The notes under the pieces were generated by a model. The model was not told where the DNA came from. It saw only the letters and a program-made list of their open reading frames with translations, and made no database searches. This document shows positions 1-64,000 of a stretch of DNA of 64,000 bases, piece by piece. The stretch is from contig OZ024740.1 in NCBI GenBank assembly GCA_964016885.1, positions 29,636,001-29,700,000 of the forward strand. The letters run 5' to 3'. Made by a program: the position numbers and the translations under genes. Position 1 is the first letter of the stretch. Every line of letters begins with the position of its first letter. Source of the stretch: Eledone cirrhosa. Its lineage: Eukaryota.

Positions 1-2599
1 GCCCAAACCTCTGCCTTAGTGTCCCTGTAACATAGTACAGACAGACAAAACTCCGCCTTAGGGTTCCTGTGACATAGTACAGACACAGCCCAAAACTCTG
101 CCTTAGTGTCCCTATGACATAGTACAGACACAGCCCAAACCTCTGCCTTAGTGTCCTTGTGACATAGTACAGACACAGCCCAAACCTCTGCCTTAGTGTC
201 CCTGTGACATAGTACAGACAGCCCAAAACTCCGGCTTAGGGTTCCTGTGACATAGTACAGACACAGCCCAAAACTCTGCCTTAGTGTCCCTATGACATAG
301 TACAGACACAGCCCAAACCACTGCCTTAGGTTCGCTGTGTCATAGTACAGACACAGCCCAAACCTCTTCCATAGGGTCCCTGTGACATAGTACAGACACA
401 GACCAAAACTCTGCCTTAGGGTCCCTGTGACATAGTACAGACACAACCCAAAACTCTGCATTAGTGTCCCTGTCACATATTACAAATACAGACCAAACCT
501 CTGCCCTAGTGTCCCTGTGACATAGTACAGACACATCCCAAAACTCTGCCTTAGTGTCCCTGTCACATAATACAGACACAGCCCAAACCTCTGCCATAGT
601 GTCCCTGTCACTTCGTACAGACACAGCCCAAACATCTGCCTTAGGTTCCATGTGACATAGTACAGACACGGCCTAAAACTCCGCCTTAGTGTCCCTGTGA
701 ATTAGTACCGACACAGCCCAAACCTCTGCTTAGGCTCCCTGTGACATAGTACATACACAGCCCAAACCTCTCCCTTAGGGGGCGTGTGACATAGTACAGA
801 CACAGCCCAATCCTCTGCTTTAGGGTCTCTATGACATAGTACAGACACATCCCAAACCTCCGCCTTAGTGTCCCTGTGACTTAGTACCGACACAGCCCAA
901 AACTCTACCTTAGTGTCCGTGTGACATAGTACAGACACGGCCCAAAACCCTGCCTTAGGGTCCCTGTGACATTGTACAGACACTGCCCAAAAACTCTGCC
1001 TTAGAATCCCTGTGAAATAGTACAGACACAGCCCAAAACTCTGCCTTAGTGTCCCTGTGACATAGTACAGACACAGCCCAAACCTCTGCCTTAGGGTCCC
1101 TCTGATATATTACAGACACAGCCCAAACTCTGCCTTAGGGTCCCTGTGATTTAGTACAGACACAGCCCAATCCACTGCCTTAGGGTCCCTGTGAATAAGT
1201 ACAGACAGAGCCCAAACCTGTGCCTTAGAGACACATCCTCTTACAAACCTCTGACATATTAGAGACACAGCCCAAAACTCTGACTTAGGGTCCCTGTGAC
1301 ATAGTACAGACACAGCCCAAACCTCTGCCGTAGGGTCTTCCTGTAGCATAGTACAGACACAGCCTAAACCTCTGCCTTAGGGTCCCTGTGACATAGTACA
1401 GACACAGACCAAAACTCTGCCTTAGGGTCCCTGTGACATAGTACAGACACAGCCTAAACATCTGCCTTAGGTTCCCTGTGATTAGTACAGACACAGCCCA
1501 AACCTCTGCCTTAGTGTCCCTGTGACATAGTACAGACAGACAAAACTCCGCCTTAGGGTTCCTGTGACATAGTACAGACACAGCCCAAAACTCTGCCTCA
1601 GTGTCCCTATGACATAGTACAGACAGCCTAAACCTCTGCCTTATGGTCCCTGTCATATAGTACAGACACAGCCCAAACCACTGCCTTAGGGTCCCTGTGT
1701 CATAGTACAGACACAGCCCAAAACTGTGCCTTAGTGTCCCTGTGACATAGTAAGGACACAGCCCAAACATCTGCCTTAGGTTCCCTCTGACATAGTACAG
1801 ACACAGCCCAAAACTCTGTCTTAGGGTCCCTGTGACATATTACAGATACAGAACAAACCTCTGCCCTAGTGTCCCTGTCACATTGTACAGACACAGCCCA
1901 AAACTCTGCCTTAGTGTCCCTGTCACATAATACAGACACAGCCCAAACCTCTGCCAATGTGTCCCTGTCACATTGTACAGACACAGCCCAAACCTCTGCC
2001 TTAGTGTCCCTGTGACATAGTACAGACACAGCCCAAACCTCTGCCTTAGGGTCCCTCTGATATATTACAGACACAGCCAAAACTCTGCCTTAGGGTCCCC
2101 GTGATTTTGTACAGATACAGCCCAATCCACTGCCTTAGGGTCCCTGTGAATAGGTACAGACACAGCACAAACCTGTGCCTTAGAGACACAGCCTCTGACA
2201 AACCTCTGACATATTAGAGACACAGCCCAAAACTCTGGCTTACGGTCCCTGTGACATAGTACAGACACAGCCCAAACCTCTGCCTAGTGTCCCTGTGACA
2301 TAGTACAGACAGCCCAAAACTCCGCCTTAGGGTTCCTGTGACATAGTACAGACACAGCCCAAAACTCTGCCTTAGTGTCCCTATGAAATAGTACAGACAC
2401 AGCCCAAACCACTGCCTTAGGGTCCCTGTTTCATAGGACAGACACAGCCCAAACCTCTGCCTTAGGGTCTCTGTGACATAGTACAGACACAGACCAAAAC
2501 TCTGCCTTAGGGTCCCTGTGACATAGTACAGATACAGCCTAAACATCTGCCTTAGGTTCCCTGTGACTTAGTACAGACACAGCCCAAACCTCTGCCTTA

Positions 2600-5500
2600 G
2601 TGTCCCTGTAACATAGTACAGACAGACAAAACTCCGCCTTAGGGTTCCTGTGACATAGTACAGACACAGCCCAAAACTCTGCCTTAGTGTCCCTATGACA
2701 TAGTACAGACACAGCCCAAACCACTGCCTTAGGGTCCCTGTGTCATAGTACAGACACAGCCCAAACCTCTGCCTTAGGGTCCCTGTAACATAGTACAGAC
2801 ACAGCCTAAACATCTGCCTTAGGTTCCCTCTGACATAGTACAGACACAGCCTAAAACTCTGCCTTAGGGTCCCTGTGACATAGTACAGACACAGCCCAAA
2901 CATCTGCATTAGGTTCCCTCTGACATAGTACAGACACAGCCCAAAACTCTGCCTTAGGGTCCCTGTCACATAGTACATACACAGCCCAAACCTCTGCCAT
3001 AGTGTCCCTGTCACATTGTACAGACACAACCCAAACATCTGTCTTAGGTTCCATGTGACATAGTACAGACACGGCCCAAAACTCTGCCTTAGGGTCCCTG
3101 TGACTTAGTACCGACACAGCCCAAACCTCTGCTTAGGGTCCCTGTGACATAGTACAGACACATCCCAAACCTCGGCATTAGGGTCCCTGTGACATAGTAC
3201 AGACACAGCCTAAACATCTGCCTTAGGGATACTGTGACATAGTACAGACACAGCCCAAAACTCTGACTTAGTGTACATGTGACATAGTACAGACACAGCC
3301 TAAACATCTGCCTTAGGTTCCCTGTGACTTAGTACAGACACAGCCCAAACCTCTGCCTTAGGGTCCCTGTGACATAGTACAGACACAGCCAAAACCTCTG
3401 CCTTAGGGTCCCTGTGACATAGTACAGACACAGACCAAACCTCTGCCTTATTGTCCCTGTGACATAGTACAGACACAGCCCAAACCTCTGCCTTAGTGTC
3501 CCTGTGACATAGTACAGACAGCCCAAAACTCCGGCTTAGTGTTCCTGTGACATAGTCCAGACACAGCCCAAAACTTTGCCTTAGTGTCCCTAGGACATAG
3601 TACAGACACAGCCCAAACCACTGCCTTAGGGTCCCTGTGTCATAGTACAGACACAGCCCAAACCTCTGCCTTAGTGTCCCTGTGACATAGTACAGACACA
3701 GACCAAAACTCTGCCTTAGGGTCCCTGTGACATAGTACAGACACAGACCAAAACTCTGCCTTAGGGTCCCTGTGACATAGTACAGACACAGCCCAAACCT
3801 CTGCCTTAGTGTCCCTGTGACATAGTACAGACAGCCTAAACCTCTGCCTTATGTTCCCTGTCATATAGTACAGACACAGCCCAAACCACTGCCTTAGGTT
3901 CCCTGTGTCATAGTACATACACAGCCCAAAACTGTGCCTTAGTGTCCCTGTGACATAGTAAGGACACAGCCCAAACATCTGCCTTATGTTCCATCTGACA
4001 TAGTACAGACACAGCCTAAACATCTGCCTTAGGGTCCCTGTGACATAGTACAGACACAGACCAAACCTCTGACTTAGTGTCCCTGTGACATAGTACAGAC
4101 AGCCTAAACCTCTGCCTTATGGTCCCTGTCATATAGTACAGACACAGCCCAAACCACTGCCTTAGGGTCCCTGTGTCATAGTACAGACACAGCCCAAAAC
4201 TGTGCCTTAGTGTCCCTGTGACATAGTAAGGACACAGCCCAAACATCTGCCTTAGGTTCCCTCTGACATAGTACAGACACAGCCCAAAACTCTGCCTTAG
4301 GGTCCCTGTGACATAGTACAGACACAACCCAAAACTCTGCCTTAGGGTCCCCGTGATTTTGTACAGATACAGCCCAATCCACTGCCTTAGGGTCCCTGTG
4401 AATAGGTACAGACACAGCAGAAACCTGTGCCTTAGAGACACAGCCTCTGACAAACCTCTGACATATTAGAGACACAGCCCAAAACTCTGGCTTACGGTCC
4501 CTGTGACATAGTACAGACACAGCCCAAACCTCTGCCTTAGTGTCCCTGTGACATAGTACAGACAGCCCAAAACTCCGCCTTAGGGTTCCTGTGACATAGT
4601 ACAGACACAGCCCAAAACTCTGCCTTAGTGTCCCTATGACATAGTACAGACACAGCCCAAACCACTGCCTTAGGGTCCCTGTGTCATAGTACAGACACAG
4701 CCCAAACCTCTGCCTTAGGGTCCCTGTAACATAGTACAGACACAGCCTAAACATCTGCCTTAGGTTCCCTCTGACATAGTACAGACATAGCCTAAAACTC
4801 TGCCTTAGGGTCCCTGTGACATAGTACAGACACAGCCCAAACATCTGCATTAGGTTCCCTCTGACATAGTACAGACACAGCCCAAAACTCTGCCTTAGGG
4901 TCCCTGTCACATAGTACATACACAGCCCAAACCTCTGCCATAGTGTCCCTGTCACATTGTACAGACACAACCCAAACATCTGTCTTAGGTTCCATGTGAC
5001 ATAGTACGGACACGGCCCAAAACTCTGCCTTAGGGTCCCTGTGACTTAGTACCGACACAGCCCAAACCTCTGCTTAGGGTCCCTGTGACATAGTACAGAC
5101 ACATCCCAAACCTCGGCATTAGGGTCCGTGTGACATAGTACAGACACAGCCCAAACCTCTGCCTTAGTGTCCCTGTGACATAGTACAAACACAGCCTAAA
5201 CATCTGCCTTAGGGATACTGTGACATAGTACAGACACAGCCCAAAACTCTGACTTAGTGTACATGTGACATAGTACAGACACAGCCTAAACATCTGCCTT
5301 AGGTTCCCTGTGACTTAGTACAGACACAGCCCAAACCTCTGCCTTAGGGTCCCTGTGACATAGTACAGACACAGACCAAACCTCTGCCTTATTGTCCCTG
5401 TGACATAGTACAGACACAGCCCAAACCTCTGCCTTAGTGTCCCTGTGACATAGTACAGACAGCCCAAAACTCCGGCTTAGTGTTCCTGTGACATAGTCCA

Positions 5501-6280
5501 GACACAGCCCAAAACTTTGCCTTAGTGTCCCTAGGACATAGTACAGACACAGCCCAAACCACTGCCTTAGGGTCCCTGTGTCATAGTACAGACACAGCCC
5601 AAACCTCTGCCTTAGTGTCCCTGTGACATAGTACAGACACAGACCAAAACTCTGCCTTAGGGTCCCTGTGACATAGTACAGACACAGACCAAAACTCTGC
5701 CTTAGGGTCCCTGTGACATAGTACAGACACAGCCCAAACCTCTGCCTTAGTGTCCCTGTGACATAGTACAGACAGCCTAAACCTCTGCCTTATGTTCCCT
5801 GTCATATAGTACAGACACAGCCCAAACCACTGCCTTAGGTTCCCTGTGTCATAGTACATACACAGCCCAAAACTGTGCCTTAGTGTCCCTGTGACATAGT
5901 AAGGACACAGCCCAAACATCTGCCTTATGTTCCATCTGACATAGTACAGACACAGCCTAAACATCTGCCTTAGGGTCCCTGTGACATAGTACAGACACAG
6001 ACCAAACCTCTGACTTAGTGTCCCTGTGACATAGAACAGACAGCCTAAACCTCTGCCTTATGGTCCCTGTCATATAGTACAGACACAGCCCAAACCACTG
6101 CCTTAGGGTCCCTGTGTCATAGTACAGACACAGCCCAAAACTGTGCCTTAGTGTCCCTGTGACATAGTAAGGACACAGCCCAAACATCTGCCTTAGGTTC
6201 CCTCTGACATAGTACAGACACAGCCCAAAACTCTGCCTTAGGGTCCCTGTGACATAGTACAGACACAACCCAAAACTCTG
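2600..6280. repeat. Higher-order duplication within the satellite, period about 1941 bp (about 43 monomers)
   Basis: Identical variant ORFs recur at +1941 (2851->4792, 3640->5581, 4016->5957). Confidence 0.85.
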
Positions 6281-6769
6281 CATTAGGGTCCCTGTCACAT
6301 ATTACAGATACAGAACAAACCTCTGCCCTAGTGTCCCTGTGACATAGTACAGACACATCCCAAAACTCTGCCTTAGTGTCCCTGTCACATAATACAGACA
6401 CAGCCCAAACCTCTGCCATCGTGTCCCTGTCACATTGTACAGACACAGCCCAAACCTCTGCCTTAGTGTCCCTATGACATAGTACAGTCATAGCCCAAAA
6501 CTCTGCCTGAGGGTCCCTGTGACATAGGAGAGACACAACCCAAAACTCTGCATTAGGGCCCCTGTCACATATTACAGATACAGACCAAACCTCTGCCCTA
6601 GGGTCCCTGTGACATCGTACAGACACATCCCAAAACTCTGCCTTAGTGTCCCTGTCACATAATACAGACACAGCCCAAACCTCTGCCATAGTGTCCCAGT
6701 CACATTGTACAGACACAGCCCAAACATCTGCCTTAGGTTCCATGTGACATAGTATAGACACGGCCCAAA

Positions 6770-9700
6770 ACTCAGCCTTAGGGTCCCTGTGACATAGTAC
6801 AGACACAGCGCAAAACTCCGCCTTAGTGTCCCTGTGAATTAGTACCGACACAGCCCAAACCTCTGCTTAGGGACCCTGTAACATAGTACAGACACATCCC
6901 AAACCTCTGCCTTAGGGTCCCTGTGACATAGTACATACACAGCCCAAACCTCTCCCTTAGGGGCCGTGTGACATAGTACAGACACAGCCCAATCCTCTGC
7001 TTTAGTGTCGCTATGACATAGTACAGACACAGCCCAAACCTCTGCCTTAGGGTCCCTCTGATATATTACAGACACAGCCCAATCTCTGCCTTAGGGTCCC
7101 TGTGATTTAGTACAGAGAGCCAAATCCACTGCCTTAGGGTCCCTGTGAATATGTACAGACATAGCCCAAACCTGTGCCTTAGAGACACAGCCTCTGACAA
7201 ACCTCTGACATATTAGAGACACAGCCCAAAACTCTGACTTAGGGTCCCTGTGACATAGTACAGACACAGCCCAAACCTCTGTCTTAGTTTCCCTGTGACA
7301 TAGTACAGACATCCCAAAACTCCGCCTTAGGGTCCCTGTGACATAGTACAGACACAGCCCAAAACTCTGCCTTAGTGTCCCTATGATATAGTACAGACAC
7401 AGCCCAAACCTCTGCCTAAGGGTCTTCCTGTAACATGGTACAGACACAGCCTAAACATCTGCTTTAGGCTCCCTGTGACATAGTACAGACACAGAAGAAA
7501 ACTCTGCCTTAGGGTCCCTGTGACATAGTACAGACACAGCCCAAACCACTGCCTTAGGGTCCCTGTGTCATAGTACAGACACAGCCCAAACCTCTGCCTT
7601 AGGGTCTTCCTGTAACATAGTACAGACACAGCCTAAACATCTGCCTTAGGGTCCCTGTGACATAGTACAGACACAGAACAAAACTCTGCCTTAGGGTCCC
7701 TGTGACATAGTACAGACACAGCCCAAACCTCTGCCTTAGTGTCCCTGTGACATAGTACAGACAGCCTAAACCTCTGCCTTATGGTCCCTGTCATATAGTA
7801 CAGACACAGCCCAAACCACTGCCTTAGGGTCCCTGTGTCATAGTACAGACACAGCCCAAAACTGTGCCTTAGTGTCCCTGTGACATAGTACAGACACAGT
7901 CCAAACATCTGCCTTAGGTTCCCTCTGACATAGTACAAACAGCCCAAAACTCCGCCTTAGGGTCCCTGTGACATAGTACAGACACAGCGCAAAACTCCGC
8001 CTTAGTGTCCCTGTGAATTAGTACCGACACAGCCCAAACCTCTGCTTAGGGACCCTGTAACATAGTACAGACACATCCCAAACCTCTGCCTTAGGGTCCC
8101 TGTGACATAGTACATACACAGCCCAAACCTCTCCCTTAGGGGCCGTGTGACATAGTACAGACACAGCCCAATCCTCTGCTTTAGTGTCGCTATGACATAG
8201 TACAGACACAGCCCAAACCTCTGCCTTAGGGTCCCTCTGATATATTACAGACACAGCCCAATCTCTGCCTTAGGGTCCCTGTGATTTAGTACAGAGAGCC
8301 CAATCCACTGCCTTAGGGTCCCTGTGAATATGTACAGACACAGCCCAAACCTGTGCCTTAGAGACACAGCCTCTGACAAACCTCTGACATATTAGAGACA
8401 CAGCCCAAAACTCTGACTTAGGGTCCCTGTGACATAGTACAGACACAGCCCAAACCTCTGTCTTAGTTTCCCTGTGACATAGTACAGACAGCCCAAAACT
8501 CCGCCTTAGGGTCCCTGTGACATAGTACAGACACAGCCCAAAACTCTGCCTTAGTGTCCCTATGACATAGTACAGACACAGCCCAAACCTCTGCCTAAGG
8601 GTCTTCCTGTAACATGGTACAGACACAGCCTAAACATCTGCTTTAGGGTCCCTGTGACATAGTACAGACACAGAAGAAAACTCTGCCTTAGGGTCCCTGT
8701 CACATAGTACAGACACAGCCCAAACCACTGCCTTAGGGTCCCTGTGTCATAGTACAGACACAGCCCAAACCTCTGCCTTAGGGTCTTCCTGTAACATAGT
8801 ACAGACACAGCCTAAACATCTGCCTTAGGGTCCCTGTGACATAGTACAGACACAGAACAAAACTCTGCCTTAGGGTCCCTGTGACATAGTACAGACACAG
8901 CCCAAACCTCTGCCTTAGTGTCCCTGTGACATAGTACAGACAGCCTAAACCTCTGCCTTATGGTCCCTGTCATATAGTACAGACACAGCCCAAACCACTG
9001 CCTTAGGGTCCCTGTGTCATAGTACAGACACAGCCCAAAACTGTGCCTTAGTGTCCCTGTGACATAGTACAGACACAGTCCAAACATCTGCCTTAGGTTC
9101 CCTCTGACATAGTACAAACAGCCCAAAACTCCGCCTTAGGGTCACTGTGACATAGTACAGACACAGCGCAAAACTCCGCCTTAGTGTCCCTGTGAATTAG
9201 TACCGACACAGCCCAAACCTCTGCTTAGGGACCCTGTAACATAGTACAGACACATCCCAAACCTCTGCCTTAGGGGCCCTGTGACATAGTACATACACAG
9301 CCCAAACCTCTCCCTTAGGGGCCGTGTGACATAGTAAAGACACAGCCCAATCCTCTGCTTTAGTGTCGCTATGACATAGTACAGACACAGCCCAAACCTC
9401 TGCCTTAGGGTCCCTCTGATATATTACAGACACAGCCCAATCTCTGCCTTAGGGTCCCTGTTATTTAGTACAGAGAGCCCAATCCACTGCCTTAGGGTCC
9501 CTGTGAATATGTACAGACACAGCCCAAACCTGTGCCTTAGAGACACAGCCTCTGACAAACCTCTGACATATTAGAGACACAGCCCAAAACTCTGACTTAG
9601 GGTCCCTGTGACATAGTACAGACACAGCCCAAACCTCTGTCTTAGTTTCCCTGTGACATAGTACAGACAGCCAAAACTCCGCCTTAGGGTCCCTGTGACA

Positions 9701-10340
9701 TAGTACAGACACAGCCCAAAACTCTGCCTTAGTGTCCCTATGACATAGTACAGACACAGCCCAAACCTCTGCCTAAGGGTCTTCCTGTAACATAGTACAG
9801 ACACAGCCTAAACATCTGCTTTAGGGTCCCTGTGACATAGTACAGACACAGAAGAAAACTCTGCCTTAGGGTCCCTGTGACATAGTACAGACACAGCCCA
9901 AACCACTGCCTTAGGGTCCCTGTGTCATAGTACAGACACAGCCCAAACCTCTGCCTTAGGGTCTTCCTGTAACATAGTACAGACACAGCCTAAACATCTG
10001 CCTTAGGGTCCCTGTGACATAGTACAGACACAGAACAAAACTCTGCCTTAGGGTCCCTGTGACATAGTACAGACACAGCCCAAACCTCTGCCTTAGTGTC
10101 CCTGTGACATAGTACAGACAGCCTAAACCTCTGCCTTATGGTCCCTGTCATATAGTACAGACACAGCCCAAACCACTGCCTTAGGGTCCCTGTGTCATAG
10201 TACAGACACAGCCCAAAACTGTGCCTTAGTGTCCCTGTGACATAGTACAGACACAGCCCAAACATCTGCCTTAGGTTCCCTCTGACATAGTACAAACAGC
10301 CCAAAACTCCGCCTTAGGGTCCCTGTGACATAGTACAGAC
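6770..10340. repeat. Higher-order repeat, three copies of about 1179 bp (about 26 monomers)
   Basis: Variant ORFs recur at 6839/8018/9197 and 7633/8812/9990. A diagnostic GGGTCTTCCTGTAAC monomer occurs in each copy. Confidence 0.9.
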
Positions 10341-13109
10341 ACAGCCCAAAACTCTGCATTAGGGTCCCTGTCACATATTACAGATACAGACCAAACCTCT
10401 GCTCTAGTGTCCCTGTCACATTGTACAGACACAACCCAAACCTCTGCCTTAGTGTCCCTGTCACACAGTACAGACACAGCCCAAAACACCGGCTTAGGGT
10501 TCCTGTGACATAGTACAGACACGGCCCAAAACTCTGCCTTAGGTTCCCTGTGACATAGTACAGACACAGCCCAAACCTCTGCCTTAGGGTCCCTGTGACA
10601 TAGTACAGACACAGTCCAAAACTCCGCCTTAGTGTCCCTGTGACTTAGTACCGACACAGCCAAAACCTCTGCCTTAGGGTCCCTGTGAATTAGTACAGAC
10701 ACAGCACAAACCTCTGCTTTAGTGTCCCTGTGACATAGTACAAACACAGCCCAAACCTCTACATTAGGGTCCCTGTGACATAGTACAGACACAGCCCAAA
10801 CCTCTGCCTTAGGGTCCCTGTGACATAGTACAGACACAGCCCAAACCACTGCCTTAGGGTCCCTGTGACATAGTACAGACACAGCCCAAACCTCTGCCTT
10901 AGTGTCCCTGTCACATAGTACAGACACAGCCCAAAACTCTGCTTAGGGTCCCTGTCACATAGTACAGACACAGCCCAAACCTCTGCCTTAGGGTCCCTGT
11001 GATATAGTACAGACACAGCCCAAACCACTGCCTTAGGTTCGCTGTGTCATAGTACAGACACAGCCCAAACTTCTGCCAGAGGGTATCTGTGACATAGTAC
11101 AGACAGACCAAAACTCTGCCTTATGGTCCCTGTCATATAGTACAGACACAGCCCAAACCACTGCCTTAGGGTCCCTGTGTCATAGTACAGACACGGCCCA
11201 AAACTCTGCCTTAGGGTCCCTGTGACATAGTACAGACACAGCCCAAACATCTGCCTTAGGTTCCCTCTGACATAGTATAGACACAGCCAAAAACTCTGCC
11301 TTAGGGTCCCTGTGACATAGTACAGACACAGCCCAAAACTCTGCATTAGGGTCCCTGTCACATATTACAGATACAGACCAGACCTCTGCCCTAGAGTCCC
11401 TGTGACATAGTACAGACACATCCCAAACCTCTGCCTTAGGGTCCCTGTCACATAGTACAGACACAGACCAAACCTCTGCCATAGTGTCCCTGTCACATTG
11501 TACAGACACAACCCAAACTTCTGCCTTAGGTTCCATGTGACATAGTACAGACAAGGCCCAAAACTATGCCTTAGGGTCCCTGTGACTTAGTACCGACACA
11601 GCCCAAACCTCTGCTTAGGGTACCAGTGACATAGTACAGACACATCCGAAACCTCGGCATTAGGGTCCCTGTGACATAGTACAGACACAGCCCAAACCTC
11701 TGCCTTAGGGTCCGTGTGACATAGTACAGACACAGCCCAAACCTCTGCCTTAGTGTCCCTGTGACATGGTACAGACACATCCCAAACCTCTGCCTTAGGG
11801 TTCCTGTGAATTAGTACAGACACAGCACAAACCTCTGCCTTAGTGTCTCTGTGACATAGTACAAACACAGCCCAAACCTCTGCCTTAGGGATACTGTGAC
11901 ATAGTACAGACACAGCCGAAAACTCTGCCTTAGTGTCCATGTGACATAGTACAGACACAGCCTAAACATCTGCCTTAGGTTCCCTGTGACTTAGTACAGA
12001 CACAGCCCAAACCTCTGCCTTAGGGTCCCTGTGACATAGTACAGACACAGCCAAAACCAGTGCCTTAGTGTCCCTGTGACATAGTACAGACACAGCCCAA
12101 ACCTCTGCCTTAGTGTCCCTATGACATAGTACAGACAGCCCAAAACTCCGGCTTAGGGTTCCTGTGACATAGTAAAGACACAGCCCAAAACTCTGCCTTA
12201 GGGTCCCTGTGACATAGTACAGACACAACCCAAAACTCTGCCTTAGGGTCCCTGTGACATAGAACAGACACAGCCCAAACCACTGCCTTAGGGTCCCTGT
12301 GTCATAGTACAGACACAGCCCAAAACTCTGCCTTAGAGTCCCTGTGACATAGTACAGACACAGCCCAAAACTCTGCATTAGGGTCACTGTCACATATTAC
12401 AGACACAGCCCAAATCTCTGCCCTAGTGTCCCTATGACATAGTACAGACACAGCCCAAACCACTGCCTTAGGTTCGCTGTGTCATAGTACAGACACAGCC
12501 CAAACCTCTGCCATAGGGTCCCTGTGTCATAGTACAGACACAGACCAAAACTCTGCCTTAGGGTCCCTGTGACATAGTACAGACGCAGCCCAAACATCTG
12601 CCTTAGGTTCCCTCTGACATAGTACAGACACAGCCCAAAACTCTGCCTTAGGTTCCCTGTGACATAGTACAGACACAACCTAAAACTCCGCCTTAGTGTC
12701 CCTGTGAATTAGTACAGACACATCCCAAACCTCTGCCTTAGGGTCCCTGTCACATATTACAGATACAGACCAAACCTCTGCCCTAGTGTCCCTGTGACAT
12801 AGTACAGACACAGCCCAAACCTCTGCCATAGTGTCCCTGTCACATCGTACAAACACAGCCCAAACATCTGCCTTAGGTTCCATGTGACATAGAACAGACA
12901 CGGCCTAAAACTCCGCCTTAGTGTCCCTGTGAATTAGTACAGACACATCCCAAACCTCTGCCTTAGGGTCCCTGTGACATAGTACAGACACAGCCCAAAC
13001 CTCTGCCTTAGGGTCCCTGTGAATTAGTACAGACACAGCACAAACCTCTGCCTTAGTGTCCCTGTGACATAGTACAAACACAGCCCAGACCTCTGCCTTA
13101 GGGATACTG

Positions 13110-16100
13110 TGACATAGTACAGACACAGCCGAAAACTCTGCCTTAGTGTCCATGTGACATAGTACAGACACTGCCTAAACATCTGCCTTAGGTTCCCTGT
13201 GACTTAGTACAGACACGGCCCAAACATCTGCCTTAGGGTCCCTGTGACATAGTATAGACACAGCCCAAACCTCTGCCTTAGTGTCCCTATGACATAGTAC
13301 AGACAGCCCAAAACTCCGGCTTAGGTTTCCTGTGACATAGTACAGACGCAGCCCAAAACTCTGCCTTAGTGTCCCTATGACATAGTACAGACACAGCCCA
13401 AACCACTGCCTTAGGTTCGCTGTGTCATAGTTCAGACACAGCCCAAACCTCTTCCATAGGGTGCCTGTGACATAGTACAGACACAGACCAAAACTCTGCC
13501 TTAGGGTCCCTGAGACATAGTACAGACACAACCCAAAACTCTGCCTTATGGTTCCTGTCATATAGTACAGACACAGCCCAAACCACTGCCTTAGGGTCCC
13601 TGTGTCATAGTACAGACACAGCCCAAAACTCTGCCTTAGTTTCCCTGTGACATAGTACAGACACAGCCCAAACATCTGCCTTAGGTTCCCTCTGACATAG
13701 TACAGACACAGCCCAAAACTCTGCCTTAGGTTCCCTGTGACATAGTACAGACACAACCCAAAACTCTGCATTAGGGTCCCTGTCACATATTACAGATACA
13801 GACCAAACCTCTTCCCTAGTGTCCCTGTGACATAGTACAGACACATCCCAAAACTCTGCCTTAGTGTCCCTGTCACATAATACAGACACAGCCCAAACCT
13901 CTGCCATAGTGTCCCTGTCACTTCGTACAGACACAGCCCAAACATCTGCCTTAGGTTCCATGTGACATAGTACAGACACGGCCTAAAACTCCGCCTTAGT
14001 GTCCCTGTGAATTAGTACTGACACAGCCCAAACCTCTGCTTAGGGTCCCTGTGACATAGTACAGACACATCCCAAACCTCTGCCTTAGGGTCCCTGTGAC
14101 ATAGTACAGACACAGCCCAAACCTCTGCCATAGTGTCCCTGTCACATTGTACAGACACAACCCAAACATCTGCCTTAGGTTCCATGTGACATAGTACAGA
14201 CACAGCCTAAACATCTGCTTTAGGTTTCCTGTGACTTAGTACAGACACGGCCCAAACCTCTGCCTTAGGGTCCCTGTGACATAGTACAGACACAGCCCAA
14301 ACCTCTGCCTTAGGGTCCCTGTGACATAATACAGACACAGCCCAAACCTCTGCCTTAGTGTCCCTGTGAAATAGTACAGACACAGCCCAAACCTCTGCCT
14401 TAGTGTCCCTGTGATATAGTACGGACAGCCCAAAACTCTGCCTTAGTGTCCCTATGACATAATACAGACACAGCCCAAACCACTGCCTTAGGTTCGCTGT
14501 GTCATAGTATAGACACAGCCCAAACCTCTGCCATACTGTCCCTGTGACATAGTACAGACACAGACCAAAACTCTGCCTTAGGGTCCCTTTGTCATAGTAC
14601 AGACACAACCCAAAACTCTGCCTTATGGTCCCTGTCATATAGTACAGACACAGCCCAAAACTCTGCCTTAGTGTCCCTGTGACATAGTACAGACACAACC
14701 CAAACATCTGCCTTAGGTTCCATGTGACATAGTACAGACACAGCCTAAACATCTGCCTTAGGTTTCCTGTGACTTAGTACAGACACGGCCCAAACCTCTG
14801 CCTTAGTGTCCCTCTGATATATTAAAGACACAGCCCAAACCTCTGCCTTAGGGATACTGTGACATAGTACAGACACAGCCCAAACCTCTGCCTTAGGGTC
14901 CCTGTGAAATAGTACAGACACAGCACAAACCTCTGCCTTAGGGTCCCTGTCACATAGTACAGACACAGCCCAAACCTCCGCCTTAGGGATACTGTGACAT
15001 AGTACAGACACAGCCCAAACCTCTGCCTCAGGGACCCTGTGACATAGTACAGACACAGCCCAAACCACTGCCTTAGGGTCCCTGTGACATAGTACAGACA
15101 CAGCCCAAACCTCTGCCTTAGGGTCCCTGTGACATAGTACAGACACCGCCCAAAACTCTGCCTTAGTGTCCCTGTGACATGGTACAGACACAGCCCAAAC
15201 CTCTGCTTTAGGGTCCCTGTCACATAGTATATACACAGCCCAAACCTCTGTCTTAGTGTCTCTGTGACATAGTACAGACACAGCCCAAACCTCTGCCTTA
15301 GGCTCCCTGTGACTTACTACAGACACAGCCCAAACATCTGCCTTAGGTTCCCTGTGAGATGGTACAGACACAGCCCAAACCTCTGCCTTAGGTTCCCTCT
15401 GACATGGTACAGACACAGCCCAAACCACTGCCCTAGTGTCCCTGTGACATAGTACAGACACAGCCCAAACCACTGCCCTAGTGTCCCTGCGACATATTAC
15501 AGACACAGACCAAACCTCTGCCCTAGTCTCCCTGTGACATAGTACAGACACAGCCCAAACCTCTGCCTTAGGTTCCCTGTGACATAGTACAGACACAGCC
15601 CAAACATCTGCCTTAGGTTCCCTGTGACATAGTACAGACACAGCCCAAACCTCTGCCTTAGGTTCCCTGTAACATAGTACAGACACAGCCCAAAACTCTG
15701 CCTTAGGGTCCCTGTTACATAGTACAGACACAGCCCCAACCTCTGCCTTAATGTCCCTGTGACATAGTACAGACTCAGCCCAAACCTCTGCCTTAGGGTC
15801 ACTGTGATTTAGTACAGACACAGCCAAAAACTCTGCCTTAGTGTCCCTGTGACATAGTACAGACCCAGCCCAAACCTCTGCTTTATGGATACTGTGACAT
15901 AGTACAGACATAGCCCAAACCTCTGCCTTAGGTTCCCTGTGACATAGTACAGACACATCCCAAACCTCTGCCTTAGGCTCCCTGTGACATAGTACAGACA
16001 TAGCCCAAACCTCTGCCTTAGGTTCTCTGTCACATAGTACAGACTCAGCCCAAACCTCTGCTGTAGGGTCCCTGTGACATAGTAAAGACACAGCCCAAAC

Positions 16101-19100
16101 CGCTGCCTTAGTGTCTCTGTGACATAGTACAGACACAGCCCAAACTTCTGCCTCAGGGTCCCTGTGACATAGTACAGGTACAGCCCAAACCTCTGCCTTA
16201 TTGTCCCTGTGACATAGTACAGACACAGCTCAAACATCTGCCGTAGGGTCCCAGTGACTTAGTACAGACACAGCACAACCCTCTGCCTTAGAGTCCCTGT
16301 GACATAGTACAGACACAGAGCAAACCTCTGCCCTAGTGTCCCTGTGACATAGTACAGACGCAGCCCAAACCTCTGCCTCCGTGTCCCTGTGACATAGTAC
16401 AGACACAGCCCAAACCACTGCCTTAGTGTCTCTGTGACATAGTACAGACACAGCCCAAACTTCTGCCTTAGTGTCCCTGTGACATAGTACAGATACAGCC
16501 CAAACCTCTGCCTTAGTGTCCCTGTGACATAGTACAGACACAGCCCAAACCTCTGCGGTAGGGTCCCTGTGACTTAGTACAGACACAGCACAAAGCTCTG
16601 CCTTAGAGTCCCTGTGAGATAGTACAGACACAGCCTAAACATCTGCCTTAGTGTCCCTGTGACATAGTTCAGACCCAGCCTAAACATCTGCCTTAGCGTC
16701 CCTGTCACATAGTACAGACGAAGCCCAAAACTCTGCCTTAGTGTCCCTGTGACATAGTACAGACACAGCCCAAACCTCTGCCTTAGTGTCCCTGTGACAT
16801 AGTACAAACACAGCCCAATCTTCTGCCTTATGGTCCCTGTGACATATTACTGACACAGCCCAAAACTCTGCCTTTGGTTCCCTCTGACATAGTACAGACA
16901 CAGCCCAAACCTCTTCCTTAGGGTCCCTGTGACATAGTACAGCCACGGCCCAAAACTCTGCCTTAGTGTCCCTGTGACATGGTACAGACACAGCCCAAAC
17001 CTCTGCTTCAGGGTCCCTGTCACATAGTATATACACAGCCCAAGCCTCTGCCTTAGTGTCCCTTTGACATAGTACAGACACAGCCAAACCTCTGCCTTAG
17101 GGTCCCTGTGACTTAGTACAGACCCAGTCCAAAACTCTGCCTTAGGGTCCCTGTGACGTAGTACAGACACAGACCAAACCTCTGCCCTAGCGTCCCTGTG
17201 ACATAGTACAGACACAGCCGAAAACTCTGCCTTAGTGTCCATGTGACATAGTACAGACACTGCCTAAACATCTGCCTTAGGTTCCCTGTGACTTAGTACA
17301 GACACGGCCCAAACATCTGCCTTAGGGTCCCTGTGACATAGTATAGACACAGCCCAAACCTCTGCCTTAGTGTCCCTATGACATAGTACAGACAGCCCAA
17401 AACTCCGGCTTAGGTTTCCTGTGACATAGTACAGACGCAGCCCAAAACTCTGCCTTAGTGTCCCTATGACATAGTACAGACACAGCCCAAACCACTGCCT
17501 TAGTTTCGCTGTGTCATAGTTCAGACACAGCCCAAACCTCTTCCATAGGGTGCCTGTGACATAGTACAGACACAGACCAAAACTCTGCCTTAGGGTCCCT
17601 GAGACATAGTACAGACACAACCCAAAACTCTGCCTTATGGTTCCTGTCATATAGTACAGACACAGCCCAAACCACTGCCTTAGGGTCCCTGTGTCATAGT
17701 ACAGACACAGCCCAAAACTCTGCCTTAGTTTCCCTGTGACATAGTACAGACACAGCCCAAACATCTGCCTTAGGTTCCCTCTGACATAGTACAGACACAG
17801 CCCAAAACTCTGCCTTAGGTTCCCTGTGACATAGTACAGACACAACCCAAAACTCTGCATTAGGGTCCCTGTCACATATTACAGATACAGACCAAACCTC
17901 TTCCCTAGTGTCCCTGTGACATAGTACAGACACATCCCAAAACTCTGCCTTAGTGTCCCTGTCACATAATACAGACACAGCCCAAACCTCTGCCATAGTG
18001 TCCCTGTCACTTCGTACAGACACAGCCCAAACATCTGCCTTAGGTTCCATGTGACATAGTACAGACACGGCCTAAAACTCCGCCTTAGTGTCCCTGTGAA
18101 TTAGTACTGACACAGCCCAAACCTCTGCTTAGGGTCCCTGTGACATAGTACAGACACATCCCAAACCTCTGCCTTAGGGTCCCTGTGACATAGTACAGAC
18201 ACAGCCCAAACCTCTGCCATAGTGTCCCTGTCACATTGTACAGACACAACCCAAACATCTGCCTTAGGTTCCATGTGACATAGTACAGACACAGCCTAAA
18301 CATCTGCTTTAGGTTTCCTGTGACTTAGTACAGACACGGCCCAAACCTCTGCCTTAGGGTCCCTGTGACATAGTACAGACACAGCCCAAACCTCTGCCTT
18401 AGGGTCCCTGTGACATAATACAGACACAGCCCAAACCTCTGCCTTAGTGTCCCTGTGAAATAGTACAGACACAGCCCAAACCTCTGCCTTAGTGTCCCTG
18501 TGATATAGTACGGACAGCCCAAAACTCTGCCTTAGTGTCCCTATGACATAATACAGACACAGCCCAAACCACTGCCTTAGGTTCGCTGTGTCATAGTATA
18601 GACACAGCCCAAACCTCTGCCATACTGTCCCTGTGACATAGTACAGACACAGACCAAAACTCTGCCTTAGGGTCCCTTTGTCATAGTACAGACACAACCC
18701 AAAACTCTGCCTTATGGTCCCTGTCATATAGTACAGACACAGCCCAAAACTCTGCCTTAGTGTCCCTGTGACATAGTACAGACACAACCCAAACATCTGC
18801 CTTAGGTTCCATGTGACATAGTACAGACACAGCCTAAACATCTGCCTTAGGTTTCCTGTGACTTAGTACAGACACGGCCCAAACCTCTGCCTTAGTGTCC
18901 CTCTGATATATTAAAGACACAGCCCAAACCTCTGCCTTAGGGATACTGTGACATAGTACAGACACAGCCCAAACCTCTGCCTTAGGGTCCCTGTGAAATA
19001 GTACAGACACAGCACAGACCTCTGCCTTAGGGTCCCTGTCACATAGTACAGACACAGCCCAAACCTCCGCCTTAGGGATACTGTGACATAGTACAGACAC

Positions 19101-21285
19101 AGCCCAAACCTCTGCCTCAGGGACCCTGTGACATAGTACAGACACAGCCCAAACCACTGCCTTAGGGTCCCTGTGACATAGTACAGACACAGCCCAAACC
19201 TCTGCCTTAGGGTCCCTGTGACATAGTACAGACACCGCCCAAAACTCTGCCTTAGTGTCCCTGTGACATGGTACAGACACAGCCCAAACCTCTGCTTTAG
19301 GGTCCCTGTCACATAGTATATACACAGCCCAAACCTCTGTCTTAGTGTCTCTGTGACATAGTACAGACACAGCCCAAACCTCTGCCTTAGGCTCCCTGTG
19401 ACTTACTACAGACACAGCCCAAACATCTGCCTTAGGTTCCCTGTGAGATGGTACAGACACAGCCCAAACCTCTGCCTTAGGTTCCCTCTGACATGGTACA
19501 GACACAGCCCAAACCACTGCCCTAGTGTCCCTGTGACATAGTACAGACACAGCCCAAACCACTGCCCTAGTGTCCCTGCGACATATTACAGACACAGACC
19601 AAACCTCTGCCCTAGTCTCCCTGTGACATAGTACAGACACAGCCCAAACCTCTGCCTTAGGTTCCCTGTGACATAGTACAGACACAGCCCAAACATCTGC
19701 CTTAGGTTCCCTGTGACATAGTACAGACACAGCCCAAACCTCTGCCTTAGGTTCCCTGTAACATAGTACAGACACAGCCCAAAACTCTGCCTTAGGGTCC
19801 CTGTTACATAGTACAGACACAGCCCCAACCTCTGCCTTAATGTCCCTGTGACATAGTACAGACTCAGCCCAAACCTCTGCCTTAGGGTCACTGTGATTTA
19901 GTACAGACACAGCCAAAAACTCTGCCTTAGTGTCCCTGTGACATAGTACAGACCCAGCCCAAACCTCTGCTTTATGGATACTGTGACATAGTACAGACAT
20001 AGCCCAAACCTCTGCCTTAGGTTCCCTGTGACATAGTACAGACACATCCCAAACCTCTGCCTTAGGCTCCCTGTGACATAGTACAGACATAGCCCAAACC
20101 TCTGCCTTAGGTTCTCTGTGACATAGTACAGACTCAGCCCAAACCTCTGCTGTAGGGTCCCTGTGACATAGTAAAGACACAGCCCAAACCGCTGCCTTAG
20201 TGTCTCTGTGACATAGTACAGACACAGCCCAAACTTCTGCCTCAGGGTCCCTGTGACATAGTACAGGTACAGCCCAAACCTCTGCCTTATTGTCCCTGTG
20301 ACATAGTACAGACACAGCTCAAACATCTGCCGTAGGGTCCCAGTGACTTAGTACAGACACAGCACAACCCTCTGCCTTAGAGTCCCTGTGACATAGTACA
20401 GACACAGAGCAAACCTCTGCCCTAGTGTCCCTGTGACATAGTACAGACGCAGCCCAAACCTCTGCCTCCGTGTCCCTGTGACATAGTACAGACACAGCCC
20501 AAACCACTGCCTTAGTGTCTCTGTGACATAGTACAGACACAGCCCAAACCTCTGCCTTAGTGTCCCTGTGACATAGTACAGATACAGCCCAAACCTCTGC
20601 CTTAGTGTCCCTGTGACATAGTACAGACACAGCCCAAACCTCTGCGGTAGGGTCCCTGTGACTTAGTACAGACACAGCACAAAGCTCTGCCTTAGAGTCC
20701 CTGTGAGATAGTACAGACACAGCCTAAACATCTGCCTTAGTGTCCCTGTGACATAGTTCAGACCCAGCCTAAACATCTGCCTTAGCGTCCCTGTCACATA
20801 GTACAGACGAAGCCCAAAACTCTGCCTTAGTGTCCCTGTGACATAGTACAGACACAGCCCAAACCTCTGCCTTAGTGTCCCTGTGACATAGTACAAACAC
20901 AGCCCAATCTTCTGCCTTATGGTCCCTGTGACATATTACTGACACAGCCCAAAACTCTGCCTTTGGTTCCCTCTGACATAGTACAGACACAGCCCAAACC
21001 TCTTCCTTAGGGTCCCTGTGACATAGTACAGCCACGGCCCAAAACTCTGCCTTAGTGTCCCTGTGACATGGTACAGACACAGCCCAAACCTCTGCTTCAG
21101 GGTCCCTGTCACATAGTATATACACAGCCCAAGCCTCTGCCTTAGTGTCCCTTTGACATAGTACAGACACAGCCAAACCTCTGCCTTAGGGTCCCTGTGA
21201 CTTAGTACAGACCCAGTCCAAAACTCTGCCTTAGGGTCCCTGTGACGTAGTACAGACACAGACCAAACCTCTGCCCTAGCGTCCA
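13110..21285. repeat. Higher-order repeat, two near-identical copies of 4089 bp (about 91 monomers)
   Basis: Every ORF recurs at +4089 (13175->17264, 14745->18834, 16230->20319) with only isolated substitutions. Confidence 0.92.
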
Positions 21286-24101
21286 TGTGAGATATTACAG
21301 ACACAGCACAAACCTCTGCCTAACGGTCCCTCTGAAATAGTACAGACGCAGCCCAAACCTCTGCCTTTGTGTCCCTGTGACATAGATCAGACACAGCTCA
21401 AACCACTGCCTTAGTGTCCCTGTGACATAGTACAGACACAGCCCAAACCTCTGCCTTAGGGTCCCTGTGACATAGTACAGACATAGCCCAAACCTCTGCC
21501 TTAGGTTCCCTGTGACATAGTACAGACACAGCCTAAACCTCTGACGTAGGGTCCCTGTGACTTAGTACAGACACAGCCCAAACCTCTGCCGTAGGGTCCC
21601 TGTGACATAGTACAGACACAGCCCAAACCTCTGCGGTAGGGTCCCGGCGACTTAGTACAGACACAGCACAAACCTCTGCCTTAGGGTCCATGTGACATAG
21701 TACAGACACAGCCCAAACCTCTGCCTTAGTGTCCCTATGACATAGTAAAGACACAGCCTAAACATCTGCCTTAGGGTCCATGTGACATAGTACAGACAGC
21801 CCAAACCTCTGCTTTAGAGATACAGTGACATAGTACAGACACATCCCAAACCTCTGCGGTAGGGTCCCGGCGACTTAGTACAGACACAGCACAAACCTCT
21901 GCCTTAGGGTCCATGTGACATAGTACAGACACAGCCCAAACCTCTGCCTTAGTGTCCCTATGACATAGTACAGACACAGCCTAAACATCTGCCTTAGGGT
22001 CCCTGTGACATAGTACAGACCCAGCATAAACATCTGCCTTAGCGTCCCTGTGACATAGTACAGACGCAGCCCAAAACTCTGCCTTAGAGTCCCTGTGACA
22101 TAGTACAGACACAGCCCAAACCTCTTCCTTAGTGTCCCTGTGACATAGTACAGACACAGCCCAAACCTCTGCCTTAGTGTCCCTGTGACATAGTACAAAC
22201 ATAGCCCAAACTTCTGCCTTATGGTCTCTGTGACATATTACAGACACAGCCCAAATCTCCGCCTTAGGGTCCCTGTGACATAGTACAGACACAGCCCAAA
22301 ACTCTGCCTTAGTGTCCCTGTGACATAGTACAGACACAGCCCAACCCTCTGCCTTAGTGTCCCTGTTACATAGTACAGACACAGCCCTAATCTCTGCCTT
22401 AGAGTCCCTATGACAGAGTACAGACACAGCCCAAACCTCTACCTTAGTGTCCCTGTGACATAGTACAGACACAGCTTAAAGATCTGCCTTAGTGTCCCTG
22501 TGACATAGTACAGAAACGGCCCAAACGTCTGCCTTAGTGTCCCTATGACATAGTACAGACACAGCCTAAACATCTGCCTTAGGGTCCCTGTGACATAGTA
22601 CAGGCACAGCCCAAACCTCTGCCTTAGGGATACTGTGACATAGTACAGACACAGCCCAAACCTCTGCCTTAGTATCCTTATGACATAGTACAGACACAGC
22701 CCAAACCTCTGTCTTAGGAATACTGTGACATAGTACAGACACAGCCCAACCCACTGCCATAGTGTCCCTATGACATAGTAGAGATACAGCCTAAACATCT
22801 GCCTTAGGGTTCCTGTGACATAGTACAAACACAGCCTAAACATCTGCCTTAGCGTCCCTGTGACATGGTACAGACAGCCCAAAACTCTGCCTTAGGTTCC
22901 CTGTGACATAGTACAGACACAGCCCAACCTCTTCCTTAGTGTCCCTGTTACATAGTACAGACACAGCCCTAATCTCTGCCTTAGAGTCCCTATGACATAG
23001 TACAGACACAGCCCAAACCTCTGCCTTGGGTGCCCTGTGACATAGTACAGACACGGCCCAAAACTCTGCCTTAGTTTCCCTGTGACATGGTCCAGACACA
23101 GCCCAAACATCTGCCGTAGTGTCCCTGTGACATAGTACAGACACAGCACAAAACTCTGCCTTTGTGTCCCTGTGACATAGTACAGACACAGCCCAAACCT
23201 CTGCCTTAGGGTCCCTGTGACATAGTACAGACACAGCCCAAACCTATGCGTTAGTGTCCCTGTGACATAGTACAGACACAGCCCCAAACTGCGCACTAGG
23301 TTCCCTGTGACATAGTACAGACACAGCCCAAAACTCTGCCTTAGTGTCCCTGGGACATAGTACAGACACAGCCCAAACCTCTGCCTTAGGGTCCCTGTGA
23401 CATAGTACAGACATAGCCCAAACCTCTGCCGTAGGGTCCCTGTGACATAGTACAGACATAGCACAAACACCTGCCTTAGGGTCCCTGTGACATAGTACAG
23501 ACACAACACAAACCTCTGCCGTAAGGTCCCTGTGACTTAGTACAGACACAGCCCAACACCTCTGCCGTAGGTTCCCTGTGACATAGTACAGACACAGCCC
23601 AAACCACTGCATTAGTGTCACTGTGATATAGTACAGACACAGCCCAAACTTCTGCCTTAGGGTCCCTGTGACATAGTACAGACGCAGCCCAAACCTCTGC
23701 CATAGAGTCCCTGTGACATAGTACAGACACAACCCAAACCTCTGCCTAATGGATACTGTGACATAGTACAGACACAGCCCAAACCTCTGCCTTAGTGTCC
23801 CTATGACATAGTAAAGACACAGCCTAAACATCTGCCTTAGGATCCCTGTGACATAGTACAGACACAGCCCAAACATCTGCCTTAGGGATACTGTGACATA
23901 GTACAGACAGCCCAATTCTCAGCCTTAGTGTCCCTGTGACATAGTACAGACACAGCCCAAACCTCTGCCTTAGGGTCGTTCTGACATAGTACAGACACAG
24001 TCCAAACCTCTGCCTTAGGGTCCCTGTAACTTAGTACAGACTCAGCCCAAACCTCTGCCTTAGGGTCCTTTTGACATAGTACAGACACAGCCAGCCCAAA
24101 C

Positions 24102-25644
24102 AATGAAAAAATTGAAAAAAATCAAAAAATGGAAGAACGAAAAAATGAAAAATTTTTAAAATGAAAAAACCGAAAAAAATCTAAAAAAATTGAAAAATCG
24201 AAAAAATGAAAAAATGAAGAAATGAAACAATGAAAAAATCGAAAAAATTCGAAAATTCTAAAAAATCGAAAAAAATCGAAAAAATCGTAAAAAATCGAAA
24301 AAATGAAAAAATGCAACAATGAAAAAATTGAAAAAATTCGAAAAAACCGAGAAATTAAAAATGAAAAATTGAAACAATGAAATAATCGAAAAAATTCGAA
24401 AAAATCTAAAAAATTCGAAAAATCTAAAAAATGATAAAATGAAAAAATGAAAAATCAAGAAAAATTTGAAAAAAATCGAAGAAATGAAAAAGTGAAAAAA
24501 TGAAACAATGAAAAAATCGAAAAAAAATCGAAAAATCGAAAAAATAAAATAATCGAAAAATTTAAAAATCGAAAAAATCGAAAAAAAATCGAAAAAATCG
24601 AAAAATCGAAAGATTCGAAAAAACGAAAAAATCGAAAAACATCGAAAACATCGAAAAAATTCGAAAAATCGAATAAAATGAAAAAATGAAACAATGAAAA
24701 AATTGAAAAAAATCGAATAAAATAGAAAAAATCGAAAAAATTCGAAAAAATCAAATAAAAATCAAAAAATCGAAAAAATGAAACAATGAAACAATGAAAA
24801 AACCGAGAAAAATCGAAAATTCGAACAAATGAAAAAATTAAAAATTAAAAAAATTCGAAAAATCGGAAAAATCGAAAAATCGAAAAAATGAAAAAATGAT
24901 ACAATGAAAAAATTGGAAAAAAATCGAAAAAAATCGAAAAAATGGAAAAATTTAAAAAAAATAAAAATATCGAAAAAATGAAAAAATGAAACAATGAAAA
25001 AATCGAAAAAAATCGAAAATTCGAAAAAATGAAAAAATGAAAAATTAAAAAAATAAAAAAATTGAGAAAAATCGAACAAAATCGACAAAATGAGAAAATG
25101 AAAAAATGATACGACAAAATCGAAAAAAATCGAAAAACCGAAAAAATCGAAAAAATTGAAAAATCGAAAAAATGAAAAAATGAAACAATGAAAGAATCGA
25201 AAAAAATCGAAAAATGGAAAAAATGAAACTGAAAGAATGAAACAATGAAAAAATCTAAAAAAATCTAAAAATGGAAAAACGAAAAAATGAAAAATTTTAA
25301 AAATGAAAAAATCGAAAAAAGTCTAAAAAAATCGAAAAATCGAAAAAATGAAAAAATGAAAAAATGAAACAATGAAAAAATCTTAAAAAATCGAAAGAAT
25401 CGAAAAAATTCGAAAAATCGAAAAAATCGGAAATCATCGAAAAAATCGAAAAAAAAATCGAAAAATCGAAAAAATGAAAAAATCGAAACAATGAAAAAAT
25501 CGGAAAAATTGAAAAAATCGAAAAAATTTGAAACTTCGATAAAATCGAAAAAAATCGAAAAAATCGTTAAAAATCGAAAAATCGAAAAAATGAAAAAATG
25601 CAACAATGAAAAAATTGAAAAAAATCGAAAATCAAAAAAATTCA
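24102..25644. repeat. A-tract island of degenerate 7-10 bp units (AAAAATCG, AAAAATG, AAACAATG) embedded in the satellite
   Basis: Abrupt compositional switch at both ends. A4-A7 runs are punctuated by TCG/TG, and the segment at about 24128 is repeated at about 25269. Confidence 0.93.
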
Positions 25645-26971
25645 ACACAACCCAAACCTCTGCCTTAGGGTCCCTGTGACATAATGCAGACACAGCCCAA
25701 ACCTCTGCCTTAAGGTCCCTCTGACAGAGTACAGACACAGCCCAAACCTCTGCCTTAGGGTCCCTATCACATAGTACAGACACAGCCCAAACCTCTGGCT
25801 TAGGATCCCTGTGACATAGTACAGACGCAGCCCAAACCTCTGCCATAGAGTCCCTGTGACATAGTACAGACACAGCCCAAACCTCTGCCTTAGGGTCCAT
25901 ATCACAGAGTACAGAGACAGCCCAAACCTCTACCTAAGCATACCTGTCACATAGTACAGACACAATCCAAACCTCTGCCTTAGGGTCCCTGTCACATAGT
26001 ACAGACACAGCCCAAACCTCTGCCTTAGTGTCCCTGTGACTTAGTACAGACACAGCCCAAACCTCTGCCTTAGGGTCGTTCTGACATAGTACAGACACAG
26101 CCCAAACCTCTGGCTTAGGGTCCCTGTGACATAGAACATACACAGCCCAAACCTCTGCCTTAGAGTCCTTGTGACATAGTACAGACACAGCCAGCCCAAA
26201 CCTCTGCCTTAGGGTCACTGTGACATAGTACAGACACAGCCCAATTCTCTGCCTTAGTGTCCCTGTGACTTAGTACAGACACAGCCCAAACCTCTGCCTT
26301 AGGGTCGTTCTGACATAGTACAGACACAGCCCAAACCTCTGGCTTAGGGTCCCTGTCACATAGTACAGACACAGCCCAAACCTCTGCCTTAGGGTCCCTG
26401 TCACATAGTAGAGACACAGCCCAAACCACTGCCTTAGGGTACCTATCACATAGTACAGAGACAGCCCAAACCTCTGCCTTAGCATACCTGTCACATAGTA
26501 TAGACACAGTCTAAACCTCTGCCTTAGGGTCCCTGTCACATAGTACAGACAGCCCAAACCTCTGCCTTAGGTTCCCTGTCACATAGTATATACACAGCCC
26601 AAACCTCTGCCTTAGGGTCCCTGTGACATAGTACAGACACAGCCTAAACATCTGCCTTAGGTTCCATGTGACATTGTACAGACACAGCCCAAACCTCTGC
26701 CTTAGGGACCCTGTGACATAGTACAGACACAGCCCAAACCTCTGCCTTAGTGGCCCTGTGACTTACTACATACACAGCCCAAACCTCTGCCTTAGGATCC
26801 CTGTCACATAGTACAGACACAGCCCAAACCTCTGGCTTAGGGTCCCTGTGACATAGTACAGACACAGCACAAACCTCTGCCTTACGGTTCCTGTGACTTA
26901 GTACACACACAGCCCAAACCTCTGCCTTAGAGTCCCTTTGACTTTGTACAGACAGCCCAAACATCTGCCTT
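25645..26971. repeat. 45-bp satellite resumes in the same orientation and ends
   Basis: Same consensus; last partial monomer CCCAAACATCTGCCTT at about 26956-26971. Confidence 0.97.
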
Positions 26972-28240
26972 TGTGGGGTGGTGGTATGGGCGTGTTGTGG
27001 TGTGGTGGAATGTTGGTGTGATGGTATGGTCGTGTGGTGGTATGATGGTATGGTTGTTTGATGGTAGGGTGGTATGTTGGTGTGGTTGTGTGGTGGAATG
27101 GCGGTTTGGTGGTATAGTGGTATGGTGGTTTCGTGGTGTGGTGGTATGATGGTGTGGTGGTTTGGTGGTGTGGTGGTATGGTTGTGATTGGTGGTATCGT
27201 GGTGTGATGGTGTGGTGGTATGGTGGTGTGATGGTTTGGTGGTATGGTGGAGTGGTGGTATGGTGGTGTGGTGGTGTGGTGGTATGATGGTGTGTTAGTG
27301 TGATGGTGTGGTGGTATGGTGGTATGGTGCTGTGGTGGTGTGGTGGTATGGTGGTGTGGTGGTATATTGGTGTGATGGTATGGTGGTGTAGTGTTTGGGG
27401 GTGTGGTGGTGTGGTGGTGTGGTGGTATAGTGGTGTGGTAGTTTGGTGGTGTAGTGGTATGGTGGTGTGGTGATGTGGTGGCATTGTAGTGTGGTGGTAT
27501 GGTTGTATAGTGGTATGGTAGTGTGGTGGTCTGGTTGTGTGGTGGTGAGGTGGTGAGGTGGTGTGGTGGTATGGTGTTATGGTGGTATGGCGGTGTGGTG
27601 GTGTGGTGGTTGGGTGGTGTGATGGTTTGGTGGTATGGTGGTATGGTGGTTTGGTGTTGTGGTGATATGGTGGTATGGTTGTGTGAAGGTGTAGTGGTAT
27701 GGTGGTGTGGTGATGTGGTGGTATGGTGGTTTGGCGGTGTGGTGGTGTGGTGGTTTGATGCTTTGGTGGTATGGTGGGCTGGTATGGTGGTATGATGGTT
27801 TGGCGGTGTGGTGGTATGGTGGTGCGGTGGTGTAGTGGTATGGTGGTGTGAATGTGTGGTGGTTTGGTGGTATAGCTGTGTGGTGGTGTGGTGGTATGGT
27901 GGTGTGGTGATGTGGTGGTATGGCGGTGTGGTGGTGTGGTGGTATGGTGGTGTGGTGGTATGGTGGTATGGTGGTATGGTGGTGTGGTGGTGTGGTTGTG
28001 TGGTGGTGTGGTGGTATAGCGGTGTTGTGATGTGGTGGTGGGTGGTGGTGTGGTGTTATGGTGGTGTGGTGGTGTGGTGATATGGTGGTGTGGTGGTATG
28101 GTGGTATAGCGGTATGGTGGTGTGGTGGTGTGGTGGTGTGGTGGTATGGTGGTATGGCGGTATGGTGGTGTGGTGGTGTGGTGGTGTGGTGGTATGGTTG
28201 TGTGGTGATGTGGTGGTATGGCGGTGTAGTAGTGGTGTGA
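26972..28240 (+). repeat. G-rich 8-mer repeat (GGTGGTGT/GGTGGTAT)n
   Basis: About 1.27 kb of degenerate GGTGGT(G/A)T units, almost devoid of C on the + strand. Confidence 0.93.
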
Positions 28241-28259
28241 TGTGTCTTTGATTGGTTAA

Positions 28260-29730
28260 TATAATGAGTGCGTGTGTGTATGCACGTGTGTGTGTGTATG
28301 TGTATGAGTATGTGTGTATGAATATATGTGTGTATGCGTGTGTATGTGTGTTTGTATGCTTGTGTGTGTATGTGTGTGTATCTCTGTACGTGCGTATGAA
28401 TGTGTATGTATGTGTGTATGTGTATATATATGTGTGGTGTGTGTATGTGTGTATATGTATATGTATGTGTGTGTATATATATATGTGGTGTGTATATGTA
28501 TGTATGTATGTATGTGTGTGGTGTGTATGTATGTGTGTGTATGTGTATGTATGTATGTGTATATATATATATGTGTCATATGTGTATATATGTGTATGTG
28601 TGGTGTGAGTGTGTATATGTATGTGTGTATATGTATGTGTATGTGTGTATATATATATATACATATATGTGTGTGTATGTGTATGTGTGTATATATATAT
28701 GTGTGGTGTGTGTATGTATGTGTGTGTGTGTATATATGTATATGTATGTGTGTATGTATATATATGTATGTGGTGTGTGTATGTAATTGTATGTGTGTAT
28801 ATGTACATATATGTGTGTGTAGGTGTATATGTATATGTGTATGTATATATATATGTGTGGAGTGTGTAATAAGTATGTATGTATATATGTATGCGTATTT
28901 ATATGTGTGTAAATGTGTGTATATGTGTGTATATGTGAATATGTGTGTATATGTGTATATATATGTATATATGTGTGTATATATGTGTGTATATGTGTGT
29001 ATATGTGTATATATATGTATATATGTGTGTATATATGTGTGTATATGTGTGTATATGTATGTATATGTCTATATGTGCGTATATGTGTGTATATGTATAT
29101 ATATATATATGTGTATATGTGTGTATATGTGTGTATATATATGTGTATATATGTGTGTATATATGTGTATTTGTGTGTATATGTGTATATATGTGTGTAT
29201 ATGTGTGTATATGTGTATATATGTGTATATATGTGTGTATATGTGTATATAGGTGTGTATGTGTGTGTATATATGTGTATATATGTGTGTATATCTGTGT
29301 ATATATGTATATATATATGTGTATATGTATATATACATATATATATATGTATATATATATATGTGTATATATATGTGTATGTGTGTATATATATGTATAT
29401 ATGTGTATATATATATGTATATATAAGTGTATATATATGTGTACATATATGTATATATGTGTATATATATGTGTATATATGTGTGTATATATGTGTACAT
29501 ATATGTATATATGTGTATATATATGTATATATGTATATATATATATGTGTATATATATGTATATATGTGTATATATATATGCATATATGGGTATATATAT
29601 ATGTGTATATATATGTATATATGTGTATATATATATGTATATATATATATGTATATATATGTATATATATATATGTATATATGTATATATATATGTATAT
29701 ATGTATATATATATATGTATATATATATAT
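28260..29730. repeat. Compound (TG)/(TATG)/(TA) microsatellite grading towards pure TA
   Basis: Alternating purine-pyrimidine sequence read directly. Confidence 0.95.
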
Positions 29731-29868
29731 TTGTAGTACTGTCCAATGACACCAAGATGTAACATTGTTGTTAAGAATCAATAAGAGTGACTCAGCCAAC
29801 TGAAAATAATAGTTTCTCTCTTGTCTTTGTAGCTTTGGCAAAATACCGAGATATGAACAACTGCCTAT

Positions 29869-30207
29869 TGGTGGTGGTGGTTGTAGTGTTGTGGTGGTGG
29901 TGGTGGTGGTCGGGGTGGTGGTGGTGGTTATATTTGTGGTGGTGGTGATGGTTGTAGTGTTTTGGTGGTTGTTGGTGTTAATGTTGGTGTTGGTGTTGGT
30001 GTTGGTGGTGGTGGTGGTTTTGGTGTTGTTGTTGTTGGTGGTGGTGGTGGTGTTTGTGTTGGTGTTGGTGTAGGTGTTGGTGTTGGTGGTGGTGGTGGTG
30101 TTGGTTGTGGTGGCAGCCGTAATATTAGTGATATTGTTGATTTTGATGTTGATCTTAGAAGTAGAATTAGTAGTAGTAGTTGTAGTAGTAGTAGTAGCAG
30201 CAGCAGC

Positions 30208-30271
<64 letters not shown>

Positions 30272-30314
30272 ATGGTGGTGGTGGTGTCGGTGGTGGTAGC
30301 AGCAGCAGCAGCAA

Positions 30315-30381
<67 letters not shown>

Positions 30382-30390
30382 TTTAGTAGT
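29869..30390. repeat. Compound trinucleotide microsatellite (GGT/GTT)n then (AGT/AGC)n
   Basis: Read directly; gives poly-T/V/S/L pseudo-ORFs. Confidence 0.95.
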
Positions 30391-30684
30391 TCGGTTTGGT
30401 CGTTGTACAAAACAACACATGAGTGGATAAGAGCCTAAAAATGGCGACAGGCAGTCAAATCAATTGTACAGACATCATTGTAAAAATAGCATCGTTGGAA
30501 CTGGGAGAATCTTCTGGAAACGATAGAATACGATAAAAGATAACGTTTATTATTTTGGGGCTTTTTTCCAAAATGATGGTATCGCAAACGTTTGTTGAAA
30601 TATCGATAATTGAACTGATGCCTATCCATGCCCCGATATCACACCACCAGGGCATATATACTAACGACTGAAATTGGTGATGGC

Positions 30685-30724
<40 letters not shown>

Positions 30725-30931
30725 TTTCTGAATTTGTTTAGCAAGATTCTTTATCTGAAAACGCGTGCTGAAACCGATATTGTTATACTTTGAGAGGGTC
30801 ATGTTGCCAATAAGAAACACACGCACCAGTTGCTTTCACTCCAATTTATTATAAATTAAATTATATATTTAAAATTTTATAAATTTCCGGTTGGTTGGTT
30901 GGTTCCACAATCGGACGGTTGTTCATATATT

Positions 30932-30973
30932 GTCAAAGTTCTTTCGTCACAATTCTCTGACCTCTTCAGTGAC
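30932..30973 (-). ncRNA. Degenerate type I hammerhead ribozyme in the 3' region of the Penelope-like element
   Basis: Minus strand reads GTCA-CTGAAGA-G-GTCAgagaattgTGAC-GAA-AGaaCT-T-TGAC. Stem I is GTCA/TGAC, the core is CUGANGA plus GAAA, stem II is GTCA/TGAC, and stem III is minimal. It lies about 200 nt downstream of the GIY-YIG stop, where PLE hammerheads are expected. Confidence 0.6.
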
Positions 30974-31170
30974 TGTGGATTATTTTCTTTGTTTTGTACC
31001 TTTCCTTTGTTCTACCCCTACGCCATCTTATTTTTGTGTGTGTTGTGTGCTTAGTTTGCGCATGTGTTACATCCGAGTGTCTGTGTGTGTTTTTATTTGT
31101 TTATTTATTTGTTTATTTACATGTTACTGGTTGGTTGTTTGTTCTATGTGTGTGTGTTTTCATTTTGTCC

Positions 31171-31650
31171 TTAATTGTAAGTTGTGATGTTGCTACTCCA
31201 TTCATGTTTTCTATTTAATTTTGGTTGGAGTTCATTTATGTTTATTGCCTCTGTGATTTGTCTAAACATTGCGTCTTTTCTGTGTGTAGATTTTATTTTT
31301 ATTTCTATGTTCTCTAATTGGCCCTTACGTTCTATTTTAGCATGTTGGTAGAGTACTGATGATTCTTTTCTATCTTGAAGCTCTCGCCAGTGTTCATTTA
31401 ATCGTTCTCCTATACTACGAGCTGTCTCACCTATGTACACTATATTCTTATGTTTACATTGTCCTTCAGTACATCTTATGCTATATTCTATGTTTCTAGT
31501 TTTACAGTTAATATGGGGGCTTAGTTTATAGATTATGCATTTCTTATCTCTACAGGGGGGTCTTTGAAAAGGGTATGTATTGCTAATAAATGTTTTTATG
31601 GAGGTGCCTGATCTTTCTACTATCTTAAAATTTAGTTTAAGTTTATCTAG
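31171..31650 (-). pseudogene. C-terminal GIY-YIG endonuclease of a Penelope-like retroelement
   Basis: NCKTRNIEYSIRC...CKHKNIVYIGETARSIGERLNEH...RQITEAINI...LNRKHEW carries the GIY-YIG motifs, catalytic R/E/N and Cys residues typical of PLE endonucleases. Confidence 0.9.
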
Positions 31651-31654
31651 GGAC

Positions 31655-34025
31655 CTAAACCATGCAACTTTAGAGAATAGAGATAAATATCCAGATAGGA
31701 TTGATGGTATAAACATGGCCGACATACCATTAACGGACGAATTCAACAACAACACAAATATATACGGCAACACTACAGTAGACTATGATGAACTATCCAT
31801 GTTACAGCTACCACCTAGATTTGCAACATATAATAAGGTAAATATGATAAGATGCTTGTCAGAAATAGAAAAATCATTTACAAAATTATGTTGGAGCCTC
31901 AAAAACAACAACAAAAAAACAAAAACAAAAGTAACAACACGAACAACATACGCACACACACACACACAACACATATCCCAACAACAACAGACACACAGAC
32001 ACAAACAACGATAACAACAACAATAATACCATAAACAGAGACAACAACAACAGACACACAGACACACACAACAATAACAACAACAAAACACACAACAATA
32101 ATAACAACATACACAGAGACAACAATAACACACATCAACAACAACAACAACACACACATCCTATGCCTCTCACCGCCACCACAATCTTAACAGACACAGA
32201 CACAGAAAACAGCTAATGACAGTAACACAGAGGTAAGGGACGGTAATGCGATTGAAAGAAGAAGAGATACTATCGATACTGACAGGGAAAATAACTAGGA
32301 CGAACATACAGACACACAAAATAGAGTAGATAATAACAATGAGCCAGAGGAAAGAGACAGGAATAATAATGAAAGACATAGAAACAACCATGAGGCTCTT
32401 AGTGGAAATAGAAATAGAAACAACACAACTATCAATATCAATAGCAATAGAACACATAACAAAGCAGCCTGGAATTCTACTTTCTATAATCCTTCCGATA
32501 TGTCCTTCAACTTACGACGAGTCCACGCCACGACTTTAGCTTTTAACAAACGCACACAATTGCCGTCGCAGGTCGATGAACAAACAGAATCACAATTTAA
32601 TATAGCTAGATATAAACTTAGAAATATTATAGAACAGTATAGCAAGAAGCAAAATAGAATGGAGGCCCAGCAACTGGGAGAAAAATCTGCAAATGGCTTG
32701 CGTAAGCTCATGCAGCGCTCACGTAATGAAGAGATTGCATGCTTTCCAACAGACAAGTCTGGCAGAATGTCGGTTGACAGTCTGTCAAACTACATCCAGG
32801 CAATGCAACCACCCATCACTAACACAAGAGAATTAACACCACAAGAGCATGAGGATAGGGAGAAAACCCTCAACGCCCATATGATGATGTGGACAAACAT
32901 AATGCAGCCCAATAAACGGACTGCCAACAACTTCCAGTCCTGGAACAATGACGTGCCAGCGTTGTATGGGCTTCGAAAAGACCATAAGACGAACAGTGAC
33001 CCAGTCACAGGACCACCAACATGGTCAGTTTGTAGAGCTAACATTGCTAGTAACTACAGACTTTCCTACTTCCTCTCCCTGATCGTACGCCCCATCATTG
33101 AAATGTTCCCGGATATATGTGACAGCACGGAGGACCTCCTCAGCAGAATCAGCGAAAATAACCGATCTAGGGACCTAACAGACTGTATAATAGGTAGTAT
33201 GGATGTAGTGTCACTATACCCATCCATTGACGTGGATTTTGCTGTGGAGAAATACATAGAAACGATCAATGAGAGCAATGTTGAATTCCGTGGGGTTGAT
33301 ACCAGTGAGCTGGGACTCCTACTTAAACTTACTTATAGTAATGATTATCTAGATACGTATGACCTTAGCAAGCTCTTCCCCACAAGGCCAGCAAGAGGCA
33401 GACCACCTACCATTACCTCAATGGCGAAGAAACTCCACACAGAAAGATGGAACGGGTGGGCCAGAGCCGTACGGACCCCCGAAAACCATGATGAACTAAA
33501 AAAATGATTGCACATGCGGTGAGGGCCAGTATAAAACTAACCCTTAAGGAATATATGTTCAAATTTAATGGAAAAACATATGCCCAAGAGGAGGGAGCAG
33601 CCATTGGTGTTAGCATTGCAGGTGACATAGCTAACCTATTCATGGTATGATGGAACAATAAACTTAAAGAACAATTAGAAGACAGCAACCTCTTAACCCT
33701 GATAATGTACTCTCGCTACGTTGATGATATAAACATCTAAGTAAAAACACCCCCACTAGAGAACAGTCAAGAATTAGATAAAAACACCATGGAAAGCATC
33801 CAGCAAATAGCTAACACCATCCACCAGAGTATTAGAGTTACCATAGACTACCCAAGCAAACACCCCAACCATCGATTACCTGTACTAGACACGGAGCTCT
33901 GGTTAGAAACCATTAATAACAAAAAACAAATCCTCCATTCCCATTATGCCAAACCCATGACTTCCAAATATCTGATCCACCGAAACTCAGCTGTTTCGGA
34001 TCACACCAAAATCAACATACTGATT
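31655..34025 (+). pseudogene. Penelope-like element N-terminal region and reverse transcriptase, disrupted
   Basis: LQLPPRFA...EIEKSFTKLCW, PTDKSGR, PALYGLRKDHK, IGSMDVVSLYPSI. After a frameshift in the A-run near 33500: FKFNGKTYAQEEGAAIGVSIAGDIANLFM, RYVDD (about 33714-33728), LPVLDTELW, HYAKPM. In-frame stops near 33648 and 33738. Confidence 0.9.
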
Positions 34026-34052
34026 TCTTATTGGCCACATAACCCTTCCAAA

Positions 34053-34121
<69 letters not shown>

Positions 34122-34151
34122 TATATATATATATTTCTTTCTCTCTCACTC

Positions 34152-34195
<44 letters not shown>

Positions 34196-34223
34196 TATAT
34201 ATTTATTTATTTCTCTCTCACTC

Positions 34224-34273
<50 letters not shown>

Positions 34274-34301
34274 GAGTGAGAGAGAAATAAATAAATATGT
34301 A

Positions 34302-34341
<40 letters not shown>

Positions 34342-34425
34342 GAGTGAGAGAGAAAGAAATATATATATATATTAATATATATATATATATATTAATATAT
34401 ATATATATTTCTTTCTCTCTCACTC

Positions 34426-34507
<82 letters not shown>

Positions 34508-34554
34508 TATATATTTATTTATTTCTCTCTCACTCTCACTATATATATATATAT
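34053..34554. repeat. (TA)n tract containing a TTTCTCTCTCACTCTCACT motif in both orientations (fold-back palindrome)
   Basis: Motif forward at about 34135 and 34205, reversed at about 34269 and 34337, and forward again at about 34408 and 34515. Confidence 0.85.
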
Positions 34555-35362
34555 GGATTTTACTAAATTCTGTGGAGGAATTTATATCCTGATTCTCTTT
34601 TGAGATGAGTTTGAGTTATTTTTCCTAAATCTTTCGTTAACTACTTTTCCCATCTTGACGTTATAGTCGCATATATGTTATAGAATGCCGTTAGCTTCTT
34701 GCTAAAACAATCTCTATACCTCTCATTTATATTTATACTCGGATTCTTTTCCTAGAGTGCTTAAACTATCTGTGACTAATCCCGGTTTTTTTCATAAAAA
34801 CTGTGATAATTATTGCTATTTTGCTGAACTCCTTTGTAGAGTTTTTTTTCAGAATGTATTTGACTGCTATCTCTTGTAAATAAACATTCACTTCCATCCT
34901 GACGTCACTAGCCCCGTTTTTTCCTCATGTGCTTTTTCATAAATACACATGAAGGCGAACTAGCCAGTTTTAGAATTCCCTTTTTCGGATTATATTACTG
35001 TGAGAGCCCTGGTTTTCTGTTGAGCTCTGCTGATGATTGAAATTCCAACCGTGACCATCTCCACTGAAAGTTTTCATGAAATAGTCTTTTAAGACTATAC
35101 AGAGCATTTGATGTTATTCCAAATTGAAGGATAAGTGTTTCAAACTTTATTTTATCATGAGTTAAAGGTCTATAGATTTTTCCCTGGATTTTACTAAATT
35201 CTGTGGAGGAATTTATATCCTGATTCTCTTTTGAGATGAGTTTGAGTTATTTTTCCTAAATCTTTCGTTAACTACTTTTCCCATCTTGACGTTATAGTCG
35301 CATATATGTTATAGAATGCCGTTAGCTTCTTGCTAAAACAATCTCTATACCTCTCATTTATA
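34554..35362. repeat. About 810-bp segment bounded by near-identical direct repeats of about 178 bp (34554-34731 and 35185-35362), set inside (TA)n
   Basis: TGGATTTTACTAAATTCTGTGGAGG...CTCTATACCTCTCATTTATA occurs twice, 631 bp apart. Confidence 0.85.
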
Positions 35363-35432
35363 TATATATATATATATTAATATATATTTATTTATTTCTC
35401 TCTCACTCTCACTATATATATATATATATATA

Positions 35433-38069
35433 CCTGGATGCACGTTGGGACTATGCAGGAGCATGTCCTAATAGAGGGAGGTGTAACAGCCTCAAGGGGT
35501 TACTCGACCGTTTTAACTTGGCCGATAGATATCGACTAGATTTTCCAGCTGTGCCTACCTGGACTTGGAGAAACCACAGTGGTCAATCTAGATCGTACTT
35601 AGATAGATTCTTAGTTAGAAGTAAGGATAGGGACATATTAAGCTGTCCAGAAATGCGCACGGTTGGCTACACGGATCACAAATTAGTGACCTGCGTGGTC
35701 AATCTCGAGAAAACACATAGACAGGGTCTCGGTTACTGGAAACTTAATTTGTCTTTACCGGCAAAAGAGACTTACAGAAACCGGATTAGCAGATTAGTTA
35801 AGGAGAGGTTGACGGGTGCAATCGTCAACAACCGATGGTGGGCATCTCTCAAAAGAGAGATTAGAACAGAATCAATAAGTTATAGCAAGATGTTAGCTGC
35901 CGATAGGAATAGAAACGAGAAAGAATTAACAGGTAAATTAGAAGAGGCAATCAAGAGCGAAGATGTGGCCAGAGTGCTGGCATCGAGGACGGCCTTGAAC
36001 CAGTTTTTCGATGCAAAGCACGAAGGCTGCGTCATTCGAAGTAAAATACGTGCTCTAGGTAATGAGGGGGCCAAAGCCGTTGGATGGGCCCGCGTGACAG
36101 AAGCTAAGAGTGGAAATCGATCCACCATCCGGTCGTTGCAAGACGAAGATGGACGGGTGATCCGAGAGCCTAAGCAGATGTGCGAGGCCTTTCAAAGGCA
36201 CTTTGCCCGATTGTTCGGGGGAGGCGAGGGTCCGGGCGGGGGCGTGGATTTCGGTCCATACCTTGACGGCCTGCCGCGTCTCTCGAACGAAGAGGCAGAG
36301 TCCTGCGAGGGACCAATCTCGGCTGATGAGATCGGAGATGCGCTGAGCCAATGCAGCAGACGCAAATCTCCAGGTCTCGATGGTATACCTTACGAACTTT
36401 ATTTAGCAATGCCGGTCTTCTTCTCCGAACTCCTCGAAGCGGTCTACTGCAATTGGCAGCAGAACGGGAGAATTCCTTGTTCTGTAGCCAAGGGCGTAGT
36501 CACGCTGGTGAGGAAGGACGAGAACAAGGGAGATAGTATAAATAATTTTCGGCCCATAACCCTGCTAAACACAGAGTTAAAGATTTTGGCCAAGGTGTTA
36601 GCAAAGAGGTTGGCGCTTGTCGTGGGTGGCCTGGTGGGAGATGCGCAGACATGTGCTATCCCATCCAGGTCCATTCACGATAACCTCCACCTCATGCGAT
36701 ACATCATAGAGAGGGTTGGCAACAAACCCGGCTTCGGTGGGGCCCTGATCAACTTGGATCAGTCTAAGGCCTTCGATAGGGTCGACCATGGTTACCTGGA
36801 TGCGGTGCTAGCGGCGGCTGGGTTCGGTCCTGTTTTCAGAGGCTGGATCACTGCCCTACATAGCAACCACATCTGTTCTAGGATCAAGGTGAACGGCTAC
36901 CTTTCGAAGCCGTTCGAAATCACACGATCCATTCGACAGGGGTGCCCTCTCTCCTCCCTTCTGTACGTATTGACTCTCGAGCCTTTACTGAGGAAGTTGG
37001 AGTTGTTGCAGGGTATCCCCCTGGAACCAGCATTGAGCAAAGCGGTGTCGGCCTACGCCGATGACGTAACAGTAATGGTATCGACCGACTCGGAGATCGA
37101 GGCGATCGGTACCTTACTGGAGGAGTACGAAAAGTTGTCAGGAGCGAAACTGAACCGGGAAAAATCCATCGGGCTGCAACTCGGAACGTGGAGAAGCAGA
37201 CCGATGCCTCCTGACGGTGTCGTCGGACACTGGACGGAGGGCCTGGTAAAGTTGCTTGGGGTCTGGTTTGGACCGGACCTCCAGGTGGAAAAGAACTGGA
37301 ACGAGGTTACGAACAAGGTGTTTGCACTAACCCAGAAATGGGCCAAGTGTAAGCTGTCCCTAAAAGGCCGGGCGGAGGTGGCGAACATTTACATAGCGTC
37401 CGTCACTTACTACCGCCTGACTGTCGTGCCTTGCCCTAAGGAAACACTCACCACCATGGAACGCATGCTCTTCCAATTTCTTTGGAAGAAGCGCCCTCCT
37501 ATGGTGAGAAGATCCATCTGCTGCCAACAACCTTCGAAAGGAGGGCTGGGGATGCCGTGGTTGATGATGCGTAGGCACGCATTAAGGCTACGGCACCTAC
37601 AGGTATTCCTCACTGGTCAACCGGTGTGGGCTCCGTTCGTGAAACGAGCCTTTCCGAGACTCGTCTCGCTCACCGAGCTACAGTCCTGGGTCAAGCAAAG
37701 ATCCGGAAAACTGGTCTACTTCTTCCGATATCACTTCGGAAGAAGGATAAGAATGGAGAGAGAGGTGCTTGGCCACAGGCAGTTTTATGAAAGGTGGGTG
37801 ATAGTGGCGAGAATGGCTCGTGTAAATGGGCCTTCTCTGTATACCATCCTGTAGGTAAAGAAGTAAAGGAGAGGGGAGCACCTTCTCCATGTGCTCCCCG
37901 GGCAAAGGATTGCACACTTTTTCGGGGGTGTGTGCAACCCCCATCACGTCCCCTCCCTTTTGAGGTTATTTTCGATTATTTTAATGTTACACCCTTTTTA
38001 CTCGATTATATGTAAACTCCCCCTTTGTATTTGTCCCTTCTTTTTATGCCTTTATGGTAAATAAAGAAA

Positions 38070-38070
<1 letters not shown>
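35433..38070 (+). mobile_element. 5'-truncated L1/Tx1-type LINE (copy 1)
   Basis: Starts in the APE domain directly after (TA)n and ends ...TTTATGGTAAATAAAGAAAT followed by (CT)n(AT)n. Confidence 0.93.
35518..37854 (+). CDS. LINE ORF2 remnant: end of APE endonuclease plus complete RT, with in-frame loss of the Cys-rich C-terminal region
   Basis: SYLDRF, YTDHK, GYWKLN, KSPGLDG, FRPITLLN, LDQSKAFDRV, IRQGCPLS and AYADD in a 778-aa uninterrupted frame. The true start is missing. Confidence 0.85.
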   Translation: MADRYRLDFPAVPTWTWRNHSGQSRSYLDRFLVRSKDRDILSCPEMRTVGYTDHKLVTCVVNLEKTHRQGLGYWKLNLSLPAKETYRNRISRLVKERLTGAIVNNRWWASLKREIRTESISYSKMLAADRNRNEKELTGKLEEAIKSEDVARVLASRTALNQFFDAKHEGCVIRSKIRALGNEGAKAVGWARVTEAKSGNRSTIRSLQDEDGRVIREPKQMCEAFQRHFARLFGGGEGPGGGVDFGPYLDGLPRLSNEEAESCEGPISADEIGDALSQCSRRKSPGLDGIPYELYLAMPVFFSELLEAVYCNWQQNGRIPCSVAKGVVTLVRKDENKGDSINNFRPITLLNTELKILAKVLAKRLALVVGGLVGDAQTCAIPSRSIHDNLHLMRYIIERVGNKPGFGGALINLDQSKAFDRVDHGYLDAVLAAAGFGPVFRGWITALHSNHICSRIKVNGYLSKPFEITRSIRQGCPLSSLLYVLTLEPLLRKLELLQGIPLEPALSKAVSAYADDVTVMVSTDSEIEAIGTLLEEYEKLSGAKLNREKSIGLQLGTWRSRPMPPDGVVGHWTEGLVKLLGVWFGPDLQVEKNWNEVTNKVFALTQKWAKCKLSLKGRAEVANIYIASVTYYRLTVVPCPKETLTTMERMLFQFLWKKRPPMVRRSICCQQPSKGGLGMPWLMMRRHALRLRHLQVFLTGQPVWAPFVKRAFPRLVSLTELQSWVKQRSGKLVYFFRYHFGRRIRMEREVLGHRQFYERWVIVARMARVNGPSLYTIL

Positions 38071-38140
<70 letters not shown>

Positions 38141-38269
38141 TCAGGTTTGAGGTTCACCACTGTATAGAGCTGGTCTATTCCGTATGGTCAATCGTAATGC
38201 AACAATATAGAGAGTACTCAACGTAAAGCAGTTCAACCGTCTTTGTTTTTGTAGTTGGTGGTGCTATTA

Positions 38270-38335
<66 letters not shown>

Positions 38336-38361
38336 TATATATATATTTCTTTCTCTCACTC

Positions 38362-38415
<54 letters not shown>

Positions 38416-38419
38416 TATA

Positions 38420-38699
38420 TATGTCACAGGGACTCTAAGGCAGAGGTTTGTGCTGTGTCTATACTAAGTCACAGGGACCCTACGACAGAGGTTTGTGCTG
38501 TGTCTGTACTAAGTCACAGGGACTCAAAAGCAGAACTTTGTGCTGTCTCTGTACTATGTGATAGGGACCCTAAGGCAGAGGTTAAGGCTGTGTCTGTACT
38601 AAGTCACAGGGACCCTACGGCAGAGGTTTGGGCTGTGTCTGTACTAAGTCACAGGGACCCTACGGCAGAGGTTTGGGCTGTGTCTGTACTATGTCACAG
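38420..38699 (-). repeat. Orphan block of about 6 monomers of the 45-bp satellite in inverted orientation
   Basis: TGTCACAGGGACCCTA(A/C)GGCAGAGGTTTG(G/T)GCTGTGTCTGTACTA is the reverse complement of the array consensus. Confidence 0.95.
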
Positions 38700-40716
38700 A
38701 CAGCAGCTGTTCAACATAATTTTATAGATCGGTCACCCCTGGGCACTGAACAATTGCGTGCAGAACGGTTTCGATGTCCTGCTCGCATCTTGGACAGATC
38801 CTTTTGGCAGGATCTCTGCTAGGGCGTCCGTGCCTGTAGATTTTGTCTCGAACTGGTAGAGCTCCTCGGTATCACTGCCAGGCCAGAGACCTCTGGAAGT
38901 TATCCATAGCCCCTAGACGGAAAGTCCACCCGAGCAGACTGGTCAGTTCGTCCTCCTCGATGCCTGGATTTTCCCCAAGAACGTCGTCGCACTTATCCTC
39001 CACTAATCCCCTATAGAAGGTCGAAGTGGAGTCTCCGCTGATTGCCGTTTCCGCTTGGTAGAGGGCTGTGAGCGCCTGTAGGCACCCATTTTTGGTCTTC
39101 GCTTGACCCAGGACTGCAGCTCTGTTAGTGACACGAATTGTGGAAGAGCTTGTTTCACAAACGCCAGCCACACCGATTCACCGGTCAGGAATACCTGGAG
39201 ATGGCGTAGCCTCAGCGCATGTTTGTGCATCATCAGCCAATGCAGGCCCAGCCCTCCGTTAGAAGGGTGTTGACAGCAGATGGATCTCCTCACCAATGGA
39301 GCCTGTTTCTTCCAGAGGAACTTGAAGAGTAGGCGTTCCATTTTGGTAAGGTATTAGCGGGGGCAAGGCACGACTGTCAAGCGGTAGTAGATGACGGACG
39401 CTATGTAAGTGTTCGTCACCTCCGCTCGACCTTTCAAGGAGAGTTTGCACTCAGCCCAATTCTGGGTGAGTGCAAACACCTTCGCCGTGACCTCGTTCTA
39501 GTTCTTGTCCACCTGGATGTCTTGACCGAACCAGACCCCGAGCAATTTCACCGGTCCTTCCTTCCAGCGTCCAACGACACTGTCGGAAGGCATGGGTTTG
39601 CCTCTCCATGTGCCGAGTTGCAAACTGACATACTTGTTTGGGCTTAGTCTTGCTCCTGTCAACTTTTCGTATTCCTGTAATAGGTTGCCGATTACTCCGA
39701 TTTCCGAGGTTTTCGACACCATTACCTTTATGTCGTCGGCATAGGCCGATGCTGCTTTCCGCAGTCCTGGTTCGATCGGGATACCCTGCAACAGCTCCAA
39801 CTTCCGGAGTAACGGCTCGAGAGTCAGTACATACAGAATAGAGGAGAGAGGGCATCCATGACGGATGGAACGCATGACTTGGAATTGTTTCTGATAGGTA
39901 GCCCTTCACCTTGACTGCCGAGCAGATGCTGGTGTGCATGGTAGCGATCCAGCCTCTGAAGACGAGACCGAAGCCGGCCGCCTTGAGAACTGCTTCCAAG
40001 TATTGATAGTCGACCCTATCAAATGCCTTAGACTGATCTATATTGATCAGAGCCCCACCGAAGCCAGGTTTACACCCTACCCTCTCTATGATGTATCGCA
40101 TGCAGTGGAGGTTGTCGTGTATGGACCTGGTCGGGATTGCACACGTTTGGGCTTCCCCTACCAGGTTCTCGATGACAAGCGCCAGCCTTGCTGCTAACAC
40201 CTTGGCCAAAATCTTTAACTCTGTATTGAGCAGAGTTATGGGCCTGAAATTGCTTATCTCACCTCCCTTGTTCTCATCTTTCCCTATCAGCGTTACTACG
40301 CCTCTGCCTACAGAACTGGGAATCCTCCCGTTCTGCTGCCAGTTGCAGTAGACCGTTTCGAGGACGCCAGAGAACAAGTCTGGCATGCCTATGTAAAACT
40401 CATAGGGTAGTCCATCTAAACCGGGTTATTTGCGTTTCCCGCAGCGGCCTAGGGCATCTTCTATTTCGCCCGCTGTGGTCGGCCTTTCGCAGCTCGAGAG
40501 TCGCGGTACGCCGTCGAGGTAGGAGCTGAAATCCATCACCTCGCTCGATGTACCGCTTTGCCCGAACAGTTGTGCAAAATGCTGCTGGAAGGCCATACAC
40601 ATCTGCTTGGATTCAAGTAGAATGCATCCATCATTGTCTTGCAAGGACCGAATTGTGGATTTCTTGCCACTCGGGCCCAGCTAACAGCTTTGGCTCCCTC
40701 GTTTCTTAGAGCACGA
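38700..40716 (-). mobile_element. Degenerate Tx1-like LINE fragment (copy A), truncated at both ends
   Basis: Frameshifted ORF2 pieces (NFRPITLLN, IDQSKAFDRVD, SAYADD, MDNFQRSLAWQ). The 3' side abuts the inverted satellite and the 5' side abuts (TATC)n. Confidence 0.92.
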
Positions 40717-40781
40717 TAGATAGATATATAGATTGATAGACAGATAGATAGATTGATTGATAGATAGATATTTAGAGAGAT

Positions 40782-42824
40782 ATATTTCTTTATTTGCCAC
40801 AGGGGCGTGCAAGAAATGGGACATTACAAGACGTGACAGCGGGGTTTTACATGAAATCTTTAACAATAATAATTATTTTTACATTTGGCACAAGGCCAGC
40901 AATTATCCAGTGTATTACTGGTGCTTTAACTATAATAATGGATAACAATAAGCTATATATTAAAATATTAACAATCGAAATCCCCAATAGGGGCGAACGT
41001 TATTGCGTGGTTGTTTCACACCCCATAGATAGAACAACCCTCAACACCAGGAGCACGTTTTATAGGTGTTCCTGTCTTCCCTCTTTTTGTCTTCCTCAAC
41101 CTATAGGTTTATATACAGAGAACGCCCATTTATTCGGGCTATTTTCACCACATTCAACCACATTTCAGCGAATTTACTGCGGTGTAGCACCTCTCTCTCC
41201 ACTCTCACCTTCCTTCAGAAGTGGTACTCAAAGAAGGGGATAAGTTGTTGTCCGGAGAGGAAGGTGTTTGTCCTCAGTCATTTTAACCTCGTCCACCATA
41301 TAACCTCTTTCGCCATAGCCACCAGACAGAGGAAAACCGCCCCTCTTTCGTTCTTAAATGAAGGCGGCGGGGTGATCCTCATGATGGACTCGGCTGACAA
41401 CTGGATGCGTCCCACACGTGACAGTAGCTGTTCGACATAATTCCACAGGTCGGTCAAACCTGGGCATTTAACAATTGCGTACAGAACGATTTCAGTGTCC
41501 TGCTCGCATCTTGGACAGGTCCTTTTGACAGGATCTCTGCTAGGGCGTCCATGCCTGTAGATTTTGTCTCGAATTGTTAGAGCTCCTCGATAGCACTGTC
41601 AGACCAGAGACCTGACAGTTATCCATAGAGACCTGGAAGTTATCCATAGGCCCTGGATGGAAAGTCCTCCCGAACAGACTGGCCAGTCCATCCTCTTCGA
41701 TGCCTAGAGATCCCCCGAGAACGTCGTCGCACTTAAACTCCACTAATCCCCTATAGAATGTTGACGTGGAGTCTCCGCTGATTGCCGTTTCCGCTTGGTA
41801 GAGGACTGTGAATGCCTGAATGCACTCGAGATGCCAGGCACCCATGTTCCGTCTTCGCTTAACGCAGGACTGCAGCTCCGTTAGCGGGACCAGTTGTGGA
41901 AAAGCTCGTCTCACAAACGACAACCACACCGTTTCACCGTGGCTGATGATGTGCAAACTCAGCGCGTGTTTGTACATCATCAGCCACGGCATGCCCAGCC
42001 CTCCATTAGAAGGGTGTTGGCAGCAGATGGATCTCCTTACTAATGGAGCCTCTTTCTTCCAAAGGAACTTGAAGAGTGGACGTTCTATTTTGGTAAGGTG
42101 ATCACGGAGTCAAGGTACGACTATCAAGTGGTAGTAGATGATGGACACTATGTAAGTGTTTGCCACCTCCACTAGACCGTTTAGAGTTTGCACTCAGCCC
42201 ACTTCTGGTTGAGTGCAAATACCTTTACCGTGATCTCATTCCAGTTTTTGTCCACCTGGAAGTCTCGACCAAACCAGACCCCGAGCAATTTCACCGGTCT
42301 TTCCGTCCAGCGTCTATCGACGCTGTCGGACAACATGGGTTTGCCTCTCCAAGTGCCAAGTTGCAAACCAACAGACTTGTTCGGGTTTAGTTTTGCTGCT
42401 GTTAACGTTTCGTATTCCTGTAATAAGTTGCCGATTACCCCGATTTCCGAGGTTTTCGACACCATTATGGTTAAGTCGTCGACATAGGCCGATGCGGCTT
42501 TTCGCAGTCCTGGTTCGATCGGGATGCCCTGCAATAGCTCCAACTTCCGCAGTAGTGGGTCGAGAGTCAGTCCATACAGGATGGAGGAGAGAGGGCATCT
42601 TTGACAGATGGAACGCGTGATTTGGAATTTCTGTATCGCATGAGGTGGAGGTTGTCGTGTATGGACCTGGTCGGGATTGCCCACGTTTGCGCTTCCCCCA
42701 CCAGGTTCTCTACGACGAGCGCCACCCTCGTTATAACACCTTGGCCAAAATCTTCACATCTGTGTTGAGCAGGCTTATGGGCCTGAAATTGCTTATGTTA
42801 TGCCCTTTGTTCTCATCTTTCCTG
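40782..42824 (-). mobile_element. 5'-truncated, degenerate Tx1-like LINE (copy B) with internal deletion near 42632
   Basis: SAYVDD, VKLLGVWFG, MPWLMM. The 3' end CCCCTGTGGCAAATAAAGAAAT runs into (TATC)n at about 40717-40780. Confidence 0.92.
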
Positions 42825-42851
42825 AGATAGATAGATAGATAGATAGATAGA

Positions 42852-45800
42852 TATGTTTCTTTTATTTGCCACTAGGGCATCAAAAGTGGGACAAGTACAA
42901 AGGGGGGAGTTTACACAAAAAGGCGTCCTCAATAAGGAGGAGGCAATAACAAAATATAAAAATAAAATAAGATATAACAAAAAATAAAATTTTTAACAAA
43001 ATCCTCAATAGAGAGGAGGCGCCTTGGGGGGTCGCACACACCCCCGAAAAAAGTGTGCAACCCTTCTCCTCAGGAGCACAGAGAAGGGGTGCTCCCTTGG
43101 TCTTTCATCTTCCTCACCTACAGTCTGATGTAGAGTGAAGGCCCATTCAAACGGGCCATTCTCGCCACTTTCACCCATCTTTCATAGAAACGGCTGGGGT
43201 GCAGCACCTCTCTCTCCATCCTGATCCTTCTTCCGAAATGATATCGGAAGAAATGGACCAGTTGTTGGCCAGAGAGAAAGGTGCCTGACCTCAGTCCTTT
43301 CAGACGCGTCCACCATACAACCTCTTTCGCCATGGCTATTACGCACAGAAACACCGCCTCTGCTTCATCTTTGAAGGGGGGAGGCGGCTTGATCATTACA
43401 ATAGACTCGGTGGTCAACCGGATCGGTCCCACCCTTGACAGCAGTTGTTCGACATAGCCCCACAGATCGGCTACGCCCGAGCAGTGTACCAATGCGTGTG
43501 CAACGGTTTCCTCGTCGCACACGCATCTGGGACAGATCTTTTTGGCGGGGTCCCTACCCGGGCGCCCGTGTCTGTAGAGCCTTTCTCGAACGGGTAAAGC
43601 CCCTCGGTAGCACTGCCAGGCCAGGGACTTCTGGAAGTTGTCCATAGGTCCCGGGCTGAATGTCCTACCGAACAGGCTGGCCAGTTCGTCCTCCTCCATG
43701 TCTAGGGCTTCTCCGAGGGCGTCGTCGCACCTGCTGCGTACCAGCCCTCTATAAAATGTTGCGGTGGAGTCTCCACTGATAACCGGATCCGCCTGCCAGA
43801 GGGCGGTGAGCGCCTGGGCACACTCAGTGTGCCAGGCGCCCAGTTTTCTCGGTCTTTGCTTGACCCAGGATTGCAGCTCGGTGAGTGAGACGAGTCTGGG
43901 AAGGTTCGTCTCACAAACGAGGCCCACACCGGTTGTCCGGTGAGGAATACGTAGAGGTGCCGTAGCCTTAATGCGTGTTTACGCATCATTAGCCACGGCA
44001 TCCCCAGCCCTCCTTTCGAAGGGTGTTGACAGCAGATGGATCTCCTCACCATAGGAGCCCGCCTCTTCCAAAGGAATTGGAAGAGCGCGCGCTCCATCTT
44101 GGTGAGGGTTTCCCTTGGGCAGGGCACTACGGTCAGGCGGTAGTAGATGACGGACGCTATGTAGGTGTTCGCCACCTCCGCCCGACCTTTCAGAGATAGT
44201 TTGCAACTGGCCCACTTCTGGGTCAGTGCAAACACCCTGTTCGTAACCTCCGCCCAGTTTTTCTCCACCTGGAGGTCCGGTCCGAACCAGACCCCGAGCA
44301 ACTTCACCGGGCCCTCCGTCCAGCGTCCGACGACGCCATCGGAGGGCATCGGTCTGCCCCTCCACGTGCCGAGTTGCAAACCGATCGACTTGTCCCAGTT
44401 CAGCTTAGCCCCTGTGAACTTTTCGTACTCCTCCAGTAAAGTGCCGACCGCCTCGATTTCGGAGGCCGTCGACACCATTACTGTCACGTCATCGGCGTAG
44501 GCCGACACCGCTTTCCGCAATCCCGGTTCCAAAGGGATGCCCTGCAACAACTCCAACTTCCGCAGTAGTGGCTCGAGAGTCAACACATACAGAAGGGAGG
44601 AGAGAGGGCACCCTTGTCGGATGGACCGCGCGATTTTGAACGGCTCCGAGAATTCTATCGAGACTACTCTAATCTCTCTCTTTAGAGATACCCACCACCT
44701 GCTGTTGACGATCGCTCCAGTCAACCGTTCCTTAACTAACGTACTAATCCGATTCCTGTAGGCTCTACTTGCTGGCAAGGACAGATGCGGCTGCTGTGCA
44801 TAGCAGTGATCCAGCCCCTGAAAACGGGTCCGAAGCCTGCCGCCGCTAGCACCGCATCCAGGTAACCATGGTCGACCCTATCGAACGCCTTAGATTGATC
44901 CAAGTTGATCAGAGCCCCACCAAAGCCGGGTTCGTTCCCAACCCTCTCTATGATGTATCGCATGAGGTGGAGGTTGTCATGGATGGACCTGGACGGGATA
45001 GCGCATGTCTGCGCATCTCCCACCAGGTTGCCCACGACAAGCGCCAACCTCTTTGCTAGCACCTTGGCCAAAATCTGTAACTCTGTATTTAGCAGTGTTA
45101 TGGGCCTGAAGTTACTTATTTCGTCCCCCTTGTTCTCGTCCTTCCTCACTAGCGTGACTACGCCCTTGGTCACAGTACAGGGAATTCTCCCGTTCTGTTG
45201 CCAGTTGCAGTAGACCGCCTCGAGGAGATCGGGGAACAAGTCCGGCATAGCTAGATATAATTCGTAAGGAAGACCATCGAGACCCGGGGATTTGCGTTTG
45301 CCGCATTGGCTCAGCACGTCCTCTATCTCAGCGGCCGAAATCGGCTCCTCGCAGGACTTCGCCTCCCTGTCCGAGAGGCGCGGCAGGCCGTCGAAGTATG
45401 GACCGAAGTCCACGTTCCCAACCGGCTCCCCGCCCCTCCCGAACAGTCGGGCAAAGTGCCTTTGAAAGGCCTCACACATCTGCCTAGGCTCAAGAATCGC
45501 CCGTCCATCCAGGTCTCGCAAAGACCGGATGGTGGATTTAGTTCCACTGTTGGCCTCTGTCACGCGGGCCCAGCCAACAGCTTTGGTCCCCTCGTTCCCT
45601 AGAGCACGTATTTTACTTCGGACAACGCAGCCTTCGTGCTTCGCGTCGAAAAACTGGCTCAAAGCCGTTCTCGACGCTAGCACTCTGGCCACGTCGCCGC
45701 TTCTAATTGCCTCTTCTACTCTATCTATTAGCTCCCTTTCCTTCCTATTCCTATCCGCAGCTAGAACCTTACTAAATTCTATCGAGACTACTCTAATCTC

Positions 45801-45972
45801 TCTCTTTAGAGATACCCACCACCTGCTGTTGACGATCGCTCCAGTCAACCGTTCCTTAACTAACGTACTAATCCGATTCTTGTAGGCTCTACTTGCCGGC
45901 AAGGACAAGTTGAGCTTCCAGTAACCGGGGCCCTGTCTATGAGTTCTGTCAAGGTTGACCATGCAGGTCACT
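42852..45972 (-). mobile_element. 5'-truncated Tx1-like LINE (copy C) with RT and C-terminal CxxC...H...C region
   Basis: GYWKLN, KSPGLDG, DQSKAFDRVD, AYADD, CPRCVCDEETVAHALVHC. The 3' end CCCTAGTGGCAAATAAAAGAAACAT runs into (TATC)n at 42825-42851, and the 5' end abuts (TATC)n at 45974-46035. Confidence 0.94.
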
Positions 45973-45973
45973 A

Positions 45974-46036
<63 letters not shown>

Positions 46037-46356
46037 TATCGAGAGAAAATGCTTCCAAGAAGTGTTATGTCTACTACATAGAGACTTACATATGTGATAT
46101 AGTGAGTTAAGAAACTTCTATTAACTCAAATTGTTCATGCAATTAATTGACAAAATCTCCCTCCAGCAATGTATACAATTTAAAATCAACAATCAAGTTT
46201 TGTAATAGACATAAAATCAGCTGAGTAATTTGGTTTCGAAATGAAGCTGATTGAGGTGGGTGTGTATCTCGTACTTATAGCGAAGTGGTGGAGTCAATAG
46301 ACATGTGTCAGTCGTGTTAAGCCTCTTCAATGAAACATATACCACCCAGTTGGTTT

Positions 46357-46428
<72 letters not shown>

Positions 46429-47025
46429 TTTGATTAAAATAATTTTTCTATATTTTCTGTTTGTGTTTGCCGTAATTCCGTTATTGATTAACTAATTATG
46501 CAATCCTAATCTGATGATGTCGCCAGGATCTTACGTAACCAGGTCATTGAAATATATAAAGTGTTTTTGCAATAATAAAACTTTAAAGGGACATCATCTG
46601 GTCGGCCACCTGCTATTTTAATCAAACTAATATTTAACTCCGTTCTTGCACCAGGATACAACATAAACGATGAATGAGTTGCGTAACGTAGAGTGCTTTT
46701 CCTACTATTACATCATAATTAACTAAATGGAATGACCAGTTCCGCCCCTGCCTCTTTACACACGGCACTAGACAAAATTGTTTCTTCATCATACACTCTC
46801 ATCTGGGAACAGTTCTGTATGGCGCCAGTTCGTGATTTGAACTCAGGAATTTTATATTCTCCGAGTGAGAAGAACCCTCTGACGAAAGTCTTCTTCTCAA
46901 TGGATTTCCGCATGGATTATCCATTTATTTTGAGACTTGAAACCGCGCGGTAGGGGTAATTATAGCAGGTATAGTGAACTTTTAAAAATTTATTTTAAAA
47001 CTTTTTCTTATTTGCTAAACCTTGA

Positions 47026-47081
<56 letters not shown>

Positions 47082-47584
47082 AGTATATGTTGGTTGTTTA
47101 CCGACACCTCAGAATGCAGATTGGAGCACTCGACGAAGTACGCAGGTTGGTTGGGTTTTTTCCATTGCGACTTAAGTCCGGCACCCCCCACCACGTGGAA
47201 TGGTGGCAGAATAGATGCCAACCTACACACACATTCTAAAGAGCATAGCAGCAGCACACGAAAGCTGACTTGCCAGCTGGCCCCTTAACACCACTACCAC
47301 TACCAACACAATGGAGGAGGTCAGCTGTACTTAAACAAAAACAACTACAACAGATTGTCTTGCCTAGGAAAAATGTCTATAGGCTTTTGACTGAGGAATG
47401 TTCTCACAACTGACCAATGGGATGCGAGCGTGTCGTATGACGCAGTAATTCGTTTGTTCTAACCCATATGATTCCAGTTCCTGAGAGGAATAACAACACA
47501 ACCAGGAGCTGGACATATCGATGTATTGACGGAGTAAAACACACTTCAACAACATGTGTACCTGTCTTTCCCACACCAATTCGG

Positions 47585-47639
47585 ACTGCCTGAAGAGGTC
47601 ACAGCCAATGATGGCTGTCACCGAAATATATATAGCAGT
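47585..47639 (+). ncRNA. Type I hammerhead ribozyme (PLE/retrozyme-like, palindromic minimal stem III)
   Basis: ACTGC-CTGAAGA-GGTcACAGCCA(ATGA)TGGCTGTcACC-GAA-ATATATAT-A-GCAGT. It has a perfect 5-bp stem I, an intact core, a 10-bp stem II with one C-C mismatch, a self-complementary stem III, and an AUA cleavage triplet ending at 47634. Confidence 0.85.
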
Positions 47640-47789
47640 ATATCTATAATTTATAATAAACGAAGCCAAATTTTACATATTTGACTTAATTATTTTATAT
47701 ATATATATATATATATATACAGTTGTCGTGTAGGTGTCACGACAAAAAGAGCCCAGTCCACACTGTAAAGTGGACATGTAGGTATCATG

Positions 47790-47965
47790 ACAAGAAGCAC
47801 GCAGTAGATACTGTAAATGTGGTTGATGTTAGGAAGGGAATGATACCGTAGAAACCAAGCCAAAATCAATTCTGTGTAAACAAAACACGGTCCTCCAACC
47901 TGACTTGCCTCACAATGGGACAATTCGTCTGACCCATTCTAGCGTGGAAAATGGACGTTAAACAA
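47790..47965 (+). mobile_element. Old SINE 3' fragment with a probable RTE-type tail
   Basis: GTGGTTGATGTTAGGAAGGG...CCGTAGAAACC and ...GACCCATTCTAGCGTGGAAAATGGACGTTAAAC resemble, from memory, the central domain and tail of RTE-dependent cephalopod SINEs. Not verified by alignment. Confidence 0.4.
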
Positions 47966-47969
47966 TATA

Positions 47970-48812
47970 CCGTGTTTTCCCTATTATAAGATCTACTCCA
48001 AAATGAAGCTATAATATAAGTCATACCCTGAAAATAAGCCCTGGCGCATTTTTGCGAGAAAACTTAATAAACAAATTATATAAAACAGATTTCCAGATTC
48101 TTGCTGATTACTAATACTAGCAGAAACACCACCCTGAGGGTGGTGTTTCTGCCAGCATGTGTAGTGTGTATATTGATATTATATGCAAGTATATATGCAT
48201 GTAGATATGATACAACAAATAAAATCGTAATTGACAATATACACAGAAATTAAACAAAGACTGCGTTACACTGTCTTATGTAATCAGTAACGTAATCTAT
48301 GATACATTAAAAAAAGCGATATTATATATAAACTGCATTAGGAGAAAATTAGTGACGGAAATATATGAATGTTTATTTAAGCGATCGATAACCGGAAGTG
48401 TTGACATTTGAAAATGTTAAAGAAGTGAATCTTAAAATAAACAATTAAATATATTTAATCAACAGCTACGAAATTTAGTAGATAAATTATGTAATATTCA
48501 TTCATTATTTATTCAAAGTAATCCAACTTATTTTACTAATGGGATAAAAAAAATTATAAACCGTACGCAGTCCCGCACTCCTTACTTTATTATAGTTTAG
48601 ATAATTAATTAGTTTAATGATATTGTTTTAACTCTATAATATATGTCCTTTATTTATTTTTTACTTTTGACATCAGTATAATAATATATTTATCAAAACT
48701 CTTGTGCTGTTAGCTTTGTGTACAAATATAAGCCCTACTCTGAAAACAAACCCTGTGCCTTTTCTGGTGGGTAACTTAATATAAAACCTGCTTTATAAAA
48801 GGGAAAACATGA
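47970..48812. mobile_element. Non-autonomous Tc1/mariner-superfamily (Tc2/pogo-like) DNA transposon
   Basis: Left TIR CCGTGTTTTCCCTATTATAA preceded by TA; right TIR TTATAAAAGGGAAAACATGA (17/20 match). Subterminal ATAAGCCCT-like motifs occur at both ends; no transposase ORF. Confidence 0.7.
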
Positions 48813-48929
48813 TGTATATGTGTGTTTGTGTGTGTGTGTAGGGGGGGGAGGGGCAGAATTAGTTTGAAGTATAGACAGAGAGACAGACAGAAAAAGTAGA
48901 AGGCGGTTCGGAGGAACGCAAAATGTTAG

Positions 48930-49002
48930 TCAGATAGATAGATAGATAAAGAGAGAGTGAGTGAGGTAGTTAGGTATCGATATATATATATATACATATA
49001 TG

Positions 49003-49033
<31 letters not shown>

Positions 49034-49082
49034 GTGTGTGTGTGTGTGTGTGTGCGTGTGTGTACATATATATCAAGAGAGA

Positions 49083-49150
<68 letters not shown>

Positions 49151-49733
49151 CAGAGAGAGAGAATCTGGTGGACGATGAGAAGGTCAATGACTTAATGGCT
49201 GGCTGTCTGGATGGGCGGCTGGCTGGCTGGTTGCCTGGCTGGCTGGCTGGCTGGCTTGCTGGCTGGTTGCCTGGATGGATGGATGGATGGCTGGCTTGCT
49301 GGCTGGTTGCCTGGATGGATGGCTGGCTGGCTTGCTGGCTGGTTGCCTGGATGGCTGGATGGCTGACTCGCTGGCTGGCTGGCTAGATGGATGATACCAT
49401 GAACGATCCAGTTTGGAAGCAATCCAAATAAATTCTTGGAATATTGATAGCACTCAATGAACTGCATGTCAATGTTGATTAGACTGAGAAATCTTTGGTC
49501 ATTCTTTCAATTAGCCTTTCAGTGGAGGTCACATATAAGATGACCTTTCTAAATAGTAACATAGTCACTGGTAGTCTATGGATGAGAACACATCCCTGTC
49601 TCACTGTCTCTCTAGCATACATATAGTCTTGTCAACAGAATATCATGTGTGTGTTTGTGTGTGTGTGTATGTATTGTGTGCCTCTGTGTGTTGTGTGTAC
49701 CTGCCTGCGTATGTATGTGTGTTGTGTGCCTCT

Positions 49734-49767
<34 letters not shown>

Positions 49768-50054
49768 CTGTGTATGTGTGTTTATCTCTGTGTGCGTGCG
49801 TGTGTGTGTGTATGTGTGTGCCTGCCTGTGTATGTGTGTGTGTTGTGTGCCTGCCTGTGTATGTGTGTGTGTATGTATGTGTGTGTGTGTTGTGTGCCTC
49901 TGTGTGTGTGGGTGTGTGTATGTATATATGTGTGCGTGTGTGTTCAACTAGAGTGGTTGAAATTTCATCGTTTGTCAATAACCAAACTCGGTGGCAAACG
50001 GTCATCAAATGGACAGAATGTCAAATGAGAGTCGAGGAGAGATGGAAAGAGAAG

Positions 50055-50098
<44 letters not shown>

Positions 50099-50197
50099 GT
50101 AAGATAGAAAGAGAGAGAAGGGAGAGAGAGGGAGAGAGAGAGAGAGAGAGGGGGAGTAAGTGTGGGAGAGAGAGAGGGAGAGAGAGAGACAAAGAGT

Positions 50198-50245
<48 letters not shown>

Positions 50246-50487
50246 GACAGAGAGAGAGGGGGGAGTGAAAGAGTAAGAGTGAGAGAGAGAGAAAGATAGA
50301 GAAAGAGAGAGAGAAAGAGATAGAGAAATAAAGAGAGAGGGGGATAAGGAGTAAGAGTGAGAGAGAGAGAAAGAGAGAGAGAGTAAGAAAGAGAGAAGAG
50401 AGAGAGAGAGAGAAAGAGAGAGAGAGGGAGAAAGAGTAAGAGTGAGAGAGAGAGAGAGATAGAGAGAAGAGAGAGAAAGAAAGAGAG

Positions 50488-50525
<38 letters not shown>

Positions 50526-50570
50526 GTGAAGGGAAGGGAGAGAGATTGTATGGAGGAGGAGGGGGGGGGC
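48930..50570. repeat. Microsatellite cluster: (GATA), (TA), (TG), (GA)n, (TGGC/TGGA)n at 49196-49392, (TG)n at 49645-49942 and a purine-rich (GA/GAAA)n tract at 50035-50525
   Basis: Read directly. Confidence 0.93.
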
Positions 50571-50709
50571 GGTTAGATATAAAAGAAAAAGACAAGCCTG
50601 AAACAAAATATGGTCTGAAATTAAAGTCAGTAAGAGAACCTGAGACTTCTGATTGATATTCAGGCTAAAGACAACAAAGGCGGGACATTACCACTGGATA
50701 AAATACATC

Positions 50710-51335
50710 GGCCGCCTGCAGGTCAGAGCCCTGCCAGGTAGAGTGGCTGTTCCAATGCGTCTACCTCGCCATCCTCTGGGGCAATGCGTTCTCCAAACTG
50801 TCGGCCGGGACCTTGTGGTGGAGTGGCTGTTCCAGCACGTCTCCCTCACCCTCCATCCTATTGGCCAGCACCCTGGGGTGGAGTGGCTGTTCCAAAACAC
50901 CTCCCTCGCCCTACATTCTATCAGCCAGGACCCTGAGGCAGAGTAGCTGTTCTAGTGCGTCTGCCTCCCCCTCCCCCCTGGAGCAATGTATTCTCTACAA
51001 TGTCGGCCGGGACCCTGAGGTGGAGTGGCTGTTCCAGCACACCTCCCTCACCCTCCCTTGGGGCAATGTATTCTCCACATTGTCGGCCGGGACCCTGACG
51101 TTGAGTGGCTGTACCAGCACATCTCCCTCACCCTCCTTTGGGACAATGTATTCTCCACACTGTCGGCCGGGACCCTGGAGTGGAGTGGCTGTTCCAGCAC
51201 ACCTCCCTCACCCTCCCTTGGGGCAATGTATTCTCCACATTGTCGGCCGGGACCCTGAAGTTGAGTGGCTGTACCAGCACACCTCCCTCACCCTCCCTTG
51301 AGGCAATGTATTCTCCACATTGTCGGCCAGGATCC
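50710..51335. repeat. GC-rich minisatellite with 80-bp units and two 60-bp variant units
   Basis: TGTCGGCC recurs at 51001, 51081, 51161, 51241 and 51321; shorter units start near 50799 and 50859. Confidence 0.92.
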
Positions 51336-51596
51336 AGTGGTGGAGGGTAAGTTAGTTGATAGTGGAAGATATTCATTTGGACGTCACTTCAACAACTAAA
51401 GTATATTTACATATGAAGTATTTCAGTAATGTTTTTCATTACTTAATTTTGTTGTTAGATTATTGAGTAACTCTTTTGAGAATAAAGAAGTTCACTTCTT
51501 AACCAAACATATTTAGCTTTTTTGTCCTCACTGCAGAGTCGTCTGCCATCTATATTTCTAGAATTTCGTTAATATAATTCATCTCTCTACATTTGA

Positions 51597-51925
51597 CAAT
51601 GTTTCTGGACCAGTAGTGGGTGATTTCAAATGTTGGATGGGCGATGAGCAACTAAATAAAAATGGTGGGAAATTTTGGCGGGCGAATTTGAGTATTAAGA
51701 AGGTATTTCAACATATGCTACCTGAAAAAAAAATTCTAAGAAAATATGTAAATAACCTGTATAAAAAAAACTAGACCAAACAGGAGGCTAGATGGGAATA
51801 ACGAACCACTAACAAATTTTACCAAATATTTTTGGGGTGATTTTGAATATTTATTATACAGGTGGGCGATGGAAAATTTGTTCATGTGAAAATGGGTGAT
51901 GACGCCAAAACGTTGGGAACCCTTG
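51597..51925. mobile_element. Possible degenerate hAT (Charlie-like) MITE
   Basis: The right end GTTGGGAACCCTTG resembles a Charlie-type TIR. The left end CAATGTTTCTGGACC is only a weak match, and there is no clear 8-bp TSD. Confidence 0.35.
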
Positions 51926-52254
51926 ATTATAAGTTGATATTTTCAGTCCTAAACTGCATATACGTCTGGATTTTATTTATGTTGGAAGTCAAATACTGGC
52001 CATGTAGAGGTTTATTTTGTATTTTGTCTTCATTTACTAAAGGGTTGTTTCCTTTGCACATATGTAGCCTTTGTGACACTGTTGGTGATAGAGGAGTTTC
52101 GTGTGTCAAAGTTGTGTTCAGATTTATTTCCCCATTTATATTTTCTGATTTGCTTTTATTATTGGCTAAAACTTTTTGGTGATTTCGTGTTGTTTTACTA
52201 CCTACGTCATTCAATCATTGGTTGCTTCAAGATATTTTTAATATTATTATTATT

Positions 52255-52340
52255 TACGGGGTCGATAAAATAAAGTACCAGTAATGCACTGGTTAATTGC
52301 TGGCCTTGTGCCAAAAGTAGAAACAATTATTATTATCATT
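52255..52340 (+). mobile_element. 3' half of a tRNA-derived SINE, flanked by (ATT)n
   Basis: TACGGGGTCGATAAAATAAAGTACCAG...GGCCTTGTGCCAAAAGTAGAAACAATTATT matches the SINE copies at 59196 and 60762. Confidence 0.85.
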
Positions 52341-52342
52341 AT

Positions 52343-53050
52343 AGTTGCATTTATTTTGCTTTATGTTCATACGAGTTATCACCAAGTCACAACCAGTGAC
52401 CTCAAGAGACAACAAGGTCCGCCATGTTCAAGAAAGAACATACATACACACATGCATCTTTGGGTGTTTAGACATGTGATGTACTTATATTGACAGAATC
52501 TTCCTTAGTATATGGACAGTTCCCATTAGTACTATCTTTTGCATTTCTCCTATACGCGGATTTCCTGGGATTTGCGATAAGTAATCATTAGACCCGTTAG
52601 GTATCATTCCTAGAGCGCCTACAACCACTGGTATTGTTTTAGTTCTCAATTTCCACATTTTTCCAATTTCTATCTCCAGGTCCTTATACTTGCTCAATTT
52701 TTCAAATGTTTTTATAGATACCTTCTTGTCTATTGGAACGGACATATCAAATAGCAGGCATACCCTCTTTTTAAAGTCCTTCAGTATTATATCAGGTCTA
52801 TTTGCATCTATTTTTCGGTCTGTTTGGATGCTAAAGTTCCACTAGATTGAGGTGTGATCTTTTTCAAGTATGGGAAGTGGTTGATGCTTCCACCAGTTCT
52901 TTTGATGGGGCAGGTCAAAATGCTTACACATTATCCGATGTATGTACTGTGCAGCTCTGTCATGCCTGTTTAGCTATTCGGTTGGAGATATAGGACTGCA
53001 CATTGAAATTATATGATCAATGGTCTCTGGTTGTTTTTTACATATTATTT
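52343..53050 (-). mobile_element. 5'-truncated R4/Dong-like non-LTR retrotransposon (end of CCHC finger, restriction-like endonuclease, 3' UTR)
   Basis: CKKQPETIDHIISMC, NRHD, IQTDRKIDANRPDII...FDMSVP...EKLSKYKDL...IPVVVGALG are PD..D-type RLE motifs. The frame has in-frame stops, and the 3' end runs into (TAA)n. Confidence 0.88.
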
Positions 53051-53341
53051 TTTACATATTGTTTTACATATTATTTTTTACATATTGTTTTTTACATATT
53101 TTTTTAATTATTATTATTATTATTATTGAATGCTATGGTTGACGGAGGCTCGGCTCTGTAAGGTATTGTAAATTTTGACCGCTATAACAATTGTAAATTG
53201 TTTAAAACTTTAACCAAATTGTAGACAAAAACACCCTCCTCCTCGTGAGAGGGGTCTTTCTGTCCGTTATTTGGCTCTTCGGGTTAAATAACCGCTTATT
53301 GGGGTTTTGTGCCCAATATTTATTTTAAACAAAAAAAAAAA

Positions 53342-55443
53342 ATGGCTACGAAAAAAAATTTTCATAGGTCACTCCCACTCATTCCGTCTTCTTCTTCCTC
53401 AATCGTCACTACAGCAGAGAGAAGATTGTCTCTCTACCTCTCTTCTCTAAATGTGTCTCTCTCCCTCCCTTCTTTTTCGCAAGCGACGCCAGAAAAGAAA
53501 AATCACGTGCAAAGCCTGCAAGATTTCTCCACGACGACGAAAAAGGTGTGCGGGAAATACGAAAACCCATTTCATTCGTCTGACGTCAGGAATAATAGCA
53601 GTAGCAGCCGTAATAACAGCAGCAGCAGCAACAGTGACAAGGAAAACAACAGTAGCAGCCACAACAGCATCAGCAGCAACAGCAACAACAGCAGCAGCAA
53701 CAACAACAACAACCACAGCAACAGCGGCGGCGGCAGTAGTCGTAGTACCTGCAGCAACAACAAAAGTAACAGCAGCTCTGACGACGACAACAACAACAAC
53801 AACAACAGCAGCAAAGAAAAACCAATCTCGTTTGCAGGTATCGCAAAGAACCTGGAAACCATCCTCATAACAAATGAGGAATTAGAGGAAGCGAAGAAGA
53901 TGGTGACAAAAACTGGACACCGAGCAATCTGCAAGGCAGCCGAAAAATGTTCGAAACCCAACAGCACTGTACGGTCACGTACCGTACAGTAAGCACAAAA
54001 TCACGTAGGGTTGAAAGAGCCACAGAGTCTCAAATACAAAAAGCCTTGGGGTCTATGTGGCAGCGGAAAACGCACATCACCCGAGGCAAGAAATATGCCA
54101 CCGTAGACGTACTTTTTGCCACACCCCAGGAGGCAAAGGCTCAATCCTTAGTGACCCTAAGGAGCGAGGAAATGGTGTTGGTGCCCTCCTACTGCGGGCA
54201 AAAAATTGTGAGGGTCAAACTGACACACGCCCACCCCCCCGAGATGGCCCCTTATTGGCTGGCCGCGTCTGTCCTCGTCGGAATCGAGGACAAAACAACT
54301 GTACTGCAAGTACAGAAAAAAGTAAGAGAAGATTGGGTCGGCACCTCCATTGAGTTAATCCAAACCAACCAGGAGTGCATCGAAGCTATCCCGGATGTGA
54401 TAGATTTCGATAACGGCACTCAACTGCCCATAAGTGTTGAGGGCAAACGCCCGAAATGCTTTCGCTGTGGATCGAAGACTCACCTCAGGGCCTTCTACAA
54501 CGAGAAGACCCTGAGAAAGTAGAAAACCCCCCTCCTTCCGAAACCGGCTCCACGGCTACCAGCAATAGGACAAGCGGCAACCAGGAACGATAGATCCGTG
54601 GCACCCATACCCACGCCACGGAAATCAAAAACAGCAGCAGCAGTGGAAGTATTAACAACAACAACAGCAATACCAAATGCAGCTGCAACAGAGACTCCAG
54701 TGCAAACATCACCAACAACAACAAGTGAAAGAGTGGAGCCGGTACCCCGCCCCGACCTCACAGAATCAGACATGGGATGTGAGGTGGGAGAGGGATGGCA
54801 AAAGGTCGTAAGAAGCCACAAACGCAGAAGCAGCGCATCGTCGCCTTCGAAAAGGGAGGAAAGAAATGAAAAAAGGGTAAAGGCTACTGCAAAGAGATTC
54901 ACAGCAGCAACACCACCAACACCATCACCACCCACACTAGCACCACCATCACCACCGGCGACAACCCCACCGCCAACAACAACAACAACTTCAACACCAC
55001 CACCACAAGCACCAACATCGCAAACACAACAACAAAACACACACACCCAGCAACAACGACAAGAAAATAGTAGAACCACACCTCACCCCCACAAAAACAA
55101 ATGCACGGCAATAAATACACACAACAAGAAACTAATGACTTACATAATTGAACAGACAGACATTTCACAACACGACTACATAATACCAGCACCAATCAAA
55201 ACGCCAACTAAGATAAGACTGCTAAAAATAGCACAGAAACAATACACAAACATTAAAACGAAATTCCCCAACGCAGTTGGTGATTTCAGAGACCTAGGAG
55301 GGACTCTCAATCGAAGAGTATATTCGGACATACTCATAGAAGAGCCGACGACCAGCCGAAGGGACGATTCAACGGTCCCTTCACCAGACGATCAAGTGAA
55401 AAGGGATGGAAAAACCATCCTTCCTCTACGAAAAGTACGGTAA
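53342..55443 (+). pseudogene. LINE ORF1 (gag-like), frameshifted
   Basis: ATG at 53342, an S/N-rich linker, ISFAGIAK, a degenerate zinc knuckle CFRCGSKTHLRAFY (last Cys replaced), GWQKVVRSHKRR and a P/T-rich tail. The three frames end 35 nt before ORF2. Confidence 0.75.
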
Positions 55444-55478
55444 GTGGTCTTTCCCATCTTTTCCACTCTATTTTAAAC

Positions 55479-58400
55479 ATGACCCCACTCAGAATAGGCA
55501 GCATAAATGCACGTGGCTTGGGGTCGTCATGGAAGCAGGGTCACCTGCTCAACGACCTGAGGTCACTAAACATAGATGTAGTGGCCATCAGCGAGACCAG
55601 AATCTCCGAAGCACGGGCCTTCGCACCGATCTTCGGCGGCTACGATGTGTACGCATCTCCCAGCCGTCCTGGATCGGGGGGGGGGGGGAGTTGCTGTGCT
55701 TTTTCGGAGAGGTTTGGATCTCGCCATACGGGCTATCTTCCTGGACCCAGACGGTAAGTTGGTGGTGCTGGACGTGACCAGCGGAGACGGGCAAGCTTTC
55801 AGGCTAGTGGCCGTCTATGCCCCGACAGGAGCAGGGCGGCCTAATTTCTTTGGGCGTCTGGAGACCTTTCTTGGAACGTCCCGCTCTTTAGTGTTAGTGG
55901 GCGACTGGAACGGGATCTTAGATGCACGCTGGGACTGTGTGGGATTAGCGCATAGGGGTGGAGAGTGCAAGTGCCTCACCAACCTGCTCAGGCGTTTTGA
56001 ACTGTCTGATAGGTACCGATTGGATTTCCCGAATGTGCCAATGTGGACTTGGACAAATCGCATAGGGTCATCCAGATCATATCTAGATAGAGTATTTTGT
56101 AGGGAAATAGATTGGTCTAGCATAGGCTGTCCACAATTCAAGATAGTCAGCTACACGGACCACAAATTCGTGATTTGTGTGCTTGACTTAGATAGGCTTC
56201 ATAGACGAGGACCCGGCTACTGGAAGCTAAACGCGTCCTTACCAGCGCGCAAACCCTACAGAGACCGGATTAGCGAACTAGTTAAGCGGGCGTTGACGGG
56301 GGCCATCGTCAACAACAAGTGGTGGTTTTCTCTGAAAAGAGCGATTAGAATAGAATCCACTCGGTTTAGTAAGGCTTTAGCAATAGGGAAAAATAGAGCA
56401 GAGGGAGAACTAGTTGAAAATTAGACGAGGAGCTTAGCAAAGGCATCGCGACCGACGTGCTTGCGGCGAAATTGGCCCTTGACCAATTCTTCAATGCAAA
56501 GCACGAAGGCTGCGTTGTCAGAGCAAGGGTGCGTGCTCTCAGACACGAGGGGACGAAAGCCGTTCAATGGGCCCGAGTGGCGGAGGCGCGTCGTGGAAAC
56601 AAAGCCACGATCCGGTCTTTGGTGGACCACGACGGGCGCATGCTACTCGATCCCGGGCAAATGTGTGAAGCTTTTCAGCGACACTTCGCTCATCTGCTCG
56701 GGGGCAGCGGTGGGCCGGGTCGAAGGATGGACTTTAGTGTCTACCTCGACGGACTGCCGCGGTTCTCGGCCACTGAGGCGAAGTGTTGCGAAAAGCCGAT
56801 AACAGTCGCTGAAGTAAGGGAGGCAATGACTGGCTGCACAAGGGGTAAATCGCCTGGTTTGGATGGTCTGCCCTATGAACTTTACGTACATAGGGCAGAC
56901 TTGTTCGGAGGCCTCTTGGCGGACGTCTACTGCAACTGGCAACAAAACGGGAGAATTCCCAGTTCTGTGAGCCGAGGAGCGGTGGCACTGCTGAGAAAGG
57001 ATCCGAATAAGGGGGATAACATAGATAATTTCCGGCCCATAACTCTGCTAAACACAGAGTTCAAGATTTTGGCCAAGGTGCTAGCAAAGAGGTTGGCGCT
57101 TGTCGTTGGTGGTCTGATGGGAGAGGCGCAGATATGCGCCATTCCCGACAGATCCATACACGACAACCTCCACCTCATGCGATACATCGTAGAGAGGGTA
57201 GCTAGGGAACCTGGCACGGGTGGGTCCTTGATCAATTTAGATCAGTCGAAAGCTTTCGATAGGGACGACCATCGTTACCTAGCGGCAGTCCTGAGGGCGG
57301 CTGGCTTTGGGCCCGTCTTCAGAGGCTGGATCGCTGCCATGCACAGCGACATCTGCTCTGTGGTGAGAGTGAACGGTCACCTGTCGGAACCGTTCAACAT
57401 CATGCGCTCGGTCCGCCAAGGATGTCCCCTCTCGTCCTTCTTGTACGTATTGACTCTCGAGCCATTACTGCACAAACTGGAGACGTTGAGGGGCGTCCCG
57501 CGCGAACTAGGATGCGGAAGATCCGTGTCAGCATATGCCGACGATGTCACCGTAGTGGTGTCGAACGCCAAACACATCGAGGCGATCGGCACTACTCTAA
57601 GAGAATACGAAGCGGTGACAGGAGCAATGATCAACCAGGAAAAGTCAGTGGCCTGCAGCTCGGCACCTGGAGAGGCAGGTCCATGCTGTCCAATAGCGTC
57701 GTCGGACGCTGGACGGACGGACCGGTTAAATTGCTAGGGGTCTGGTTCGGTCCGGACCTCCAGACGGACAAAAACTGGGACGAGGTGACGAGCAGGGTGG
57801 CTTCTCTCACCCAGAAATGGGCGGAGAGGAAGTTATCCCTGAAAGGTCGAGCGGAGGTGGCTAACGCGTACATCGCGTCTGTCATCTGCTACCGCCTGAC
57901 CGTCGTACCTTGTCCTAAGCCTCGCCTGACTGCGCTGAAGCGTTTGCTCTTTCACTTTTTGTGGAAGGGACGCGCTCCGATGGTCAGGCGGTCCATCTGT
58001 TGTCAACACCCGCTACGTGGAGGGCTGGGCATGCCGTGGCTGATGATGCGCAGGCACGCGCCCAGGCTACGACATCTCCACCTCTTCCTCGACGGTGACC
58101 AGGTGTGGTCGCCGTTTGCTAGACACGTATTTCCCCAGCTCGTTTCCTTGACGGAGCTGCAGTCCTGGGTCAAGCGAAGACCGAGAGGGAGCGCCTGGAG
58201 ACTGGAATGCCTTCAGGCGCTCACAGCCCTCGACCAATCGGGCAATGTGATCGGTGGAAACTCCACCTCGGCGTTCTATAGAGGATTAGTGGAGGGGAAG
58301 AGCGACGACGTACTTGGGGAAACTCCAGGCGTCGACGAAAATCAACTAGCCAATCTCTTCGGAAGAACTCTCGGGCCGGGGCCTATGGACAACTTCCAGA

Positions 58401-58899
58401 AGTCTCTGGCCTGGCAGTGCTACCGAGGAGCCTTGCCAGTTCGGGATAAACTCTACAGGCATGGAGGTCCCGTCAGCCGGACATGCCCGAGATGCGCGCA
58501 GGGCGACGAAACCGTCCTGCACGCACTCGTCCAGTGTCCGAAAATTGCTGACTTGTGGGTTTATGTCGAACACCTGCTGTCGCGTGTAGTACGGATCCGG
58601 CTATCATCTGAGTCCATCGTGAGGATTGCCCCGCCCTCCTCCTTTAGCCGGGAAGGGCAGGCAGTTTTTATCTGTCTGGTGGCCATGGCGAAAGAGATAG
58701 TATGGTGGACACGTTTGAAAGGGTTGAAGACGAGCACTTACCTCTTCGGTGATGCTCTGATTGACTTTTCAAATTTCATTTGAAAAGGAAAATCAGAGTA
58801 GAGAGGGAAGTGCTCTCTTCCCAGCATTTTGTTGAAAGATGGGTGAGAGAAGCAAGTATGGCCCGAGTGAATGGGCCTACTCTGAGTATATATCTGTAA
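55479..58899 (+). pseudogene. LINE ORF2 (APE endonuclease, RT, Cys-rich C-terminus) with about 4 frameshifts
   Basis: IGSINARGL, VVAISETR, VYAP, GDWN, SYLDR, YTDH, KSPGLDG, QGCPLS, AYADD, CPRCAQGDETVLHALVQC. Frameshifts at the G-run near 55680 and near 56420, 57650 and 58770. Confidence 0.92.
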
Positions 58900-59147
58900 A
58901 TTAAAGGTGGAAAACTGGGAGAGGGCACTTGCCTTGGTGGTCAGGGTCACTGTGGCCTTTTACTGGGCTTTCTCCACAAATGTCCCTCCGATGTCTCCCC
59001 CTATTGGGGAATTTTTCATTGTTATTTTTTTGTTACATCCTCTGTTTTTGTTTTTTACACGCAGAAATGCCCATTTGTACCGTCCTGTATTGCCCTGCAC
59101 TGTCCTTAATGTCTACTTTATGTAAACCCTTGTGGTTAATAAAGAAA

Positions 59148-59195
<48 letters not shown>

Positions 59196-59196
<1 letters not shown>

Positions 59197-59393
59197 GGGC
59201 GGTGAATTGGCAGTATCGGTAGAGGGTCGACGCCATGCTTTGACGCTTGAGTTACGGCCCTTGCCATTCTGAGTTCAAATCCCGCCGAGGTTGACTCTGC
59301 CTTTCATCCTTACGGGGTCGATAAAATAAAGTACCGGTAATGTACTGGTTAATTGCTGGCCTTGTGCCTAAAGTAGAAACAATTATTATTATT
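59196..59393 (+). mobile_element. tRNA-derived SINE, complete, with (ATT)n tail
   Basis: A box TGGCAGTATCGG (59208-59219), B box GAGTTCAAATCC (59271-59282), central GCCTTTCATCCTTACGGGGTCGATAAAATAAAGTACC domain (resembles the MetaSINE core, from memory). Confidence 0.88.
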
Positions 59394-59663
59394 CATAATG
59401 CTTTCTTCTGGCAGATGTTATACCGACAATATACACAACAGAGCTATAACCAATGGCCAAAGGTCTTTGGATGATTCCTTCTCCTTCAACCTTCCAACAC
59501 CCATCTTGGAATCCTTGCTGTCCCTAACAAGGCTGTTTTCTGCAACAATCCTGTCCTAATGGTAATTACTAGCTTCTCAAGCCATACATCCAACCTTCTA
59601 CTAACTACTCCCAGTACACCAATCACAACCGGTACCATTTCCGCGTGCCTGATTCACCACAAT
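59394..59663 (-). mobile_element. Second, divergent R4/Dong-like 3' fragment
   Basis: Minus strand encodes EMVPVVIGVLGVV...LLQKTALLGTARIPRWVLEG*, homologous to IPVVVGALG...MQKIVLMGTVHILRKIL at 52485-52640. Its 3' end abuts (TAA)n. Confidence 0.75.
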
Positions 59664-59665
59664 AT

Positions 59666-60750
59666 TAGGAAGCTATCACTGAAAGGTCGCGCGGAGGTGG
59701 CAAATGCGTGCATCGCGTCCGTCATCTACTACCGCCTGATCGTCGTGCCTTGCCCCCGTCCGCGCCTTGTCAAGTTGGAACGGCTCCTCTTCAAATTCTT
59801 GTGGAGGGGACAAGTTCCGTTGGTGAGGCGGACCATCTGCTGCCAGCACCCTCTACGCGGAGGGCTGGGCGTGCCGTGGCTAATGATGCGCAGTTCTATA
59901 GAGGATTAGTGGTGGGCAAGTGCGATGACGCACTCGGAGAAGCTTTGGGCCTCAACGAAGTCGAACTGACCAGTCTGTACCGGAGGACTTTCGAGCCGGG
60001 GACGATGGACAATTTCCAGAAATCCCTCGCTTGGCAGTGCTACCGGGGGGTACTGCCGGTTCGGGATAAACTCTACAAGCACGGAAGTGCTGTCAGACGG
60101 ACCTGCCCAAGATGCGCACAGAACGACGAAACCGTTCTGCACGCACTTGTCCAATGTCCGTGCATTACTGACTTGTGGAGTTATGTCGAACAGCTTCTGT
60201 CGCGTGTGGAACGAATCCGACTATCGGTCGAGTCCATAGTGAAGATCGACCCGCCGCCTTCCTTAGAGGTTATATGATGGACCAGATTAAAAGAACTGAA
60301 AACAGACACTTTTCTCTTCGGCCAATCCCTCATCAACTTCTTCAAGTTTCACCTGGAAAGGAGGGTGAGGGTGGAGAGAGAAGTGCTGCCCCCCAGTACA
60401 TTTGCTAAAAGGTGGGTGAATGTGGCGAGAATGGCTCGTGTGAATGGGCCTACTCTGACCATGCGCCTATAGGCTGGCTAACTTGAGGAGAGGGGTGCTC
60501 TCCTGGGTGCCCTAGAAGCACAGGGTGGTTCAGGATTGGTGGGGTACCTGAAGCACTCCAGGGTCGTACACCCCCTATCGGGGAATTTATTTTGTTATAT
60601 TTATGCATAGTTTATTTTATATTTTTATATTTTCATTTTTAAATTAGTCTTGCCATTGTGCACTTTTACTCCACCTTATTGTAAACCCCCACTGTCCCTG
60701 TCTTTGTATTGTCCCCTACATGTCGGTCCTTGTGGCCAATAAATGAAATC
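59666..60750 (+). mobile_element. 5'-truncated Tx1-like LINE (copy E) with internal deletions near 59891 and 60270
   Basis: RKLSLKGRAEVAN, MDNFQKSLAWQCYRG, CPRCAQNDETVLHALVQC. The 3' end CCTTGTGGCCAATAAATGAAATC is followed by (ATT)n. Confidence 0.9.
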
Positions 60751-60761
60751 ATTATTATTAT

Positions 60762-60907
60762 TACGGCTCTTTACAGTCTGAGTTTAATTTCTGCCGAGGT
60801 TAACTTTGCCTTTCATCCTTACGGGGTCGATAAAATAAAGTACCAGTAATGTACTGGGGTAATTGCTGGCCTTGTGCCAAAAGTTGAAACAATTATTATT
60901 ATTACTA
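60762..60907 (+). mobile_element. 5'-truncated copy of the same SINE with (ATT)n tail
   Basis: Degenerate B box, central domain and GGCCTTGTGCCAAAAGTTGAAACAATTATT tail. Confidence 0.85.
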
Positions 60908-60908
60908 T

Positions 60909-61117
60909 TTGGCAGTATCGGTAGAGCGTTAGACACCATGGTTTTTGGAATAGAGTTGCGTCCCTTTCCATTCTGAGTTCAAATCCCGCCGAGGTTAACT
61001 TTCCGTTTCATCCTTACGGGGTCGATAAAATAAAGTACCAGTCACGCACTGGGATTCGAATTAATCGACTTCCCCCTCCCCCAAATTGCTGGCCTTGTGC
61101 CTATATAAGAAATCATT
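60909..61117 (+). mobile_element. SINE copy, longer variant retaining an extra internal segment
   Basis: A and B boxes and central domain, plus GGGATTCGAATTAATCGACTTCCCCCTCCCC, which is absent from the other three copies. Tail is CCTTGTGCCTATATAAGAAATCATT. Confidence 0.85.
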
Positions 61118-61159
61118 GTTTTGTTGAATGATTCTTGTTACGTCATTCTCTATTAATTA

Positions 61160-62780
<1,621 letters not shown>

Positions 62781-63029
62781 TGCTCCCATTTAGATATATT
62801 TCTATCAATCTCTCATGTCTAAAATCATATTTTCTATCTCTCTCTCTTTCCTTCTCATTCTTTCCTTTTTCTTCTCTCTTTCATTCCCTCTGCCCTTTCT
62901 CTCTCTCTCTCTCTCTCTCGCTCTCTCTCTCTCAATTCTCTGTTTTTCGCCGAATCTCTCAATCTACCTACCTATCTCTCTCTCTCTTTCCACCTCTATC
63001 CCTCTCCCTCTCTCTCATTCTTACTCCTT

Positions 63030-64000
63030 TTCTTCCTCCCTCTATCATTTCCACTCCCTCTCTTTCTCCCTCTACCATTTCATCTCTCTCTCCTTCTCCC
63101 TCTATCATTTCCACCCCCTCTTTCTCCCACTATCATTTCCACCCCCTCTTTCTCCCTCTATCATTTCCACTCCCTCTCTTTCTCCCTCTATCATTTCCAC
63201 CCCCTCTCTTTCTCCCTCTATCATTTCCTCCCCCTCTCTTTCTCCCTCTATCATTTCCACTCCCTCTCTTTCTCCCTCTATCATTTCCACTCCCTCTCTT
63301 TCTCCCTCTATCATTTCCACCCCTCTCTTTCTCCCTCTATCATTTCCTCCCCCTCTCTTTCTCCCTCTATCATTTCCACTCCCTCTCTTTCTCCTTCTAT
63401 CATTTCCACTCCCACTCTTTCTCCCTCTATCATTTCAACTCCCTCTCTTTTTCCCTCTATCATTTCCACCCCCTCTCTTTCTCCCTCTATTATTTCCACC
63501 CCCTCTCTTTCTCCCTCTATTATTTCCACCCCCTCTCTTTCTCCCTCTATCATTTCCAGTCCCTCTCTTACTCCCTCTATCATTTCCACCCCCTCTCTTT
63601 TTCCCTCTATCATTTCCACTCCTTCTCTTTCTCCCTCTAACATTTCCACTCCCTCTCTTTCTCCCTCTATCATTCCCCTCCCTCTCTTTCTCCCTCTATC
63701 ATTTCCATCCCCTCTCTTTTTCCCTCTATCATTTCCACACCCTCTCTTTCTTCCTGTAACATTTCCACTCCCTCTCTTTCTCCGTCTATTATTTCCACCC
63801 CCTCTCTTTCACCTTTTATCATTTGCACCCCCTCTCTTTCTCCCTCTATCATTTCCACCCCCTCTCTTTTTCCCTCTATCATTTCCACCCCCTCGCTTTC
63901 TCTCTCTACCATTTCATCTCCCTCTCTTTCTCCCTCTATTATTTCCACACCCTCTCTTTCTCCCTCGATCATTTGCACCCCCTCTTTCTCCCTCTATCAT
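63030..64000. repeat. 30-bp pyrimidine-rich minisatellite (TCTCCCTCTATCATTTCCACTCCCTCTCTT)n, runs off the right edge
   Basis: Exact 30-bp phase at 63181, 63211, 63241 and onward; 10-aa periodic pseudo-ORF [10 protein letters not shown]. Confidence 0.96.

What the first reader, a model, noticed from the sequence alone, without database searches (positions are those of the whole stretch)
52240..61117. (ATT/TAA)n insertion hub shared by three unrelated retroelement types
Seen: (ATT)-SINE-(ATT)-R4/Dong(-)-(ATT)-full Tx1-like D(+)-(ATT)-SINE-(ATT)-R4/Dong(-)-ATT-Tx1-like E(+)-(ATT)-SINE-(ATT)-SINE. Almost every junction is an ATT tract, the SINEs and Tx1 copies are all on +, and both RLE fragments are on -, so each ends in (TAA)n. 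Known: Dong elements of the R4 clade target (TAA)n. Inference: an APE LINE, its SINE and an RLE LINE have converged on one microsatellite. Each insertion regenerates targets, producing self-extending 'retroelement trains' in safe-harbour repeats.
Basis: partly seen in the sequence, partly recalled or inferred. Interest (0 to 1): 0.75.

Follow-up and report, generated by a model that had tools for sequence, protein, structure and literature searches.

The report
ATT microsatellite shared by three retroelements
Eight jumping-gene copies sit end to end here, and across this genome two unrelated LINE groups and a short element that likely borrows one group's enzyme lie in the same ATT repeats with fixed, opposite polarity, so repeated insertion likely builds such trains.

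Summary
In detail: SINE, Dong-like (-), Tx1-like D (+), SINE, Dong-like (-), Tx1-like E (+), SINE, SINE, with ATT tracts at all junctions but one. It is one example of a genome-wide pattern, not a special hub. Of 29 other full-length D copies, 29 have (ATT)n at the 5' end; 5'-truncated copies mostly do too, so the tract is a target and not only a tail. In 1 Mb of random sequence, 34 of 75 ATT tracts touch an element (other trinucleotides 8 of 193), and 45 of 46 contacts obey the polarity. Corrections: the SINE needs only ATTAT, not a microsatellite; it ends in the Tx1-like 3' hairpin, so it is likely a passenger rather than unrelated; Dong-Tx1 adjacency is no higher than sharing tracts predicts; 'safe harbour' was not tested and no empty site was found. 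A sister Tx1-like clade targets (TATC)n. Each ingredient has a precedent (Dong/TAA, Kibi, Koshi, SART/TRAS); ATT- and TATC-specific Tx1 and a tail-sharing Tx1/SINE pair were not found in my searches. This scan has noted the same system at many other places in this genome.

The parts
52240..52254 (+). ATT tract, left edge of the train
52254..52325 (+). SINE, 5'-truncated 3' part ending in the GGC-CTTGT-GCC hairpin and GAAA
52326..52342 (+). degenerate ATT tract shared by the SINE tail and the Dong1 (TAA)n tail
52343..53044 (-). Dong1: 5'-truncated R4/Dong-like RLE LINE (CCHC, PD..D..K, 3' UTR); young family, 97-98% to best copies
53045..53106 (-). about five reiterated copies of the first 14 bases of truncated Dong1 (likely repeated re-priming at the 5' junction)
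53107..53127 (+). (ATT)7 target tract 5' of D
53128..59149 (+). D: full-length L1/Tx1-like LINE (ORF1 with zinc-knuckle motif, ORF2 APE-RT-zf), frameshifted; 3' hairpin AACC-CTTGT-GGTT then AATAAAGAAA
59150..59194 (+). (ATT)15 tail/target tract
59196..59381 (+). full-length SINE (short type) with Pol III A- and B-box-like motifs read by eye
   Evidence: no Rfam match
59382..59393 (+). (ATT)4 shared by the SINE tail and Dong2 tail
59394..59666 (-). Dong2: 3' end of an older, different Dong-like family (best relatives 86%)
59667..60750 (+). E: 5'-truncated Tx1-like LINE with an internal deletion; only one ATT at its 5' junction
60751..60762 (+). (ATT)4 tail/target tract
60761..60891 (+). SINE, 5'-truncated
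60892..60903 (+). (ATT)4 tract
60909..61114 (+). SINE, long type, older (best fetched relative 86%)
38699..45973 (-). second train in the same window: three Tx1-like copies of the sister clade separated by (TATC)n tracts at 40715-40782, 42825-42853 and 45974-46036
35435..38069 (+). A: truncated copy of a very young (TATC)n-associated Tx1-like family

Best explanation
The 9-kb stretch is a train of eight retroelement copies of different ages joined by ATT repeats, likely built by independent target-primed insertions into one tract. Shown: Tx1-like families D and E lie in (ATT)n on the ATT strand, Dong-like families lie in the same tracts on the TAA strand, and the SINE sits at short ATTAT sites with 9-20 base target duplications. 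Inferred: the APE nuclease of the Tx1-like ORF2 nicks the AAT strand and primes on the RNA's ATT tail; the restriction-like nuclease of Dong nicks the other strand; the SINE RNA presents the same 3' hairpin-GAAA-ATT signal and is copied by the Tx1-like ORF2. Each insertion leaves a tract on both sides (duplication plus tail), so a used site stays usable. The two LINE groups share the target but do not cooperate.
For: Tract at both ends of D: 29/29 3' ends and 29/29 full-length 5' ends (window's own copy excluded). 5'-truncated copies, which cannot bring a 5' tract with them, have one (by eye): E 11/13, D 3/6, Dong1 10/16. Dong1 29/29 and Dong2 18/24 end in (AAT)3+, E 23/24 in (ATT)3+. Random 1 Mb (100 x 10 kb): 34/75 ATT tracts touch an element vs 8/193 other trinucleotide tracts (Fisher p 5e-15); counting only element 5' ends, 22/75 vs 2/193 (p 9e-12); 45/46 contacts obey polarity. 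Anchored sets: 77/135 ends have a neighbour within 100 bases (background 2.1%), 76/77 in the predicted orientation. SINE: duplications of 10+ bases in 26/87 (shuffled pairings 0-4), 22 of the 26 starting with ATT; at L160 the duplication includes a Dong 3' end, so a Dong tail was used as target. Tail: 4-bp stem, 5-base loop, 6-7 base spacer, GAAA in five Tx1-like families and all four window SINEs, with a both-sides change (C-G to G-C) in the SINE stem; 15/25 and 17/25 ungapped identity to D, shuffle p 0.007 or lower against all four Tx1-like tails tested. Mixed ages argue against one duplication event.
Against: No empty site was seen, so no single insertion order is proven. Cross-class pairs in the random sample were few and not enriched (Dong-Tx1 1, Dong-SINE 1, SINE-Tx1 2 with and 4 against the rule; 50 of the 59 rule-following pairs are SINE-SINE); of the 4 against, 3 are weak low-complexity hits and 1 is two tracts facing each other. 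Anchored loci are the best-scoring, youngest copies and some are not independent (L332/L333, L275/L276, L018/L028). Tx1 tails precede full-length D more often than tract sharing predicts (12/29 vs 3/32, p 0.006), and a triple D array has identical 5' ends, so recombination may add to trains. The SINE-Tx1 likeness is only 25 bases; one SINE-Dong4 comparison gave p 0.02; only one RTE family and no CR1/L2 tail were tested. 3/6 truncated D and 6/16 truncated Dong1 copies lack a 5' tract.
Confidence: 0.82

Rival explanations
1. The ATT tracts are only element-made tails, and clustering comes from survival in gene-poor, repeat-rich regions rather than from targeting.
For: All three element types end in ATT/TAA, so tails alone create tracts next to elements; the window is satellite-rich.
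Against: Tracts stand at 5' junctions of truncated copies and 22/75 random tracts abut an element's 5' end; shuffles within each 10-kb locus keep regional density yet give about 6 rule-following pairs against 59; regional survival does not explain strand polarity or the separate (TATC)n clade (0/48 with ATT).
Confidence: 0.04
2. Trains grow mainly by unequal recombination or gene conversion between copies and tracts, or by read-through transcripts that carry neighbours along, not by fresh insertions.
For: Three tandem D copies at G000:C1:57.09-57.10 Mb share 100% identical 5' ends (164-172 bases) and the same linker while their 3' ends are 93-97% alike; Tx1-Tx1 adjacency exceeds tract sharing; tandem A copies at L341.
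Against: The window's train mixes six families, two orientations, different truncation points and ages from 86% to 99%; no repeated multi-element unit is present.
Confidence: 0.08
3. The targeting model is right but the SINE is carried by another LINE (RTE, Dong or an unseen CR1/L2 family) that also ends in ATT/TAA.
For: An RTE family ends in an ATT-rich tail on its sense strand (L350, L074); the SINE's target is much looser than D's.
Against: SINE tail resembles Tx1-like tails and not the RTE tail (p 0.06 or higher); Dong uses the other strand; duplications of similar length start with the tail motif in truncated Tx1-like copies (L003, L249, L318). Weaker target preference in Tx1-dependent SINEs has a precedent (SINEU-1 23%, SINEU-2 13%; PMC4494074, passages).
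Confidence: 0.12

Closest known systems
Kibi (TC)n, Koshi (TTC)n and crocodilian (TTCC)n/(TTTC)n Tx1 families (PMC4494074, PMC3812793; passages read)
   Same: APE-type LINE of the L1/Tx1 group with microsatellite-specific insertion
   Different: Targets here are (ATT)n and (TATC)n, not listed in those passages; an invertebrate host; two target classes within one clade; phylogenetic link to Kibi/Koshi not tested
Dong of Bombyx, DongAg, and snail DongBg (PMC3812793, PMC3774820; passages)
   Same: R4-lineage RLE LINE in (TAA)n; Dong-R4 is abundant and recently active in Octopus vulgaris (PMC13282606, first third plus passages)
   Different: Nothing new in Dong itself; at least four families here share tracts with an APE LINE
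SART and TRAS in Bombyx telomeric repeats (PMC10088271, passages)
   Same: Two LINE families in one repeat in opposite orientation, forming arrays
   Different: Both are R1-clade APE elements at telomeres; here APE and RLE classes share a dispersed microsatellite. R1 and R2 sharing 28S rDNA is a further precedent (recalled, not looked up)
SINEU with Tx1-Mar (PMC4494074, passages); maize and Chlamydomonas L1-clade SINE/LINE pairs (PMC3747384, passages)
   Same: SINE mobilised by a Tx1/L1-clade LINE; tandem SINEs around a duplicated target; stringent 3' stem-loop in the plant pairs
   Different: SINEU-1 shares no 3' end with a LINE; here an animal SINE shares a hairpin and ATT tail with Tx1-like LINEs
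Double insertion of TEs in Drosophila (PMC5932611, passages)
   Same: Insertion-site preference plus target duplication gives tandem elements that may later expand by unequal exchange
   Different: Here multi-family trains with fixed polarity on a microsatellite

Membership tests
L1/Tx1 group LINE (D, E) | ORF2 with N-terminal APE nuclease, RT and C-terminal zinc finger | tested here: met
   Pfam Exo_endo_phos, RVT_1, zf-RVT; an intact D-type ORF2 (L344, 1152 aa) matches human L1 ORF2p at E 3e-52 and R2 at 4e-19
L1/Tx1 group LINE (D, E) | ORF1 with CCHC zinc knuckle | tested here: met
   CX2CX4HX4C in 14 of 15 other full-length D copies showing the motif; the last Cys is changed in the window copy and L139
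Tx1 clade proper | RT phylogeny groups with Tx1L, Kibi, Koshi rather than L1 | tested here: inconclusive
   Best named homolog is a coral 'Transposon TX1 149 kDa protein' (E 1e-83), but the quick tree had no reference Tx1 or L1 rows and leaves that row in an open fork
Target-specific LINE (criterion of PMC4494074: target in more than 20% of flanks) | Same repeat at flanks in fixed orientation | tested here: met
   D 29/29 at both ends, E 23/24, Dong1 29/29, Dong2 18/24
R4/Dong RLE LINE | RT followed by CCHC and PD-(D/E)xK nuclease | tested here: met
   Motifs in translation; a 770-aa Dong1 frame matches only R2 structures, E 8.5e-23 over residues 55-716
R4/Dong RLE LINE | (TAA)n target on the sense strand | tested here: met
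R4/Dong RLE LINE | RT phylogeny with Dong and R4; 5' HDV-like ribozyme | not tested
   No reference rows and no full-length 5' end fetched
tRNA-derived SINE | tRNA-like head with A and B boxes, short length, target duplications | tested here: inconclusive
   Length about 190-205, box-like motifs by eye, duplications in 26/87; no Rfam tRNA match up to E 5
Octopus OK/OR1/OR2 (CORE) SINEs | Sequence match to the published consensus | not testable with these tools
   Resemblance is recalled only; the SINEBase supplement could not be read
Stringent SINE/LINE pair | Shared 3' end with conserved stem-loop | tested here: met
   only 25 bases, shorter than the 35-61 reported for bivalve pairs (PMC11481361, passages)
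Stringent SINE/LINE pair | Mobilisation depends on that end | not testable with these tools
   Needs a retrotransposition assay

The most novel reading that the evidence does not exclude
One Tx1-like clade recognises its RNA by a conserved 3' hairpin, has switched target once from (ATT)n to (TATC)n with its tail repeat switching in step, and is the engine of this genome's roughly 190-per-Mb SINE family. Together with Dong on the other strand it turns ATT microsatellites into polarised, self-renewing landing sites that shape several percent of a likely octopod genome.
Probability: 0.6. Interest if true: 0.65.

Novelty: new variant of a known kind. Interest (0 to 1): 0.5.

Why it matters
It gives a mechanism for retroelement clustering in a likely octopod genome, where hotspots have been mapped without any target analysis (PMC13282606: no occurrence of 'target' or 'nested' in the main text), and names a candidate partner LINE for a dominant SINE. 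Closely related families with different microsatellite targets (ATT vs TATC) and intact ORF2 copies (L344, L341) make nuclease-versus-tail control of target choice directly testable. ATT microsatellites in such genomes are often element junctions, which matters for marker design and assembly.

Tried and rejected
Empty-site search: four public contig sets and one RAD-seq run laid on the train and its left flank showed no empty allele; repeats swamped the joints, so this is uninformative. No RNA holder listed. Rfam gave no match for the SINE. First adjacency statistics were distorted by two library contaminants (115 bases of another repeat on my Dong4 entry; a short segment of C1); the Dong-Dong and Tx1-Tx1 rows there are void and were redone. 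I first read Dong1 as a fixed-length 700-base non-autonomous element; rejected, since other copies continue into the RT. The 24 family-A rows were dropped from the 5'-junction count because the reference copy's own deletion made false junctions. Cooperation between Dong and Tx1 was tested and not found. The careful tree did not finish; only the quick tree is used. Literature: 8 answered searches found no paper on ATT- or TATC-specific Tx1 or on a Tx1 partner for octopus SINEs; Kojima and Fujiwara 2004, Ohshima and Okada 1994 and Repbase entries were not read and may bear on this, as may the unread SINEBase supplement.
Full report
Setting. The window is G000:C1:29636001-29700000 of a 3.0-Gb assembly. 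The mix of abundant SINEs, Dong-R4, L1-Tx1, RTE and Penelope elements fits what is published for octopuses (PMC8967140 passages; PMC13282606 first third and passages), so the host is likely an octopod; this is an inference.

Observation. The region holds eight elements in the stated order and orientation. D and E encode APE, RT and zinc-finger domains. The two minus-strand pieces are 3' ends of two different RLE LINE families; the longer one reads CCHC and PD..D..K, and its relatives extend into an RT whose only structural matches are R2 proteins. Junctions carry 3-15 ATT units except Dong2/E (one ATT) and the right edge (one ATT). D is full-length but frameshifted.

Tail or target. I took the best-scoring genome copies of each end (29 or 24 per set after removing the window's own; the tool scored 40 of 360-2290 candidates per query). 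All 29 D 3' ends and all 29 full-length D 5' ends have (ATT)3+ within 30 bases; E 23/24; Dong1 29/29 and Dong2 18/24 have (AAT)3+ on their own strand. A 5' tract could in principle be co-transcribed, so I read 5'-truncated copies: E 11/13, D 3/6 and Dong1 10/16 still have the tract at the junction (by eye). Where an insertion lies at a tract edge the duplication is visible and is 12-18 bases starting with the tail motif (L003, L318, L249, L245).

Unbiased test. In 100 random 10-kb stretches there are 75 tracts of (ATT)4+. 34 touch a SINE, Tx1-like or Dong-like element within 40 bases, against 8 of 193 ATC, TAG, TTG and TTC tracts and 2.2% of random points; 22 of 75 abut an element's 5' end, which own tails cannot explain (2 of 193 in controls); 45 of 46 contacts put SINE and Tx1-like on the ATT strand and Dong on the TAA strand. 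Of 65 adjacent pairs, 59 follow the rule (within-locus shuffles 6.4 and 6.3), and 15 chains of three or more occur against 0.9. Most of this signal is SINE-SINE (50 pairs); cross-class pairs were too rare here to test. In the anchored sets 77 of 135 ends have a neighbour within 100 bases (background 2.1%) and 76 obey the rule. Chains around 20 full-length D copies run from 1 to 6 members within 10 kb (some members are pieces of one element), so eight in a row is the long tail of an ordinary process.

Sharing, not pairing. Dong lies next to D as often as next to any long ATT tract (7/29 vs 7/32; 6/29 vs 8/32). A Tx1-like tail precedes full-length D more often than tract sharing predicts (12/29 vs 3/32 long tracts, p 0.006). 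That could reflect a preference for fresh tails or some recombinational growth: a triple D array has identical 5' ends and linkers but different 3' ends.

The SINE. There are 192 hits per Mb. It is not microsatellite-specific: of 87 random copies with an intact 3' end, 36 have ATTAT and 8 have (ATT)3 at the 5' flank (background 5.2% and 0.23%), and 26 show duplications of 10 or more bases, 22 of them starting with ATT. Its last 25 bases mirror the Tx1-like end: short stem, five-base loop CTTGT, six-base spacer, GAAA, ATT. The five Tx1-like families keep the stem through different base pairs, and the SINE swaps one C-G for G-C. Similarity is significant to all four Tx1-like tails tested, not to an RTE tail, and not to Dong tails apart from one borderline value. 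Mobilisation by the Tx1-like ORF2 is therefore likely, not shown.

A sister target. Families A and C2 end in (TATC)n (20/24 and 18/24; none of 48 in ATT); 9 of 12 truncated C2 copies have TATC at the 5' junction, and the window itself holds a three-member TATC train at 38699-45973. In a quick RT tree of 29 rows the local families form one clade (SH-aLRT 100); the five TATC rows form one branch (99) with E as sister (100), which suggests a single switch from ATT to TATC (no bootstrap, midpoint root).

Order in the window. Dong2 and the last SINE are oldest (86% to best relatives), the middle SINEs 93-95%, and D, E and Dong1 youngest (98-99% over the searched ends). This fits stepwise growth; the exact order is not proven, as no empty site was found.

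Comparison and verdict. Dong at (TAA)n, microsatellite-specific Tx1, opposite-strand sharing of one repeat, Tx1-dependent SINEs and tandem formation by double insertion are all in print. Eight searches did not turn up ATT- or TATC-specific Tx1 or a tail-sharing Tx1/SINE pair in animals, but key primary papers and Repbase were out of reach. Earlier notes of this scan describe the same system elsewhere in this genome; they are not independent support. One of them prompted the pairing test. Verdict: real, well supported, a new variant of known kinds; interest 0.5.

Noticed in passing
window 38699-45973 (-) and 35435-38069 (+): Second train of Tx1-like copies separated by (TATC)n; families A and C2 are TATC-associated genome-wide. 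A SINE 3' piece sits inside the 3' UTR of one copy (40861-40928, same strand).
   Followed up: yes
L341 (G000:C1:348922900-348929400): Family A is extremely young: 39 other copies at about 100% over 310 bases, tandem copies 5.8 kb apart, and uninterrupted ORF1 and ORF2.
   Followed up: partly
L344, L345 versus window 53128-55400: Families D, F and G share ORF2 (94% and 88%) but have different 5' UTR and ORF1 regions, suggesting 5' module exchange.
   Followed up: partly
L347-L350 (G000:C1:57.085-57.105 Mb): Three tandem D copies in the ATT-rich tail of an RTE element, with identical 5' ends and linkers but 3' ends 93-97% alike.
   Followed up: partly
L350, L074: An RTE family ends in an ATT-rich tail that D (L350) and Dong1 (L074) have used; a fourth clade may seed the tracts (2 copies only).
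   Followed up: partly
window 53045-53106: About five reiterated copies of the first 14 bases of the truncated Dong1 at its 5' junction.
   Followed up: partly
L075: A truncated Dong1 copy is flanked by a duplication of at least 48 bases of a SINE 3' end, much longer than other duplications.
   Followed up: no
L344, L342 versus L341, L346 nuclease domains: ATT-type and TATC-type families differ at two short loops of the APE domain; candidates for target choice, by analogy with the L1 hairpin loop (recalled).
   Followed up: no
window 1-26971 and 31100-34050: A 45-base satellite of over 500 copies and a Penelope-like element with a weak GIY-YIG match.
   Followed up: no
L130, about 6640-6760 on +: Another short repeat with about 25 hits per Mb, found as a library contaminant; not classified.
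   Followed up: no
one search hit list: 37 of 40 listed D 3' hits are on the minus strand, not seen in the other searches; probably an artefact of how candidates are picked.
   Followed up: no
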